From a virus: a stretch of DNA of 64,000 nucleotides. The position numbers and the translations under genes are program-made. The notes beneath the pieces are model-generated. The model ran no database searches. It saw only the letters and a list, made by a program, of their open reading frames with translations, and was not told the DNA's origin. The DNA lies in the IMG/VR virus record IMGVR_UViG_3300002231_001563, positions 64,001-128,000 of that record, one strand, 5' to 3'. This document shows positions 1 to 64,000 of the stretch, in pieces (positions within the stretch are counted from its first letter, which is position 1; every line of letters begins with the position of its first letter).

Positions 1-519
1 CAGGTAAAAACTGGCATTCGAATTGATCAGGGAGTTGATAACGCCCTAGTATCGGCCGCTCAGGGTCTTCCTACTAGCGAATTTTACGAAAACCAATATT
101 TAATAGAAATGGATTCTCGCTTTGGGCAGGTGATCGATGTCGTGGGTGGAACCTTGGCAAATCCCTCATTTATTGATGACGACCAAATTGCTTCCTATTA
201 TTTATCAAAAAATGTAAATAGAAACTTTATTACAGATAATTCAAGTACAAGCGATGTGGGAGAGGGAACACAAGTATTGGCAGGCGCTCGCGGAACTATT
301 TTACAATTTCAAATTCAAGTTACTCCTAATTTGAATAGTAATGCAAGTTGGTTTACGCGGTTAGGGGGAACGTTCGACGCCGCCAAGCTCGGCGCCGGCG
401 GCGCTGTACCAAGTTACTTCATCGACACCATCGTTAGGGTAACTGGGCTGACAACGGGCTTCCGACTGGATGTCCCTGTCCGGTATGTTAAAGCTCAGGG
501 CGCTTGGACACTCCCATAA
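1..519 (+). CDS. Partial (5' truncated) virion/baseplate-region structural protein
   Basis: Frame is open from base 1 (QVKTGIRIDQG...) through the ATG at 109 to TAA at 519; beta-rich and directly upstream of two tail-collar-like genes. Confidence 0.5.
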   Translation, partial: QVKTGIRIDQGVDNALVSAAQGLPTSEFYENQYLIEMDSRFGQVIDVVGGTLANPSFIDDDQIASYYLSKNVNRNFITDNSSTSDVGEGTQVLAGARGTILQFQIQVTPNLNSNASWFTRLGGTFDAAKLGAGGAVPSYFIDTIVRVTGLTTGFRLDVPVRYVKAQGAWTLP

Positions 520-540
520 ACATGATCAAAAGGATAAAAA

Positions 541-1512
541 ATGGCTACTGTATTTAAAACTTTACTATCAAACGATGTGGCTACAACGCGCACACTATTG
601 AATGAGGCAATTCCTATTACTGGAACGGTTGTTTCGGGCACGTATGGCAACAATAATATTAAAAACTATATGCATGGAATGTTTCAAAGCGTATACGATT
701 ATCCCTATGCATCTTCCTCTGCAAACCACATTTTCGACCTCTCCTATGGTTATTCATCCGCAGTTTCAAGCTCGACCTCTATGAACGCCAAAAAGATGAA
801 TATTTACAGCCAGATGGCTCAAGTATTAGTGGGGTATGATGAGACCGGATCCATTCGCCGCTTTGACGCCGATGGGGATTTTACTACTACCACTGATGCA
901 ATGGATGCCTGTGTTTTCATTAACTATGCACGCCTCCTCGTCAAAGATGAGATTAAGAAAGGGTCGTATACCCTTACTCTTCAGACTGGCTCTTCATTTG
1001 TAACAGTGGGTGACTATGGAGCTAATAGTGATTATCGTGTCAACTCTCCAGCTGGAGAATTCGGATTATTATATACTTCTTCAGTTGCTCCCTATGGACA
1101 ATCTGTGGGGCTCATCTATTATCAGGCTGGCGTCGTAGCTCTAACTGCCTCTGCCCCCCTCTTCGACTCATATTTGACCTTTACTGGCACCCTATCAATC
1201 ACTGGTACTGCGGATAATGTAAGGAGCAAGTGGGATGATAATGATTTTCAAAACACCACGGAACTAAACAGCACTATTTATTTCTGCCGAGCAGCAAATA
1301 ATGAATTTAATTATAGTGCAAATCCGACATATCTCTCTTCCAGTCAAATTATCGTAAAGAATAATAATGTAGACCAGCCTCCGGTAACATATATTACTAC
1401 AGTGGGTCTCTATTCGCCTGACAACGAACTGTTGGCAGTGGCCAAATTATCTGAGCCGCTCAAAAAAGATCCTGCAACCGAGTTAATCTTCCGGGTGAGA
1501 TTAGATTATTAA
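541..1512 (+). CDS. Baseplate/tail-fibre attachment protein with tail-collar-fibre-like C-terminal domain
   Basis: C-terminal YITTVGLYSPDNELLAVAKLSEPLKK resembles the I-x-E/T-x-G-L-Y-D-x-x-G/N-x-L-(I/L)-A-V-A-x-x-P motif of P2 gpH-like/DUF3751 domains; AAGGA SD. Confidence 0.55.
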   Translation: MATVFKTLLSNDVATTRTLLNEAIPITGTVVSGTYGNNNIKNYMHGMFQSVYDYPYASSSANHIFDLSYGYSSAVSSSTSMNAKKMNIYSQMAQVLVGYDETGSIRRFDADGDFTTTTDAMDACVFINYARLLVKDEIKKGSYTLTLQTGSSFVTVGDYGANSDYRVNSPAGEFGLLYTSSVAPYGQSVGLIYYQAGVVALTASAPLFDSYLTFTGTLSITGTADNVRSKWDDNDFQNTTELNSTIYFCRAANNEFNYSANPTYLSSSQIIVKNNNVDQPPVTYITTVGLYSPDNELLAVAKLSEPLKKDPATELIFRVRLDY

Positions 1513-1528
1513 GTTGGAGGTGTAAAAC

Positions 1529-2701
1529 ATGCCTTTTAAGAAATTTTCTGAAGATGATGTGTTCAATAATACACTGAAGACATTTCCCCGAAATCGCTTT
1601 GGTATCTATGGTGGACGCGTCTATCGTCAAAATATGTCCCAAGAATCGGGATCTTTTACGGGAAGTGTTCCTTGTGTGCCTACGGGATTCGTTTCATTAT
1701 ATGAATTAAACGTGGACCGCTCCGCCTCTCGTACTGGACTTATTTATCCTTTTGTTACTAAAAATGGAACTTTGACTAGTTTTCGAACTATTTCTTCCAC
1801 CACATTTAATACGGATTTTGCATATGGCGACATGTTGACAGGCTCTTATCCCTTATCGGCCAGCGTGAGCAGGAATTATGTTATAGGGCCTATTCACCGC
1901 AATAAAATTAATGCCCTCCGTGTGACGCTGGATTCATATACGTGTTGGAGCCCTCATTATCAATTTAGTTCTTCGCTCGGAGATAAAGCAACGCAGACCA
2001 TTAATTTAATTTCTATTCCATCCATTTTTTACGGTTCCTCAATAAATAAAGAGAATGGTTCGGTTAGTTTGAAATATTATGTCTCAGGCACATTAATTGG
2101 AGAATTAAAAGACATTAATCGTAATGGCGAGCTGATCCAGGTCGGCCCCCCAGGAAGTGTTGGGTCTGGTTCGGTCGCAGGTGTAGCTCTCTATAATGAA
2201 GGATTCTTGTTGTTGACCGGCTCATGGCCTCTCGAAACAGGCCACGCGAGAGATTATTTAAATGATCCCACTACTTTTATGACCTCTTCCTGGCTATTTT
2301 TCGGAACTGGAATGAATGATTCATCGGGTTCGGGAATTCCCTACGTCCATTATGATATGGAGTTTGAGGGGGTCAACTATATTGAAACTTTGACTTTGAT
2401 GGCTCATGCTGAAAAGGGAGAACTTAATCACTCTAATAATCCTACTTATACTCTCTTAAGTTCCGGATCCTTTTACAATAGCGGAGTTAATACTTACAGC
2501 GAGAACGGCCGCCCCATCAAAAATACAGTTAAGAGTCCTTATATTTATCCTACTGCCTCCTTCGAGAAAACGACCTATATCTCCAAAGTGGGCATCTACG
2601 ATGAGGATAAAAATCTTATAGGAATAGCCACCGTCTCCAAGCCAGTGAAAAAAACACTTGACAGAGACTATACTTTTAAGTTAAAATTAGATATACAATG
2701 A
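1529..2701 (+). CDS. Paralogue of the preceding baseplate/fibre attachment protein
   Basis: C-terminal YISKVGIYDEDKNLIGIATVSKPVKK...FKLKLD aligns with the upstream gene; GGAGG SD. Confidence 0.55.
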   Translation: MPFKKFSEDDVFNNTLKTFPRNRFGIYGGRVYRQNMSQESGSFTGSVPCVPTGFVSLYELNVDRSASRTGLIYPFVTKNGTLTSFRTISSTTFNTDFAYGDMLTGSYPLSASVSRNYVIGPIHRNKINALRVTLDSYTCWSPHYQFSSSLGDKATQTINLISIPSIFYGSSINKENGSVSLKYYVSGTLIGELKDINRNGELIQVGPPGSVGSGSVAGVALYNEGFLLLTGSWPLETGHARDYLNDPTTFMTSSWLFFGTGMNDSSGSGIPYVHYDMEFEGVNYIETLTLMAHAEKGELNHSNNPTYTLLSSGSFYNSGVNTYSENGRPIKNTVKSPYIYPTASFEKTTYISKVGIYDEDKNLIGIATVSKPVKKTLDRDYTFKLKLDIQ

Positions 2702-3210
2702 TATTAGGTTTAGATATTAGCACAAGCATAGTGGGAGTCTGTATATTGGATGATAACAAAATTATCCATGCGGATTATATTGATCTACGAAAAGTGGGGT
2801 CTTTTTTTGAGAAAGCAAGGACCGTTAAGGAAGCTCTGGTCTCTCTTGGTAAAACCCACCCTCTAGAACATATTTATATCGAACAGGCTTTGATGTTTTT
2901 TCGCAAAGGCGGATCGACAGCAAAAACTATGTCTACCTTACAACGTTTTAATGGCATCGTCTCGTGGATATGTTATGAGGAATTGTCCATAGAGCCTCAA
3001 TATTTGACACCCATATCAGCCCGATCCAAATGTGGTATAAAAGTACCACGCGGAAAGAAAGCTAAAGAGGTGGTAATGGAGCACTTTATAAAAACACAAG
3101 AGTTTCCCATCGAATATACGCGGTATGGCAATGTTCAGAAATATTGCTATGATATTGCCGACGCTGTAATTGTGGCCCGGGCCGCCCATATCAGTATAAC
3201 TGAAAAATAA
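2698..3210 (+). CDS. ruvC: RuvC-like Holliday junction resolvase
   Basis: MILGLDISTSIVG (catalytic D), IYIEQ (E), YDIADA (D-x-x-D); ATGA overlap with the upstream gene. Confidence 0.85.
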   Translation: MILGLDISTSIVGVCILDDNKIIHADYIDLRKVGSFFEKARTVKEALVSLGKTHPLEHIYIEQALMFFRKGGSTAKTMSTLQRFNGIVSWICYEELSIEPQYLTPISARSKCGIKVPRGKKAKEVVMEHFIKTQEFPIEYTRYGNVQKYCYDIADAVIVARAAHISITEK

Positions 3211-3213
3211 TCC

Positions 3214-3242
3214 TTGACAAAGAGTCGCTTATATGTTATATT
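3214..3242 (+). promoter_or_regulatory. Sigma70-type promoter with extended -10 (primase/SbcCD)
   Basis: TTGACA (3214-3219), 17-nt spacer, TG-n-TATATT (3237-3242). Confidence 0.85.
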
Positions 3243-3248
3243 AACAAT

Positions 3249-4172
3249 ATGCGTACAAAGAAGGCTATTTTACACAATTTTCTCGGTAAATCATATGTCT
3301 CCAGTGGGGAATACTTGTTTGAGTGTCCTTTCTGCAAACATCATAAGAGAAAATTTTCTGTCAATATAGAAAAGGGAGTGTATAAGTGTTGGATTTGTGA
3401 CAAGCGCGGCGCCAATCTTTATCGTCTTGTTAAAATGTTTGGTTCTCAAAAAGATCGCAATGATTGGGTTACTTATTTTGATGTAAAGCCCGACCTTACT
3501 GAATTTGAGGCACTATTTGGTGCACCGATTTCGACTCAAGAGGCGCCTCCACTAGACATGCCACCCGGTTTTCAAACACTCTGCACCCTCTCTCCAGCTA
3601 AGAGGCCTTTAGCTTATCTTAGAAATAGGGGCATATCTCCCTCGGATGTCTTGAAATGGAAAGTAGGTTTTTGTTCCCACGGCCCCTATGGGGGAAGGGT
3701 AGTTATCCCCTCATTTAATCAAAGCGGCGAGTTAAATTTTTTTGTAGCTCGCAGCTACATTAATCATAATTATCGCTATAAGAATCCCCAAGTTTCACGC
3801 GACATAATTTTTAATGAATTATATGTAGATTTTGACTCGGAATTGACATTAGTAGAAGGGGTGTTCGATGCCATGAAAGCGTCCAATGCAGTACCTCTCT
3901 TGGGGTCCACATTAAGAGAAGACTCGGTCTTATTTAAAAAAATTATAAAATATGACACCCCCGTTTTGTTAGCTCTCGATCCTGATGCAGCCTACAAATC
4001 CACTAATATAAAAAAATTATTCCTGAAATACGGAATAGAATTGAGGGAAATACAGTATACTGATGATAGAGATATAGGAGATATGTCTAAAGAAGAAGTT
4101 GAGAAATTAAGCAATGTAGCTCCCCATATTCAGGAAGAGGATGGTCTTCTTTCTGCCATTGCTAGTTTATAG
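3249..4172 (+). CDS. dnaG: DNA primase (Zn finger + TOPRIM)
   Basis: CPFCKHH...CWIC zinc-binding domain; LVEGVFDA and LALDPDA TOPRIM motifs; RDIGD. Confidence 0.9.
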   Translation: MRTKKAILHNFLGKSYVSSGEYLFECPFCKHHKRKFSVNIEKGVYKCWICDKRGANLYRLVKMFGSQKDRNDWVTYFDVKPDLTEFEALFGAPISTQEAPPLDMPPGFQTLCTLSPAKRPLAYLRNRGISPSDVLKWKVGFCSHGPYGGRVVIPSFNQSGELNFFVARSYINHNYRYKNPQVSRDIIFNELYVDFDSELTLVEGVFDAMKASNAVPLLGSTLREDSVLFKKIIKYDTPVLLALDPDAAYKSTNIKKLFLKYGIELREIQYTDDRDIGDMSKEEVEKLSNVAPHIQEEDGLLSAIASL

Positions 4173-4182
4173 GAGATAAAGC

Positions 4183-7100
4183 TTGAAGTTTGCCCATATA
4201 GCCGATACACATATTAAAAATTTAAAATATCATTATGAATATAAGATTGTTTTTGATAAGATGTATGAAATTTTACGATCGGAGAGTCCCGATTACATTA
4301 TTCACTGTGGAGATATCGCCCACACTAAAACTCAAATCTCACCAGAATTTGTAGAAATGTGTTCAGATTTCCTTAGTTCGTTGGCCGATATTGCGCCCAC
4401 ATATGTAATTTTGGGCAATCATGATGGTAATCTAAAAAATAGCAATCGTCAAGATGCTATCACGCCTATTGCCGAGGCACTGGCTCACCCTAATCTTTTT
4501 CTTTTGAAGAATTCAGGAGAAACTAATTTAAATGATAACTTTTCCCTCAATGTCTTATCAGTTTTTGATGAGGATGGATGGATGCAGCCGTCCGACCCTT
4601 CAAAGGTTAACATTGCCCTCTATCATGGTTCTATTTCAGGGGTAACGACGGATACTGGATGGGTAATGACTCATGGTGAGCATCCTATTGAGGTTTTTGA
4701 CGGACATGACTACGCGTTGCTTGGAGATATTCACAAGACCAATCAATGTCTTGATCAAGAGGGGCGCATTCGATACGCTGGCTCTACAATTCAACAAAAC
4801 CACGGCGAAACAAACGACAAGGGCTTTCTCTTGTGGGAAATACAGGATAAAGAGAATTTTACGTGTCGCCATATTGAACTTAAAAACCCTCGGCCCTTTG
4901 TTACCATTACATTGACGTCGGAAGGGAAAATTCCATCAAAGGTTAAAATATCCCCCCATAGTCGCTTAAGGCTCGTATCTAATAATAACCTTCCCATTGA
5001 TGTGATGCGTAAGGCGATGGAGGTGGCAAAAAGAAAGTATAAGCCCGAAGTTGTCACTTTTTTAAACCGCGCATCGGGCAAGCGCGGATCTGTCGAAGAT
5101 ATTACGGATGGCCTTCAAACTGAAGATTTGAGAAACACCGAAATACAAGAGAATTTAATTCGGGAATATCTAAAAGATTACGAAGTAGAGGAAGCGCTAA
5201 TGAAGCGCGTATTAAATTTAAATTTAAAATATAATAAAATCGCCGAAGACAATGAGGAAATATCTCGCAATGTAAACTGGCGCCTCCGCTCCGTATCGTG
5301 GGATAATTTATTTAATTATGGAGAAGATAATCGAATCAATTTTGATAATCTAGAGGGAATTGTGGGAATTTTCGGAAAAAACTTCTCAGGAAAATCCAGC
5401 ATTATTGACTCTATTTTATATACTCTCTATAATTCTACATCCAAGAATGATCGCAAAAATCTCAACATTATTAATCAGAATTGTGAATACGGCGCCGGAA
5501 CTGCCACTATTTCCATCGGAGATCGTGATTATACTGTAAATAGAAAATCTGAAAAATATACTCGCAAACTAAAAGGCGAAGTGACTCTCGAAGCTCGTAC
5601 TAACGCATCTTTTGAGGTCTATGACCCTACCACCGATTGTTCGGAGAGCCTAAATGGACTAACCAGAAACCAGACCGATAAGAATATTAGGAAAATTTTT
5701 GGCACTCTAGAAGATTTTTTATATTCATCCATGTCGAGCCAATTGGACTCTCTCACCTTCATCAAGGAGGGTTCAACTAAACGAAAGGAAATCTTGGCCA
5801 AGTTTTTAGATTTAGAATTTTTCGAGAGAAAATTTAAATATTCTAAGGAAGATGCGGCCGACACCAAGGGCGCCCTCCGCAAATTAGAGGATAAAAACTT
5901 TGATGAAGATATCGATGCAGCCCAGGAGCACTTAGATGAGGCTAATGCTAAATTAGATAAAAAGAAGAATACTTGCACCTCTTTATTACAAAAAATTTCC
6001 GATGTCAATACTGAGATAGGCGAAATTAAGGAAAACATCAATTCTATTCCGGCCGAGATCATCGACGTATGCAAGGTGAGAGATGAACTAAAAGACACGA
6101 AAAACCAGATTTTATGTGTTTCAGACGAAAATGAAACACTTACCGAGGAAAGGACTCATGCAAAGGAGAAATATCAAAAAATCGTTGATTTTTTAGCCGA
6201 ATATGATGAAGTGTCGCTTTTTGAGAAGCAAGAGAAGGCATCGGAACTTTTAGAACAATTACTAAATGTAGAAAATTTACTTACAGAGGAGCAGGGAGAA
6301 TTTACACGTAATACCCAAAAATTACAGCTTTTGCAAGGAATTCCTTGCGGAAATGCCTACCCTAAGTGTAAGTTCATAAAGGATGCCTATATTGCTAAGG
6401 CGACCGCGCCCCAGAACGAGCGCGAAATTCAACGATTAGCTTCCATTGTGGATGACCTAAATGATGACATTAAAGAGATAGATCCTGACATGGTTGACGA
6501 TCACATCAATAAATATACCGCCATCGTCAACAACAAGAATGCAGTTTCAAATCAAATTACTAATTGTGATTTGAAAATTGAAAAGAACGACTCGATTATC
6601 CGACAGCTTATTTCAGAATCTGAAAAATTGAGTGCCACACTCTCTGAATATGAATTAAATAAGGATATTATTGAAAATGCCGAAGCACTCAATAAAAAAA
6701 TGAAGTCATTAACCCTCAAAGCTAAAACCTTAAAGACCAATCATGACAAATGTCACCAAGACGTGCTAGATTTATATAAACTGGTAGGTTCTACGGAACA
6801 ATCTGTTGCCCACCTCGTAGAGCAAAGGGAAGCTTATATAAACTTGCAAGAGGAATATTCGGCCTATGATTTATACATGCGCTGCATGCATCCCAATGGT
6901 ATAGCTTTCGATGTTATTAAGCGCAAATTACCCGTCATTAATGAGGAGATTGCCAAAATGTTGGCAAATATTGTGGATTTTGAGGTCTTTTTTGAAGACG
7001 ACGGCCGTCGGTTAGATATTTTCATCAAACATGAAAATTATGACCCGCGCCCTCTTGAAATGGGATCAGGGGCCGAAAAAACCATCGCGGCCATGGCTAT

Positions 7101-7335
7101 CCGCCTAGCACTGTTGAGTGTCTCCAGCCTGCCAAAATCTGACTTATTTATTTTGGATGAGCCGGGCACCGCACTGGATGAAGAAAATATGCAAGGCTTT
7201 ATTGCTATTCTGGATTTAATTAAATCCTATTTCAAAACAGTGCTGCTTATCTCTCATTTGGACAGCTTGAAAGACTGTGTGGATATGCAAATCACTATTG
7301 ACAAGAAAAATGGGTATGCTTGTGTAAATATCTAA
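4183..7335 (+). CDS. Fused Mre11/SbcD nuclease - Rad50/SbcC ATPase (T4 gp47+gp46 equivalent)
   Basis: Phosphoesterase motifs IADTH, HCGD, GNHD, LYHG, GDIH; Walker A GKNFSGKS; coiled coil; signature GSGAE; Walker B ILDEP; LISH. TTG start after GGAG. Confidence 0.92.
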   Translation: MKFAHIADTHIKNLKYHYEYKIVFDKMYEILRSESPDYIIHCGDIAHTKTQISPEFVEMCSDFLSSLADIAPTYVILGNHDGNLKNSNRQDAITPIAEALAHPNLFLLKNSGETNLNDNFSLNVLSVFDEDGWMQPSDPSKVNIALYHGSISGVTTDTGWVMTHGEHPIEVFDGHDYALLGDIHKTNQCLDQEGRIRYAGSTIQQNHGETNDKGFLLWEIQDKENFTCRHIELKNPRPFVTITLTSEGKIPSKVKISPHSRLRLVSNNNLPIDVMRKAMEVAKRKYKPEVVTFLNRASGKRGSVEDITDGLQTEDLRNTEIQENLIREYLKDYEVEEALMKRVLNLNLKYNKIAEDNEEISRNVNWRLRSVSWDNLFNYGEDNRINFDNLEGIVGIFGKNFSGKSSIIDSILYTLYNSTSKNDRKNLNIINQNCEYGAGTATISIGDRDYTVNRKSEKYTRKLKGEVTLEARTNASFEVYDPTTDCSESLNGLTRNQTDKNIRKIFGTLEDFLYSSMSSQLDSLTFIKEGSTKRKEILAKFLDLEFFERKFKYSKEDAADTKGALRKLEDKNFDEDIDAAQEHLDEANAKLDKKKNTCTSLLQKISDVNTEIGEIKENINSIPAEIIDVCKVRDELKDTKNQILCVSDENETLTEERTHAKEKYQKIVDFLAEYDEVSLFEKQEKASELLEQLLNVENLLTEEQGEFTRNTQKLQLLQGIPCGNAYPKCKFIKDAYIAKATAPQNEREIQRLASIVDDLNDDIKEIDPDMVDDHINKYTAIVNNKNAVSNQITNCDLKIEKNDSIIRQLISESEKLSATLSEYELNKDIIENAEALNKKMKSLTLKAKTLKTNHDKCHQDVLDLYKLVGSTEQSVAHLVEQREAYINLQEEYSAYDLYMRCMHPNGIAFDVIKRKLPVINEEIAKMLANIVDFEVFFEDDGRRLDIFIKHENYDPRPLEMGSGAEKTIAAMAIRLALLSVSSLPKSDLFILDEPGTALDEENMQGFIAILDLIKSYFKTVLLISHLDSLKDCVDMQITIDKKNGYACVNI

Positions 7336-7343
7336 CTAATTAT
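7335..7343 (+). promoter_or_regulatory. Putative late-promoter motif ACTAATTAT (lysis/packaging genes)
   Basis: Matches the ACTANTTA motif that recurs in intergenic gaps before structural genes. Confidence 0.5.
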
Positions 7344-7366
7344 ACGTGCGAAAGGGGGATTTACTA

Positions 7367-7561
7367 ATGACAGAAATGGCAAAGGGAGCCTTAGATAAGG
7401 TTGTAGAAAAAGTCGTATCGCGCAAACTATTAGTATGGGCCACAGCCACAGCGCTCTTGTTTACATCCAATCTAGAGAGTGAACATTGGCTCTATTTGAG
7501 TGCACTATATATTGGCGGCCAATCAGTGATTGATGCGATTGTTAAACTTAAAGGTGCGTGA
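7367..7561 (+). CDS. Putative holin (two TM helices)
   Basis: 64 aa with SRKLLVWATATALLF and WLYLSALYIGGQSVIDA; ATG 7367 follows AAGGGGGA; upstream of two spanin-like genes. Confidence 0.5.
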   Translation: MTEMAKGALDKVVEKVVSRKLLVWATATALLFTSNLESEHWLYLSALYIGGQSVIDAIVKLKGA

Positions 7562-7962
7562 TGATTAATATTAATTTTGGAGAAGCGTTTAAATCATTGG
7601 GCGCTTTTATAACTAAAAATTGGCAAGCGCTTGGTCTAGTTATTATGGTGATCTTATTCTTTGTAACGAAGAATGATTATGGCGCTTTGAAAAAATCGAT
7701 GGAAGTGATGAATAATTCTTATGAAGAGCAAATTGCAGCCCTGCAGTTGTTGCACGAGGAAGAGCTGAAGAAGCGGGAAGATGCAATCGCGAATTATGAA
7801 GAGGAGCTAGAAGACCTCACCCAGCGCTTTAACGACGAATTGGAAGACTTGCGTCGTACGAAAGAAGAGGATGTAGAAGAATATATGCGGGACTTTGCGG
7901 TTCAGCCAGAAAAATTGGCTCTAGAGATTGAAGAACAGTTTGGTTTTACTTATGTGGAATAA
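7558..7962 (+). CDS. i-spanin-like membrane-anchored coiled-coil protein
   Basis: N-terminal TM (ALGLVIMVILFFVT) followed by an acidic heptad-rich helix. Confidence 0.45.
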   Translation: MMININFGEAFKSLGAFITKNWQALGLVIMVILFFVTKNDYGALKKSMEVMNNSYEEQIAALQLLHEEELKKREDAIANYEEELEDLTQRFNDELEDLRRTKEEDVEEYMRDFAVQPEKLALEIEEQFGFTYVE

Positions 7963-8380
7963 AATAATATTATTGACCGCCCTGAGTACATCTGGTGCTT
8001 TTGCAGCAGACGGAAAATTTACTTTTGTGCAGGAAGATGAGCCCTCTCCATTTGTGGGCACTCTTTTTGATCCTGAAGCTACTGCGCGAATTATGGCAAA
8101 TCACAAATTTCTCAAAGAAGAATATCAGCTAACTCTGGGATTTGAGCTGGAGAAGCAAGAGAAAGAATTCAACCTTAAATATGAACAACTTCAAATTACC
8201 CTGGATACTACTATCAAGAAATACGATACCATCCTCGCCATCAAAGATACGGAAATAGAACAATTGAATAAAATAATTGCCAAAAAGCCAGGAAAAAATG
8301 CTTTGATTTGGGGAATTGCAGGAGGCTTTGCAGTAGGTGTAGCAGCCACCATCGGAATAACATATGCGGTGAATAAATGA
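7952..8380 (+). CDS. Secreted coiled-coil protein with C-terminal TM anchor (possible spanin partner)
   Basis: Signal peptide MWNKIILLTALSTSGAFA/AD, coiled coil, C-terminal ALIWGIAGGFAVGVAATIGITY; no Cys. Confidence 0.4.
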   Translation: MWNKIILLTALSTSGAFAADGKFTFVQEDEPSPFVGTLFDPEATARIMANHKFLKEEYQLTLGFELEKQEKEFNLKYEQLQITLDTTIKKYDTILAIKDTEIEQLNKIIAKKPGKNALIWGIAGGFAVGVAATIGITYAVNK

Positions 8381-8766
8381 AAAAAGATTTAAATACGATA
8401 GCTAAATTAGAGCAGGCCATCGCTAAGAAGTACGGAGATGAGGCCATAAAGCACCCCAAAGCCGACTGGACTCCAGAAAAAGAAAAAGAATATCAATCCC
8501 AATTGGCACAATTGTATGAAAAAGAGAAGAGCATTGAGGAAAAAAGTGAAAAAATTGAAATCGATGGTTTTTTAATTTCTCAAAAACTATTTATTAAAGA
8601 TAACAATCGGGTTTGCCCCGTATGTGCCACCTATTCTTTCGAAACTAAAGATGATGTATATATGCTCAAATTCAACAGTTGCTTTAAATGCTATGTTCAA
8701 TGGGTAGAAGGTCGAGAAGACAGATGGAAATCTGGATGGCGCCCCACACAAGGATCAGAAAAATGA
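8377..8766 (+). CDS. Hypothetical protein with two CxxC pairs (possible Zn finger)
   Basis: CPVC ... CFKC; coupled to both neighbours by ATGA overlaps. Confidence 0.55.
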   Translation: MKKDLNTIAKLEQAIAKKYGDEAIKHPKADWTPEKEKEYQSQLAQLYEKEKSIEEKSEKIEIDGFLISQKLFIKDNNRVCPVCATYSFETKDDVYMLKFNSCFKCYVQWVEGREDRWKSGWRPTQGSEK

Positions 8767-9407
8767 AAATCGTAAAATCACAACTAAGAAGACTCATTCA
8801 AGAAGAGCTAAGAGCACTTCTTCAAGAGCAACTCCCTCCGTCCGATGAAGAAGTGGCATCCGCTTTTGGTCATTCTCTCTCAACCGGCTTGTCCGACGAC
8901 GGAGAGTGGACTTCTGTAGATCGCTTAGATGAACCTGAATATGCAGCGATGCAACATGTGGTGGATCAGATTAAGGATTCCGGCGCCTTAACCGCCCTAA
9001 TGGATGAGATGCTCGAAGAAGAAGGGGTCTTGAAGGTATTACGAGTCGACCCCAGTCAAGTTTCAATCTTACGCCCTAAGTTGGAGCATTATTTAGATAA
9101 AGTGGTCTCTCACTTGCTCCAAGAAATCGATATCGAAACTATTATTACCAAGGGAATCGACGGCCAACTGCCCACATGGAAAGAATTTAATGGCTTTATT
9201 CGCAAGACAGTCGAGCATATGCCCCTGGATAGTCACAAACGCGTTGACCGCGTTGCTCAAGTTGCCCTCCGCTTGCTGTTGGGAGAATTAATGACACGCA
9301 CCGGTGGCCTGGGTACCGCCGCCGACAATCAATATGGCGTCGACGACTGGAATAGGAAAATGAAAGGCTTTCAGGATATCACTGAAGGCCGAAAGGGGAG
9401 GAAATAA
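8763..9407 (+). CDS. Hypothetical protein, candidate internal head protein
   Basis: Likely start at ATG 8763 (ATGA overlap); N-terminus MKIVKSQLRRLIQEELRALLQE. Confidence 0.5.
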   Translation: MKIVKSQLRRLIQEELRALLQEQLPPSDEEVASAFGHSLSTGLSDDGEWTSVDRLDEPEYAAMQHVVDQIKDSGALTALMDEMLEEEGVLKVLRVDPSQVSILRPKLEHYLDKVVSHLLQEIDIETIITKGIDGQLPTWKEFNGFIRKTVEHMPLDSHKRVDRVAQVALRLLLGELMTRTGGLGTAADNQYGVDDWNRKMKGFQDITEGRKGRK

Positions 9408-9411
9408 TCCG

Positions 9412-9930
9412 ATGGCAACAACATTAGAAATCATTCAAGGAATCAACCAGGCAGCTGCAAATGCATATGACGGCGCACACGACGAGCGTTTTGTCACTGG
9501 CGACACCAAAAAGCTCGGCCTAAGCCGGGAAGAGGGGTGCCCTATCATGGATAGCCGCGTGTCTGATGGTTTTGGTATCAAAATTATAGGCAATAAGCTC
9601 CAAATCAATTATGAAGCCAATGTGCGCCTTCAGGATGTGTATGCTGTTGGCTTTGAGGAAGAGTGTGAGCGCCGAATTGAGCAAATTGCTGCCTTTTTGG
9701 TGAAAGAATATAAAATTATTACTGGAAGCACACTCTCTCTGACGGCCGAGGGTGAGGCGCACTGCTTCGTTCAGAATACTTCCCGAGTCCGCACTTTTGT
9801 GATGTGTCATAAACTTTATCGCATCAATTCTCTTAAAAATGTAGAGACTCTAGGGGAAGCTGTGACGGACCCTATGGACGTCAAATACCAGAAATTTTTA
9901 AAAGAAGGTAGTTTTTTAGATAGTGAATAA
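9412..9930 (+). CDS. Hypothetical protein immediately upstream of the terminase
   Basis: 172-aa ORF with GGGGAGG SD, abutting the terL start. Confidence 0.6.
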   Translation: MATTLEIIQGINQAAANAYDGAHDERFVTGDTKKLGLSREEGCPIMDSRVSDGFGIKIIGNKLQINYEANVRLQDVYAVGFEEECERRIEQIAAFLVKEYKIITGSTLSLTAEGEAHCFVQNTSRVRTFVMCHKLYRINSLKNVETLGEAVTDPMDVKYQKFLKEGSFLDSE

Positions 9931-11520
9931 ATGTCGTACACTTTATCCAAAAAGGAGATAGTGGCAGAAATACTAAAATCGGGGAAAGATCCCGTTTATT
10001 TTATTAACAATTATGCCCGAATATCTCACCCCATCAGGGGGTTAATTCCTTTCAAGACCTACGATTACCAATCGGATTTGTTGGTCGATTTTAATGATTA
10101 TCGCTTCAACATTATCTTAAAAGCGCGCCAATTGGGGATCTCAACAATCGCCGCCGCATATATTGTGTGGCTCATGCTATTTCACCGCGATAAAAATATC
10201 CTTGTAATGGCCACCAAATTCAAGACGGCGGCTAATTTAGTCAAAAAAGTAAAAGCTATCATGAAGAACGTTCCTGATTTTCTCCTAATAGCAGAGATAT
10301 CTATCGATAATCGAGCCTCTTTTGAATTATCCAATGGGTCACAGATCCAAGCTGCCTCCACCTCCGGCGACGCCGGCCGATCAGAGGCCCTCTCTCTACT
10401 GGTTATTGATGAGGCAGCCCATGTGGAGAATTTGGATGAGTTGTGGGCCGGCCTCTACCCTACCATTTCAACTGGTGGTCGCGTGATAGCCTTGAGTACG
10501 CCCAACGGTGTGGGAAATTGGTTTCACAAAACATATGCGGAATCGGCCGAGGGAGCTAATGATTTCCATCCTATCTTGTTGCCTTGGGATGTTCATCCCG
10601 ATCGCGATCAAGCGTGGTTTGATAAAGAGACACGTAATATGTCTCGCCGCGAAATTGCCCAAGAACTGGAGTGCAATTTTAATACTTCCGGTGAGACAGT
10701 CATTCACCCCGATGATATCCAGTGGATAGAGTCTATCGTAACTGATCCTAAATATCGCACTAGTTTCGACAGAAATATGTGGATTTGGGAAGAATATATA
10801 CCCGAATGTACTTATTTATTGGTAGCTGACGTGGCCCGAGGCGACGGCGCCGACTTTTCTGTCTTTCATATTATAAAACTAGAGACAATGGAGGTGGTGG
10901 CCGAATATCAGGGAAAGCCGAGTCTAGATATGTATTCCAATGTATTAATGCAGGCTGGAAAAGAATATGGAAATTGCCTTCTGGTCGTGGAGAATGTGGG
11001 AATTGGGATATCCATCTTGGAAAAACTGGTAGATCTCGGCTATCCCAACTTATATTACTCCATTAAAAGCACTCATGAGTTCGTAGACAGCAACCAGGGA
11101 GAGACGGATAGCTCCGCCATTCCGGGTTTTACCACATCTTTGAAGACGCGCCCCCTTATTGTTGCAAAATTAGAAGAATTCATCAGAAACAAACTAATTA
11201 AGGTATATTCAGTTCGTTTTTCGAATGAATTGCGAACTTTTATCTGGCATAATGGAAAGCCGCAGGCGATGCGAGGTTACAATGATGATCTCATTATGGC
11301 CTTGGCAATAGCCTGCTGGGTAAGAGACACAGCTTTAGCGGTCAACAAGAGGGAAGTCGAATATAAAAAAGCATGCCTTAATTCAATAATAGCAGTCAAT
11401 ACTAAAATTAATACTGCCATGCCGGGAATGGAAGGCTATGATCGAAAGCAATCATTAGACGAGAAAATGTTTAAAACAAAAGAAGAATATAAAAAATATT
11501 CATGGCTAATCAAAGGATAA
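9931..11520 (+). CDS. terL: Terminase large subunit (T4 gp17-like)
   Basis: LKARQLGIST Walker A, LVIDEAAH Walker B, STPNG coupling motif, VADVARGDGADFS and NDDL nuclease residues. Confidence 0.95.
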   Translation: MSYTLSKKEIVAEILKSGKDPVYFINNYARISHPIRGLIPFKTYDYQSDLLVDFNDYRFNIILKARQLGISTIAAAYIVWLMLFHRDKNILVMATKFKTAANLVKKVKAIMKNVPDFLLIAEISIDNRASFELSNGSQIQAASTSGDAGRSEALSLLVIDEAAHVENLDELWAGLYPTISTGGRVIALSTPNGVGNWFHKTYAESAEGANDFHPILLPWDVHPDRDQAWFDKETRNMSRREIAQELECNFNTSGETVIHPDDIQWIESIVTDPKYRTSFDRNMWIWEEYIPECTYLLVADVARGDGADFSVFHIIKLETMEVVAEYQGKPSLDMYSNVLMQAGKEYGNCLLVVENVGIGISILEKLVDLGYPNLYYSIKSTHEFVDSNQGETDSSAIPGFTTSLKTRPLIVAKLEEFIRNKLIKVYSVRFSNELRTFIWHNGKPQAMRGYNDDLIMALAIACWVRDTALAVNKREVEYKKACLNSIIAVNTKINTAMPGMEGYDRKQSLDEKMFKTKEEYKKYSWLIKG

Positions 11521-11523
11521 AAA

Positions 11524-13482
11524 ATGGCAGATAGAGAAAAAAACCCCAATAATCCCCAATCGGAATTATTTCGCCGACTGACTAGATTATTTTCAGGGCC
11601 GATTGTGAATTGGCGCACTCAGATGAACCGGAAGATTCGCAGAACTTCGCTGGATAAGTACGCAACCCAATTCCAGTCAGCTTCGGGGCAACAATTCAAG
11701 CGATCGGAGTATTCTCCATTCGATGTGATGCATTCTAAAATAATGGCTCAACAAAATAGAGCCGAACGATATATCGATTATGAACAAATGGAATATATGC
11801 CTGAAATTGCGTCGGCTTTGGATATATATGCAGATGAAATGACCACGCATTCGGCGCTGTCACCCATGTTGCACATTCAGTGCAGCAATGAGGAAATCAA
11901 GGCCGTCCTTCATTCTTTATACGAGAATGTGCTCAATGTAAACCATAATTTATTTGGCTGGTGCCGCTCTATGTGTAAGTTCGGCGACTTTATTCTATAT
12001 ATGGATATCGATGAGCGCCTCGGGGTTAAATCAGTGATCCCTATTCCCTTGAGAGAGGTGGAACGCATGGAGGGAGAGGACCCCACCAATCCCAATTATG
12101 TACAATATCAATGGAACTCAGCCGGAATGACTTTTGAAAATTGGCAAATCGCTCATTTTCGCATTTTAGGAAATGACAAATATGCGCCGTATGGCACTTC
12201 AGTACTCGACCCAGCGCGCCGCATATGGCGCCAATTAGTCCTGATGGAGGATGCCATGATGGCATACCGCATTGTGAGATCTGCCGAGCGCCGCGTTTTC
12301 TATGTGGATGTGGGCAATATAGCTCCTCAAGATGTGGAAACCTATGTCCAGAAAACAATTACTTCAATGAAGCGAAACCAAGTTGTCGACGCAAACACCG
12401 GCCGAGTGGATTTACGGTATAACCCTATGTCTGTCGAGGAGGATTATTTTATTCCAATTCGCGGAGGAGAGTCATCAAAGATAGAGACGCTGCCGGGAGG
12501 ACAATTTACGGGAGACATCGACGATGTGAAATATTTGAGAGACAAAATGTTTGCAGCCCTAAAGGTACCACCCGCATATCTATCCAGTGATTCAGAAGCC
12601 GGCGCCAACGAAGATAAAACGACTTTGGCTCAGAAAGATGTGCGATTTGCGCGCACCATTCAACGCCTTCAACGGGCCGTTCTCACCGAATTAGAGAAAA
12701 TTGGAATTGTCCACCTATATACATTGGGATTTCGTGGTGATGATTTGGTGAGCTTCCGTGTTAAGCTTAATAATCCTTCCAAAATCGCCGAACTGCAAGA
12801 ATTAGAACACTGGAAGACTAAATTTGAAATCGCTGGCGGAGCAACTGAAAATTTCTTTAGTCGGCGTTGGATTGCAGAAAATATTTTTAACCTCTCTGAA
12901 GAGGACTTTGTGCGCAACCAGCGCGAAATGTTCCATGATCGTAAGTACGAAGCCGAGCTAAATGCGGTGGCCGAGGTCGCAGGGGAGGAAGCAGCTATTG
13001 CCCTTGGTGGCGGCGAAGGTATTGAAGAGATGGGCGAAGAGGAATTTGGAGAAACCGCCTCTCCTGGTGGAGACACCGATTCAGAAGGCCTTGATATCGA
13101 TATGGACACCGATACTGAAGAAGGGGCCCTCTTAGATGTACCAGCCAAAAGAAATGATACGGAGCGAGATTCCCGCGCCCGTCGAGTCTATCGCACGCCG
13201 GGCGATAAAGGTAAAAAGCACGTCCCACGCCGATTCCGAGGAGGCGACGGCCGAACAAATGGGCGCCCCGCCCAGATGGCCGCCCTTGCATTCCCGCGAG
13301 CCAAGGATGTTGTACCGGGCTCTAGTGATTTGGTAGGGGGGCTTTCTAAAGGTATTTACGAGTCGAAACCCACTATTTATAGTAAAGAAGAAGAGCTTTT
13401 ATTCGAAGCGTCCTCTCAGGTTCAAAATTTGATTGGGGAATTACAAAAATCGGAGATTCAGTTAGATGAAGATGAAGCATAA
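11524..13482 (+). CDS. gp20: Portal protein (T4 gp20-like)
   Basis: PEIASALD, EDAMMAYRIVRSAERRVFYVDVGN, EDYFIP, IETLPGG, DDVKYLRDKMFAALKVP motifs of gp20; low-complexity C-terminal tail. Confidence 0.93.
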   Translation: MADREKNPNNPQSELFRRLTRLFSGPIVNWRTQMNRKIRRTSLDKYATQFQSASGQQFKRSEYSPFDVMHSKIMAQQNRAERYIDYEQMEYMPEIASALDIYADEMTTHSALSPMLHIQCSNEEIKAVLHSLYENVLNVNHNLFGWCRSMCKFGDFILYMDIDERLGVKSVIPIPLREVERMEGEDPTNPNYVQYQWNSAGMTFENWQIAHFRILGNDKYAPYGTSVLDPARRIWRQLVLMEDAMMAYRIVRSAERRVFYVDVGNIAPQDVETYVQKTITSMKRNQVVDANTGRVDLRYNPMSVEEDYFIPIRGGESSKIETLPGGQFTGDIDDVKYLRDKMFAALKVPPAYLSSDSEAGANEDKTTLAQKDVRFARTIQRLQRAVLTELEKIGIVHLYTLGFRGDDLVSFRVKLNNPSKIAELQELEHWKTKFEIAGGATENFFSRRWIAENIFNLSEEDFVRNQREMFHDRKYEAELNAVAEVAGEEAAIALGGGEGIEEMGEEEFGETASPGGDTDSEGLDIDMDTDTEEGALLDVPAKRNDTERDSRARRVYRTPGDKGKKHVPRRFRGGDGRTNGRPAQMAALAFPRAKDVVPGSSDLVGGLSKGIYESKPTIYSKEEELLFEASSQVQNLIGELQKSEIQLDEDEA

Positions 13483-14284
13483 TAAAAAGCGTAATACTGC
13501 TTTTATATTTGAAGTATTAATTCGGGAATTAACCAAAAGTGTCATTTCTAAAGATGAGCGCGCCAAAAGAAAGATTATGCGCATCATCCGCGAGCATTTT
13601 AAGGGAAATACCCTGTTGGCTAAGGATCTGGAACTATATAAATCTATTTTAGAAACGGAAAATGTGGAGCGACATATTGCTGAGCGCATCATTTTTGAAT
13701 CGAGAATGGTTAAGAAGAGCATTAATGCGAAACAACTATTTGTCGAGCAAACAGAAATTATCGATCGCATCAATAAAGAGATTCCGGGCCCTGTTTTTTC
13801 TAATTTTGTGCCCAATTACAAGGATTTGGCCACCGTTTTTCAAATTTTTAATCCCAAATCGCGCACTAAACAGCGGGTTTTGCTAGAACACCAAATGGTG
13901 GAGACTATGATTTCGGATGAGGAGCGAGAAAAGGACCTTCTGAAGCCCATTGATAACTTAACTTACAAAACTTTTGTCAAAAAGTTTAATGAAAAATACA
14001 CCGATAACCTAATGGAAGAACAAAAGAGCCTATTACAGAAATATGTTACTTCATTTACGGACAATGGCATTGAAATCAAAATATATTTAAATGAAGAGAT
14101 CCCGCGCCTACACGAATTGCTCAAAAAAGCTTTAACGATGCCAGCAATAAAAAACGACAAAGATATGCTTCACAAAACGGAGCAAGTTATTGAAATTCTG
14201 CAATCATCTTCAAAGAGGCCTCTGGATAACAAATTTGTTCATGATATCCTCAAAATTCAAAATTTAACTAAGGAGTTGGGATAA
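13466..14284 (+). CDS. Hypothetical head-module protein
   Basis: Lys/Glu-rich ORF beginning KHNKKRNTAFIFE, overlapping the portal end. Confidence 0.6.
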   Translation: MKMKHNKKRNTAFIFEVLIRELTKSVISKDERAKRKIMRIIREHFKGNTLLAKDLELYKSILETENVERHIAERIIFESRMVKKSINAKQLFVEQTEIIDRINKEIPGPVFSNFVPNYKDLATVFQIFNPKSRTKQRVLLEHQMVETMISDEEREKDLLKPIDNLTYKTFVKKFNEKYTDNLMEEQKSLLQKYVTSFTDNGIEIKIYLNEEIPRLHELLKKALTMPAIKNDKDMLHKTEQVIEILQSSSKRPLDNKFVHDILKIQNLTKELG

Positions 14285-14835
14285 TGGCCATTACTATCAC
14301 AGTGGGAGCAGCTGCTAAACAACAGACCGTACAGCTGGAATTAAAGGCTCGCAAGACGCTTGATGGTAATATTTTAATTTTTGACCACGAGGAGATGGAT
14401 ATTGTTATTATGCCAGCCAAGAGTAAAGTGGTCACATTTGCTAAAAACGCCTTTAATACGACTGTATATGAGGCCCAAAGCCGATTATTTAGCTTTCTTA
14501 AAAAGAGTGGAGTTATTGAGTTTGAATCTATCCGAGGCGGCAGTGTCTACGGCTCTTTAGAGGGAAGTATTCCTATACCGCTTAATGAAGACGTCAATGC
14601 CATTGATTACACTATTTATGGAATTTATAAATTTCTTAAAGAAGAACAGCCTTATTACGATTATATTGAAGATTATGAACACATGTTGGATGATTATTAC
14701 ACCGAACCCACAGACAAGGATTCTACTGCCCTAGGAGAAGTACCTCAGGCCACCGAGAAAGGTTCGATCAAGCCAGGATACAACTATTCTCCCTATTGGA
14801 TGAGTTATATGTTAGAAGAACAAAAGGAAAAATAG
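14284..14835 (+). CDS. Hypothetical head-module protein
   Basis: TAATG-coupled 183-aa ORF. Confidence 0.6.
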   Translation: MAITITVGAAAKQQTVQLELKARKTLDGNILIFDHEEMDIVIMPAKSKVVTFAKNAFNTTVYEAQSRLFSFLKKSGVIEFESIRGGSVYGSLEGSIPIPLNEDVNAIDYTIYGIYKFLKEEQPYYDYIEDYEHMLDDYYTEPTDKDSTALGEVPQATEKGSIKPGYNYSPYWMSYMLEEQKEK

Positions 14836-15119
14836 TGTCTCTTTTGTATTTTGTTTTGGCTTCCTATGGGCTGACTCAACTCTTGTGCTATGGGCGAATC
14901 TTCCAGCGCATCCGACCGACCGGATATTTTTGGTCATGCCCTATGTGTGTGGGATTTTGGGTGGGAATTTTTTTATGTGGGATTAGCCCTTGGACCGAAC
15001 TATTTACTTTTGAACTGAGCATCACAAACTTATTTATTTGTGGGTCGCTGAGTTCAGGAACTTCATATATTTTAAATATGACATTTGGAGACAATGGCAT
15101 AAATCTACAGAGGAGGTGA
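14835..15119 (+). CDS. Small membrane protein, DUF1360-like
   Basis: GTG start overlapping the upstream TAG, AAGGA SD; hydrophobic helices around CPMCVGFWVG (C-x-x-C-x-x-x-W). Confidence 0.5.
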   Translation: MSLLYFVLASYGLTQLLCYGRIFQRIRPTGYFWSCPMCVGFWVGIFLCGISPWTELFTFELSITNLFICGSLSSGTSYILNMTFGDNGINLQRR

Positions 15120-15122
15120 GTT

Positions 15123-15176
15123 ATGCTTATCAGATATATGCTTCGTGGGGTTCGACGCTGCAAAAACGGTTGTTGA
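15123..15176 (+). CDS. 17-aa basic di-Cys peptide MLIRYMLRGVRRCKNGC
   Basis: Strong SD AGGAGGTGA (15111-15119) just upstream of ATG; fills the intergenic gap; below the ORF-track cutoff. Confidence 0.45.
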   Translation: MLIRYMLRGVRRCKNGC

Positions 15177-15181
15177 ATTTA

Positions 15182-15201
15182 GCGCCCGCTAGGGCGCGCC
15201 C
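15182..15201 (+). promoter_or_regulatory. GC hairpin/palindrome upstream of the prohead protease
   Basis: GCGCCC-GCTA-GGGCGC, overlapping the perfect palindrome GGGCGCGCCC (15192-15201). Confidence 0.4.
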
Positions 15202-15227
15202 TTTACTAAAGAATGGAGAAAAGACTA

Positions 15228-15842
15228 ATGTCTAAAGTTTTATTGAGAGAATACTACGCGTTGTGTGAGGGTGGCGTTTGTCAAGATTTGCTCACCGAGG
15301 CGGAAAAGAGAGATATTAAAGAAAATAATGCCATGTATTTGACTGGCCTCATGCAACAGGCAGATACTCAAAATGGAAATGGAAGAGTATATCCTCAGAA
15401 AGTATTGATGAGGGAAATGGAGAATTATCGGAAGCTCGTTAAGGAAAAGCGCGCCCTGGGAGAATTAGACCATCCTGATGATTCAGTCATCAATCTAAAA
15501 AATGCAAGTCACATGGTGACTAATATTTGGTCCGATGGGCCAAAGGTCATGGGTACCGTTAAGATTCTGGATACTCCGGCCGGAGGGATCCTGCGATCCT
15601 TGGTGGAGTCCGGGGTTCAGTTAGGTATTTCATCACGAGGCTTGGGATCAGTCCGCGAAAGCATGAATGGGGGAGTGGTGGTGGAGGACGATTTTCAACT
15701 TATTTGTTTTGATTTCGTGTCTGAGCCGAGCACTCCAAACGCTTATATGAACCTCCAGGAAGGAAAACAATATAGCGAGCCAAATATTTTTACTAAAGCT
15801 GACAGGATAAACCGAGCTTTAAACGAGGTCTTAGGTAAATAA
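15228..15842 (+). CDS. gp21: Prohead core protease (T4 gp21-like)
   Basis: NGNGRVYP, GELDHP, SHMVT, GISSRGLGS, DFVSEPS motifs; ATG 15228 follows GGAG. Confidence 0.93.
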   Translation: MSKVLLREYYALCEGGVCQDLLTEAEKRDIKENNAMYLTGLMQQADTQNGNGRVYPQKVLMREMENYRKLVKEKRALGELDHPDDSVINLKNASHMVTNIWSDGPKVMGTVKILDTPAGGILRSLVESGVQLGISSRGLGSVRESMNGGVVVEDDFQLICFDFVSEPSTPNAYMNLQEGKQYSEPNIFTKADRINRALNEVLGK

Positions 15843-16261
15843 TGAAAAAATCAGAACTAAAGGCGACTTTAAAACCTCTTATCAAAGAATGTATTAAAGA
15901 AGTGATCTTCGAAGAGGGTGTCTTGTCAGGTTTAATTAAGGAGGTAGCTCACGGGCTGGCTGAGCCCCAAGTTATCACAGAAGTGGACCCACCAGCGCAA
16001 GATTTTAGCCGCCAACGCGCAGAAATGCATGAAGAAATGAAAAATACTCTCAATGAGCGCAAGCGAACCCTTGAAAAAAGCTTGGGCTCTTCTTTTGACG
16101 GAGTATTTTCGAACATGTCCCCTATGGATACGCCACCATCACCTGGAAGCGGCAATTCCCCCCAATCCCCGCTTGCAGGCCACGCGCCGTCTGACCCGGG
16201 GGTAGATATTAGTGGTATTTTAGCTCTAGGTTCGGGCGAGAATTGGAAAAAGATGATTTAA
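15842..16261 (+). CDS. Hypothetical head protein
   Basis: N-terminus MKKSELKATLKPLIKECIKEVIFEEG; Pro/Ser-rich C-terminus. Confidence 0.55.
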   Translation: MKKSELKATLKPLIKECIKEVIFEEGVLSGLIKEVAHGLAEPQVITEVDPPAQDFSRQRAEMHEEMKNTLNERKRTLEKSLGSSFDGVFSNMSPMDTPPSPGSGNSPQSPLAGHAPSDPGVDISGILALGSGENWKKMI

Positions 16262-16272
16262 GTTCTCTAAAT

Positions 16273-16281
16273 ACTATTTAT
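16273..16281 (+). promoter_or_regulatory. Putative late-promoter motif ACTATTTAT (bS21)
   Basis: Recurring intergenic motif. Confidence 0.55.
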
Positions 16282-16321
16282 AGAATGAAGGCTAGATGCC
16301 TTGCCTCACCATGGAGTCACG

Positions 16322-16543
16322 ATGGCTAAAAAACCAGTAAATGTCTCAACGCGCCCACGTGGCCGCAATGACAATCCCTTGCGCATGATCCGGAGATTCA
16401 TGAAAAAGGTAAAAAAAGAAAGGGTAATAGAAACTTATAGAGAAAAACAACGCTATGAGAAGCCCTCTGAAAAAAGATCGAAAGCCAAAAAGCGCCGCAA
16501 ACGCGTTTTAGATAAACTACGAGAAAAAGAAAGAATTTCATAA
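16322..16543 (+). CDS. rpsU: Phage-encoded 30S ribosomal protein bS21
   Basis: RMIRRFMKKVKKERVIETYREKQRYEKPSEKR matches the S21 pattern RRFK+...G+..E.R....YEKPSE.R; ATG 16322 after GGAG. Confidence 0.88.
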   Translation: MAKKPVNVSTRPRGRNDNPLRMIRRFMKKVKKERVIETYREKQRYEKPSEKRSKAKKRRKRVLDKLREKERIS

Positions 16544-16550
16544 AATAAAA

Positions 16551-16559
16551 ACTAATTAT
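16551..16559 (+). promoter_or_regulatory. Putative late-promoter motif ACTAATTAT
   Basis: Recurring intergenic motif. Confidence 0.55.
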
Positions 16560-16586
16560 TATATGAAATAGGAGTGTCATAATCAA

Positions 16587-17012
16587 ATGTCCATATACGA
16601 ATACAAAGCGGGCCTAGGAAATTCCGCATCTTATCAGGTATCAGGAAAGCCGTGGGCTTCGGGCTCTATCAATGTAAATACCATCTCATCTGCAGGAACC
16701 GACCCTCAAAGAATCGCCTTTCCTTTTGTCACACAATGGTTTAATATCCGAAATCACGATACCGCCAGCAGCCGCGACATATATCTCGCCTTCTCTAAAG
16801 CAGGCCTTCCTTCACAAGGGGGCACTAACCACATCAAGATTCCAGACGCAGGAGCCACCACTCCCAATTCCCCCGCGTTCATGATGCGCTTTAAAGTGTC
16901 AGAGATATGGATAGAGGGTACCTCCACGGAATGTGATATTATGGCCGGACTCACCGGAATTCAATCAAGCGAACTCTTAAACAACTGGTCTGGCAGTGCC
17001 GGAGTGGGCTAA
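16587..17012 (+). CDS. Putative virion (head decoration-type) protein
   Basis: Small beta-rich ORF before the scaffold/MCP with its own motif copy and AGGAG SD; function inferred from context only. Confidence 0.4.
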   Translation: MSIYEYKAGLGNSASYQVSGKPWASGSINVNTISSAGTDPQRIAFPFVTQWFNIRNHDTASSRDIYLAFSKAGLPSQGGTNHIKIPDAGATTPNSPAFMMRFKVSEIWIEGTSTECDIMAGLTGIQSSELLNNWSGSAGVG

Positions 17013-17067
17013 TTTAAAAAACCGAATAATCCCTTTTATAAAAATGTGTCTTTTTACATTTTTCTAA

Positions 17068-17076
17068 ACTATTTAT
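17068..17076 (+). promoter_or_regulatory. Putative late-promoter motif ACTATTTAT (scaffold/MCP)
   Basis: Recurring motif, preceded by the AT-rich inverted repeat AAAAATGT-N8-ACATTTTT (17040-17063). Confidence 0.55.
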
Positions 17077-17109
17077 TTTTGAGTATTTTTATAAGAGGGG
17101 AGTCTTTTT

Positions 17110-18099
17110 ATGTCTTCATTATTGGAACAAGCTATAGTCGATGCATCGGCACTTCGCGACGCGGCAATCAAGAACGCCGAAACGGCAATTTTAAATAAGT
17201 ATTCTACCGATATTCGAGAAGCGGTAGAGGCTCTTCTTGAGCAGGATGAGGAACAGGGTGAGGAGCTATCTGCCAGTTTGGAAGACACAATCCCCCTTGC
17301 ATTGGAGCCCCAAGCGGCATCGACCGCCGGCGAAATAGTCCTCAGCATGGAAGAATTGAAGGATATGGCGGATGCCCTTGCAGCAGAAGACGAAGCATTG
17401 GTAGGGGAGCCATCTTCGCATGAAGATTTGACAAACTCGGTTGACGCAGTTACTGATGGTCCACCGGCCCCACGTCCCGACGCAGACGACGTCGCCGCAG
17501 TTCCGGTGACCGCCACCCTAGAGGAAGAGGTGGAAATAGAAGATTTGGAAGACCTCTTAGAAGAGTTGGTAGTAGATATCACTCCTCAAAAGTCGGGATG
17601 GGCGGGTACACCTGAACCCATCATGATGTATAAAACTGAACTAGAGCTGGCACATCGAGCAGCCACCAAAACTAAAGAAGAAATAGAAGCATTAACTAAA
17701 GCTGGAGAGAGACTATCCGAGGACAACGCCTCGTTGAAGAGCAAGAATAAGAAAATGCTCCACGCCCTCCAAGCTTTAAAAGAAAATTTTGATAAAATAA
17801 ACCTCTCAAACGCGAGGTTGGTTTATACGAACCGCATTTTGACAACTGGCTCCTTGAATGAGCGGCAAAAAGAAAAAATTGTTGAAGCGTTGTCTAAGGC
17901 TGGTTCGATCGAAGAAGCAAAGGTAATTTTTGAAACTCTTGAAAGCGCTGTGGGAGGAGTAACGGGTAAAGCCCCTCCACAATCACTCCGTGAGACCATC
18001 GAAAGACCTTCTGCCACTTTACCCAGAAGAGCACCTAAGACTGAGCATGTTCCTGCAATAAGCAGGATGCAAGTTTTAGCTGGAATTAAAGACAAATAA
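17110..18099 (+). CDS. Prohead core scaffolding protein (T4 gp22-like)
   Basis: Acidic coiled-coil protein immediately before the MCP with several L-x-E sites. Confidence 0.75.
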   Translation: MSSLLEQAIVDASALRDAAIKNAETAILNKYSTDIREAVEALLEQDEEQGEELSASLEDTIPLALEPQAASTAGEIVLSMEELKDMADALAAEDEALVGEPSSHEDLTNSVDAVTDGPPAPRPDADDVAAVPVTATLEEEVEIEDLEDLLEELVVDITPQKSGWAGTPEPIMMYKTELELAHRAATKTKEEIEALTKAGERLSEDNASLKSKNKKMLHALQALKENFDKINLSNARLVYTNRILTTGSLNERQKEKIVEALSKAGSIEEAKVIFETLESAVGGVTGKAPPQSLRETIERPSATLPRRAPKTEHVPAISRMQVLAGIKDK

Positions 18100-18114
18100 G
18101 GAGATTTTTACATT

Positions 18115-19875
18115 ATGTCTATTATTAATAAATTAACTGAAGGCATTGTGCGCCGAGATCTCTCTAAAGAAGGTCACGCTCTTCTCACTAAGTGGGAAAA
18201 GACGGGACTTTTAGAGGGACTGGGTGCAGAACGCAAAAAGCATGGTATGGCATGCTTGCTTGAAAATCAAGCGAAGGAGCTTCTTCGAGAGGCATCCACT
18301 ATGGCAGGCGGTGACGTCGAAGGTTTTGCATCTGTTGCATTCCCAATCGTACGCCGCGTTTTCGGCGGATTGATCGCAAATGATCTTGTGTCCGTTCAAC
18401 CAATGAGCCTCCCATCGGGACTCATCTTCTTCCTGGATTTCACCTATCAGCGCGATCGCCTTGATATCACAGCGGATACTTCCGTATATGGTGGCGGAGT
18501 AGTTGGTTCGCAGATCACTGGCGGTGTTTCACTGGCCGGTAATGAATCCGAGCAAAGCTTTTACGCCCTCAACAACGGATATTCAAGTCCGACTGGTACA
18601 GCGGTCCTTAACTTTGACCACGCCGTAGGCGCCCTGGTCGGAGAAATTGTCGCTTCCGGTACAGTAGGTGCTGGCGTCCCCGGTGATTGGGGTGGTATCG
18701 GCGCAACCGCGACGGCATATAGTGCACTTGGCGATGGTCTTGTGCGATTCGATCCAGATATCGCTTCGGGAACTAATGTGGTTGTAGCAAGTATTCCTCT
18801 GGCAACATTGGCCGCAGGACTCCCAGCTACCTTGGCATTCAATATCAAAGATTATATTACTTTGACCCTGACCGATGGTGGATCAACAAGCCTAACAGCG
18901 GGCGCACAAGTTCGCCGCTTAACCGTGGATGACCCAATTACTGCTGGAAATGTTTTGGTCGCTGTTGCAGAAGGCACAGCCGCCGCAACAATCGCAAATT
19001 TGTCGGGTGCTTTAATGGCAACTGACGGCTGCGCGTTCGTTGCCGACGACAATTTTGACCAAGCAAGTGCAATCGGCGCGGTAGTGGGCGCCGAACAGTG
19101 GGGACTGGAAAACTCAGTACAGATTCCAGAAATCGACATCAAAGTCGACTCTGTGGCTGTCACTGCGAAGACCAAGAAGCTCAAAGCTAAATGGACACCA
19201 GAATTGGCCCAAGACTTGAATGCTTATCACAACCTCGATGCAGAAGTTGAATTGACAAGCATCCTTTCGGAGCACATTGCTCTCGAACTGGACCAAGAAA
19301 TCCTAGAAGACCTTATTAAGGGTGCTACAGCAGCAACTCTTCACTGGTCTAGGCTTCCTGGTAAATTCGTTAATCGTGAGACAGGCGCTCAATTGCCAAC
19401 CGTTGGAGCAGCACCAGACTTTACTGGTAATGTGAGCGAGTGGTATGAGACCTTGGCTGAAACTATTAACGATGTATCAGCACAAATCCACCGCAAGACC
19501 TTGAGAGGAGGCGCAAACTTCGTCGTGTGTTCACCTGAAGTTGCAAACCTTCTTGAATTTACCGCCGGATTCCGTGGAAGCATCACTCATGATGATGATC
19601 GCGGTACAGTGGGAGCTGTCAAAGTTGGTAACTTGAGTAAGAAGTTCGACGTCTATGTCGATCCTTATTTCCCAAGAAACGTGGTATTAGCAGGCCGTAA
19701 GGGATCCTCTTTCCTTGAAAGTGGATATGTATACGCGCCGTATGTACCTCTCCAAATGACTCCTACCATTTTCGGTACCGAGGACTTCGTGCCTCGTAAG
19801 GGCGTCATGACTCGCTATGCGAAGAAGATGGTCCGTCCGGATATGTATGGCCTTGTCATCGTAGAAGACCTCTAA
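18115..19875 (+). CDS. gp23: Major capsid protein (T4 gp23-like)
   Basis: LLENQ, FPIVRRVFGGLIANDLVSVQPM, KLKAKWTPELAQDLNAYH, GYVYAPYVPL; Ala/Gly/Thr-rich central insertion. Confidence 0.96.
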   Translation: MSIINKLTEGIVRRDLSKEGHALLTKWEKTGLLEGLGAERKKHGMACLLENQAKELLREASTMAGGDVEGFASVAFPIVRRVFGGLIANDLVSVQPMSLPSGLIFFLDFTYQRDRLDITADTSVYGGGVVGSQITGGVSLAGNESEQSFYALNNGYSSPTGTAVLNFDHAVGALVGEIVASGTVGAGVPGDWGGIGATATAYSALGDGLVRFDPDIASGTNVVVASIPLATLAAGLPATLAFNIKDYITLTLTDGGSTSLTAGAQVRRLTVDDPITAGNVLVAVAEGTAAATIANLSGALMATDGCAFVADDNFDQASAIGAVVGAEQWGLENSVQIPEIDIKVDSVAVTAKTKKLKAKWTPELAQDLNAYHNLDAEVELTSILSEHIALELDQEILEDLIKGATAATLHWSRLPGKFVNRETGAQLPTVGAAPDFTGNVSEWYETLAETINDVSAQIHRKTLRGGANFVVCSPEVANLLEFTAGFRGSITHDDDRGTVGAVKVGNLSKKFDVYVDPYFPRNVVLAGRKGSSFLESGYVYAPYVPLQMTPTIFGTEDFVPRKGVMTRYAKKMVRPDMYGLVIVEDL

Positions 19876-19912
19876 GATATATAAAGCCCAGCTTTATACA
19901 TAAGTAAAATAT

Positions 19913-19940
19913 ACCCCTTCACAATTTGTGAAGGGGTTTT
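19913..19940 (+). terminator. Rho-independent terminator after the MCP
   Basis: ACCCCTTCACA-ATT-TGTGAAGGGGT then TTT; preceded by a second hairpin TATAAAGC-CCA-GCTTTATA (19880-19898). Confidence 0.85.
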
Positions 19941-19952
19941 GTGTTTCTAAAA

Positions 19953-19961
19953 ACTACTTAA
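19953..19961 (+). promoter_or_regulatory. Putative late-promoter motif ACTACTTAA (neck operon)
   Basis: Motif directly after the terminator and before the neck gene. Confidence 0.55.
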
Positions 19962-19979
19962 TGCAGAGGTTTTTATATC

Positions 19980-21248
19980 ATGGCTTTCCCTACCCTAACG
20001 CCCGCTAGTCAGGCAAGTAAATCAATTCTATCCCCAACTGGAACTGTTGCAGATGTCGCCGCATCCCTCCCTCTGGCCGTATATTCGAACTCTGACCCCT
20101 TTCTATCGGGTGCAGCCTCTCAGGTCGCCTATACTTACAGGAAATTGGGGGGAGATGTCCTTGATATCGAAATTAAGCCCGAGAATGTGTATGCTAATTA
20201 TCAAGAGGCAGTATTAGAATATAGCTATTTGGTGAACGTCCATCAGTCTAAAAATATGTTGTCGGATGTCCTCGGTCAGGCCACAGGAACTTTCGACGAA
20301 GACGGTCAATTAGTGACAGGCCCTACTGATGTTAATCTAAAATTCCCCCGGGTGATGTTTGAGTACGCCCGCAGGGTATCCGACTCTTTCTCATTTGAAG
20401 CCAATGTAGGGGGAACCATTCCCATCTATTCGGCATCGTTTACACTCAATAAGGGACAGCAAGATTATAATCTTCAGGCCATTATTTCTGGAAGTTCCGC
20501 TGCGGGAACTGGCTCGACCGGAACAACTGTGCCCTACGCCGGAGTGGTTGGGGACAAGAGAGTGATAATTAAAAAGGTGTATTACAAAACTCCGGCGGCA
20601 ATGTGGCGGTTTTTTGGGTATTTCGGCGGTCTTAACGTCGTGGGAAATCTTAATTATTATGGACAATACACTGATGACTCTACGTTTGAGTTAGTGCCAA
20701 CATGGCAAAATAAACTCCAGGCCATGGCATATGAGGACAATATTTATACTAGGCTTTCTCAATATTCGTATGAATTAGAAAACAATCATTTGAGAATCTT
20801 TCCAATGCCAGAACTTTTGAGCACATATAGACATATGTGGGTAGATTTTTCAGTGATTCCTAATAGTTGGGATAATCCGCCAGACTATGATGCCGGCGTC
20901 GATGGCATCAACAATATCAACACCCTCCCTTTTGATAACATTCCCTATGAGAATATAAATGCTATTGGGAAACAATGGATTCGCCGATTTGCTCTGGCCC
21001 TATCTAAGGAAACTTTGGGGCAAGTACGAGGCAAATTCCAGACGGTCCCTATTCCGGGGGAATCCGTCACTCTGAACGCCGCCGAACTTCTCGGTCAAGC
21101 GCAGGCTGAACAAGAGGCATTGAGGGAGGAACTGAAGACAATTCTCGATGAATTGACATATACGGCCATGGCCAAATCTGACGCTGAAAAGGCAAATGCG
21201 GTAGAAGATATTCAAAAGAAGGTACCAACCTTAATTTTCCAGGGGTAA
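19980..21248 (+). CDS. Neck/head-tail adaptor (T4 gp13-like)
   Basis: Position after the MCP; RKLGGDVLDIE and WIRRFALALSKETLGQVRGKF...LN motifs typical of gp13-like adaptors. Confidence 0.7.
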   Translation: MAFPTLTPASQASKSILSPTGTVADVAASLPLAVYSNSDPFLSGAASQVAYTYRKLGGDVLDIEIKPENVYANYQEAVLEYSYLVNVHQSKNMLSDVLGQATGTFDEDGQLVTGPTDVNLKFPRVMFEYARRVSDSFSFEANVGGTIPIYSASFTLNKGQQDYNLQAIISGSSAAGTGSTGTTVPYAGVVGDKRVIIKKVYYKTPAAMWRFFGYFGGLNVVGNLNYYGQYTDDSTFELVPTWQNKLQAMAYEDNIYTRLSQYSYELENNHLRIFPMPELLSTYRHMWVDFSVIPNSWDNPPDYDAGVDGINNINTLPFDNIPYENINAIGKQWIRRFALALSKETLGQVRGKFQTVPIPGESVTLNAAELLGQAQAEQEALREELKTILDELTYTAMAKSDAEKANAVEDIQKKVPTLIFQG

Positions 21249-21254
21249 TAAGAG

Positions 21255-22124
21255 ATGAGTAGTAAGAAAGAAGACTTCGATGAATTTCGTCCATATTACC
21301 CTCCTGCCCCAGCTAAGGAAAAGGTTCCCCTCAAAGAAGTTACCCTCATGCCATCGACGGTGGAGACGATCGATTTTGCTTTGAGCGATTGGCTCGAAGA
21401 AGATATGGATATTTATTGCACTACTAACGAGGGGTGGAAAAAGGTACCCATCGTCTGGTCAATGCCGGAAAGAGCATTTCAGGTTAAAGACAATAAAGAT
21501 TTAAGAAACAAAGATAACATTTTCACTTTTCCAGTAATGAGTGTGGAGCGAACCTCCCTCATTAAGGATCCGAACATGAAGGGAGTAGCATGGGCTCATA
21601 TTCCTCGCTATAATGACCCTCGCGGCGGCGCCATAACTGTAGCTCGGCGCATTCAACAAGAGAAGAGCGCGAATTTTGCAAATGCCGGAGCAAAAAGACG
21701 ATTTAATCAACCCACCTTTCCTTATGATAATAAGAAAGTGGTATATGAAACGATAACGATGCCCGTTCCGACCTATGTAGTGGCAAATTATAAAGTCACT
21801 ATTCATACGGAATATCAGCAACAAATGAATGAAATTTTCACTCCTTTTATGACTGCAACCGGGCAAATAAACAACTTTTTTATCACCCGTGACGGCCATA
21901 AATTTGAGGGGTTCATTCAGGATGATTTTTCTTTAGAAAATAATTTGTCCAATTTGGGCGACGAAGAGAGAGAATTTAAAACTATCATTAACTTGAAAGT
22001 TCTAGGTTATCTAATCGGCTCGGGCAAAAATGATAGCCAACCCAAAATTACCACCCGCGAGACAGCAGCTGAATTTAGATTCACCCGCGAGCGAGTGATG
22101 CTTGGCGATAAAAAGGACTATTAA
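21255..22124 (+). CDS. Tail completion/sheath stabiliser (T4 gp15-like)
   Basis: PVPTYVVANYKVTIHTEYQQQMNEI resembles the gp15 PVP..+.Y.+.+.T.......QI+E core; gene position. Confidence 0.6.
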   Translation: MSSKKEDFDEFRPYYPPAPAKEKVPLKEVTLMPSTVETIDFALSDWLEEDMDIYCTTNEGWKKVPIVWSMPERAFQVKDNKDLRNKDNIFTFPVMSVERTSLIKDPNMKGVAWAHIPRYNDPRGGAITVARRIQQEKSANFANAGAKRRFNQPTFPYDNKKVVYETITMPVPTYVVANYKVTIHTEYQQQMNEIFTPFMTATGQINNFFITRDGHKFEGFIQDDFSLENNLSNLGDEEREFKTIINLKVLGYLIGSGKNDSQPKITTRETAAEFRFTRERVMLGDKKDY

Positions 22125-22127
22125 TGA

Positions 22128-23033
22128 ATGGCAGATAATAAATGGACAAAGCCTACAAATCCCCCTCCCCCCTTATTCCTGGGAGAGAAGGAGCGCGATT
22201 TAGTTAAACAAGTCAATGACGAACTCTTGGAACGCGTCATTGGTCAGGCTATAACCTATCTCCCTTTATCCATGGAATATACTAATTTTCACCCCCTCTA
22301 TGGTGAAGCCATAGAGAAATCCTTTCTGCCTCCTGTTCGAGTTTACGCACTAGTGGAATTTGACGGAATTGGAACTATGACTTCCGATTATGGCCTTGAT
22401 AAGACCTACTCTATTGTAGTGCGCTTTCATGAACGCCGACTGCAGGAAGATCAGAATTTATATGTGAGAGAGGGTGACTATGTACAATATGGGTCTTCCT
22501 TTTTTGAAATCGTTAATCTTACCGAAGATCGCCAATTATTTGGCCAAGTAGAACACCTTTTTCAGATCGAAGCGCAATGTGTGCGAACCCGGAAAGGACT
22601 AATCGACTTCCAGGTGCTTTCAGAGGAAGTTCAACGTGCGGCCATTGCCAATGCCACGGCCATGGCAGCCCCCGCTGCACCCGCCGAGGAGCCGCCCGCC
22701 CCCGCTCCCGAAGCACCGGAGCCATATGAAGCGGCCCAGATTGTGTACGAGGCATCAGACCCCGACTCGGAGGTCGCGGGCGTTATTGCCACTCCTATTG
22801 CAGAAGGCGAATCCATCAATGATCTCTTTGGCATCGCCGAAGGAACTGAGCTGGACCTGAATACTATGATGATTTTCCAGAATGGTCTGTTGCAATTAGT
22901 AACTGAGACTGAGGGAGTGGGAGATTTTTATTTAAATGAAGATAATGAAATTATTTCTAATGGGGATTTAGCCCCCGGCACAACGCTGGTAGTGATATTT
23001 TTATCGGCTATCATGTCTTATTTTGGAGCGTAA
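22128..23033 (+). CDS. Head completion protein (T4 gp14-like) with Pro/Ala linker and extra C-terminal beta domain
   Basis: HPLYGEA, FHERRLQEDQNLYVREGD core; linker AAPAAPAEEPPAPAPE; terminal IFQNGLLQ domain. Confidence 0.65.
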   Translation: MADNKWTKPTNPPPPLFLGEKERDLVKQVNDELLERVIGQAITYLPLSMEYTNFHPLYGEAIEKSFLPPVRVYALVEFDGIGTMTSDYGLDKTYSIVVRFHERRLQEDQNLYVREGDYVQYGSSFFEIVNLTEDRQLFGQVEHLFQIEAQCVRTRKGLIDFQVLSEEVQRAAIANATAMAAPAAPAEEPPAPAPEAPEPYEAAQIVYEASDPDSEVAGVIATPIAEGESINDLFGIAEGTELDLNTMMIFQNGLLQLVTETEGVGDFYLNEDNEIISNGDLAPGTTLVVIFLSAIMSYFGA

Positions 23034-24245
23034 ATGAGTACTTTTCGAGAGCATAAAACAAGCGCAGATCGTTCAGCAGCCGACCGCAAAAGGCATAAAT
23101 CAAAAATTGAAAAAGCCCTCCGAGAAGGAATAAAAGATGTAGTAGCTGACGAATCTATTATAGGTCAGGATGGAAAAAAGAAAGTAAAAATTCCAGTCAA
23201 AGGAATTAAAGAATACCAGTTTGTATATGGAGATAATTCTCAAAATCAAAAAGCCGGCGCCGCCGGAGATAAAAATGTCAAAAAAGGACAGGTTTTGCGC
23301 AAAAAGGGCCGCTCACGCCAAGCCCAGGCGGGCGAAAAGGGCTCAGATAAGGTAGGCGAAGAATATTATGAGGTGGAAATTACCCTCGAAGAACTGGCGG
23401 AATATTTATTTGCTAATTTAGAACTTCCAGAATTGGAGAGAAAGAAGCTGCGCTTCCTAAAAGACAAGAAGCTACGCCGAAGTGGTTATAGAAAGAAAGG
23501 GATGCGTTCTAGGTTATCGAAGAAAGAGACTCTCAAACGAAAGATTCGGCGCCGCAAAAAAGCTGAAGCCAATGGGACATGGGATCCCGAATCTGGCGAA
23601 CGTTTTCCGTTTCATGAAGACGATTTAAAATATAAACATATGAAAGTAAAGAATAAAGAAAGCAGTTCGGCAGTTATTTTTTTCCTCATGGATGTGTCTG
23701 GCTCCATGGACAAAAATAAAAAATATATTGCTCGTAGTTTTTATTTTTTGTTGTATCAATTTCTGCGCTATAAGTACGAGAATATTGAGGTTGTTTTTAT
23801 CTCTCATTCCACTGACGCCAAGGAGGTAACGGAAGAAGAATTTTTCCAAAAAGCCACCACAGGGGGCACCATCATGTCTAGCGCCCTAGAATTAGAAAAA
23901 GAAATTATCTCCAAGCGATATCACCCGTCGAGTTGGAATATTTACACATTTTATACTGGAGACGGTGAAAACTGGACCACGGATAATAATAAGACGGTAA
24001 AACTCCTTAACGAACTTAAAGAAATAAATCAGATGATTTGTTATGCGGAAATTAATCCTTTTAGGAATCCGGAGTATGATGCTGATTTCGGCCGGAATTT
24101 TGGATATTCTCCAGACGCCGATCCCAACTCTTTGTGGTCTCGGCTCCTGCCACATCTTTCAGATAAATTTAAGGCAGTTAAACTTATGAGTCCCAAACAT
24201 ATTTGGCCCTCATTTCAGAAGATATTCGGAGGCATTACCCCATGA
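23034..24245 (+). CDS. yhbH: YhbH/YeaH (DUF444) vWA-domain protein
   Basis: ESII...KIPVKGIKEY, EITLEELAEYLFANLELPEL, FFLMDVSGSM (MIDAS), FISHSTDAKEV, GGTIMSSAL, GDGENW. Confidence 0.92.
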   Translation: MSTFREHKTSADRSAADRKRHKSKIEKALREGIKDVVADESIIGQDGKKKVKIPVKGIKEYQFVYGDNSQNQKAGAAGDKNVKKGQVLRKKGRSRQAQAGEKGSDKVGEEYYEVEITLEELAEYLFANLELPELERKKLRFLKDKKLRRSGYRKKGMRSRLSKKETLKRKIRRRKKAEANGTWDPESGERFPFHEDDLKYKHMKVKNKESSSAVIFFLMDVSGSMDKNKKYIARSFYFLLYQFLRYKYENIEVVFISHSTDAKEVTEEEFFQKATTGGTIMSSALELEKEIISKRYHPSSWNIYTFYTGDGENWTTDNNKTVKLLNELKEINQMICYAEINPFRNPEYDADFGRNFGYSPDADPNSLWSRLLPHLSDKFKAVKLMSPKHIWPSFQKIFGGITP

Positions 24246-25549
24246 AGAAAGTAACAATCAAAGAATTGCGTAAGTACGATAAAGAAATCTGCGATATCGC
24301 AAAAGAAAAATATGGTCTCGACTGGTTCCCTATTGAATATGAGATATTAGATTATAAAGAAATGTTGGGTGCCATGGCCTACACAGGCCTACCTACTCAC
24401 TATCGCCACTGGTCCTTTGGAAAATCATTTGAACGCACAGCTACCCGCTATAAATTAGGCATGGAAGGCCTGCCCTATGAAATGATCATTAACAGTGACC
24501 CCAGTATCGCTTATCTCATGCTTGAAAATCCCATGAGTATTCACTTACTTACGATGGCTCACTGTGTGGGCCATTCGGACTTTTTTAAGAATAACCGCAT
24601 GTTTCGGGAAACTGATCCTCAAAACATTTTAGCGCGCTTTAAGTCCGCATCAAAAAGGGTGCAAAAATATATTGAAGATCCCAACATTGGTATCGAGGCT
24701 GTGGAGATGATATTGGATGCGTGTCATGCTATTCAGTATCAGGTACCCCGCACACCCAATATCGCCCGCGACAGGCTGAGGGAAATGCTGGATGTAGCCA
24801 AGCGCCTAAAGCGGGAAAAAAATGACGACCTCCTTTTAGAAGAAGATAGCATGAAAGATTATAATTTACTAGCTTTTATAAGAAAGAATGCCCGAAATTT
24901 AGAAGATTGGCAAAGAGATCTGATGGAGATGGTGGAAAGAAGGGCGAAATATTTTATCCCCCAAGCCCGAACTAAGATTATGAACGAGGGGTGGGCAGTC
25001 ACTATACATGAAAAGATCATGAACGATCTTAAGCTCGGAGATGAATACCACCTTGGATTTTTGAAGACTCATAATCAGGTAGTTCGACCTATTGTGGGGA
25101 GAGTTAATCCCTATCATTTGGGATACACTATCTTTAAAAAAATCGAAAAAGAACATGGATTTGAAGAATGTAAGTTAGTTCGCGAGACTCAAGATGATGA
25201 AAGTTTTATACGAAAATATTTAGACGAAGAGTTGTGCCGAGAGCTAAATTTATTCAGCTACAGCTATAGTCAGCGCACAACAAATTATTCTATTGATGAT
25301 ATTTCTGATAAAGAAGGGTGGAAAAGCGTCAGGAGCGCCCTAATTAAGAACGTAGGGCTTAACTCCGTCCCGATTGTCTATGTGAGTGGATTTAATAAGA
25401 AAATGCAAACACTTTATTTAAAACATGAACACGACGGCCGCGACCTGGAGTTGGGTTATGCGAATAAAGTATACGACCATATTAGATATTTATGGGATGA
25501 CGATATTATTTTTACTTCTATCATAGAAGGGGAGCTTTGGGAATTTTAA
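24242..25549 (+). CDS. spoVR: SpoVR/YcgB family protein
   Basis: GLPTHYRHWSFGK, YEMIINSDPSIAYL, AHCVGHSDFFKNN, TKIMNEGWA, NPYHLG, LYLKHEHDGRDL; ATGA overlap gives start 24242. Confidence 0.93.
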   Translation: MKKVTIKELRKYDKEICDIAKEKYGLDWFPIEYEILDYKEMLGAMAYTGLPTHYRHWSFGKSFERTATRYKLGMEGLPYEMIINSDPSIAYLMLENPMSIHLLTMAHCVGHSDFFKNNRMFRETDPQNILARFKSASKRVQKYIEDPNIGIEAVEMILDACHAIQYQVPRTPNIARDRLREMLDVAKRLKREKNDDLLLEEDSMKDYNLLAFIRKNARNLEDWQRDLMEMVERRAKYFIPQARTKIMNEGWAVTIHEKIMNDLKLGDEYHLGFLKTHNQVVRPIVGRVNPYHLGYTIFKKIEKEHGFEECKLVRETQDDESFIRKYLDEELCRELNLFSYSYSQRTTNYSIDDISDKEGWKSVRSALIKNVGLNSVPIVYVSGFNKKMQTLYLKHEHDGRDLELGYANKVYDHIRYLWDDDIIFTSIIEGELWEF

Positions 25550-25550
25550 A

Positions 25551-27491
25551 ATGACAGATTCAAAAACAAATAAATTTATGAACATTGCGGAAAAGCACAA
25601 GAAGGCAACCAAGAGAAAGAAATTCTCAGGCACCTTCGCAGATTATCTCAACTTGATTGAGGAAGATCGGAGTATTGTGGATCTGGCCCACAAGCGGCTT
25701 TATAAAACCATTTTAGGGGAGGGAGTTACGAAGCTATCCCCCGAAGACCCGCGTTGCGCCAATCTATTTAACAGCGAAACCCTAAAAACTTATGATTATT
25801 TTCAGTCTAAGTTTTTTGGCATGGAGCGCCCCCTGGCTAAGGTGATGCGATATTTGCATTCTGCGGCCCTCAAGGGTGAAGAGAGTCGACAAGTTTTACT
25901 ACTTCTCGGGCCCGTAGGTGCAGGAAAGTCGGCCCTCGTGGAGCACATCAAGCGCGCCTTAGAGGCGTCTGGTCCACTCTACCAACTCAAAGATTGCCCC
26001 ATTCAGGAAGAACCAATTCACCTTATTCCACGCGGACTCCGCGAAGAATTCAAGAATATATATGGTATTCGTGTTGAGGGGGATTTATGCCCGGTATGCC
26101 GCCATCGTCTCTTAGAGGAATATGGAAGCAACTATATGGATTTCCCGGTTGTAGAATCGTCTTTTTCTATTCGCGCTCGACGCGGAGTGGGGGTTGTTCC
26201 ACCTATGGACGCCAATACCCAGGATACAAGCATTCTAATAGGGTCAGAAGACATTTCAAAGCTCGACCTATACCCAGAGGACGACCCCCGCGCGCTAAGC
26301 CTTAACGGGGCGTTTAACGTGGGAAATCGCGGAATTGTAGAGTTCGTCGAGGTATTCAAAAATGAGATCGAATTTTTACACACCATGATTACTGCAACTC
26401 AAGAAAAAGCAGTTCCCAGTCCAGGAAAAGGGGCCATGATTTATTTTGATGGAGTTATTCTGGCTCACTGTAATGAGGCTGAGTGGAATAAGTTTAAGTC
26501 TGAAAACACCAACGAAGCTATTTTGGATCGTATCGTCCGCGTGAATGTTCCTTATTGCCTGGAAGTGGAAGAAGAACAGAAAATTTACAATAAATTACTC
26601 AGTGAGTCGGATTTTGATTCTCACATTGCCCCCCACACTTTGGAGATCGCAGCCATGTTTTCAGTGTTGAGTAGACTAAAGCCCTCAAATAAAGTCGATC
26701 CTATTACTAAGATGAAGATATATAATGGCGATGAGATCGTTGAAAAGGGATATATTAAGAAAATTGATATTAATGATTTGAGAGAGGAAGTCCGCGATGA
26801 GGGGATGACCGGCATTTCGACTCGCTTCATTATGAAGGCTATTGATGCAGCGCTGGCCGATTCAGAGAAAGCTATGGTCACTCCCATCTCCATCCGCGAC
26901 GCCCTCATCAAACAAGTAAAAGAGCAAATTGTTGTTGAAGATTTGAGAGAAAAATATCTCTCCTTTTTACAAAAAGAACTTCACGATGAATACTTGAAAA
27001 TTTTAGAGACGGAAATTACGAAAGCTTTCGTTTCTGCCTATCAAGAGCAGGCAGAATCTCTCTTTGATAACTATTTGGACCATGCCGAGGCTTATGTCAA
27101 TTCGAGCAAGGTAAAAGATACGATTACGGGAGAGGAGATGGTACCCGATGAAGAATTCCTTTGCTCCATTGAAGAGCAGATAGGAATTGTAGGCGCCGCA
27201 AGAGAAAACTTCCGAGCAGACATCACAGCTTATATGTTTGCTAAACTGCGCCGCAAAGAGAAGATTGATTGGACTTCTTACGGGCCACTGAAAGAAGCGA
27301 TAGAGACAAAGCTCTTAATGTCAGTGCGTGATATATCTCGAATTGTAACCAAATCTAAGTCTCGCGACAAAAAACAACAGCAGAAATATAGTGAAATGGT
27401 AAAGACCCTCATTGAGGATTATGGATACAACGAAGATTCAGCCACTGAAATTATTAAATATGCTTCCAATAATCTATGGCGCGACAGCTAA
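25551..27491 (+). CDS. prkA: PrkA/YeaG family AAA+ ATPase (annotated serine kinase)
   Basis: Walker A GPVGAGKS, CPIQEEP, NRGIVEFVEVFK, AHCNEAEW, EAILDRIVRVNVPYCL, EGMTGISTRF. Confidence 0.95.
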   Translation: MTDSKTNKFMNIAEKHKKATKRKKFSGTFADYLNLIEEDRSIVDLAHKRLYKTILGEGVTKLSPEDPRCANLFNSETLKTYDYFQSKFFGMERPLAKVMRYLHSAALKGEESRQVLLLLGPVGAGKSALVEHIKRALEASGPLYQLKDCPIQEEPIHLIPRGLREEFKNIYGIRVEGDLCPVCRHRLLEEYGSNYMDFPVVESSFSIRARRGVGVVPPMDANTQDTSILIGSEDISKLDLYPEDDPRALSLNGAFNVGNRGIVEFVEVFKNEIEFLHTMITATQEKAVPSPGKGAMIYFDGVILAHCNEAEWNKFKSENTNEAILDRIVRVNVPYCLEVEEEQKIYNKLLSESDFDSHIAPHTLEIAAMFSVLSRLKPSNKVDPITKMKIYNGDEIVEKGYIKKIDINDLREEVRDEGMTGISTRFIMKAIDAALADSEKAMVTPISIRDALIKQVKEQIVVEDLREKYLSFLQKELHDEYLKILETEITKAFVSAYQEQAESLFDNYLDHAEAYVNSSKVKDTITGEEMVPDEEFLCSIEEQIGIVGAARENFRADITAYMFAKLRRKEKIDWTSYGPLKEAIETKLLMSVRDISRIVTKSKSRDKKQQQKYSEMVKTLIEDYGYNEDSATEIIKYASNNLWRDS

Positions 27492-27584
27492 ATAAAAATT
27501 AAAAACTCTTTTTTATAAAATAAGTGTCATAAATACGGTATTTTATCGATACTTTTATCAATAAAATAGGTTTTTTTTGCTTTT

Positions 27585-27647
27585 GGTGAAAGTGGGGTCT
27601 ATCTACGGGCGAACAGGTCTGTCCGCAGACCACGTTCACGTTTTTTT
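27585..27647 (+). promoter_or_regulatory. Structured RNA element (terminator/attenuator-like) in the PrkA-adhesin intergenic region
   Basis: Hairpin GGTCTG-TCCG-CAGACC with an alternative long-range pairing, followed by T7. Confidence 0.45.
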
Positions 27648-27740
27648 CAAAAATCGAGGTTTTTGTAAAGGACATATTTTCTTTTTTCAAGGAGGAAATA
27701 ATATGAAAATAAATCACAACAATAAGGGAGGACTAGCATT

Positions 27741-30700
27741 ATGGCTATAATTTCAAAATACCTTTTTGCAGGTACCTTCCAAGATTCTGTGGGTACAGTT
27801 CATGGAACGGCAAACGGAGGCATGGATGCTAGTGCCACCGATGGCGACCGAACCGTAGCTGTATTCGACGGAACCGATGATTACATTGATTTGGGTAGTG
27901 ATTTTCGCTTCAACACTGAAGACTTCACCTTTAGCATGTGGATCAAGCCACAATCCTCTCAGCAAGACTGGGCCAGGATTATGGGTACCTTGTACAATGA
28001 TCCAATTAGAGGCTGGGGTTTCGAACAAGAAGCGGGACAAACTAACAGATATAGGTTCCAATCATTTGATGGAAGCACTTGGACCGAGTCTGACGCGAAC
28101 AATGTACTTGAAATCACTCCTGATGTATGGTCTCACCTAGTTATTACTAGGTCTGGAACAGCCATTAAGGGGTACATAAACGGACAGCATGTGTACACGG
28201 CAGTGACACACGCTACGATGGATAGCACTCACAACTTTCAGTTGGGTACCAACCCCGCAGTCTCTCAGAATAACTGGGGCGACTATTGGGCCGGCTCAAT
28301 TGACGAATTCACAGTTCATGATGTAGCCTTGTCCGATGGGGAAGTGGAAACTTTGTACGACAATGATCCACTCACTCCGGTCACCGTTTCTTTGACCTTT
28401 GAAATGGTCGATTCCTACGGCGACGGCTGGAATGGGTCCACATTCCAGATATACGATGATGCAAATGTTACAGTCCAATCACTGACTCTGGCAGGCGGAG
28501 CGGGCCCCGAAGTGGTCTCGTTCGAACTTCCGGAAGGTGATTACACTTGGGCATTTGTGAGTCAAAATTGGATGAGCGAGGTTACGGCCACACTCACTAA
28601 CACAACAGCGGATCCTGACGAGCAGATACTTTTCAGTTCGGGTGGGAATTTATTGAGCGGAGCTTTTACTCTCTCGTTGCCCTTCCCGTCGATTTCGCCA
28701 ACTCTCGAAACGAGCGCTGGTGATATCACTATCTCTGTCACTCTCAATGATCTTGCTGTCAGTGCAGGCGCAACCGGCTGGGCATATTCATTGACGGATA
28801 TTTTCGTCGATGGCCAAGCCCACGGCGGCACTGCAGTGGCACTAGGAGCAGACGCAACAGTGAGCCCTACTCCGCATGGCGAACATGCTGTATATGTAGC
28901 AGCTATCGACACCAACGGACTTGTAGTGGTCAAGAATCAGGCCAGTATTAATAATACACCCCCCATAGAGGTAACGATTGTAAAGTCTGACTCTTACAAC
29001 GACTCGTGGGATGGCACAGTTCTTGAGATCCGCAATGCCGGCGACAACGCCCTGGCGCATTCTTCCACATTGGCCTCCGGAGCATCTCCCGAAACCATTT
29101 ATGTGGATTTAACTCCAGGTGATTATACTTGGGCTTTGGTGGGAGGAGGATATCCAGAGGAACATTCTGTGGATATCACACGTTCAAGCGACGGCCTTGC
29201 CTTAGCTTCGAGCGCAGCTTCTGTTCCGTCTAATGGTTCATTTACTCTAGCAGCACCCGGCCCATCCATTTCAGTGGATTCGACCACACAGCTGAATGGA
29301 GAAGTGACCATGGCAGTTTCGGCAAATGCTTTAGCAATCGCTGAAGGCGCAACCCACTGGGCTCACCAGGACGCTACGCCATTTGTCTTAGGAGCAACGC
29401 ACAGTGGAGCTACCAGCCTTTTGGCTGCCACTAGCACCGAGACATATGCTTCTGCGGGAGTAGAAACAATTCACGTCGCCGCCTTGGATGGCGCCGGGAC
29501 TGTTCTTGCTATCTCTAGTGTAGATGTGGACATATGGCTTCCCAAGGTGGCCATAGATGATGAATTTATCCTCACTACTTATTTGGACCACCCGTCAATT
29601 CCAGGCACTGGGGCCCATCCTCTTCTCGATGAAGATAATGAGCAATGGGGTCCTTTCTGGATCGGAGAACTTACAGTTAAATCTCTGTCAGTAGATTCTC
29701 AAGATGAGTCTACTATAGAGCAGGCTGTGACCTTTGATGATGGATCAGGCGGAACCCTGGATCTAGATTGGTTGATAAAGCAACTAATTATCAAAAACAA
29801 ATTGCACGAATTGAGCGGACCTCACGCCACTGCCGGCGCTGTGTTCAAATCAATTATAGATGGTACTGCGGCATTTGATGCAGCCGACCTACTCTCATGG
29901 AACGCTGAAGATACTCACACCATTCTCACGCCGGCTTCGCCGAGTGGATGGTCAGCAGACTATGATTTGCAGTTGTTTTCCGATAGTGGAACTACTACTC
30001 TTATCGAATATGCTTCGGGCACCGGTACGGTTAGTGGGCCCAATGGCGCAGGAAATGTAGCATATCTTTTCGCCGCCGACTTCGAAGTGGCCGCAGACCC
30101 GACCGCGCAACACCCTAGAGGTGCTGCAGACGCCCAATACGACCTGTCAAGCGATGGGGCGGATAGTGTGGGGTCGAATGACGGTACTCTATTCGGAGAT
30201 CCACAATTTGGACTAGAAGATGGTCGAGGATTTATTACCCTCGACGGTACAGGGGATTATGTGAGAGTTCCCCACGACGCGTCTAATAATTTTGGAGATC
30301 CAAGCCAGAACTTCACTATAAGTTTCTGGTTTAAAACGGATGCTGATTACAGTATTCTGTCGAAAGGGCGCCCATCTTCAGCAAGCGATTTCTGGGGCTT
30401 CTATATAGACGCGGGCCGAATTGTGTTCCGAGCTTGGGATCAAGGGCCAGACGCGGCATATACCGCAACCAGTGAAACCGATACTTTCACCGATAATTTG
30501 TGGCACCACGTAGTTGTTTCACACGACTCTGGTACGGCATATTTATATGTGGACGGAAATTGTGAAGCTTCTGTGGAATTAACTCAGAATCATTCCAATA
30601 GTGATTATCTCACTATCGGAGCCTATTTCAATTATTCTTGGGGTGACAATTACTTCACCGGGGATATTTCAGACGTCCGTTTGTGGACTTCAGAAAGTTC

Positions 30701-33700
30701 TTGGCTTAATGTCACGACCATGTACCAGGAAGGAGTTCCCTCGTCTCTCGGGGCATCGACTTCTGTTTCTGGCGACGACGTAACTATCTCTGTTTCGCCC
30801 AATCTAAATGCTATCGCAGATGGCATTGTAGCATGGGCTTATTCAGTGGACACTCCTTTGGGTGCAGTAGGGAATCCTCACGGTGGAACTGCGGCGGTAC
30901 TTGGGAATAGTGAAGTAGTGACGGTTGCAGTAGGACAGCATGATATCTATGCTGCGGGAATTGATGCATCTGGAAATGTGGTTTTACCACAATCTCAAGT
31001 GTCTATCGATACAACTCCCATGGTAACCCTGAGGTTTGATTGGTACGCTGATCACTGGAGCGGTTTTAACTCCAGGACTTTCGAGCTATTGGATTCAGGG
31101 GATAATATAGTCCACTCCGTCTCACCTGCTTCCGCAGGCGCAGGCACAGAGAATATTACTATCCCCCAGGATACTTATAAATGGCAGGTTGTAGCTTATC
31201 GTAACGACTATAAGGATATCGAGAACCACGCGCAAGCAACGTTCCAGGTCTGGCAGATTGACATCGATGAGTATGGTTCTGACTTTCTCTTGCTAGAGAA
31301 GGGATCAGATCTGGATGGAAATCCAGGACCCTTCGTCGCACAAGCGAATAACGGAGGTTATGGCAACATAATGCAAGGCCCGCACAACATAGTTCTTCCA
31401 AGGCCGCCTGAACATGAAAACCTCACGGTTCCAGTTTGGGAAGCAGGAAAAACATACCAGTGGGCAAACTGGCAATCAGAACAGAATGTGACGGATTATG
31501 GAGGGTATGTTGATTTCTCACTTAGTGTAGACATCGATGATCTTCCTTTCGCCCCAGGTGGGCTACCATCTGCTGGTGCCATCACACTAGTTGTTGATGG
31601 AATCGATATCAGCGGTGCACCCTTTGCTGACAGGACCCTTATCTACACTTATACAGGTCTAGATAATCCAGGCTCTCTGTACGATGGGGCCACATTGCAG
31701 ACGATTAACGGCAACGCGGCAAGCCCACTTGAGGAGAATTTCTGGAGAATACACCAGTTAAGCAATTATGACTTCGATGGGTCGGATAATGTGACGGATA
31801 ACGTAATTATATCTTTGCAGCCGGGTTTTCCGAATATTGCAACTCCAAATCCAGCAAGGCCAATGCCTGGCTTATTACAGCCTGGAAGTAATCTTGTCAT
31901 TAAGGCACTCCTAATCACCTCTGCTGGGGTAGATTATGACGTCTTGGCAAACATTAAATACTCCAGTTCCTTGACTAGTCAAGCTGTTGATGTAGTCTCT
32001 CATTCCTTGAGTTTGAGCGGCGCCACAATGGCGGCTGGCTTCGCGCAGGGAGATATCGAGCTATACGATGATACAGATCAACTTATCGCGACATATGGAG
32101 ACACTGCCACAGCGGGTGAAGCTTTTGCTTACGCTGTAAAATTGACCGAAGGTATTTATTACCTTAAGATGAAAGACAACGAAAACGACGGGATGTTTAC
32201 TTTAGAAAACAACCTCGCCACTGTAGTCTTTCAGGGGACGAATTTAGCAACAGGATTAAGTGATGAAAAGAGCGTAATACCTACAGTTGCCGAATTTTTA
32301 GCCAACCCAGAGACGCATGACGGCACATCTGATGATAATGCTCACGCGCGCCTCTACTTTGAGATCGGCGCAGATTTATCTGTTGCCATTCCGTATACTC
32401 AAGGGGATACGGTTTATTATACCAATGCAGGTCTGACCCCAGAGGGCTGGACAGGGCAAGTCTATGATGATTCTACGGGATCAAATATCGTAGAAAGTTG
32501 GTACACATGGCCAACTGGCGCAGGTTTTCCTAGTGCTGGAGTTGGGACCTTGATCGATAATGGTCAAGGGGGCGGTAATAACAATAATAACAATAATAAT
32601 AACCAAGGAGGAGAAAACAACATGGCTAGAATTATTAAAAATAGGGTTGATTTAAGAACCCAAATGGAAGACGGTGAACATGAGGGGCCTTTCGGTACCG
32701 TTGGAGCTGAATTCCTTAAAGGCGACGGTCGCGCCATTGTCGATTTTGTAATGGACAACGACCACCACATCATTAATAAGGGACTCGTCAAGGGTTCTTA
32801 TGATGCACTAATTGCAGACGTTGCAGCCGAAGAATCATCATATGATGTTCAGAAGGCCACCGACGATGCAACTGAAGTTACAGAAGAGGGTGAAGTTGCT
32901 GCTGAATTGGCAGTTCTTGAAGCTCTCATGGCAGAAGGTATTAGCTGGAAAAGCCCAGAGCTTACAGTTGATGATGCGTTCGCACGCGCCATCGCTGATC
33001 GCGATGCCGGAAATCCATGGCTCAACGGAAGTGTCGTAGCTATCCATACTGACCTTCTGGTTCTACTTGTACTGAAGGAGTCGGACTTAGAAGCGCAAAT
33101 TTGCACTCAAGCAGGCGCCGTTAACGCAGCCGAAATCGCAGCAGACATCACCAGTGGCGCGCTTGCCCCAACAGACGTGGTTCCGTTCCTCGTCGGCATC
33201 ACCTCTATGGAGCCTGATCGACTTTTCGATTTCAGTAGCCTTGAGTTAGCTGTACAGAACCTAATGGACGTCGATGATCAGTTCACCGGCCTTATGGGTT
33301 TCGACCCAGAGGCTATGAGTGTTCAGGATCAGTGTGATGCTGCACGCGCACACGCGATCGCTGCTTATACCACCGCAGTTGGTCAAACTGAGCAAATGGC
33401 TCAAGCTTCTTCAAACTTCATCACAGCATTACTTGCTGAAGATAAGGATAGTGATCTTAGCTATACTGGCACTTACGCCGCAGCTTCTGATCTTACGGCC
33501 TCTCTTCTCGGCCCCAACGCTGGCAGTCGCCAGTTAAAGGACGTCGAAGTATATGTCGCAGGTGTAAGATCTTTTGATTCTTTCGCCATCGATGCAGTCG
33601 CAGGAACAGTAACGATTTTGGCCGGCGTCCACGAGGACGGCGCTCCAATTCAGATTTTCGCTAGAATGGAACTCATTACTGAAAGAGCGAATCCTCTAGG

Positions 33701-33707
33701 AGCCTAA
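27741..33707 (+). CDS. Giant modular fibre/adhesin (2 LamG domains, repeated beta-sandwiches, C-terminal fibre module)
   Basis: Two LamG/ConA units (FDGTDDYI...FTFSMWIK...WSHLV...GSIDEF; LDGTGDYV...FTISFWFK...WHHVV...GDISDV), DSYGDGWNG-type repeats, three WAYS/HGGTA Ig-like repeats; GGGAGG SD. Confidence 0.8.
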   Translation: MAIISKYLFAGTFQDSVGTVHGTANGGMDASATDGDRTVAVFDGTDDYIDLGSDFRFNTEDFTFSMWIKPQSSQQDWARIMGTLYNDPIRGWGFEQEAGQTNRYRFQSFDGSTWTESDANNVLEITPDVWSHLVITRSGTAIKGYINGQHVYTAVTHATMDSTHNFQLGTNPAVSQNNWGDYWAGSIDEFTVHDVALSDGEVETLYDNDPLTPVTVSLTFEMVDSYGDGWNGSTFQIYDDANVTVQSLTLAGGAGPEVVSFELPEGDYTWAFVSQNWMSEVTATLTNTTADPDEQILFSSGGNLLSGAFTLSLPFPSISPTLETSAGDITISVTLNDLAVSAGATGWAYSLTDIFVDGQAHGGTAVALGADATVSPTPHGEHAVYVAAIDTNGLVVVKNQASINNTPPIEVTIVKSDSYNDSWDGTVLEIRNAGDNALAHSSTLASGASPETIYVDLTPGDYTWALVGGGYPEEHSVDITRSSDGLALASSAASVPSNGSFTLAAPGPSISVDSTTQLNGEVTMAVSANALAIAEGATHWAHQDATPFVLGATHSGATSLLAATSTETYASAGVETIHVAALDGAGTVLAISSVDVDIWLPKVAIDDEFILTTYLDHPSIPGTGAHPLLDEDNEQWGPFWIGELTVKSLSVDSQDESTIEQAVTFDDGSGGTLDLDWLIKQLIIKNKLHELSGPHATAGAVFKSIIDGTAAFDAADLLSWNAEDTHTILTPASPSGWSADYDLQLFSDSGTTTLIEYASGTGTVSGPNGAGNVAYLFAADFEVAADPTAQHPRGAADAQYDLSSDGADSVGSNDGTLFGDPQFGLEDGRGFITLDGTGDYVRVPHDASNNFGDPSQNFTISFWFKTDADYSILSKGRPSSASDFWGFYIDAGRIVFRAWDQGPDAAYTATSETDTFTDNLWHHVVVSHDSGTAYLYVDGNCEASVELTQNHSNSDYLTIGAYFNYSWGDNYFTGDISDVRLWTSESSWLNVTTMYQEGVPSSLGASTSVSGDDVTISVSPNLNAIADGIVAWAYSVDTPLGAVGNPHGGTAAVLGNSEVVTVAVGQHDIYAAGIDASGNVVLPQSQVSIDTTPMVTLRFDWYADHWSGFNSRTFELLDSGDNIVHSVSPASAGAGTENITIPQDTYKWQVVAYRNDYKDIENHAQATFQVWQIDIDEYGSDFLLLEKGSDLDGNPGPFVAQANNGGYGNIMQGPHNIVLPRPPEHENLTVPVWEAGKTYQWANWQSEQNVTDYGGYVDFSLSVDIDDLPFAPGGLPSAGAITLVVDGIDISGAPFADRTLIYTYTGLDNPGSLYDGATLQTINGNAASPLEENFWRIHQLSNYDFDGSDNVTDNVIISLQPGFPNIATPNPARPMPGLLQPGSNLVIKALLITSAGVDYDVLANIKYSSSLTSQAVDVVSHSLSLSGATMAAGFAQGDIELYDDTDQLIATYGDTATAGEAFAYAVKLTEGIYYLKMKDNENDGMFTLENNLATVVFQGTNLATGLSDEKSVIPTVAEFLANPETHDGTSDDNAHARLYFEIGADLSVAIPYTQGDTVYYTNAGLTPEGWTGQVYDDSTGSNIVESWYTWPTGAGFPSAGVGTLIDNGQGGGNNNNNNNNNQGGENNMARIIKNRVDLRTQMEDGEHEGPFGTVGAEFLKGDGRAIVDFVMDNDHHIINKGLVKGSYDALIADVAAEESSYDVQKATDDATEVTEEGEVAAELAVLEALMAEGISWKSPELTVDDAFARAIADRDAGNPWLNGSVVAIHTDLLVLLVLKESDLEAQICTQAGAVNAAEIAADITSGALAPTDVVPFLVGITSMEPDRLFDFSSLELAVQNLMDVDDQFTGLMGFDPEAMSVQDQCDAARAHAIAAYTTAVGQTEQMAQASSNFITALLAEDKDSDLSYTGTYAAASDLTASLLGPNAGSRQLKDVEVYVAGVRSFDSFAIDAVAGTVTILAGVHEDGAPIQIFARMELITERANPLGA
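32575..32603 (+). repeat. (AAT/AAC)n tract encoding poly-Asn
   Basis: GGT AAT AAC AAT AAT AAC AAT AAT AAT AAC directly before an internal AAGGAGGAG. Confidence 0.9.
32622..33707 (+). CDS. Internally initiated acidic fibre protein (MARIIKNRV...), in frame with the giant ORF
   Basis: CAAGGAGGAGAAAACAAC-ATG, resembling the RBS of the next two genes; shares motifs with them. Confidence 0.65.
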   Translation: MARIIKNRVDLRTQMEDGEHEGPFGTVGAEFLKGDGRAIVDFVMDNDHHIINKGLVKGSYDALIADVAAEESSYDVQKATDDATEVTEEGEVAAELAVLEALMAEGISWKSPELTVDDAFARAIADRDAGNPWLNGSVVAIHTDLLVLLVLKESDLEAQICTQAGAVNAAEIAADITSGALAPTDVVPFLVGITSMEPDRLFDFSSLELAVQNLMDVDDQFTGLMGFDPEAMSVQDQCDAARAHAIAAYTTAVGQTEQMAQASSNFITALLAEDKDSDLSYTGTYAAASDLTASLLGPNAGSRQLKDVEVYVAGVRSFDSFAIDAVAGTVTILAGVHEDGAPIQIFARMELITERANPLGA

Positions 33708-33768
33708 TGACATACGCACTTAGAAACCATTTAATTAATTATTTTTAAAATAAAGGAGAAATAAAAAA

Positions 33769-35013
33769 ATGGCAAAAACAAAACTAGTCCCCGGACAAAT
33801 TAATAATAAAGAAGTAGCAGGCGCAGGTGGCCTTCTAGACGGAAACCTCTTAAGAGCCGACGGCTCCGTAGCTTTTCGCTTGGAAACGGACGAATATGCA
33901 GTTGCTGATTCTAAAACTATCGCCAATAAATGGCTCCACGACCGCGAGGTCGCCGCTGCCACTGGCGTGGATGCTGCTGGAGGTGCCGATGAGGCAACTC
34001 TTCTTGCTGCTTCCGAAACCTCAGTCGCTGCTGACGCTTCTTTGGCATCAATGGACGCGACTCGCAGACTCAAAAAGCTGCAATACGACGAAAAAGATGA
34101 AGATATGTTTGAAATGAAAGCTATCTATCAAGGAATGGCACCTAACATTCGCGGCGTTGATTTAAGCACTGTTATGGCAGCTGCTCACGACAACGGTGCA
34201 GTAGGTGCTGCACGCCGCGCTGACCTATGGTTACGCTTGGCAGAGTTTAAGCAATTGCTTCAAACTGGCTATATCTTCTTGGAACCATTCGCAGGAAATG
34301 AAGCAGGTCTCAAGGCACAATCTCTTGCAGACGCCCCACAGGGATCTGTCCAGGTTCCATCCGTCCCATCCGAAACTTTCGACGGCGCAACCATCGATGT
34401 ATGGTACCGTAAAGGCGCCGCAGGCGTTGAGGCAGACTGGGTAAGGTTTGCTGATTACTGGGAAGAAGCCGGCTTCCAGGGAGACGGTCAAGCTTCCATT
34501 ACCGATACGGGCTTGTACATAGAGCTTGTAACGGACGTTAATGGATTGCACTCCGCAGCTCACAGCCATATGGCACAAGCAGACATTGAAGCGGCTCAGC
34601 GCTTGTCCGATCTTCAGAATATCGAAATTGATATTATGGATGTTGCTTGGCAAGCATCTGCATCTATCTGCGAACGTCGTGGATCGCAAGCTGTAATCGC
34701 ATCGGGTCCAACCATGCAGGTAGGCCTCTATGCCTCTGCTCCTGAGCTTGGAGCCCCGGATGCAGCCTCAATTCGCCACTTTGTAAATGGCATTTTGCAG
34801 CCCGCACAAGCCTACACTATTACGGAAGACGCTGGTACATACAAGGTAGAGATTACAGGTCTCACCCTAGGACACCAGGTCGTCGTAGATTTCCGCAGAC
34901 TTTTGGTTGATGGAGGCGGTGAAGGTCACTTAGGCCCTTATTCTATTACCAACCACTATGCCAGTAATCAGAGCGAAGTCGACATTAGTGACGAACTCGC
35001 CACACTTGCATAA
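33769..35013 (+). CDS. Acidic Ala-rich fibre-like virion protein
   Basis: AAAGGAG SD; LRADGSVAF and IANKWLHD fibre-type motifs; C-terminal FVNGILQP..YTI domain. Confidence 0.55.
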   Translation: MAKTKLVPGQINNKEVAGAGGLLDGNLLRADGSVAFRLETDEYAVADSKTIANKWLHDREVAAATGVDAAGGADEATLLAASETSVAADASLASMDATRRLKKLQYDEKDEDMFEMKAIYQGMAPNIRGVDLSTVMAAAHDNGAVGAARRADLWLRLAEFKQLLQTGYIFLEPFAGNEAGLKAQSLADAPQGSVQVPSVPSETFDGATIDVWYRKGAAGVEADWVRFADYWEEAGFQGDGQASITDTGLYIELVTDVNGLHSAAHSHMAQADIEAAQRLSDLQNIEIDIMDVAWQASASICERRGSQAVIASGPTMQVGLYASAPELGAPDAASIRHFVNGILQPAQAYTITEDAGTYKVEITGLTLGHQVVVDFRRLLVDGGGEGHLGPYSITNHYASNQSEVDISDELATLA

Positions 35014-35050
35014 TCATTTTTATAATTTATATCAAAAGGAGAAATAAAAA

Positions 35051-36448
35051 ATGACACAAAAAATTAATAGTAATTATCAGACTGATAATAATGATAAGTC
35101 GGCCGCTGAAGTGGCCTATGATGATCACGAATCGGTTCAAGCAGCCCTTGAAGCCGACGCATCGCTCATAGGATCTTTCTCTGGTCAGGTAGCATATGCA
35201 AACGGTATTCATGGAATTCCGTTGACATCTCTCTACTCCGCCCCAGCCAACCCTGCCGATGCAGGATCCTTGGAATTGGGCAATTACGCTGATGTCTCGG
35301 CTTCACTTACCACCGTGGCGAACAAGGGCCTTGTAGATAACTACATTTCCCACGCCAAGCAGGATATGTTGCGCCTCTCCATCAAAATGGACACGGAGCG
35401 CGATCAGCAAATGACAAACATGGAGAGCTTTTGGGGTACAACCCAACAGGCCATTCTCGATAAGGAGAGTCAATTCAAGATTGGTCTCTACTATCACGAG
35501 CCATGTCTCGACGGCGCCGCCCTGGTAGCTCTCGACCTGGACCCAGGTTCTGTTCTCATCGTAGAATCTATTGACTGTTTAGTTATGAGAGTTGGTGAGA
35601 ATAAACTCGAAGAAGCGGGATCTTCTTTCTCGGCCGCCGAGCTAGAGCGATTGGAAGCAATCGATACCTCTGGACGTGAGTTTGAGGATTTTAAAACAGC
35701 TGTAATGGCCGGTATGACAAGTGCATCCGACTATGCCATCTTCTTGCCTGAAGCTGGCCAAGCTACAGTCCGTCAAAACGTTGGTAAAAGCTTCCGCAGT
35801 GACGCGGGAGATATTGCTGCTCTTGACGCGGTTCATGGCTCTATTCTGGACCAGAGTGTCGACACCGACGCAATTTCTGCATTTGCGACAATTGCTGCTG
35901 TTGACGCTGGCATGGAAATCACTGCTGATGGTGAGATCCCTAGAGAACTTGGCAAAATGTCGAAAGAAGCTCGTAAGCTGGCTGCTAACGCACTAGAAGT
36001 CAACAAAGGCGCTAAGTGGTTTAGTGATGAACGATTGGACAACTTGGTTGACGATCAGACTCTCGCTTTTAAAGGTGTACTCGAAGACATCACTAATGAT
36101 GAATTCGTCCGCGCCGACCTCTTGGTTAGCGAGCTGAATGCTGGAGTTTACGCATCCGCTGCACAATTTGCCGATATGAAGGAGCTGAAGTGCTACCTCA
36201 ATGGTGTACTTATGGCCCCTAACGCTGCCGGCGCAGTTGCGGGAGAATCTGCAGGTGAACTATACAGTGCTGCTGATGCAGGCGATGGATCTATTGAGAT
36301 CACTTTCGGTGCCCTAGATGCTGATGATAAGATTTCTATCTTCTTCCGCGCCGTGCGCACTGCTGCTCAAATTCAAACCTGTGCAGGCCGTGCAGCAGTT
36401 GATGCTCAAGGAAACGAAGTTGCAATCGTGACTCCGCAAGTAATGTAA
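35051..36448 (+). CDS. Acidic Ala-rich fibre-like virion protein
   Basis: AAAGGAG SD; VANKGLVD motif; C-terminal YLNGVLM...DDKISIFF domain. Confidence 0.55.
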   Translation: MTQKINSNYQTDNNDKSAAEVAYDDHESVQAALEADASLIGSFSGQVAYANGIHGIPLTSLYSAPANPADAGSLELGNYADVSASLTTVANKGLVDNYISHAKQDMLRLSIKMDTERDQQMTNMESFWGTTQQAILDKESQFKIGLYYHEPCLDGAALVALDLDPGSVLIVESIDCLVMRVGENKLEEAGSSFSAAELERLEAIDTSGREFEDFKTAVMAGMTSASDYAIFLPEAGQATVRQNVGKSFRSDAGDIAALDAVHGSILDQSVDTDAISAFATIAAVDAGMEITADGEIPRELGKMSKEARKLAANALEVNKGAKWFSDERLDNLVDDQTLAFKGVLEDITNDEFVRADLLVSELNAGVYASAAQFADMKELKCYLNGVLMAPNAAGAVAGESAGELYSAADAGDGSIEITFGALDADDKISIFFRAVRTAAQIQTCAGRAAVDAQGNEVAIVTPQVM

Positions 36449-36495
36449 ATTACACCCTTACTTGAGTAAATCTTAGTAATAAATAAAAATATTTC

Positions 36496-36527
36496 CCCCC
36501 CTACTCTTTGTAGGGGGGTTTTATTTT
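36496..36527 (+). terminator. Rho-independent terminator after the fibre cluster
   Basis: CCCCCCTAC-TCTTT-GTAGGGGGG then TTTTATTTT; A-rich 5' side (possibly bidirectional). Confidence 0.85.
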
Positions 36528-36532
36528 AGGGA

Positions 36533-36541
36533 ACTATTTAT
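36533..36541 (+). promoter_or_regulatory. Putative late-promoter motif ACTATTTAT
   Basis: Recurring motif directly after the terminator. Confidence 0.55.
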
Positions 36542-36562
36542 GATATAGCCGGAGGGAGAAAG

Positions 36563-36973
36563 ATGAAGTGGTTTAATAATATATTGTCACGGTTCCGCAC
36601 AAAAGAGCAGCCAGAAGAGATTTTAGACGAAGAATCAATCATCGAGCCGCCAGAACCAGAACCAGAACCAGAACCACTCCCGGATGAAATCGAGGTTCCG
36701 TGGCCTTCTATCGCCCATTTGACTAATCTCGAAGAGGCTTATAATAATAACTTAAATGGCCTGAAAGAACTTCTTTATAATGCAAAATTGAGAGAGACTA
36801 AATACTTGAAACTTCTCGATGAATTGCAGGAGAAGATGCACCAAAAAAGCAAAGAGTTAAAAGCTCTCTATAAAATAGACAAAGAAAGCGAATATGATAT
36901 CTATCTTCCAGAGTCCTATGGCCAATCGGGATATCTTCGACGCGTCACAAAGAATAAACCTCAACAATCATAA
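36563..36973 (+). CDS. Hypothetical protein with (EP)n tract
   Basis: GGAGGG SD; EPPEPEPEPEP followed by a helical region. Confidence 0.6.
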   Translation: MKWFNNILSRFRTKEQPEEILDEESIIEPPEPEPEPEPLPDEIEVPWPSIAHLTNLEEAYNNNLNGLKELLYNAKLRETKYLKLLDELQEKMHQKSKELKALYKIDKESEYDIYLPESYGQSGYLRRVTKNKPQQS

Positions 36974-36999
36974 TTATTATGATTTTAGAATTTTCCAGA

Positions 37000-37008
37000 A
37001 CTATTTAT
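37000..37008 (+). promoter_or_regulatory. Putative late-promoter motif ACTATTTAT (sheath)
   Basis: Recurring motif about 50 nt before the sheath ATG. Confidence 0.55.
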
Positions 37009-37059
37009 TTATAAAGTGATAAAACAAATCTGATTTGTCTTTAGAAGGAGAACTTTTAG

Positions 37060-39984
37060 ATGTCAGTTAAAAAGTTTAAGTTTGTTTCCCCCGGAATTTT
37101 CCTGAGCGAGGTGGACAATTCGCAGCTTCCTGCTATTAAGCAAGCTGTTGGACCTATCGTAATCGGTCGTACCCGATTTGGGCCTGCAATGCGCCCCGTA
37201 AGTATTGAATCCCCTTCGGATTTCGTGCAGACATTCGGCACTCCTATTGCCGGCGGCGGCTCAGGCGGAGATGTATGGAGAAACGGAAACCTTACAGGCC
37301 CCACCTATGCATCATATGCAGCCATGGCCTACCTTAAGGCCGGCGTCGGCCCAGTTACGGTCATGCGCCTCCTGGGTGAAGAAAATAGAGACGCAACCGG
37401 CACCGGCGATTCGGTCGCTTTTGCTGGATGGAAATGTGCAAAGATCTTTGATTCTCAAACAATGGAAGATTCAGGCGGCTCATACGGCCTTTTCATTTTC
37501 CCAAGCGGCACTGTAGCTTCAGCTACGGGCACTCTAGGGGCAATACTCTATTGCAACAATGGGGGCCTGGCTCTAACAGGAACAGCTATATCCTCCACGG
37601 CTGGCGGAGTAGCTCACGAGGGCGCCTGCGCAGTGTTTGAATCGGAAGCAAAAAAAGCCCAATTCAAGCTCTCAGTATACGGACCTACAGATACTTCTCC
37701 TGCATATAAGGCGTCATTTAACTTTGACCGCGACGATGATTTGTTCATCAGAAATGTTCTGAATACCAATCCCCAAATGACAAACACTGCTTTTGTTTCT
37801 AGCGATAACCTTAAAAAAGGCGAGCGACATTACTGGCTTGGAGAAACTTTCGAGCAAGATGTGGAAGAAATAGCTGGCGGTCTAGACCAAAATACCAGAG
37901 CAGTCTTACTCCCCCTTATGTCAGGTACTATTCAGAAAGATAATTACAAGATTAATAATCAGGCAGCTAAAACGGGATACTTCTTTTCCCAAGATCTTGC
38001 TGCTGATCCTAGCTCATATTCATATGCCGATATGACAAAGCTCTTTCGCGTCGTAGCGCAGGACGCTGGCCGCTGGGCCCAAGATAACTTAAAGATCTCT
38101 CTGGAGTCAATTCGTGCCTCAAGCAATACTACTGATCCTTACGGCTCATTTTCTCTTGTTGTGCGCGCCGCCAACGACCGCGACAACGTGGTGCAGGTGA
38201 TTGAGAGATTTAGTAATGTCAATTTAAATCCTTTATCAGAGAATTATGTTGCTCGCGTCATCGGAGATACATCTTACGAATTTGATTATAACCAAAAAAC
38301 TCTAAGATCATATGGGGAATATCCCAATAAATCTAAATATATCCGTATCGAAATGAATCCGGACGTCGGGACTGGCCTTACAGATGCTCGTTTGCTTCCA
38401 TTTGGATGCACAGGTCCTATTCGATTCAAGCCTTTTTCAATTGTGAGCGGCTCAGCCCTTTCGGCTTCAACTGCCACAGCCTTCGCCAGAGGAACTGGCT
38501 CCGCCCCTCTTTCTACTCCTCCTTATCCCTGGTCACCCTCACAGGGGGACAGAGTATGGATGGGCGTCGCGACCCCAGTAGTGGGAAGTACCCCTATTCT
38601 GACAAATATCAAACTCAACTTCCCCATTGAGTTGCTAAGGCATTCAGCTTCGGATGGAGGTCTCTCCGATCCAACGGACGCCTTTTTCGGAGTTCAAAAC
38701 ACTCAAGGAGCCAATAGCTCCCGAACTGATAGGGGATACGGCGATTATATGTGGCGCCGCCCTGAGGGAATAACCGCTGAAGATTCCTTAGCAGGATTAC
38801 CAGACGCTCTCCCGGTTGAATATAGTTGGACAGTTACTCTCGATGATATCGTTACAGCAGACTCTCCTTCGGCATACTGGAGTGGAAGCTCTTACGCAGC
38901 CAACACGTCACTGAACGCGGTATCGTCTTCTTATACTGCAATCTTGGACGCCGGTTATGATAGAATTACGGCACCTCTTTACGGAGGCTTCGACGGCTTT
39001 AATATTAAGGAAGCTGATCCAATCAGAAATGGATTGATGACGTCCGCCGGAACAACCGACACTACAAATTACGCATATAACACAATCAAGAGAGCCATTG
39101 ATACAGTGGCGGATCCGGATTATGTAGAATGCAATGTGATTACTGCTCCTGGCGTCACTAATGCTTCCCTCACCCAACATTTAATGGACGTTTGCGAGGA
39201 TCGCGGAGATGCTTTGGCTATCATCGATTTGCCCGAGGTCTATACCCCATTCACCGACTCCACCGACACCTTTAAGGAGAGAAACTCCTTTACGGTAGCC
39301 GAGGCTGTGAGTGATCTGCGAACACGCGGCGTCAATAGCTCTTACGGGTGCACCTACTATCCATGGGTACAAATCCTAGATAATATTTCCAGTAATGTTC
39401 TGTGGGTACCTCCTTCAGTTGTTGCCCTCGGCACAATGGCCTCTTCGGAAGCCAAATCTGAAGTCTGGTTTGCTCCTGCAGGGTTCAATCGCGGCGGCCT
39501 CACCGACGGATCCGCTGGATGGCCCGTGCTTAATGTTACCAAGAGGCTCACCTCTCGCGATAGAGATACTCTCTATGAGGCAAATATTAATCCGATCGCC
39601 TCATTTCCTTCGGAAGGAATTGTGGTCTTCGGACAAAAAACACTTCAAGTCACCCGGTCTGCTTTGGACCGAATTAACGTGAGACGTTTGTTGATTTATA
39701 TCAAGAAGCAAGTTTCACGCATTGCGTCTGGTATTCTTTTTGACCAGAACGTACAAGTTACATGGAATCGATTCTTGGGTGAAGTCAGGCCATTCTTGGC
39801 CAGCGTCCAATCCAGACTTGGATTGAGCGAGTGGAAGGTTATCCTAGATGATACCACCACTACTCCGGATTTGATTGATCAAAATATCATGTATGCGAAA
39901 ATCTTCTTAAAGCCAGCGCGCTCCATTGAATTCATCGCAGTTGATTTTGTAATCACTCGAACGGGAGCATCTTTCGATGATTAA
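37060..39984 (+). CDS. gp18: Contractile tail sheath protein (T4 gp18-like)
   Basis: FVSPGIFLSEVD, YYPWVQI, WFAPAGFNRG, RDTLYEANINPI, GQKTLQ...LDRINVRRL, KPARSIEFI. Confidence 0.96.
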   Translation: MSVKKFKFVSPGIFLSEVDNSQLPAIKQAVGPIVIGRTRFGPAMRPVSIESPSDFVQTFGTPIAGGGSGGDVWRNGNLTGPTYASYAAMAYLKAGVGPVTVMRLLGEENRDATGTGDSVAFAGWKCAKIFDSQTMEDSGGSYGLFIFPSGTVASATGTLGAILYCNNGGLALTGTAISSTAGGVAHEGACAVFESEAKKAQFKLSVYGPTDTSPAYKASFNFDRDDDLFIRNVLNTNPQMTNTAFVSSDNLKKGERHYWLGETFEQDVEEIAGGLDQNTRAVLLPLMSGTIQKDNYKINNQAAKTGYFFSQDLAADPSSYSYADMTKLFRVVAQDAGRWAQDNLKISLESIRASSNTTDPYGSFSLVVRAANDRDNVVQVIERFSNVNLNPLSENYVARVIGDTSYEFDYNQKTLRSYGEYPNKSKYIRIEMNPDVGTGLTDARLLPFGCTGPIRFKPFSIVSGSALSASTATAFARGTGSAPLSTPPYPWSPSQGDRVWMGVATPVVGSTPILTNIKLNFPIELLRHSASDGGLSDPTDAFFGVQNTQGANSSRTDRGYGDYMWRRPEGITAEDSLAGLPDALPVEYSWTVTLDDIVTADSPSAYWSGSSYAANTSLNAVSSSYTAILDAGYDRITAPLYGGFDGFNIKEADPIRNGLMTSAGTTDTTNYAYNTIKRAIDTVADPDYVECNVITAPGVTNASLTQHLMDVCEDRGDALAIIDLPEVYTPFTDSTDTFKERNSFTVAEAVSDLRTRGVNSSYGCTYYPWVQILDNISSNVLWVPPSVVALGTMASSEAKSEVWFAPAGFNRGGLTDGSAGWPVLNVTKRLTSRDRDTLYEANINPIASFPSEGIVVFGQKTLQVTRSALDRINVRRLLIYIKKQVSRIASGILFDQNVQVTWNRFLGEVRPFLASVQSRLGLSEWKVILDDTTTTPDLIDQNIMYAKIFLKPARSIEFIAVDFVITRTGASFDD

Positions 39985-40007
39985 AGAGAATAAAAAGAAT
40001 TTTAAAC

Positions 40008-40016
40008 ACTACTTAA
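40008..40016 (+). promoter_or_regulatory. Putative late-promoter motif ACTACTTAA (tube)
   Basis: Recurring motif in the sheath-tube gap. Confidence 0.55.
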
Positions 40017-40042
40017 TGATAGTAAAAGGGAGAAATAGTTAA

Positions 40043-40630
40043 ATGGCGTTTTGGACTGATGCACAATTTGAAGATCCCAAAAGAGCGTATAGGTTCTTGG
40101 TGGACATAGGCAGAATGCCTAATGGAGCGACTTGGTACGCAAAGAGCGTCAAGAAGCCCGAAATTACTATAACAACGATTGAACACAATTTCCTCAATCA
40201 CAAATTTTATTATCCTGGCCGCGCAGAATGGGCCGAAGTAACAGTCACTCTTGTGGACCCTGTTTCTCCGGATGCAGCCATCAACACTGCCGCGATCTTA
40301 CGAGCGGGCGGTTATAGCCCCCCTAAGAACGTCAACGATACAACTACCATTTCAAAGCAAGCTTCCGTAGCCGCTATGGGATCAGTAGTTATTTCTCAAA
40401 TTAATTCTGTCGGCGACGCTGTAGAAACTTGGACTCTGTGGAATCCATTCATTACGGGTGTTACTTATGGAGACTTGGATTACAGTTCGGACGAAATGAC
40501 CGAAATCACGTTGACCATCCGATACGATTGGGCTGTTATCGAGGCTCAGACTTCTTCTGAGACTGGAGCGAAAGGCCCCGACGGCAAACCCGTGGACAGC
40601 AATACATTTTTTAATCCTGGAAGCAGCTAA
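40043..40630 (+). CDS. gp19: Tail tube protein (T4 gp19-like)
   Basis: Follows the sheath; YYPGRAEWAEVTVTLVD, WTLWNPF, GDLDYSSDE, LTIRYDW. Confidence 0.88.
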   Translation: MAFWTDAQFEDPKRAYRFLVDIGRMPNGATWYAKSVKKPEITITTIEHNFLNHKFYYPGRAEWAEVTVTLVDPVSPDAAINTAAILRAGGYSPPKNVNDTTTISKQASVAAMGSVVISQINSVGDAVETWTLWNPFITGVTYGDLDYSSDEMTEITLTIRYDWAVIEAQTSSETGAKGPDGKPVDSNTFFNPGSS

Positions 40631-40651
40631 TTATAAAACGCGAGGTGATAT

Positions 40652-41503
40652 TTGGCTAGGAACAACTCTCAACGCCTAGGAGGCGTTGATTCTAAGAAAG
40701 CAGAAGATAACTCTTCTCCTAATTTGGCGCCATTGGACTTCTCTACGCCTACTGAATTTGTGGAATTACCCACTCAAGGTAAATACTATGCAGAGGATCA
40801 CCCTCTTCATAATCAAACCGTAGTAGAGATTCGTCATATGACAGCTAAAGACGAAGATATTCTAACCTCCAGGGCCCTCCTTAAAAAAGGCGTGGCTCTC
40901 GATAGGTTCTTGAAGAATATCGTTGTAGATAAGAGCATTGATTTGGATAGCTTATACGTGGGAGATAAGAACGCTATTCTGGTAGGAGCCAGGGTGACGG
41001 GCTATGGTCCTGAGTATGATACACAAGTAACGTGCCCAGTATGCACTACAACCGCGAAATTTTCTTTCAATTTAGAAGGGGGAGAAACTTATGCGGGCGG
41101 AGAGTACGGGGCCCTGGAAATCACCGAAAAAGGTGAAGACACTTTCGTCATTAAAACTCCAGTTACGCGGGTAGATGTAGAGGTTCGACTCTTTACAGGG
41201 CGTGATGAAAAATATCTTGCTAAATTGGCCGAATCAAAGAAAAAGCAAAAGCTCCCCGAGACTTCTCTCACTGATCAGTTACATTTGATGATCGTCTCTA
41301 TCAACGAGAGGACGGACAATGTAACCATCAAATCCTTTATCGACAATATGCCGGCCCGTGATGCTAGGTATATTCGAACAGCTTACGAAAAGATAGTACC
41401 TAACATTGATCTAGCACAGAGTTTTACCTGCGAGGTATGTGACTTTGAAACGGATCGAATGGAGGTTCCGTTCACAACGGACTTTTTTTGGCCTAAGCGA
41501 TAA
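40652..41503 (+). CDS. Tail assembly chaperone / T4 gp26-like hub assembly protein
   Basis: VELPTQGKYY, IRHMTAKDEDILT, CPVC and CEVC, ends VPFTTDFFWPKR; TTG start after GAGGTG; lies between tube and tape measure. Confidence 0.75.
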   Translation: MARNNSQRLGGVDSKKAEDNSSPNLAPLDFSTPTEFVELPTQGKYYAEDHPLHNQTVVEIRHMTAKDEDILTSRALLKKGVALDRFLKNIVVDKSIDLDSLYVGDKNAILVGARVTGYGPEYDTQVTCPVCTTTAKFSFNLEGGETYAGGEYGALEITEKGEDTFVIKTPVTRVDVEVRLFTGRDEKYLAKLAESKKKQKLPETSLTDQLHLMIVSINERTDNVTIKSFIDNMPARDARYIRTAYEKIVPNIDLAQSFTCEVCDFETDRMEVPFTTDFFWPKR

Positions 41504-41702
41504 ATACATCGAGAGTGTATACGAAGAGTTTTTTCTTTTGAAGTATTATGGAGGCTGGTCTTTCACTGAAGCCTATAATCTTCCGATTAAAATTAGAAGG
41601 TGGTTTTTGGAGAAATTAGTCCAACAAATGGAAAAAGAAAACAAAGCCGCAGAAAAAGCTTCAAAGGGTAATTCTGCAGGTAAAACACCAAGAAGCCGGT
41701 AA
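41484..41702 (+). CDS. Second tail-chaperone ORF, probably reached by frameshift at T7 (41483-41489)
   Basis: FFGLSDKYIESVYEEFFLLKYYGGWSFTEAYNLP...RRWF in the +1 frame with no good independent start. Confidence 0.6.
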   Translation, partial: FFGLSDKYIESVYEEFFLLKYYGGWSFTEAYNLPIKIRRWFLEKLVQQMEKENKAAEKASKGNSAGKTPRSR

Positions 41703-41718
41703 AGCCGGCTTCTTTTTT
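41690..41718 (+). terminator. Rho-independent terminator
   Basis: AAGAAGCCGG-TAAAG-CCGGCTTCTT followed by TTTT. Confidence 0.85.
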
Positions 41719-41726
41719 ATATGACT

Positions 41727-41735
41727 ACTATTTAA
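41727..41735 (+). promoter_or_regulatory. Putative late-promoter motif ACTATTTAA (tape-measure operon)
   Basis: Recurring motif directly after the terminator. Confidence 0.55.
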
Positions 41736-41752
41736 TGTATGAGGGTTTATAT

Positions 41753-42094
41753 ATGGAATCTCTAAACGAAGGTGAGATCGTCGAAATGATCGTAGATCTC
41801 GAAGAACTCAAAAAGAATGATCAACTTAATGAAAGTTTCCTCCGCATGATGGGCTTTTGGGTGGAAAATATCGTCAAACATATGTTCGGTATCCCATTTG
41901 TTTCAGGTGGAGTCTCCGGAAAGCCGGCAGATATCAAGGCTTTTGCCCGTGCCGTCGGGAATGAGAAGAAATATATCGAAACGGCCAAAAAGCATGGCCT
42001 AGATAACCCAGCTACTTATAAGCAAAAATCACGACTTCAGAAGGCCGTTAAGGCCTTCGAAGCACAGACCGGGATAAAGTGGCCTTTCAAATAA
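41753..42094 (+). CDS. Hypothetical protein preceding the tape measure
   Basis: ATG 41753 after GAGGGT; two LNE sites. Confidence 0.55.
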   Translation: MESLNEGEIVEMIVDLEELKKNDQLNESFLRMMGFWVENIVKHMFGIPFVSGGVSGKPADIKAFARAVGNEKKYIETAKKHGLDNPATYKQKSRLQKAVKAFEAQTGIKWPFK

Positions 42095-42107
42095 GGAAAA
42101 ACATTAG

Positions 42108-44357
42108 ATGGCAGATGATGAATCTACAAAAAATCTAACTCAAGCTGAGCAAGAACTCTTAGCCAGTCGCAAGCAGCAGGCCATCCTCCTTCGTGAGCTA
42201 ACAAAATTAGAGAAGGAACTAGCCCAAAACGAAGCTTTAAGTGTTGACCAAAAGGCCGAATTATCGGGCCGAGTTGATGATTTGACGGATAGATATGAGC
42301 TTTTGAAGGCAGCTGCCGATAAGATGAACGAGTCTCTTAAGCTCAGTCAGGAGCAGGGCAAGAATACCGCCCAAGCTCTTGGCGGCTTGGTGGGTATGAC
42401 CAAGGATTACGAGACGTCTATGCTCGGATCTATAGAGGCCACCCTTACAAACGCTGATGCCCAAAAGAAGTTTGGAGAGCAAATGAAAAAAACATTTAGC
42501 ATCCAAAACATGAGCCTCAACATATTAAATAAAATTACTCAAGCCACCACTAAACTCCTTTTTGAGCAAGACAAGGCTCTGGTTGCCTTTAACCTCCAAA
42601 CTGGCGCTGCGCGCCTTTATGGTAGCGAAATAGTGGCGCTGGAAGAGCGGATGTACAGCCATGGCGTTACTATGGATGATGCTAGTGAGTCGTGGGGCGC
42701 TTTAACAAAGAATGTATATGCGCTCAAACAGACGTCTGGCGCAACCCGCAAAGACCTTTCGGATACTACAGCTATCTTGAATGAATTGGGGGTAAGTGCA
42801 GACGTAACGGCCGATAATGTGCAATTTATGACACGCAGTTTGGGAATGTCAGTTGAAGAATCAACAAAATTTCAACGAGAAATGTTTGTGTTGGCACAAG
42901 ATATTGGTATGCCTCCTGCCCAAATGGCTGAAGATTTCAAATCGGCAGCCCCTAAGCTCGCAGCTTTTGGCAAGGAAGCGGGCCGTATGTTTACCAAATT
43001 AGCAACCAACGCCCGCGCTGCCGGGATGGAGGTGGAGCAGCTTCTCGGTATTGTGGAGCAGTTTGACACCTTCGAAGGTGCAGCACAGTCAGTTGGTAAG
43101 TTGAACGCACTATTGGGAGGCCCCTTCCTCAACTCTATGGAAATGGTAATGGCCACAGATCCCACGGAGAGAATGAGACTTCTCAGCGGTGCGCTCAATG
43201 ATGCAGGAAAAAGTTTTGATCAGATGTCTTATTATGAGCGCAAAGCAATTGCTTCAGCCGCCGGATTTAAAGACGTCGATGAATTGGCAAAAGTTATGGC
43301 CAATGATTTTGGAAAGGTCTCATCCTCTACCAATAAGACCAAGGCAGAAATAGAGGCCCTCGCTGCACAGACTAAGGAATATAACGAAATCGGTGAAAAA
43401 CTGAATCAAATAATGCGCATGTTTGCCATAACAATGGCCCCCGTCGTGGGTTGGATCAAGGGTATCCTGCAAGGAATTTTGGATTTGAATGAGCAAATGG
43501 GTGGGTGGTTCATCCCTATCTTAGGGGGCATTGCAGTTGCGGCCTTAGTTTTGATTGGGGTGTTTAAAGTTTGGACCGCGATAAACTCGGCCCTTGTCTT
43601 ATCCGAAGTCGCAAAGGCCGTGGCTATAGGAAACACTACTGCAATTCAGGCTGCTTCTATACCTGTAATGGCGGCCTCTGGAACAGCTGCCGGCGCCGCC
43701 GCAACACCGATGTATGCTTTCGCTGGCGCCGCCTTGGCTGTCGGTGCCGCCTTTTTCTTGGTTGGCGCCGGCGTCGGACTTGCCGCCTACGGCATGTCCC
43801 TGTTCATGACATCGCTGGCAAAAATTTCTCCAGCCGACATGATGCTCTATGGGCTTGGCTTATATTCGATCGCCTCCGGAATGATGGCCATCGCCGCTGC
43901 CCTCCTATTGGGAGGAGGCTGGTCCCTGGGAGTACTGACCGCCTCGGTATTTGCTCTAGGCCTAGCCCTTCGCAGCCTCAATGATGTCAAGCTAAATAAT
44001 TTATCCCTCTTATTTGAAGCGATCGCTAAAGTGATGAATTCTACATCCGCTAACTTGAAAGAGGTTAGAGATACCATTGGGGCAATTACGGATGATATCG
44101 CTACAATGCCAGCCCCTATTATGAGGGGCGCCAACTTGATCGACGCCACTGCAACACCTCGAACCACGATGGAATCTAAGTCTCCCGAAGGTTTGGCAAA
44201 CAAATCCGCAGGAGCCAGTACTGGCGCTGCTGCAAAACCTGCAGTCCAAGATCACACTTTAAAAATACAATTTGATTATCGAGGCTTCGAAGAGGCAGTC
44301 ATCAAGATTGTCGATAATCAATTGAAGACGAAAAATGTTATAGCGGGAGGTGCATAG
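42108..44357 (+). CDS. Tape measure protein
   Basis: Long helical Ala/Gln/Lys-rich protein with a hydrophobic Ala/Gly C-terminal third; canonical position after tube and chaperones. Confidence 0.82.
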   Translation: MADDESTKNLTQAEQELLASRKQQAILLRELTKLEKELAQNEALSVDQKAELSGRVDDLTDRYELLKAAADKMNESLKLSQEQGKNTAQALGGLVGMTKDYETSMLGSIEATLTNADAQKKFGEQMKKTFSIQNMSLNILNKITQATTKLLFEQDKALVAFNLQTGAARLYGSEIVALEERMYSHGVTMDDASESWGALTKNVYALKQTSGATRKDLSDTTAILNELGVSADVTADNVQFMTRSLGMSVEESTKFQREMFVLAQDIGMPPAQMAEDFKSAAPKLAAFGKEAGRMFTKLATNARAAGMEVEQLLGIVEQFDTFEGAAQSVGKLNALLGGPFLNSMEMVMATDPTERMRLLSGALNDAGKSFDQMSYYERKAIASAAGFKDVDELAKVMANDFGKVSSSTNKTKAEIEALAAQTKEYNEIGEKLNQIMRMFAITMAPVVGWIKGILQGILDLNEQMGGWFIPILGGIAVAALVLIGVFKVWTAINSALVLSEVAKAVAIGNTTAIQAASIPVMAASGTAAGAAATPMYAFAGAALAVGAAFFLVGAGVGLAAYGMSLFMTSLAKISPADMMLYGLGLYSIASGMMAIAAALLLGGGWSLGVLTASVFALGLALRSLNDVKLNNLSLLFEAIAKVMNSTSANLKEVRDTIGAITDDIATMPAPIMRGANLIDATATPRTTMESKSPEGLANKSAGASTGAAAKPAVQDHTLKIQFDYRGFEEAVIKIVDNQLKTKNVIAGGA

Positions 44358-45425
44358 ATGGGAAAAAAGAAGAAGCAAGTTCAACAATTTGATAATACAA
44401 ATCCTAATGCAGCCATTGACCCTAACATTGACCGTCCCGTGCGAGCCCTTCTGAATCGTGCTGATCAGATAGCGTTCAATGACGCAACCGATGGCTACGC
44501 CAATAGTTTTAACAATTACATTGAATTCAAATCCACCATTAGCGGCGACGTTGTGCGATTCAAGGCCATGCTGACCACATATGAAGATCAATATCAGAGC
44601 GAATGGAATTCGGAACAAGTTTATGGTCGAAATGATCCTATTCAAACTTTTCGCAACACAACTCGAACTATCAATGTGGGTTGGGACGCCCCAGCAGCCT
44701 CTTCCACAGAGGGCGCTGCTAATATGATCCGCGCAGCAAAGCTCATTCGAATGCTATATCCTTCGTATGAATCGAGAGATGGCTCCATAGGGAATGTTTC
44801 AACCATCAATAAGCCCCCCGTGCTCGAAGTTAAATTTAGAAACCTTATTCAAGGCATGGACCGCGAAGCACTATTAGTGACTTTGGACGGGATTACATTT
44901 GCTCCTGACCTTGAGGCGGGATGGTTTGATAAGCTCACTTTTGTTGATCTGCCTCCCGAGCTTGAATATCTCCATGCCGAATTCGGGAAAAATGAGTTAG
45001 TTCCCAAGTTGTTGAAATTCTCTTGCACTATGACAGTCCTTCATAAGCGAACTGTTGGCCACTTCGGGACATCGTGGAATTCGAAGCTACTCGCGTTCCC
45101 TTTCCTGCCAGAAGCCCTGGCCAACCCAGAATCCGGCGAGGTCTTTGATAAATTTGATTCTACAAATGAAACTTTTGTAGAGCAAGATGAAGATTTCTCC
45201 TTCAACCAGCATGAGATGGAGGCTGCTCAAAAAACGCTAGATGCGGCCCGCCAAGTGCAGGCTGGTTTGGCAGCATCAGAAGAAGCTAAGAAGGGGCGAA
45301 AAACAGATTCAAAGCCAAAGAGCACTGTGGACAAAGTTAATCAAGGTTCATCTCCCGGCGGCTTTGGTGGCGGCAGGGACCCCCGAGATATGGGAACATC
45401 TAAACAGTACCATGGGAAAAATTAA
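44358..45425 (+). CDS. Baseplate tail-tube initiator-like protein
   Basis: WNSEQVYGRNDPI.TFRNT.R.I motif; position after the tape measure. Confidence 0.55.
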   Translation: MGKKKKQVQQFDNTNPNAAIDPNIDRPVRALLNRADQIAFNDATDGYANSFNNYIEFKSTISGDVVRFKAMLTTYEDQYQSEWNSEQVYGRNDPIQTFRNTTRTINVGWDAPAASSTEGAANMIRAAKLIRMLYPSYESRDGSIGNVSTINKPPVLEVKFRNLIQGMDREALLVTLDGITFAPDLEAGWFDKLTFVDLPPELEYLHAEFGKNELVPKLLKFSCTMTVLHKRTVGHFGTSWNSKLLAFPFLPEALANPESGEVFDKFDSTNETFVEQDEDFSFNQHEMEAAQKTLDAARQVQAGLAASEEAKKGRKTDSKPKSTVDKVNQGSSPGGFGGGRDPRDMGTSKQYHGKN

Positions 45426-45429
45426 CTAA

Positions 45430-45783
45430 ATGTCACGATACTCTAACAGACCCAAGCGATTAAATAATCCCCTATCCGGTGGACCCGAATCAATTTACAC
45501 CGAGTTTATTGAGAATAGGAACGTGCGCCACATTGAGCAATATACCACTCCCGAATTCCCCCCCCTTACAGCAGCTAGACGCGCTTCTATCCCTTATGAC
45601 AGTCATGTTTGGACTACGGGAGATCGTTTTTACAAGTTGGCTCATGATTATTATGGCAATTCGGCATTGTGGTGGATTATCGCATGGTTTAATCAGACTC
45701 CCACGGAACATCACTTGAACCTGGGAGACACCATTATGATCCCTCTCTCCAAGGAGAAAGTGTTGACATATTTCAATAAATAG
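45430..45783 (+). CDS. LysM/gpX-like baseplate protein
   Basis: HVWTTGDRFYKLAHDYYGNSALWWIIAWFN...LNLGDTIMIP, a LysM-like pattern. Confidence 0.8.
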   Translation: MSRYSNRPKRLNNPLSGGPESIYTEFIENRNVRHIEQYTTPEFPPLTAARRASIPYDSHVWTTGDRFYKLAHDYYGNSALWWIIAWFNQTPTEHHLNLGDTIMIPLSKEKVLTYFNK

Positions 45784-45791
45784 GACCTACC

Positions 45792-48700
45792 ATGAGCTAC
45801 TGGAATGACGAAAATAAAGATAAGATACCCTCTGTTGTCCGCGAAGAAATTGTAGCCGCGATCTCTGACACCTCCGCACCTGTCTGGCCCAAATATGGTC
45901 CGGACAACGTTAATTTCCCTAACTATTTAAAGGTGGAGCCGTGGGAGCGAATTCATGCAGTTCCCCTTTCTTCCGCACTTACGGTCGGCCGTCCTGGCAC
46001 GGCGACGGTGAGCACAGACCCCTATGCCGACCCTGACGCGTACGCCTCATATAGCTGGAATATTGTCTCTTACGACAACTTCTTCGAAAAAGTAGTAAAA
46101 AATCCATCGGTCCTCTTCCAAGTTCCTAGTAAAGAAAAATTAGAAACGTGGGCCCCATGGACAGATAGTACGTCGCCCCACCACCTAAGTACGTCTCAAA
46201 TTGACGCCATAGTAAAAGAAAGAGATGACCTCCTCTCCGCAGCATCCGGCTTCGATTTTAATGCAGACCCACACTCGGAGTGGTTCAAGCGCCTTTATCA
46301 GTTATTTGAAAAACTGTTGGGAATCCCCTACAATCTGATACCTGTTCACGCCACGGGCTGGACTTCGGGCCCCCCAACGGCCCGGTATTCTTGGCACACA
46401 GATCCCGAGGGAAGCCTAATTGTCGACATGAAAGATGTCCTTCTGTATTTATACAATGAGGAATCTAATAGTCATAAGGCCTCAGTGCTGGAGACGTCGT
46501 CGGACTTGGACAAAATGGAAGGACTAAAATTTGACCACGATGACCCGGTAGACGCCCTGAAATCTCAAATTCGATCACGGGCCACTAAAGACTTAAAAGA
46601 CTATCAATCCCTCGATGACAACGCCGCGATCATGCTCAATCGAGCCGCCGAGGATGACAGGGATTATCTTCAATCCCTCATTCGTGAATCGGCCCAAAAT
46701 GTCCTGCGCTTAAATCTAGGAAGCTTCTACAAGGCTAATTCTCAATGGAAAAAAGACAACCCAGATATGGCTCCCGCCCAAGCCGCTACCGTTCGCGAAT
46801 CTGCGGCCTCGACATTGGCACCTCCCTATAGCAAACAAATCTATCTAGCATATGGCGAAAGTCAGAATTTAATAAATGTACTAGCTAATGATCCAGAGTC
46901 GCATAATTTTTTAAATATTAGAACCCATGAAGCATCTCAAATAGTCCCGATGATCCGCCTTTATAAAAATTATTTTGACCAGAACAATAAAACTGAAGGA
47001 GAGGTAGAATTTTCCTTTCCAGGTGCCACCGACCCTCTGGATCCGAGGTCGGGTGTAGGGATAAAATCCTTTGAATGGAAATATAATGCCACTAATCCGG
47101 CCACTATTAAAAATGATATAGAAGCTAAATTGGTTTTATACTTTCAGGACTTTAGTGACTTGACCAAGATAAGAAATGGATATGACACCATTAATGCCAG
47201 GCCCCAAACGTTTCAATATCAAGATTTGTTGATCAGGCCACCGGGAGCCAAGGGCATCTCCATCCCCATATCGAGCGCCGCCGAAACGAAGGCTGGTTGC
47301 TCCGATAAAACCTTAGTTTACGACCCTCGATTTTATGAAATTAAGGCAGTGGTGGGCTGGGCCCCGGTTGATAAAATCAGCAGCCCCCAAACCGAGAATA
47401 TTGTTGAGGCTATTGAAAATCAGCAAGTTCCCATGTTTTTGACTCTCATTGATCACACCTTTACTTTTACGCAAGAGGGTACTTTTGAGTTAGAAATAAC
47501 TTATCGCGCGCGCCTTGAAGCGCTCACCGAGGACCCTCGAATGGATGTACTATCCACCCCGGCTGTAAAAGAGGAGATAAATAAAAAATTAAAAAGAATT
47601 GCGGACCTCCAACAAACTTGTGGCGCCGATAGTTTAATTGAGGCCGAGCGAGATAACATTACACGAATAAAGGAAAAGAGCAGGGATGATTTGGCCTCCA
47701 GTATTATCAACGGCCTTGAGGATAAGATATTTATTTCTACTGTAAACTATAGAAGTTTTTTGGAAGCTATTGTGGGGGAAGACGGCCGACGAGCCCCTGC
47801 CGCCACCGCCCCCACCGCCGGCAAAGGCGATTACCTAAAAAACTGGAAAAGCCTTTTTATTTCCCCTGGAGACGTCTCCAACGCGGTTTTGGCCCGAGCA
47901 AAAACTCTGTCACCTGCCGCCGCCGCCTCCTTAGAAAACGCTCGTGCGCGCCTCGTGACTAGTTATGCCCCGTCACACCCTCAGTCGAAAAGCGAAGAGG
48001 AAGCCGAGGGCCCTGACGATGTCATGTCGACTGGAGGGATCTTGGAGGCTCGAACACCTGGAAGCAAGGCGCAACTTTTGAATATACCCTGGTTTTATTT
48101 TGGAGATTTAGCAAATTTAGTTATCTCCCGCACCCTCACAAACTCGACGCCCATAGATGCAGACTCTCCAGGAATTGTCCCGGGACTGGAATTGGAAAAT
48201 TTAAATTTTCTTTTCTCCTCGATCCCCATTAATCGAGTACATATTGCCCAGAACGCCTACGGCCGCAGCGCCAATGAGATCAACCAGGAGACGCTAAAAG
48301 CCGGCTTGGGCCAGACTCCCGACACCCAATACGCGTCAGCGCGTTCGACGAGCGCCCGAACATATCAATATGGTCAAGGGAGTATTATGGAAGAGTGTAA
48401 CCTGGCGGATGTGCCAATCGCCTTGGAGACCTTTAACCAGTGGTATATCAAAAAGATAATAAATACCAACAGAGGCACCTACCCCCTTCAGCAATTTTTG
48501 AAGGATTTCTTAGAAGATGTGGTGATAGCAATTATAAATAAGAAGGGATTTCAGGCCAACAGGTGGTTCATAATAAACTATTCGAGATCGGTATTGAATG
48601 CACTAAATATTTCCGTACCCTTTTACGAAGGGACCCCCATAGCTTTAAAGACTGCTGCAATTTCTCTACCCAGCACCCAGTCCCCCTTTGTGGCCAAGTC

Positions 48701-49448
48701 AGCGCGCCGAACTACACTAGGGGAGAATCCTCTCGAAAAACTACGCTATTTTAATTATAACCAGGCTTCCGATGACAATTATTATAGGTGCTGGATAAAT
48801 GCTCAAAAGTTTAATCCTGGAGAAGTAGAGGTTTCCCGGAGAAAAAATAGTCACGAAAATACCGTGGAAAATAGCTATCATTTATCGGTATTTTATTGCA
48901 TTAATGATGATACTTATCGTGAGCTTGGCCCCCCTAGAGACCCCGCTGAAACCCGCGAGCAGCGGGACTACCGAAAAGGTATTTATCATCTTTATTTGGG
49001 AGCCGACAGAGGAGTCGTTAAAGAGGTGGAATTTTCCAAAGTAGATGCACCCTTTTTGCGAGAAGCTCGAATGCAACAAGACGCACTAAATCCCTTGGCT
49101 CAATTGGCCGCTACCTACAACGTAAGTTTGAATCTAATTGGAAACACGGTATTTTGGCCTGGTCAATATGTTTTCGTTAATCCTATTGGTTTCGGAGACA
49201 TAGGGCTTCCCTGGGTAACGGATAGTGTCTCTCATCAGCTTGGGCTTGGAGGCTATCATTTGGTTACTGAGGTGTCCAATTTTATTGAAGATGGGAAATT
49301 CGAGACCAAAGTGAAGGCCCTTTTTGAAACCTCTGGTGATGGCTGCCCCTCAAACCCGAATATCCCACAGGGGTGCCCAACGAGTTCTCCTGCCGCCGGC
49401 GGCACCACTACGCCGGCCCCTATCAGTTCAGGCCCAGGATCAAAATAA
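45792..49448 (+). CDS. Large baseplate hub protein (gp27/gpD-like C-terminus)
   Basis: C-terminal YNVSLNLIGNTVFWPGQYVFV...GGYHLVTEVSNFIEDGKFETKV typical of hub proteins; follows the LysM gene. Confidence 0.6.
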   Translation: MSYWNDENKDKIPSVVREEIVAAISDTSAPVWPKYGPDNVNFPNYLKVEPWERIHAVPLSSALTVGRPGTATVSTDPYADPDAYASYSWNIVSYDNFFEKVVKNPSVLFQVPSKEKLETWAPWTDSTSPHHLSTSQIDAIVKERDDLLSAASGFDFNADPHSEWFKRLYQLFEKLLGIPYNLIPVHATGWTSGPPTARYSWHTDPEGSLIVDMKDVLLYLYNEESNSHKASVLETSSDLDKMEGLKFDHDDPVDALKSQIRSRATKDLKDYQSLDDNAAIMLNRAAEDDRDYLQSLIRESAQNVLRLNLGSFYKANSQWKKDNPDMAPAQAATVRESAASTLAPPYSKQIYLAYGESQNLINVLANDPESHNFLNIRTHEASQIVPMIRLYKNYFDQNNKTEGEVEFSFPGATDPLDPRSGVGIKSFEWKYNATNPATIKNDIEAKLVLYFQDFSDLTKIRNGYDTINARPQTFQYQDLLIRPPGAKGISIPISSAAETKAGCSDKTLVYDPRFYEIKAVVGWAPVDKISSPQTENIVEAIENQQVPMFLTLIDHTFTFTQEGTFELEITYRARLEALTEDPRMDVLSTPAVKEEINKKLKRIADLQQTCGADSLIEAERDNITRIKEKSRDDLASSIINGLEDKIFISTVNYRSFLEAIVGEDGRRAPAATAPTAGKGDYLKNWKSLFISPGDVSNAVLARAKTLSPAAAASLENARARLVTSYAPSHPQSKSEEEAEGPDDVMSTGGILEARTPGSKAQLLNIPWFYFGDLANLVISRTLTNSTPIDADSPGIVPGLELENLNFLFSSIPINRVHIAQNAYGRSANEINQETLKAGLGQTPDTQYASARSTSARTYQYGQGSIMEECNLADVPIALETFNQWYIKKIINTNRGTYPLQQFLKDFLEDVVIAIINKKGFQANRWFIINYSRSVLNALNISVPFYEGTPIALKTAAISLPSTQSPFVAKSARRTTLGENPLEKLRYFNYNQASDDNYYRCWINAQKFNPGEVEVSRRKNSHENTVENSYHLSVFYCINDDTYRELGPPRDPAETREQRDYRKGIYHLYLGADRGVVKEVEFSKVDAPFLREARMQQDALNPLAQLAATYNVSLNLIGNTVFWPGQYVFVNPIGFGDIGLPWVTDSVSHQLGLGGYHLVTEVSNFIEDGKFETKVKALFETSGDGCPSNPNIPQGCPTSSPAAGGTTTPAPISSGPGSK

Positions 49449-49457
49449 GGAATAAGT

Positions 49458-50768
49458 GTGATGCCCTTCAATATCAAGAAAGCAATAAATTTATTGGACA
49501 GAAAGAGAGACCTTACGGCAGAAAACGGAGATCGCAGCAAGGATCTATTTTATGGTCGAATTTTATATGACAATTATGCTTATTCATCTATTTCCTCGTT
49601 AAAAATTTATGAATCTCTGCTGCCCATCCGCAATTTCAGAATAGCCGAAAATTGTTTTTATGGACGCATTTCCCCAGATTATCATGCCATTGTGCCGTTG
49701 CCTCACACACTAGTATTTGTCAAAGAAGGCGTGGCAGCTTCTCGCTATGCCTTGACGGCTTTTGAGGCCCTGCAGTCCGCCGCCACAAGAGATGTGGCCT
49801 CGGGTAAATTACCAGCAGACATTCCCTATATTTCAGACATACAGGCCCACTCGGGCTATGACGATATTAATACAAAGTATAATTCATGGGCTAAAGATGC
49901 CTTGATGGGCACTTTTAGTTCGTATGTCGCTCAAACGGGACAGGATGAAAAGGTAGTCACCTTTGATAGTTTTATGAAAATCTTCGAAGAACACTTGACA
50001 GCCATCATAGAGCAAGTCGGCGCCGCAACCTTCTCTTCTTATTGTCTCTCTACCAGGAGTAGTGTCAAATCAAGCGGCTTGGCTCTAGATATAGCGGATC
50101 TTGATTTGTCTAAAGATTCGGATAAGATAGAATTTTCAAGTAGTCCTTATTTTTCTTATTACGTTCAACTCGCCCACTCCTTTGGATTTTTTGTAGACTA
50201 TAACGCGCCCTGGAGGCTAATATTGGATATCACCTCTCCTGTCACTATGAGGAGGTATGATTATGATAATCTCTTTTCTTTCTTTGATCTTACTTCGCGC
50301 AATGCCTATAATGATGATTTGGCCGTCTTAAAGCACATGGCGTTCAAGACGTACACAAATTACGTTACACAATCTCCCTCTTTTCGAAAAAGCCGAGTAA
50401 CGCGCGCCGGGTGTCCCGATGACACATATATAATTCGCCAGCGGTTATCCTTGGAGGAATTCGAAGCTAATTACACCGATGAGTATTGGCTATCCTTCTA
50501 TATCTCCCTCAAAAACAAAGAAAAGAATTTGAATTTTTCGCAGCACCAAGTGGCACAAATCCAAAAAAATGCAAAAGAATATAAAAAACATGTTGACATC
50601 CAGACCGCAATGCGTTATATTAATAATATCTTTCAAGACCTTCCGGCACAGGAAGGGTCTTACTATTCATTACTCACCAGGGCACAATATAAGGGAATAG
50701 GGTCCCCGCCATTTGAAGATTTCGATAGGTATATCGAAAATGTGGTGAGATCTTATAAGCAAATTTAG
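49458..50768 (+). CDS. Hypothetical protein (last gene of the tail cluster)
   Basis: 436-aa ORF with no recognisable motif; contains a promoter near its 3' end. Confidence 0.6.
   Translation: MMPFNIKKAINLLDRKRDLTAENGDRSKDLFYGRILYDNYAYSSISSLKIYESLLPIRNFRIAENCFYGRISPDYHAIVPLPHTLVFVKEGVAASRYALTAFEALQSAATRDVASGKLPADIPYISDIQAHSGYDDINTKYNSWAKDALMGTFSSYVAQTGQDEKVVTFDSFMKIFEEHLTAIIEQVGAATFSSYCLSTRSSVKSSGLALDIADLDLSKDSDKIEFSSSPYFSYYVQLAHSFGFFVDYNAPWRLILDITSPVTMRRYDYDNLFSFFDLTSRNAYNDDLAVLKHMAFKTYTNYVTQSPSFRKSRVTRAGCPDDTYIIRQRLSLEEFEANYTDEYWLSFYISLKNKEKNLNFSQHQVAQIQKNAKEYKKHVDIQTAMRYINNIFQDLPAQEGSYYSLLTRAQYKGIGSPPFEDFDRYIENVVRSYKQI
50593..50621 (+). promoter_or_regulatory. Sigma70-type promoter inside the upstream CDS (PolA operon)
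   Basis: TTGACA (50593-50598)-N17-TATATT (50616-50621). Confidence 0.75.
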
Positions 50769-50776
50769 GGGTTTAA

Positions 50777-51961
50777 TTGCTTTTTCAAACACTCGATGAC
50801 AAAAAAGAGTGCACAGGGCTGTATATAAATCGAGAGCTGGACTTCAGCGGAACGCTCCCATTGGGCCTCTCGCGCACTTGGTCATATTCAGCCTTTCTAG
50901 AAGATTTAGAGGTGGAATATGCCAAGATTTATTGTGGAGGAATTACACTCGATAAGGCATGCCCAGAGGCGCTTAGAGACCGCTGGACGTCCACTAGCGA
51001 GCAATTGCAAGCATTCATCCGATCTTTTCATACGGCTCGTGTATCGCTCCATGAGAACTGTTTTTTTGATTTAGTGCCTGAAAAGTTTCTTTTGGAGTTT
51101 TGCGATATCAAAAACCAGATTTGTGAGTATGTTTTTGCTACTCACCAAAAGCCCGCTAATTATGATTATCTTCTCGAACTGACAAAACTAATCGAACAAA
51201 TAAAATATCAACCCCTCAATATCAATGCAGGTAATCTGTCACTCTTTAAATCATCTCATAGAAAATTTGCACAAAAATTAAAAACCCTTTCCCCTTTTTG
51301 TAGCTTTAATATATATGGAACCAAGACCGGCCGCCTAACAAGTTTCAAGCATAGCTTCCCGATACTCACTCTTGATAAAACTCTGAGAGGAGTCTTGGAG
51401 CCCCATAATGATTATTTTATAGAAATTGATTTCAATGCAGCAGAATTGAGAACCCTTCTTTCGTTGCAGGGAAAACCTCAACCTGACGAAGACATGCATG
51501 CTTGGAATATTAAAAACGTTTTCCGAGGCTTGGGAACCAGAGAGGAGGCCAAGAAGAGAATTTTTGCTTGGTTATACAACCCGGAGAGTGAAGACTATCT
51601 CTGTGAGCGAGCCTACGACAGAGGCTCTGTGGTACAAAAGCACTTCACTGGGGGCCAAGTGACAACCTTTTTTAACAAGGCCATTCCATCAGCCGAGAGG
51701 ACGGCCTTAAATTATATTATTCAGAGTACATGCGCAGAGAATGTTTTGAGACAAATGATAAAGGTGTCTAATTATTTAAAAGATAAAAAGTCTTTCGTTG
51801 CTTTTCCTATTCATGATTCAATTGTTATTGATTTCTCCTTAGAGGACAGGGAATTATTGCCTGAAATTATAGAAACTTTCTCTGCCACGGAGTTGGGAAA
51901 ATTCATGACAAATATCAGTGTAGGGAAAAACTTTGGCTCTATGGAAAAAATGAGGATTTAA
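50777..51961 (+). CDS. polA: Family A DNA polymerase, polymerase domain only
   Basis: TKTGRLTS, motif A IDFNAAELR, motif B REEAKKRIFAWLY, ALNYIIQST, motif C IHDS; TTG start. Confidence 0.85.
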   Translation: MLFQTLDDKKECTGLYINRELDFSGTLPLGLSRTWSYSAFLEDLEVEYAKIYCGGITLDKACPEALRDRWTSTSEQLQAFIRSFHTARVSLHENCFFDLVPEKFLLEFCDIKNQICEYVFATHQKPANYDYLLELTKLIEQIKYQPLNINAGNLSLFKSSHRKFAQKLKTLSPFCSFNIYGTKTGRLTSFKHSFPILTLDKTLRGVLEPHNDYFIEIDFNAAELRTLLSLQGKPQPDEDMHAWNIKNVFRGLGTREEAKKRIFAWLYNPESEDYLCERAYDRGSVVQKHFTGGQVTTFFNKAIPSAERTALNYIIQSTCAENVLRQMIKVSNYLKDKKSFVAFPIHDSIVIDFSLEDRELLPEIIETFSATELGKFMTNISVGKNFGSMEKMRI

Positions 51962-51965
51962 GAGA

Positions 51966-52814
51966 ATGAACATCATAGGTTTGGGTAAAGCAGGGTGTGC
52001 CATTGCAGATAGCCTGGGAGAATACCCCCAATATAAAAAAATAAAAATAGATGTTGACATTAGTGGAAAAGGATGCTATACTTTACCTACGTTTGAAAAT
52101 GCAGAGGATTATGAAAACTATGACTATCCTAAATTAAAATCTTTTCTTAAGGATCTCAAGGGACAGACTGTATTTGTACTTGCTGGGTCTGGCACATCGT
52201 CGTGTGCCTCTTTGAGAATCCTGGAACACCTCAGGCGCTTACCAATTTCAATTTTATATATTCAGCCAGATCTAGAGTTGCTCACTGAGAAACAAAACCT
52301 ACAAGAAAGGGTGGTGTTTCATGTTTTACAGGAATATGCCAGATCCGGCGTTTTTGAGGAAATGTGTATTATATCCAATACGAGCCTTGACACCGCCCTC
52401 GGGGGCGCCCCAATTTTGGGATACTACGAGAAGTTAAACGAGATTTTGATAAATACGATTCATATGATAAATATTTTTAGAAATTCAGAGCCAGTGCTCG
52501 GAAACATAGGAGATTCCAAACAAACTCACAGAATATTCACCGTTGGGATCTTTGATCCGAAAAAAGATTCAGAAAAAATGCTTTTTTCCCTTGACAATGC
52601 CCGCGAAAGATGTTATATTTATGGTATCAATGAAGATAAGTTAAAGACCGATACGCATTTATTATCTAAATTGAAAAAACAAATAAACTCGAAGTCGAAG
52701 GAGAATTTAGCCATATCGTATGCAGTTTATTCTACGGAATACGATAATGACATAGGGTATATTATAGAAAAAACACCACACCCACAACAAAGAAAAAAAA
52801 CTAACATAAATTAA
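51966..52814 (+). CDS. Divergent tubulin/FtsZ-superfamily protein (PhuZ/TubZ-like)
   Basis: T1 loop IIGLGKAGCAIA; IDVD; degenerate signature AGSGTSSC; ILYIQP; CIISN aligns with FtsZ IVIPN. Confidence 0.65.
   Translation: MNIIGLGKAGCAIADSLGEYPQYKKIKIDVDISGKGCYTLPTFENAEDYENYDYPKLKSFLKDLKGQTVFVLAGSGTSSCASLRILEHLRRLPISILYIQPDLELLTEKQNLQERVVFHVLQEYARSGVFEEMCIISNTSLDTALGGAPILGYYEKLNEILINTIHMINIFRNSEPVLGNIGDSKQTHRIFTVGIFDPKKDSEKMLFSLDNARERCYIYGINEDKLKTDTHLLSKLKKQINSKSKENLAISYAVYSTEYDNDIGYIIEKTPHPQQRKKTNIN
52054..52082 (+). promoter_or_regulatory. Sigma70-type promoter inside the tubulin-like gene (5' part)
   Basis: TTGACA (52054-52059)-N17-TATACT (52077-52082) with extended TG. Confidence 0.6.
52591..52619 (+). 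promoter_or_regulatory. Sigma70-type promoter inside the tubulin-like gene (SSB operon)
   Basis: TTGACA (52591-52596)-N17-TATATT (52614-52619) with extended TG. Confidence 0.8.
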
Positions 52815-52820
52815 ACTCAG

Positions 52821-52844
52821 TAGGGCGAGAGATTTGTCGCCCTA
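52821..52844 (+). promoter_or_regulatory. Stem-loop in the SSB leader
   Basis: TAGGGCGA-GAGATTTG-TCGCCCTA without a U-tract. Confidence 0.55.
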
Positions 52845-52885
52845 ACTTTAGCTACTAGCACAATTTCATCAAAGGAGAAAATAAC

Positions 52886-53665
52886 ATGGCTTTAGATATT
52901 ACAAAAATTCGAGCACGTCTCGAAAACGTTAAGAACAATGGCAAGGCGGGAGGAAGCTTCTGGCGGCCAAAAGATGGAACGCAAGTAATCCGAATTGTCC
53001 CCACTTCAGATGGCGACCCTTTTAAAGATTACTGGTTTCATTACAACCTAGGTCCGGATCAAAGAGGCGGCCTTCTTTGTCCCAATAAAAATCATGGTGA
53101 GGATTGTCCTATCTGCAACTTCAAAGATCAGCTTTGGAAGGACTTTAACGCAACACAGGACCCGGATACGATGAAATTGGCAAAAGATTTGTCACCTCGT
53201 CAGCGGTTCTTCTCTCCCGTTATGGTTCGCACCGAGGAAGGCGAAGGTATCCGTATCTGGGGCTATGGTAAAGAGGCCTACACCTCTCTTCTCAACTTAG
53301 TATTAAATCCTGAATATGGTGATATTACCGACGTTGATGACGGAACCGATCTCACTCTTACCTATGGAAAACCTCCTGGGGCTAATTTCCCCAAAACTAC
53401 CCTCACACCTCGGCGACGTACAAGTCCCCTTTGTGATGATATGGTCGGCGGAGATGAGGAGTGCACACGGCTGCTAGACAATATTCCTAGTTTTGATAAC
53501 CTCTTTCCGGTTAAAACCAAGGAAGAGGTTCAGGCGGCCCTTGATGGTTTCATCAATTCTCTAGCAGGAGATGAAGAAGCGTCAGATATTAGTGTTTCTC
53601 AATTGAGCGACACCTCCACTACTCCAGATGTTGTAGCGGCTTTCAACGAGCTTACAGGCAATTAA
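52886..53665 (+). CDS. gp32: Single-stranded DNA-binding protein (T4 gp32-like)
   Basis: FWRPKDG, IRIVP, FHY, CP...CPIC Zn site, RFFSPVMVR, IWGYGK; acidic tail. Confidence 0.85.
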   Translation: MALDITKIRARLENVKNNGKAGGSFWRPKDGTQVIRIVPTSDGDPFKDYWFHYNLGPDQRGGLLCPNKNHGEDCPICNFKDQLWKDFNATQDPDTMKLAKDLSPRQRFFSPVMVRTEEGEGIRIWGYGKEAYTSLLNLVLNPEYGDITDVDDGTDLTLTYGKPPGANFPKTTLTPRRRTSPLCDDMVGGDEECTRLLDNIPSFDNLFPVKTKEEVQAALDGFINSLAGDEEASDISVSQLSDTSTTPDVVAAFNELTGN

Positions 53666-53670
53666 CCCCC

Positions 53671-53703
53671 ACCGCAGGGAGGCACGGGTTTAGAGGTGCC
53701 TCA
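53671..53703 (+). repeat. 33-nt structured direct repeat, copy 1
   Basis: ACCGCAGGGAGGCACGGGTTTAGAGGTGCCTCA; stem GAGGCAC/GTGCCTC. Confidence 0.9.
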
Positions 53704-53726
53704 ACATTTCTAAAAAAGGAAGAAAA

Positions 53727-54161
53727 ATGACAGTAGCAGCAAAAGGAAGTCAAGTTAGTGTTCACTATCGCGGAACCTTAACTGATGGAACCGAATTTGA
53801 TAATTCATATTCCCGAAATACCCCCATTACATTTCAGCTTGGATCGGGCCAGATGATTGCAGGATTTGATAGCGCCGTAGTCGGAATGACAATTGGCGAA
53901 ACCAAAACCATCACCATCTCTCCTGAAGATGCCTATGGAGCACCAGATCCAGAGAGGAAAACAGAGCTTTCACGAGACTTATTTCCCACTGAATTGGAAT
54001 TGGAAGAAGGCATGCCCGTCCCTTTGGGTACTCCTGATGGTCGCCACCTAGTGGGAAAGATTACGCAGTTAAGCGAGCAAACTGTAACGGTCGACCTGAA
54101 CCACCCTCTTGCGGGTGAAGAACTGAGCTTTGATATTGAGCTAGTTGAAATTGAAGAATAG
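53727..54161 (+). CDS. FKBP-type peptidyl-prolyl isomerase (SlyD/FkpB-like)
   Basis: VSVHYRGTLTDGTEFDNS, LGSGQMIAGFD, PEDAYG, VDLNHPLAG; insert-in-flap domain; no His-rich tail. Confidence 0.95.
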   Translation: MTVAAKGSQVSVHYRGTLTDGTEFDNSYSRNTPITFQLGSGQMIAGFDSAVVGMTIGETKTITISPEDAYGAPDPERKTELSRDLFPTELELEEGMPVPLGTPDGRHLVGKITQLSEQTVTVDLNHPLAGEELSFDIELVEIEE

Positions 54162-54178
54162 GCAGGTATAGGGAAAAG

Positions 54179-54211
54179 ACCGCAGGGAGGCACGGGTTTA
54201 CAGGTGTCTTA
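54179..54211 (+). repeat. 33-nt structured direct repeat, copy 2
   Basis: ACCGCAGGGAGGCACGGGTTTACAGGTGTCTTA (30/33 identical to copy 1), followed by T8. Confidence 0.9.
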
Positions 54212-54236
54212 TTTTTTTTAAGGGAGTTAATTAAGA

Positions 54237-55340
54237 ATGGCAAAACGAACTTCAACTGGCAAGCTTTCTATGTCCGAAATGAGAAAGCTCATCAACAAGA
54301 AGGCGGGCATGAATGTGGCCCACAACCTAAAAGAAGAGAATCCTACAGAGGTTATCCAATGGATTCCGACTGGCTCACGCTGGCTGGACTCAATTATTTG
54401 CAGAGGAAAATTAGCGGGCATTCCTGTAGGGAAGATTTCGGAGATCGCTGGTTTAGAGGCTACGGGAAAATCCTATATGGCCGCCCAGATTGCGGCCAAT
54501 GCTCAAAAAATGGGTATGGATGTTGTATATTTTGACTCCGAGTCAGCCATTGACCCTTACTTCTTGGAGAATACTGGCTGCGATTTAGAAAAATTACTCT
54601 ATATTCAAGCCACTTCGGTAGAATTTGTTCTCGAAACCATGGAAGAATTGCTAGGTTCTGACAACCAAATACTTTTTATTTGGGATTCCCTCGCTCTCAC
54701 TCCGGCTATCTCTGATGTAGAGGGGGATTTCAACCCTCAATCATCGATGGCCATGAAGGCTCGGATCCTCTCTAAGGGTATGTCGAAACTGACGGTACCA
54801 ATCGCTAACACCAAGTCGACTTTCCTTGTCTTAAATCAACTGAAGACCAATATTACGCGCTCACCCAGTGAGGCGATGACAACTCCTTATGTCACGCCGG
54901 GCGGCAAGGCCATAATATACGCATACTCTCTACGCATTTGGTTAACTGGGAGAAAAGCAAAAGCCAGTTTTGTCCTGGATGATAATGGCTTTCGAATTGG
55001 TTCCGAGGTGAAGGTAAAGCTGGAGAAGTCCCGTTTTGGCACTCAGGGGCGCCGCTGTAACTTTCGTATTTTATGGGGAGGCGACAAGGTAGCCATTCAG
55101 GATGATGAATCGCTGTTCGAGGCCGTGAAGGGCTCAGACAATATTATTCAATCCGGCGCGTGGTTCACTATGGTATTTGAAGACGGCTCCACTGAAAAAT
55201 TCCAGGCATCCAAATGGGCCGACAAGATGCAGAGCGACGCCTTTCGAAACAGGGTTTATCAAATTATTGATGAGGAAGTCATTATGAAATTCGACAATCG
55301 ACAGGGTAAAGCCGAAGACTTTTATGACTCTGAGGAGTAA
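54237..55340 (+). CDS. recA: RecA/UvsX recombinase
   Basis: IPTGS..LD, Walker A GLEATGKS, YFDSE, IWDSL, LNQL, TPGGKA. Confidence 0.93.
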   Translation: MAKRTSTGKLSMSEMRKLINKKAGMNVAHNLKEENPTEVIQWIPTGSRWLDSIICRGKLAGIPVGKISEIAGLEATGKSYMAAQIAANAQKMGMDVVYFDSESAIDPYFLENTGCDLEKLLYIQATSVEFVLETMEELLGSDNQILFIWDSLALTPAISDVEGDFNPQSSMAMKARILSKGMSKLTVPIANTKSTFLVLNQLKTNITRSPSEAMTTPYVTPGGKAIIYAYSLRIWLTGRKAKASFVLDDNGFRIGSEVKVKLEKSRFGTQGRRCNFRILWGGDKVAIQDDESLFEAVKGSDNIIQSGAWFTMVFEDGSTEKFQASKWADKMQSDAFRNRVYQIIDEEVIMKFDNRQGKAEDFYDSEE

Positions 55341-55357
55341 GGCGCACTATATAGATC

Positions 55358-55981
55358 ATGAGCGACGATCTATTGAAAATGCGACATCACAAACTCTTGT
55401 TTGAGCTTAAATTTTTGTACGCTGATTTGAATTATCATCAAACGATTGCCGACGATGCAGCCAGAGATTTTCAGGCTACATTTTTAAATTTTTGCGAAGA
55501 AAAAGATACCCTCGATACCCTATTTCCCAAGCGACCATCGCCAGTAGAAATCAGCCCACCCGCATCAGCTGATTCGGAAAAAATTTATGATCCTCCAAAA
55601 TCCACCATCGATAAGGAAGTTAAAAATTTGCACAAAAAGATTGCCTCCCTTACTCATCCGGACAAGGTACTGAAACTGTCCCAAGCCGAAAAGACATATC
55701 GCGAAGGCATCTTCCTCAAAGCTTCTGCCTTTGCAAGTGCAAATGACTTGTTCGCTCTGCAACAACTAGCTTTAGAGTTGGGAATAGAATTAGCCGAACC
55801 TACAGCTCCCCAATTAGAATTATTCGAGGAAGAGGCTCAAAAAATTAAAAAACAAATTCACCAAATGCAAAACACATATGCTTGGCACTGGCACCATAAT
55901 TCCGATCCTCAAGAAAAGGACAAAATCATGACTCGCTACCATTCAGCCATGCTAAACTCACTATCAAAGAAGGAAGAATGA
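55358..55981 (+). CDS. J-domain-like (HPD) co-chaperone
   Basis: VKNLHKKIASLTHPDK...FLKAS matches J-domain helix II-HPD-helix III. Confidence 0.7.
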   Translation: MSDDLLKMRHHKLLFELKFLYADLNYHQTIADDAARDFQATFLNFCEEKDTLDTLFPKRPSPVEISPPASADSEKIYDPPKSTIDKEVKNLHKKIASLTHPDKVLKLSQAEKTYREGIFLKASAFASANDLFALQQLALELGIELAEPTAPQLELFEEEAQKIKKQIHQMQNTYAWHWHHNSDPQEKDKIMTRYHSAMLNSLSKKEE

Positions 55982-56934
55982 AGCGATTATTAGTTATCGA
56001 TGCCCTTAACGCATACTTTCGCGCGTACATTGTTAATCCCAGCTTGTCTCTAAACGGCCAGCCAATTGGCGGGTATAAAGGATTCTTAGGAATTCTCCAG
56101 AAATTATGCCGAGAGATGCGCCCCGATGAAATTATTATAGCCTGGGACGGCGCCGGCGGCTCCGCACGACGCAAGGCCGTTAATAAGAATTATAAAGAGG
56201 GACGCAAGCCCATTCGCCTCAACCGCGATGTCCGTCATCTCACTGAAGATGAGGAAATGAAAAATAAGGTTTGGCAACAATATCGCTTAATGGACACAAT
56301 GAATCACATGCCTGTCATTCAATTGATGCTGGAAAGCGTAGAGGCCGATGATATCATCTCTTATGTAACTCAGTCGCCCATCTATCAGGGGTGGCAAAAG
56401 GTGATTGTCTCAAGCGATAAAGATTTTTTTCAATTATGTGACAATGAAACTGTTTTGTACCGGCCGATTCAGAAGGTTTTCGTAAATGAACCCCGAATTC
56501 TAGCCGAGCATGGAATTCATCCTACCAATTTTGCATTAGCGCGCGCCCTAGCCGGAGATAAATCCGACAACCTCCCCGGCATTAAAGGGGTGGGCCTGGC
56601 CACCATCTCAAAGCGCTTTCCCTTCTTCTCGGGGGAGGAGTCAGTTACTATTGAGGAGTTGTTAGAATTTTGCGAAAATGACAACACAGGCCTTAAGGTG
56701 TTCTCCTCTATTTTGGAGGGGTCGTCTGTTATCGAGGAAAATTATAAAATCATGCAGCTTTATTCTCCCTCTATTTCTATTGATGGGAAAAATAGGATTA
56801 AGCACACGCTCGAAAATTTCGAGCCACAATTTAATAAAACAGAGATTATTAAAAGAATGACAGAAGATGGCTTCGGAAATTGGGATTCGTCCGCCCTATT
56901 CGCCACCTTTAAAAGAATTACAAGTAAGGCTTGA
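55978..56934 (+). CDS. 5'-3' exonuclease / FEN (PolA N-terminal or T4 RNase H-like)
   Basis: LLVIDALN, IAWDG, NYKEGR, EADDII, SSDKDFFQL, GDKSDNLPGIKGVG. Confidence 0.93.
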   Translation: MKRLLVIDALNAYFRAYIVNPSLSLNGQPIGGYKGFLGILQKLCREMRPDEIIIAWDGAGGSARRKAVNKNYKEGRKPIRLNRDVRHLTEDEEMKNKVWQQYRLMDTMNHMPVIQLMLESVEADDIISYVTQSPIYQGWQKVIVSSDKDFFQLCDNETVLYRPIQKVFVNEPRILAEHGIHPTNFALARALAGDKSDNLPGIKGVGLATISKRFPFFSGEESVTIEELLEFCENDNTGLKVFSSILEGSSVIEENYKIMQLYSPSISIDGKNRIKHTLENFEPQFNKTEIIKRMTEDGFGNWDSSALFATFKRITSKA

Positions 56935-56959
56935 CAAAGAATGATCGGTATGTTATATT
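56931..56959 (+). promoter_or_regulatory. Sigma70-type promoter for helicase/RNR
   Basis: TTGACA (56931-56936)-N17-TATATT (56954-56959) with extended TG. Confidence 0.85.
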
Positions 56960-56978
56960 AAAAAGGTCAGGGGGTATT

Positions 56979-58352
56979 TTGGCAAAAGAAAATTTCAGTC
57001 AATATGGTAAAGACTTTCAAGAATCTTTGTGCCATCTCATATTAGTGGACCGTCCATTCGCCGATCAAATGCTGGAAGTCCTAAATATCAATTTTCTGGA
57101 ACTTAGGTATCTCCAGGTATTTGTTGAGCTAGTAAAGAATTACAGGGAAAAATTCACCGTCCACCCCACTGAAAAGATTATGACCTCTATTTTAAGGACG
57201 GAATTGGAGGGGTATAATGAGTCGGTGCAACAGCAAATTAGAAACTATTTTGCACGGATTTCACGCGCCGAGCCTCAAGATGTAGAATACATCACCCACA
57301 CCTCTTTGGATTTCTGCCGGAAACAGAAATTAAAAGAAGCTATGCTTAAATCAGTTAAGCTCCTTAAAGATTCATCTTTTGACGAGATCTCTAATTTGAT
57401 AAACGAGGCTTTGAAGCTCGGCGCCGACTCAAATTTTGGTCATGATTACGTGAAGGATTTTGAACAGAGATTTTTATTTAAATCGCGAAATCCAATTCCA
57501 ACTGGCTGGAGCGAACTGGACGCCATCACTCATCAAGGTTTGGGCCAGGGAGAGTTGGGTGTGGTCATCGCTCCCACTGGCGCCGGAAAATCCATGGCCC
57601 TAGTTCATATCGGATCCGAGGCTCTCAAAGCTGGAAAAAATGTAATATACTATACCCTAGAATTGTCTGATACCGTCGTTGGTTCTCGTTTTGACAGCTG
57701 CATTACCAATGTTCCTTTGAATGATCTCCACTCCTTTAAGGAAGAAATATATGAAAAGGTGCAACTCCTTTCGGGCCAATTAATTGTAAAAGAATATCCT
57801 ACAAAATCCGCCAGCGCGAATACTTTAAAAGCCCATTTAGAAAAAGTTATTAGTCGGGGTTTCGAGCCCGATATGATTATCGTTGATTATGGAGATTTAT
57901 TGCGCCCTATTTCAACTTTAAGAGAGAAAAGGCACGAGTTAGAGACTATTTATGAACAGCTTCGCGCCTTGGCCCAAACACACAATTGTTGTGTTTGGAC
58001 GGCTTCTCAAACAAACCGCTCTGGACTTAATGCCGAAGTAATCACTATGGAATCTATATCGGAGGCATTTAATAAGTGTTTTGTAGCAGACTTTATTTTT
58101 TCAATATCCCGAACGGCGGAAGACAAGTTGAGTAATTCTGGACGTATTTTTGTTGCCAAAAACCGAAATGGAATTGATGGAGTAATCCACCCTATCTATA
58201 TGGATACTCGCAATATTACGATTAATGTATTGCCGTCTTCCGGAGAGACTATTGGTGATGTTAAAAAAGAGGCCAAAAAGAGGCAAGAGAAGAAGCTCGT
58301 AACTTTATATAAAAAAGCAAAAAATACCGGAGGAAAAAATAATGTCAATTAG
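56979..58352 (+). CDS. dnaB: Replicative DnaB/gp41-like helicase
   Basis: Walker A APTGAGKS, YYTLEL, IIVDYGDLL, TASQTNRSG, KNRNG. Start placed at TTG 56979 (GGGG SD) because the track start at 56931 is the -35 box. Confidence 0.92.
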   Translation: MAKENFSQYGKDFQESLCHLILVDRPFADQMLEVLNINFLELRYLQVFVELVKNYREKFTVHPTEKIMTSILRTELEGYNESVQQQIRNYFARISRAEPQDVEYITHTSLDFCRKQKLKEAMLKSVKLLKDSSFDEISNLINEALKLGADSNFGHDYVKDFEQRFLFKSRNPIPTGWSELDAITHQGLGQGELGVVIAPTGAGKSMALVHIGSEALKAGKNVIYYTLELSDTVVGSRFDSCITNVPLNDLHSFKEEIYEKVQLLSGQLIVKEYPTKSASANTLKAHLEKVISRGFEPDMIIVDYGDLLRPISTLREKRHELETIYEQLRALAQTHNCCVWTASQTNRSGLNAEVITMESISEAFNKCFVADFIFSISRTAEDKLSNSGRIFVAKNRNGIDGVIHPIYMDTRNITINVLPSSGETIGDVKKEAKKRQEKKLVTLYKKAKNTGGKNNVN

Positions 58353-60579
58353 CGCTTTACAAGAATATACTAGAATTGCAAAATATGCAAAATATCTGCC
58401 CGAAAAGGAACGTCGAGAGACGTGGAGAGAACAAATTACTCGCGTATTTGATATGCATAGGGAATATTTTGCGGACTATTCCGAAGTGATGCCCTATATT
58501 GACGAAGCCGAGCAGGCAGTCTTAAAGAAGGAAGTTTTGGGATCTCAAAGAATCCTTCAGTTTGGAGGCGCCCCTATCTTCAAGCATAACGCGCGCGTTT
58601 ATAACTGTGCTTTTGGGCACATTAATCGCCCTGAGGCTTTCTCGGAGTTGATTTATTTGTTGCTGTGTGGCTGTGGGGTGGGGTTTTCGGTCCAAAGGCA
58701 TCATGTTGCGGAATTACCACCCATTGCCCGGCCAAGCCACCTTCTGGAAAAAGAATTTACAGTGCCTGACTCCATCGAGGGATGGGCAGATGCGGTGGGA
58801 GTTCTCATTTCCAGTTATATGAGCTTCGATTCCCGCTTCGAAATTTTTTTTGGTTCTAGGGTAAATTTTGATTATTCTCAGATTCGACCCCAGGGCGCGC
58901 CCTTGTCGTCTGGCTCGAAAGCTCCAGGCCCCCAAGGCCTAAAGCGCTCCATTGAAAAAATACGAGAGGTCCTTGATTCTCGCTTGGTGAATTCCCGAAA
59001 AGCCAACTTACGCCCCATAGATGTTTATGATATAATTATGCATAGCGCTGATGCTGTCATTTCTGGCGGGGTCCGTCGTTCAGCAACGATTGCTCTTTTT
59101 TCTCCTGATGATGAAGAGATGGCGAAGGCCAAAACGGGGAATTGGTTTATGGAAAACCCACAACGTGGCCGTTCCAACAATAGCGCCCTTTTAGTTCGCG
59201 ATGAAACCACAAAAGATCAGTTCAATAAATTAATGGAATGGGTACAAGAATTTGGTGAACCAGGTTTTGTCTGGGCAGATTCTCGCGAGGTGGGCTTCAA
59301 TCCTTGCGTTGAGATCGGCCTTTACCCAATTGATGAAGAGACCGGTCGCAGCGGGTGGCAATTTTGTAATTTGACAGAAATCAATGGAAAAAAAGCATCT
59401 GACGCTCAGTCATTCTACAGGGCATGCCGCGCTGCAGCCATCATTGGCACTCTGCAAGCGGCCTACACTTCTTTTCCTTATTTGGGAAAGGAGAGTGAAA
59501 GGATCACCGAAAGAGAAGCTCTTCTCGGAGTATCCGTTACAGGTATGATGGATAATCCGGAAGTTCTATTCGACCCACAGATTCAGCGCAATGGAGCAAA
59601 AATAGTTAAAGATTTGAATAAGGCTATAGCCAGCATCATCAACATTAATCAAGCGGCTCGAACAACTTGCGTCAAACCTGCAGGCTCTACAAGCTGTATA
59701 TTGGGGACAGCCAGCGGAATTCACCCTCACCACGCGAAGCGTTATTTCAGGAGAGTACAAGCCAACAAGCAAGAAAATCCTGTTCAATATTTCAAGACAA
59801 TTAATCCCCGTGCAGTGGAAGCTTCGGTCTGGGATCCTAATGGGGTTACTGAAGTTATTACATTTTTGTGTGAAGTTCCGGTGGGGGCTAAAACAAAGAA
59901 TCAAATCGATGCATCAAAACTATTGGAGAGTGTAAAGCTGACACAACAGAATTGGGTACGCTATGGTACGAATAAAGAATTGTGTACGCAACCTTATCTC
60001 TCTCACAATGTATCTAATACTATCCATGTACGCGAGGACGAGTGGGCCCACATCGCCGATTATATTTTTAAAAATCGAAAATATTTTGCAGGAATCTCAC
60101 TTATTCCCAGTTCCGGTGACAAAGACTATCCTCAAGCCCCGTTTTGTGCGGTTCCTTACCCGGCCGATATTTTGAGGACTTATGGTCCAGGATCTTTTTT
60201 TGCTTCTGGAATTATAGAGGCCGCCCTCACCTCCTTTAAAGGAGACCTTTGGAGCGCCAGCGATTGCCTGTTGGGCATCGGCGCCCCCCTCCATACTGTG
60301 GATTATGTGCAACAAAGGTGGCTCACCGCCGCAATTAAATTCGCTGATTCTCATTTTGAGGGAAACGTTCGTAAAATGACCTATTGCTTGAAGGATATCT
60401 ATAATCTTCATCTATGGGAAAAATTATCGAAAGAATATCAAGAGGTTGATTGGACCACCATGGTGGAGGACCGAGATTATATTGATTTTCAACAAGATTC
60501 AGCGTGCGCCGGAGGCGCATGCGAGATGCCAGTAGAATATTTAGAAGCACTTAGAGCAATAAATTTGGAGGAACAATAA
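58342..60579 (+). CDS. nrdJ: Class II (adenosylcobalamin-dependent) ribonucleotide reductase
   Basis: YNCAF, GCGVGFS, GGVRRSA, NPCVEI, FCNLTEI, TCVKPAGS, C-terminal CAGGAC; no ATP cone. Confidence 0.9.
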   Translation: MSISALQEYTRIAKYAKYLPEKERRETWREQITRVFDMHREYFADYSEVMPYIDEAEQAVLKKEVLGSQRILQFGGAPIFKHNARVYNCAFGHINRPEAFSELIYLLLCGCGVGFSVQRHHVAELPPIARPSHLLEKEFTVPDSIEGWADAVGVLISSYMSFDSRFEIFFGSRVNFDYSQIRPQGAPLSSGSKAPGPQGLKRSIEKIREVLDSRLVNSRKANLRPIDVYDIIMHSADAVISGGVRRSATIALFSPDDEEMAKAKTGNWFMENPQRGRSNNSALLVRDETTKDQFNKLMEWVQEFGEPGFVWADSREVGFNPCVEIGLYPIDEETGRSGWQFCNLTEINGKKASDAQSFYRACRAAAIIGTLQAAYTSFPYLGKESERITEREALLGVSVTGMMDNPEVLFDPQIQRNGAKIVKDLNKAIASIININQAARTTCVKPAGSTSCILGTASGIHPHHAKRYFRRVQANKQENPVQYFKTINPRAVEASVWDPNGVTEVITFLCEVPVGAKTKNQIDASKLLESVKLTQQNWVRYGTNKELCTQPYLSHNVSNTIHVREDEWAHIADYIFKNRKYFAGISLIPSSGDKDYPQAPFCAVPYPADILRTYGPGSFFASGIIEAALTSFKGDLWSASDCLLGIGAPLHTVDYVQQRWLTAAIKFADSHFEGNVRKMTYCLKDIYNLHLWEKLSKEYQEVDWTTMVEDRDYIDFQQDSACAGGACEMPVEYLEALRAINLEEQ

Positions 60580-60863
60580 TGTTTAAACCCTGTAATAGAT
60601 ACCTTTTAATTGAGAGAAATATGAAGTCCGAGGAGGAGTCGCTCATCGCCCTCCCTGAAGGAGCCTTCAATACGGAGAGCAGATATGAGAAAGTTACGAT
60701 TTCTGGTGTGGCGCCCGATGTCCGTCCCCCCATCGCCGTAGGGCAAGATGTGGTAGTTTTAACCCATATGATTGAAGAAGTGGAATTTGATAATGTAACT
60801 GTCTATTTAGTACTAGAAAACCATGTGTTGGGTATTGTAGGAGATGAGTATGGAAACGAATAA
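60579..60863 (+). CDS. groES: GroES/Cpn10-like co-chaperonin
   Basis: KPCNRYLLIER, mobile loop LIALP, VGQDVVV, EEVEFD, VLENHVLGIV; 94 aa. Confidence 0.8.
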   Translation: MFKPCNRYLLIERNMKSEEESLIALPEGAFNTESRYEKVTISGVAPDVRPPIAVGQDVVVLTHMIEEVEFDNVTVYLVLENHVLGIVGDEYGNE

Positions 60864-61002
60864 TGAGACTTTTTTAAAGTGGGTTAAGGCAGTCATAGAG
60901 GAGCAGTTAGCTAAACGCGATCCGCTTCTAGAGGCGCCCAAGAACAAGCAGCGCGCCATTATTTTAGAAAATAAAATAAAGAAACTTTTGGGGAGTTCTT
61001 AA
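60850..61002 (+). CDS. 50-aa hypothetical protein (METNNETFLKWVKAVIEEQL...)
   Basis: ATG 60850 after AGGAG; fills the gap; contains LLE and ILE sites. Confidence 0.5.
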   Translation: METNNETFLKWVKAVIEEQLAKRDPLLEAPKNKQRAIILENKIKKLLGSS

Positions 61003-61865
61003 TTCGCCCATCGCGTCTAGATAAGCACGAATATGATTATGATACTATAGTGGTGGGCGCCAATCTTAGTGCACTCCTCTATGCATACCTAGCAGACGCG
61101 CCTTGCATCTATGTCGATCCTCTTCCACCCTTCCGTTTTGAGGACTCGGCAAAAATCTGGGACATGCCCCCTCTTGAGTTATGGGAAAGGCTTATGTTCT
61201 GCCTCTCCTTATCAGGCCAGCTGCCCATGGGGCCCACTGCGGCCTCAATCAAATTAACTGACCATCACATGAGAGTGGTCACTCAACGGTCACGATTGGG
61301 GCGCTTTAATTTTAAGAAACTAATTATTTTTGATGATACTTCGATCCAAGGCCTAAGTGAATCGACAGGGCAGCGCATTGGCAAAACTAAGGTTATTGAT
61401 TGGTTCGCGGTTCGATCGGGAATGGAGCATTCACATGATAGTCTTGCGACAAATGATGATTTTATTAAAAAAGTTATTTTTTACCCCTCCGATAGATTTG
61501 GAAGCCAGTCGACAGATAGAATTAGAAAAGATCTTGTGGCGATATCATATCTGGACTCTGATGAGGTAGATAATTTTGATTATTCGAGCACGATGGCGCG
61601 TTTTAAAATCACCCAAATGATGAAAGAGGCGGGAATCAAAGGTGCAAGGAATGGAAAAGATACAAACAATCCGTCTCTATATCGTTATTACTCGGTAAAA
61701 GTGGAATCGATGGAGCGTGAGGTGTTTCGGTCAATTCAAACTTTTTATGCAGAGGATCCACGATTTGAGTTTCGCTATGATTCTCCTGTAGAAGTTATTG
61801 ATCAATTTGACGCCCCTATGGTTCTGGGGCCCCTATTGGAAAATATAGAAACTATCTCAAAGTAG
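61002..61865 (+). CDS. Hypothetical protein with Rossmann-like N-terminus; start uncertain (ATT 61002 or GTG 61050)
   Basis: YDTIVVGANLSALLYA resembles an FAD/NAD-binding beta1-loop-helix; the only SD (GGGGAG) precedes ATT. Confidence 0.45.
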   Translation: MRPSRLDKHEYDYDTIVVGANLSALLYAYLADAPCIYVDPLPPFRFEDSAKIWDMPPLELWERLMFCLSLSGQLPMGPTAASIKLTDHHMRVVTQRSRLGRFNFKKLIIFDDTSIQGLSESTGQRIGKTKVIDWFAVRSGMEHSHDSLATNDDFIKKVIFYPSDRFGSQSTDRIRKDLVAISYLDSDEVDNFDYSSTMARFKITQMMKEAGIKGARNGKDTNNPSLYRYYSVKVESMEREVFRSIQTFYAEDPRFEFRYDSPVEVIDQFDAPMVLGPLLENIETISK

Positions 61866-61867
61866 GA

Positions 61868-61876
61868 ACTAATTAT
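61868..61876 (+). promoter_or_regulatory. Putative late-promoter motif ACTAATTAT
   Basis: Recurring motif, 7 nt before ATG 61883. Confidence 0.5.
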
Positions 61877-61882
61877 AAGGTA

Positions 61883-62080
61883 ATGGGTCATCTGCGCGAT
61901 ATTGAAGAAGGCTATTTTGAGCACTTCCGTCATGCCTTTGAAATAGGTTCAATCTTATTCTTGGCTTCCTTCGGTCAGTTCTTACACTCTGTGTTTCCCG
62001 ATATCTGCCCGCCTCTCGGGTCTGACGTTAGATCCTTGATTAAATTTTTAGAATCAAAGCTACCGGAGAATAGAAAATGA
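61883..62080 (+). CDS. Small membrane protein, DUF6356-like
   Basis: HL....GYFEHFRHAF.IG..L..A......HSVFP pattern. Confidence 0.6.
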   Translation: MGHLRDIEEGYFEHFRHAFEIGSILFLASFGQFLHSVFPDICPPLGSDVRSLIKFLESKLPENRK

Positions 62081-64000
62081 AGCAATTCTTTGAAGGAATT
62101 CGACGTTGGACTGCCCTTAATGAGGAACAGCTTCTCGCGGAAGGAAGAGTCAAGGATGCCAAAAAGAAGTATCCAGATATTGCGAACTTTGTTCCCGGCC
62201 TCACTGCTCGGGACCCGTCCGGAAACAATAAGTACTTAATGTGGTCAATGAAGCAGCTACAGAAGTTCGTGGATGCACAATCCAAAGAGCGCGAGATCCC
62301 TATTGAAAATCTACCCGACTCTTTAACCGTACCCTATATGTCAAAAATTTCATCAGCTGTGGAAGAATTTCACGCTAATCATCAGCGACTCAAAGACAAA
62401 GATATTAATTCTTATAAATCTCTAGACCAAATTAAGGACGCGGTCCATAATCTTGGATTGAGTCAAAAGAAAAAAAGAGGAAAACAACGCGTCGCCGCAC
62501 AAGCCGGCTCCACCACTATTTACGAAAATGACGACTTTTGGATGATAAGGCCCGACACCACAGAGGCCTCGTGTTATTACGGTAAAGGCACCAAGTGGTG
62601 TATCTCGGCCACTCAAAGTCAAAATTATTTTAAGTCCTATACCTCGGACGGGAAGAGCTTCTATATGATTATGATGAAAAATCTTGACCAAGATTCCGAT
62701 GGTAAAAAGATAGCCTTGGTTTATGGCAGGGACGCAATGTATGATTCGGAACCCGAGGAGATTTATGATGCCGTCGACAATTCGATCGATCAGGACGAAT
62801 TCTTAGAATATGTCACTCAGAATATTATCGCCTCCCATGTGCCTGACTATGAAGAGGCCTATCAGGAGTGGCAACTCTTCCAAGCCTCACCAAGGAAGTA
62901 TAGATTCACCAATAGGTTGAAAAAGTTGGTTAACAGGATGCTCGCGAGCGGCGAGTACGATACTTCCATAGAAGAAAATGATATAACTGGCGGCGAATAT
63001 AAAGTGCTCTCTGAAGCCATGGCCGAAACCTTCCATAATGCTTCCTACGCCCTACAGCACGACGCCGCTTATTATAATGAAGAAAATCCTGCAGGACCAA
63101 ATGAGGAAGATTATCAGGAAGTTATAGATGCTGCCGGTTTAGATCATGTCAATGTGCAGTTTGAGGATGACGGATCCAGCTGGGGATTTTGGTACGAGGG
63201 AACCATGGGTTGGGATCTCGCCTCCGACTTGGAGTACTCTCCGCATCCAGATACCGGAGAAGAGGCCGATTTTGACGACTGGGAAGACGAAATTTCGGAC
63301 ATCTTTCGCGACACCGCCGACGATTTTTATGTATATCCTGATGAAGTGCAGGCCTCCGGGTACGGTCACCCCGCCGTCAACTTCAGCTTCCGTCCGGACG
63401 CCGAAGAGAGCGGCAGCCTCCAGGCTTTTCAGGTGTTCGTGGAGCGTATGGCGGAGCATGACTCGCACTATAAAGAGATTCTTGAAGCATCTCTAGAAAG
63501 AATGGCTGAAGAAGGAATTATACACTCTCCTGGCTATGAAGAAAAGAAGGCCAAATTTGAAAAACTTCCCAAACTTAAAAACTTTGATGCAACTTTTTCG
63601 AAAGGAAAGATCAATTTTGTGCAAAAATCTCCCACCGAAGTAATCATTCCTCTAGCGCAAGCGCTGGGGATGCGAGATTTAAAGCCATTGACTCCCCGTA
63701 GCTCGGGCGACGTTTACAATTCCGCCGCCAACCAGTGGAAAGAATACTTGGAACAAAAGCTGCGCATATTGCGCAATACCATGCAGCATGTCTTTCGCGC
63801 CGCTTACAACGAGACATGGCCCCTAGCCTATGACGCCAGCCAGCAAAAAAAGAAGCAGGGAGAGATGTTTGTTAACGAAATTATCCTCTATGGAGAAAGG
63901 AACGATCCAGTGCAAGGGGATTGGGAAATGTTCGATGTGGACCTGATAGATGGCGGTACGCTGACGGGGCAAGCCATATTCAGCAGATTTGAACTTGATG
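62077..64000 (+). CDS. Large partial ORF (>640 aa, absent from the track) with a PcfJ-like YGKGTKWC region
   Basis: Frame read by hand is open from ATG 62077 to the window end; DPSGNNKYLMW, KDINSY, ASCYYGKGTKWCIS; acidic remainder. Confidence 0.7.
   Translation, partial: MKQFFEGIRRWTALNEEQLLAEGRVKDAKKKYPDIANFVPGLTARDPSGNNKYLMWSMKQLQKFVDAQSKEREIPIENLPDSLTVPYMSKISSAVEEFHANHQRLKDKDINSYKSLDQIKDAVHNLGLSQKKKRGKQRVAAQAGSTTIYENDDFWMIRPDTTEASCYYGKGTKWCISATQSQNYFKSYTSDGKSFYMIMMKNLDQDSDGKKIALVYGRDAMYDSEPEEIYDAVDNSIDQDEFLEYVTQNIIASHVPDYEEAYQEWQLFQASPRKYRFTNRLKKLVNRMLASGEYDTSIEENDITGGEYKVLSEAMAETFHNASYALQHDAAYYNEENPAGPNEEDYQEVIDAAGLDHVNVQFEDDGSSWGFWYEGTMGWDLASDLEYSPHPDTGEEADFDDWEDEISDIFRDTADDFYVYPDEVQASGYGHPAVNFSFRPDAEESGSLQAFQVFVERMAEHDSHYKEILEASLERMAEEGIIHSPGYEEKKAKFEKLPKLKNFDATFSKGKINFVQKSPTEVIIPLAQALGMRDLKPLTPRSSGDVYNSAANQWKEYLEQKLRILRNTMQHVFRAAYNETWPLAYDASQQKKKQGEMFVNEIILYGERNDPVQGDWEMFDVDLIDGGTLTGQAIFSRFELD

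Follow-up and report, generated by a model that had tools for sequence, protein, structure and literature searches.

The locus examined here raises the question of what a three-gene bacterial module does in the genome of an uncultured marine T4-like phage. Within the window (the whole 64,000-nucleotide stretch of DNA that was analysed), positions 23034-27491 carry three full-length, translationally coupled genes on the + strand, encoding DUF444/YhbH, SpoVR and PrkA. The trio and its surroundings comprise the following features:

18115-19875, + strand: gp23-like major capsid gene
19913-19937, + strand: strong intrinsic terminator downstream of the capsid gene (11-bp stem with 6 GC pairs, T run)
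19953-19961, + strand: late-promoter-like motif ACTACTTAA, the sole copy ahead of the operon ending in prkA; presumed promoter
19980-21248, + strand: 422-aa structural gene, weak match (1.6e-11) to phrog_211 'head-tail adaptor Ad2'
21255-22124, + strand: 289-aa gene, structural by position alone, syntenic in 12 related loci
22128-23033, + strand: 301-aa gene whose stop abuts the yhbH start
23034-24245, + strand: YhbH/YeaH (DUF444, PF04285), 403 aa; helical, basic N-terminus and C-terminal vWA domain with full MIDAS
24242-25549, + strand: SpoVR/YcgB (PF04293), 435 aa from ATG; predicted zincin-like fold
25551-27491, + strand: PrkA/YeaG(SpdA), 646 aa; AAA+ ATPase and PrkA C-terminal (pseudokinase-like) domain
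27596-27647, + strand: hairpin followed by T7, in the 250-nt gap 3' of prkA, read from the sequence

The preliminary description had called the gene at 22128-23033 a neck gene; PHROG yielded nothing for its protein at E ≤ 0.01, and the only Pfam match is at chance level. Head-tail adaptor similarity is confined, among the upstream genes, to the gene at 19980-21248, which is conserved 5' of the trio in 11 related loci; the gene at 21255-22124 gave no match in the Pfam and PHROG searches. The described tight coupling of the three genes to each other and to the preceding gene is borne out by the junctions, which read gcgTAAATGagt at 23031 (upstream gene and yhbH; TAAATG), ccATGAag at 24242 (yhbH and spoVR; ATGA) and ttTAAAATGaca at 25546 (spoVR and prkA; TAAAATG). 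The trio forms a single transcription unit by these junctions, as the bacterial prkA–yhbH–spoVR operon does. The open reading frame list starts SpoVR at the TTG at 24203; the ATG at 24242 is favoured by the alignment.

The consensus ACTAYTTAW occurs 14 times in the window, always on the + strand and mostly just 5' of structural genes (expectation: 2.1 over both strands), and the copy following that at 19953 is at 29574. A terminator scan of the + strand between 19980 and 27491 found no site comparable in strength to 19913-19937, in agreement with the earlier statement that no terminator lies between 19953 and 27491; the + strand sites at 24553 and 26945 are both within coding sequence. The segment 27492-27660 folds with -35.4 kcal/mol (z -2.4), and the hairpin at 27596-27647, which was not called by the scan because its T run begins 9 nt past the stem, is the probable transcript end. 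Late timing is proposed because of the motif at 19953 and the lack of a comparably strong + strand terminator-like site up to 27491; from these signals we infer that the trio is co-transcribed with the late structural genes in the examined phage. Among the relatives, a motif with at most one mismatch is found 12-53 nt (mostly 12-28 nt) 5' of yhbH in 16 of 63 distinct cases, vs 3.3% of random windows.

All three proteins match their Pfam families in full, with the intact motifs described earlier, and all three are under the NCBIfam equivalog cut-offs. YhbH matches PF04285 over the whole protein (3e-108, 362.9 bits, cut-off 27) and TIGR02877 with 388.8 bits (equivalog cut-off 468). It has a vWA fold and a complete MIDAS (DVSGS, T279 and D310), of which D220, S222, S224, T279 and D310 are invariant across 47 phage copies. 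The AF2 model has a pLDDT of 71 overall and of 74-95 (mostly above 84) per 10-residue block in residues 151-340; vWA matches in the PDB number 172 at E ≤ 0.001, with Rea1-MIDAS and NorD-VWA among them.

SpoVR matches PF04293 (1e-117, 393.9 bits, cut-off 27), and its SpoVR_C domain scores 25.0 bits, slightly under the cut-off of 27.6. It contains the motifs HCVGH and NEGWA; H107 and H111 (H107xxxH111), N248, E249 and G250 are invariant in the alignment, and Cys108 is retained in at least 90% of the copies. When its AF2 model (pLDDT 81) was compared with 48,161 chains by VIA-align, the top 50 matches were mostly zincin metallopeptidases (families M1, M3, M4, M32, M61 and DUF885; residues 1-337) with Z of 11.6-6.2, values which helical proteins can reach by chance; Foldseek gave no match to the model at E ≤ 0.001. 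SpoVR may not be a peptidase, since H107-C-V-G-H111 lacks the catalytic Glu of HExxH.

PrkA matches PF08298 (AAA_PrkA; 7e-145, 483 bits, cut-off 25, profile 2-358 of 358) and PF06798 (PrkA C-terminal domain; 5e-79, 266 bits, cut-off 25, profile 1-255 of 255), and residues 18-640 match the solved structure 9xip (8e-100). Its Walker A is GPVGAGKS; the Walker A Lys is needed for the ATPase and protease activity of B. subtilis PrkA (PMC9512850). With 414 bits against NF011999 (cut-off 576), the phage protein is, by score, a divergent family member and not an equivalog of the enterobacterial protein. Two other assignments were rejected. The Lon proteolytic domain with its Ser-Lys dyad is absent from the Pfam matches, which at E ≤ 0.01 include neither Lon_C nor any other peptidase family; the MoxR-type AAA_5 match reaches 17.9 bits, under the cut-off of 22, over residues 116-143 only, and a kinase-like C-terminal domain is present.

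In IMG/VR, a PrkA relative is encoded on at least 149 contigs, of which 80 (62-86% identity) were fetched. The trio stays together in all 80 loci, in the order YhbH–SpoVR–PrkA, as far as the contigs extend. Nearly all copies retain the catalytic motifs (MIDAS, DxSxS: 73/73; SpoVR NEG: 75/75; fuller SpoVR His motif, HxxxH[ST]DF: 72/75; PrkA Walker A, GxxGxGK[ST]: 78/78). With a dN/dS of about 0.03-0.05, the trio is under strong purifying selection in the phage family. The three genes are established as genuine members of the bacterial PrkA/YeaG(SpdA)–YhbH/YeaH–SpoVR/YcgB module, functional and adapted to the phage.

Concerning origin, each of the three gene trees (PrkA, YhbH and SpoVR) recovers the phage copies as monophyletic, and their inner topology is concordant. 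A search of 1.84 billion representatives found only three above 41% identity. The nearest cellular PrkAs, from Bdellovibrionota and a Bacillota-like chromosome, are 50-60% identical; copies above 60% in cellular genomes are limited to five MAG contigs, all phage-type, with the phage-type order confirmed in three. As stated earlier for bacteria, all the cellular loci examined (four Bdellovibrionota chromosomal loci, three other cellular contigs and Enterobacter yeaG–yeaH) begin with prkA, and this canonical order is absent here and across the marine phage clade. Because the phage clade is monophyletic, the trees are concordant and the nearest cellular copies are distant and prkA-first, the phylogenies show a single, old acquisition of the trio, as a unit, by an ancestor from which a large, uncultured family of marine T4-like myoviruses descends, rather than a recent host capture. 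The trio was rearranged to yhbH–spoVR–prkA and then inherited family-wide.

The same three full-length Pfam families make up E. coli yeaG(spdA)–yeaH with ycgB and the prkA–yhbH–spoVR operons of most bacteria, and the Walker A, MIDAS and SpoVR His motifs and the single translationally coupled operon are shared with them; the rotated order is not. Phage PrkA is about 33% identical to Enterobacter YeaG (H4, flank of the LAU1 record), and the phage module belongs to a lytic-type T4-like phage with a late-type motif as its putative driver, whereas the E. coli module is driven by RpoS or NtrC. The nearest cellular relatives are the Bdellovibrionota operons (PrkA 55-60% identical to the phage protein in about 100 of 124 genomes of the phylum, YhbH 38-46% and SpoVR 38-41%) and the CP117982.1 operon, whose PrkA (P0126, 50% identical) is the nearest sister in the PrkA tree. 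Both have prkA first, and in the trees of YhbH and SpoVR they fall in a clade of their own, apart from that of the phages.

On function, the preliminary description had suggested that the trio 'reprogrammes host dormancy', which is not specific enough and owes much to the sporulation name; the newer literature points to ATP-dependent protein degradation. [quoted passage not shown] A further point in favour of this function is that PIN-PhoH lies up to 10 kb downstream in 38 related loci. Based on E. coli YeaG/SpdA, B. subtilis PrkA and the predicted zincin-like fold of SpoVR, we propose, with confidence and doubt about evenly balanced, that the trio is a late-expressed, self-sufficient ATP-dependent machine for recycling host proteins. 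The AAA+ ring of PrkA would unfold proteins with ATP, the MIDAS-bearing vWA domain of YhbH would be the adaptor docking on the ring or on substrates, and SpoVR, as a zincin-like metal-binding protein, would be a hydrolytic or regulatory partner. The phage would thereby run a host-independent version of the starvation-induced bulk degradation programme, turning host cytoplasmic proteins into amino acids and energy during virion protein synthesis in nutrient-poor seawater. The bulk-proteolysis role of E. coli YeaG is genetic, YeaG could be a regulator and not the protease itself, and proteolysis by PrkA in vitro is very slow (24 h).

A regulatory role is suggested by several observations: the original description of YeaG was as a kinase, the co-fitness of the three genes led Price et al. 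to propose a conserved signalling pathway (10.1101/072470), PrkA affects the initiation of sporulation, and mutant phenotypes vary by species. Marine virome work likewise took viral spoVR as manipulation of the host's physiological state, and the kinase-like C-terminal domain of PrkA is strongly conserved in the phage. The trio would then be a switch (pseudokinase/ATPase signalling) pushing the host into, or keeping it out of, a stationary-phase or dormancy-like state, with bulk proteolysis not its purpose. We regard this as rather unlikely: B. subtilis PrkA showed ATPase-dependent proteolysis but no detectable kinase activity, the E. coli phenotype consists in altered proteome-wide degradation flux (PMC13684143), and a signal alone would not obviously need three large genes (4.4 kb) under strong selection.

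It is unlikely that, instead of bulk recycling, the trio selectively eliminates or remodels a small set of host proteins (regulators, defence proteins or ribosome hibernation factors) for takeover or counter-defence. Substrate specificity is usually conferred on AAA+ rings by vWA/MIDAS adaptors, the structural matches of YhbH include such domains (Rea1-MIDAS, NorD-VWA), and PrkA degrades casein but not haemoglobin. The largely non-specific E. coli phenotype (PMC13684143) argues the other way, as does a PADLOC search, which gave chance-level matches only (E 0.004-0.01) and no known defence or counter-defence family; high conservation across very different genomes of 172-293 kb is more in keeping with a general target than with a defence target that evolves fast.

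That the trio is a virion assembly chaperone or component, a MoxR-like AAA+/vWA pair folding or installing the adjacent neck or fibre proteins, is suggested by the setting emphasised in the preliminary description: the trio is inside the structural module, on its presumed transcript, and AAA+/vWA pairs such as NorQ/NorD are assembly chaperones. The structural setting is found in only 16 of the 80 loci (the examined phage and 15 fetched relatives), so the trio is unlikely to help build the neck. In the other 64 the cassette has no structural neighbours, being accompanied by genes such as PIN-PhoH (up to 10 kb downstream in 38 related loci), a helicase, an endolysin and a DUF2201 gene, and the capsid gene of five large genomes from this family is tens of kb (65 kb or more) away. 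The genes 3' of prkA differ even between close relatives: the examined phage has fibre genes there, whereas L009 and L016 have sheath within 300 nt. The cellular module operates in cells without virions. NorQ–NorD, CbbQ–CbbO and Rea1-MIDAS also combine an AAA+ ATPase with a MIDAS-bearing vWA protein, and the best structural matches of YhbH include NorD-VWA and Rea1-MIDAS; unlike in these pairs, SpoVR is an obligatory third partner, PrkA carries a kinase-like domain at its C-terminus and its AAA_5 score is sub-threshold. An assembly role is accordingly very improbable. An assembly chimera or bacterial contamination, to which the slight GC dip over the trio (0.40-0.43 vs 0.43-0.50 in the flanks) might point, is ruled out for practical purposes by recurrent synteny, as the junctions of yhbH with a structural gene and of prkA with fibre or sheath genes recur on independent contigs from many metagenomes, the GC lies inside the window's own range (0.375-0.516) and the only cellular copies above 60% identity are the phage-type MAG ones.

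The novelty claimed for the locus holds in that the literature yielded no functional study of the trio in any phage, and was overstated in that the trio is already annotated in Thermus phages phiYS40, TMA and MN1 and in Ralstonia phage RsoM2USA; spoVR is also on record as a viral AMG that is abundant in a marine oxygen minimum zone. The copies of the Ralstonia jumbo phage RsoM2USA and of the huge uncultured phages LR756502 and LR756511 have the bacterial order (prkA first) and, as their branching with proteobacterial YeaG or in other cellular clades indicates, are separate, more recent captures. Thermus phages phiYS40, TMA, YS40_Isch and MN1 share the rotated order (YhbH-like, SpoVR, PrkA), but their PrkA is only 33-35% identical and belongs to a different tree clade, and nucleotide-metabolism genes surround the trio; these phages seem to have acquired it independently. 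In phiYS40 an extra 616-aa gene separates spoVR from prkA. The Thermus phage genes are annotated as 'SpoVR' and 'serine kinase'.

The source IMG/VR record has a length of 167,580 bp and a CheckV completeness of 92%. The window (bases 64001-128000) contains a T4-like structural module on the + strand, which also includes tube, hub and tape measure genes; no tRNAs are found in the window. The genes used as landmarks and the trio of YhbH (DUF444), SpoVR and PrkA are located as follows.

9931, + strand, large terminase
11524, + strand, portal
15213, + strand, prohead protease
18115-19875, + strand, gp23-like capsid protein
23034-24245, + strand, DUF444/YhbH (Pfam 3e-108)
24242-25549, + strand, SpoVR (Pfam 1e-117)
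25551-27491, + strand, PrkA (Pfam AAA_PrkA 7e-145; PrkA C-terminal domain 5e-79)
37060, + strand, tail sheath

The capsid gene and a 1988-aa fibre-like gene flank six closely packed genes, of which the trio comprises the last three. The junctions TAAATG, ATGA and TAAAATG read as they were given in the preliminary description. The start of SpoVR is placed at the ATG at 24242 and not at the upstream TTG, because the alignment of the relatives begins at that Met. The trio proteins all match their Pfam families and score below the NCBIfam equivalog cut-offs; they are divergent members of known families in a permuted order. The gene just upstream of yhbH had been labelled as a neck gene, which no family match backs; a head–tail adaptor match, a weak one, is found only for 19980-21248. 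Between prkA and the sheath gene there is a 9-kb block of fibre-like genes (27741-33707, 33769-35013 and 35051-36448). The block is absent from the related loci L009 and L016, where the sheath gene directly follows prkA (<300 nt); since it is missing in these relatives, it is a variable host-recognition insert.

Concerning transcription, a strong terminator is located at 19913-19937, 3' of the capsid gene. The window has 14 copies of the 9-mer ACTAYTTAW, all of them on the + strand, versus 2.1 expected on both strands. Its copies are found mostly just 5' of structural genes (for example at 16273, 17068, 19953, 36533, 37000, 40008 and 41727, + strand), and it is a candidate late promoter of this phage family. 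The copy that follows the one at 19953 is at 29574. The earlier observation that no terminator lies between 19953 and 27491 holds: no + strand site there is of strength comparable to that at 19913-19937, and the two weaker + strand sites of the scan (24553 and 26945) are both within coding sequence. After prkA there is a structured gap of ~250 nt (27492-27740, z -2.4) with a hairpin and a T7 run; the late-type motif is absent from this gap, ahead of the 1988-aa fibre-like gene. Based on the terminator, the motif and the hairpin after prkA, the trio is most likely the last part of a late transcript which starts at 19953 in this phage. The same gap is the longest intergenic one of the region and has a short ORF-like ATG inside. 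Among the relatives, the late-type motif (up to one mismatch) is located 12-53 nt, mostly 12-28 nt, 5' of yhbH in 16 of 63 distinct ones, the rate in random windows being 3.3%, and late expression of the trio may be the conserved feature. A scan for sigma-70 promoters did not outperform shuffles. The sequence GAGGTTTTT was considered as a common leader motif and rejected, as it is at chance level (3 matches vs 0.97 expected; 10 of 100 shuffles reached this number).

The IMG/VR scan yielded at least 149 contigs with a PrkA relative, 80 of which were fetched (62-86% identical). Thousands more relatives are found in the large protein collection, from marine metagenomes including Tara, and megablast gave no match to the 4.4-kb region in the GenBank phage records available. 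The order YhbH–SpoVR–PrkA is present in every fetched locus where the contig extends far enough (80 loci). An assembly chimera, which the preliminary description had raised, is ruled out by this recurrence across the 80 fetched contigs, and the inactivating lesions it had considered in relatives are not borne out by the motifs: MIDAS (DxSxS) and Walker A are retained in all copies checked, the SpoVR NEG motif in 75 of 75 copies and the fuller SpoVR His motif in 72 of 75. The dN/dS of each of the three genes is ~0.03-0.05, a rough ratio as dS is near saturation in the 30 pairs sampled per gene.

There is also a difference in the position of the trio across genomes. It lies inside the structural module, as in the window, in 16 of the 80 loci, and is found without structural neighbours in the other 64, whose flanks contain PIN-PhoH, a GroEL-like gene, a DNA helicase, an endolysin or a DUF2201 metallopeptidase/vWA gene. 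In 38 loci (for example locus L021:11944-13284) the PIN-PhoH fusion gene is on the same strand as the trio and ≤10 kb 3' of it, and in five it directly adjoins prkA. The GroEL-like gene (441 aa) is directly 3' of prkA in 18 loci and absent from the window's subgroup; its family match is weak and covers residues ~200-400 only (example in locus L038:11938-13263; NCBIfam 2e-12, PHROG 1e-13), and in the lineages that carry it, its product may act with the module as a fourth component. The DUF2201 gene, encoding a putative metallopeptidase with a vWA-like domain, is found ≤10 kb from the trio at locus L024:18477-19784 and in eight further loci, and is a second vWA-linked metallopeptidase-type gene near the trio.

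Five genomes with the non-structural position are 172-293 kb long, and one of them is closed by terminal repeats. Their capsid genes are tens of kb away from the trio, and the proteins have 58-76% identity to that of the window over the aligned part; these phages belong to the same family as the window's. The PrkA tree nests the window's group among lineages having the non-structural position, so the placement of the trio in the structural operon is derived and says little on function. On the complete 293-kb contig G130 (that of locus L078, with terminal repeats), two gp23-like capsid paralogues lie in tandem at ~176.3-180.1 kb, and each shares 63-64% identity with the capsid protein of the window over the C-terminal half.

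As to cellular relatives, only three proteins exceeded 41% identity to PrkA when 1.84 billion representatives were searched with HMMER: P0124 (56%), P0125 (50%) and P0126 (50%). All are on cellular contigs with the order prkA–DUF444–spoVR. The P0124 type is the standard PrkA in the phylum of the MAG titled Bdellovibrionota (113 of 124 genomes match, ~100 at 55-60% identity). That bacteria have prkA first, as had been noted, is true at four chromosomal Bdellovibrionota-type loci, one of them on a 3.26-Mb contig. P0126 is encoded on the 3.28-Mb chromosome CP117982.1, which is read as Bacillota-like because its gene adjoins dnaB, ytxC and an SLH-domain gene. In the FastTree trees (SH-like support only; 128 rows for PrkA), the marine phage clade is one group for PrkA, YhbH and SpoVR (SH-like 99, 87 and 99, respectively), its inner groupings match across the three trees, and these cellular copies are the nearest neighbours. 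A single group so distant from the cellular copies speaks against recent host capture. Based on this monophyly, the low cellular identity and the prkA-first cellular order, we conclude that a single, ancient acquisition brought in the whole cassette, whose gene order was rotated afterwards. Public data also contain PrkA-like proteins of 1000-1570 residues (P0129, P0131, P0133, P0150, P0168 and P0170), in which the PrkA-matching part is split and located at the C-terminal end.

The PrkA proteins of the phages RsoM2USA and LR756502 group with enterobacterial YeaG, and the bacterial gene order is kept, whereas that of LR756511 has another place in the tree. The Thermus phages make up a further group, with the same rotated order as the window's clade, arisen independently. 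All of these appear to have taken up the module separately from the marine clade. The trio is annotated in the Thermus phages and listed without comment in RsoM2USA. The nearest cultured phages (hosts Flavobacterium, Microcystis and Rhodothermus; 42-50% identity in capsid or terminase) are without PrkA. Five MAG contigs carry the phage-type trio, and their taxon labels disagree (Luteolibacter, Halobacteriovorax, Bdellovibrionota, Proteobacteria and Anaerolineaceae; the first three correspond to L084, 14 kb, L085, 101 kb, and L086, 89 kb). The two Bdellovibrionota-type MAGs among these three also carry their own chromosomal prkA. These contigs reflect either mis-binning or a hint of the host. 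The record of Enterobacter phage LAU1 (locus L091; MN688132.1, bases 1-3308) starts with enterobacterial yeaG–yeaH beside tail genes, which looks like host flank in a prophage-derived record.

Concerning the motifs and folds, YhbH contains DVSGS, and none of D220, S222, S224, T279 and D310 varies among 47 phage copies. Its AlphaFold model has a pLDDT of 74-95, mostly >84 (10-residue blocks, residues 151-340), and 172 solved vWA domains resemble it at E≤0.001, among them Rea1-MIDAS and the VWA domain of NorD, which is bound to the AAA+ protein NorQ in the solved structure. PrkA has the Walker A motif GPVGAGKS, and its residues 18-640 align to the solved ‘serine protein kinase’ 9xip (8e-100), the conserved Cys-motif pair included; no sequence match to a solved structure was found for YhbH or SpoVR. 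In SpoVR, H107xxxH111 and N248-E249-G250 are invariant. Foldseek of its model (pLDDT 81) against the PDB gave no significant match. A zincin pattern emerged only in the exhaustive VIA-align search, where zincin metallopeptidases make up the majority of the 50 best chains (M1 aminopeptidases, thermolysin, M3, M32, M61 and DUF885; Z 11.6-6.2, residues 1-337). Because a conserved Cys is present where HExxH has the catalytic Glu, the modelled fold is treated as a zincin derivative of uncertain activity.

Phages degrade host DNA for nucleotides and carry photosynthesis, phosphate and nitrogen metabolic genes; we know of no dedicated phage machine for recycling host protein. phoH is a starvation-regulon gene. 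The bacterial module was an orphan until work of 2022-2026 linked PrkA/YeaG to ATP-dependent and to starvation-induced proteolysis (PMC9512850, PMC13684143). Zhang et al. detected no kinase activity for B. subtilis PrkA; the protein hydrolyses ATP, and its breakdown of casein requires both ATP and the Walker A Lys (PMC9512850). In E. coli, yeaG (renamed spdA) is needed for a starvation-induced, largely non-specific degradation of cytoplasmic protein, a source of amino acids and ATP for new synthesis (PNAS 2026, PMC13684143).

We infer, tentatively, that the trio could be a three-part ATP-dependent protease (PrkA as unfoldase ring, YhbH as vWA/MIDAS adaptor and SpoVR as zincin-derived hydrolase) with which a whole family of abundant marine myoviruses would liquidate the host proteome late in infection, a reading we hold as possible rather than probable. 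The presence of a vWA/MIDAS adaptor and of a zincin-like SpoVR hints at the way in which the three proteins might be joined into one machine. The phage would run a bulk protein-degradation programme on its own terms and so feed virion synthesis in nutrient-poor water; this purpose would fit because all three genes are carried, are probably expressed with the late genes and often lie near phoH. If true, the protease would be a virus-encoded, autophagy-like auxiliary function feeding virion synthesis in starved cells. The first of the alternatives is a regulatory role in the physiological state of the host, and the second is that the trio removes certain host proteins selectively; it matches no known defence family. 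A virion-assembly chaperone, proposed earlier to assemble the adjacent neck/fibre proteins, ranks third and well behind, given the 64 loci without structural neighbours and the derived structural placement.

A large, abundant marine phage family retains all three genes under strong selection, which is an independent argument for one self-sufficient unit, and the clade supplies hundreds of diverged natural sequences for structure–function work. In the literature searched there is no functional or comparative study of the phage-borne module; the preliminary description likewise knew of no functional one. In viromes of a Pacific oxygen minimum zone, spoVR was reported as the most abundant ‘sporulation’ auxiliary gene and was interpreted as sporulation control (PMC8940887); marine virome surveys that take viral ‘spoVR’ to be a sporulation gene are corrected here.
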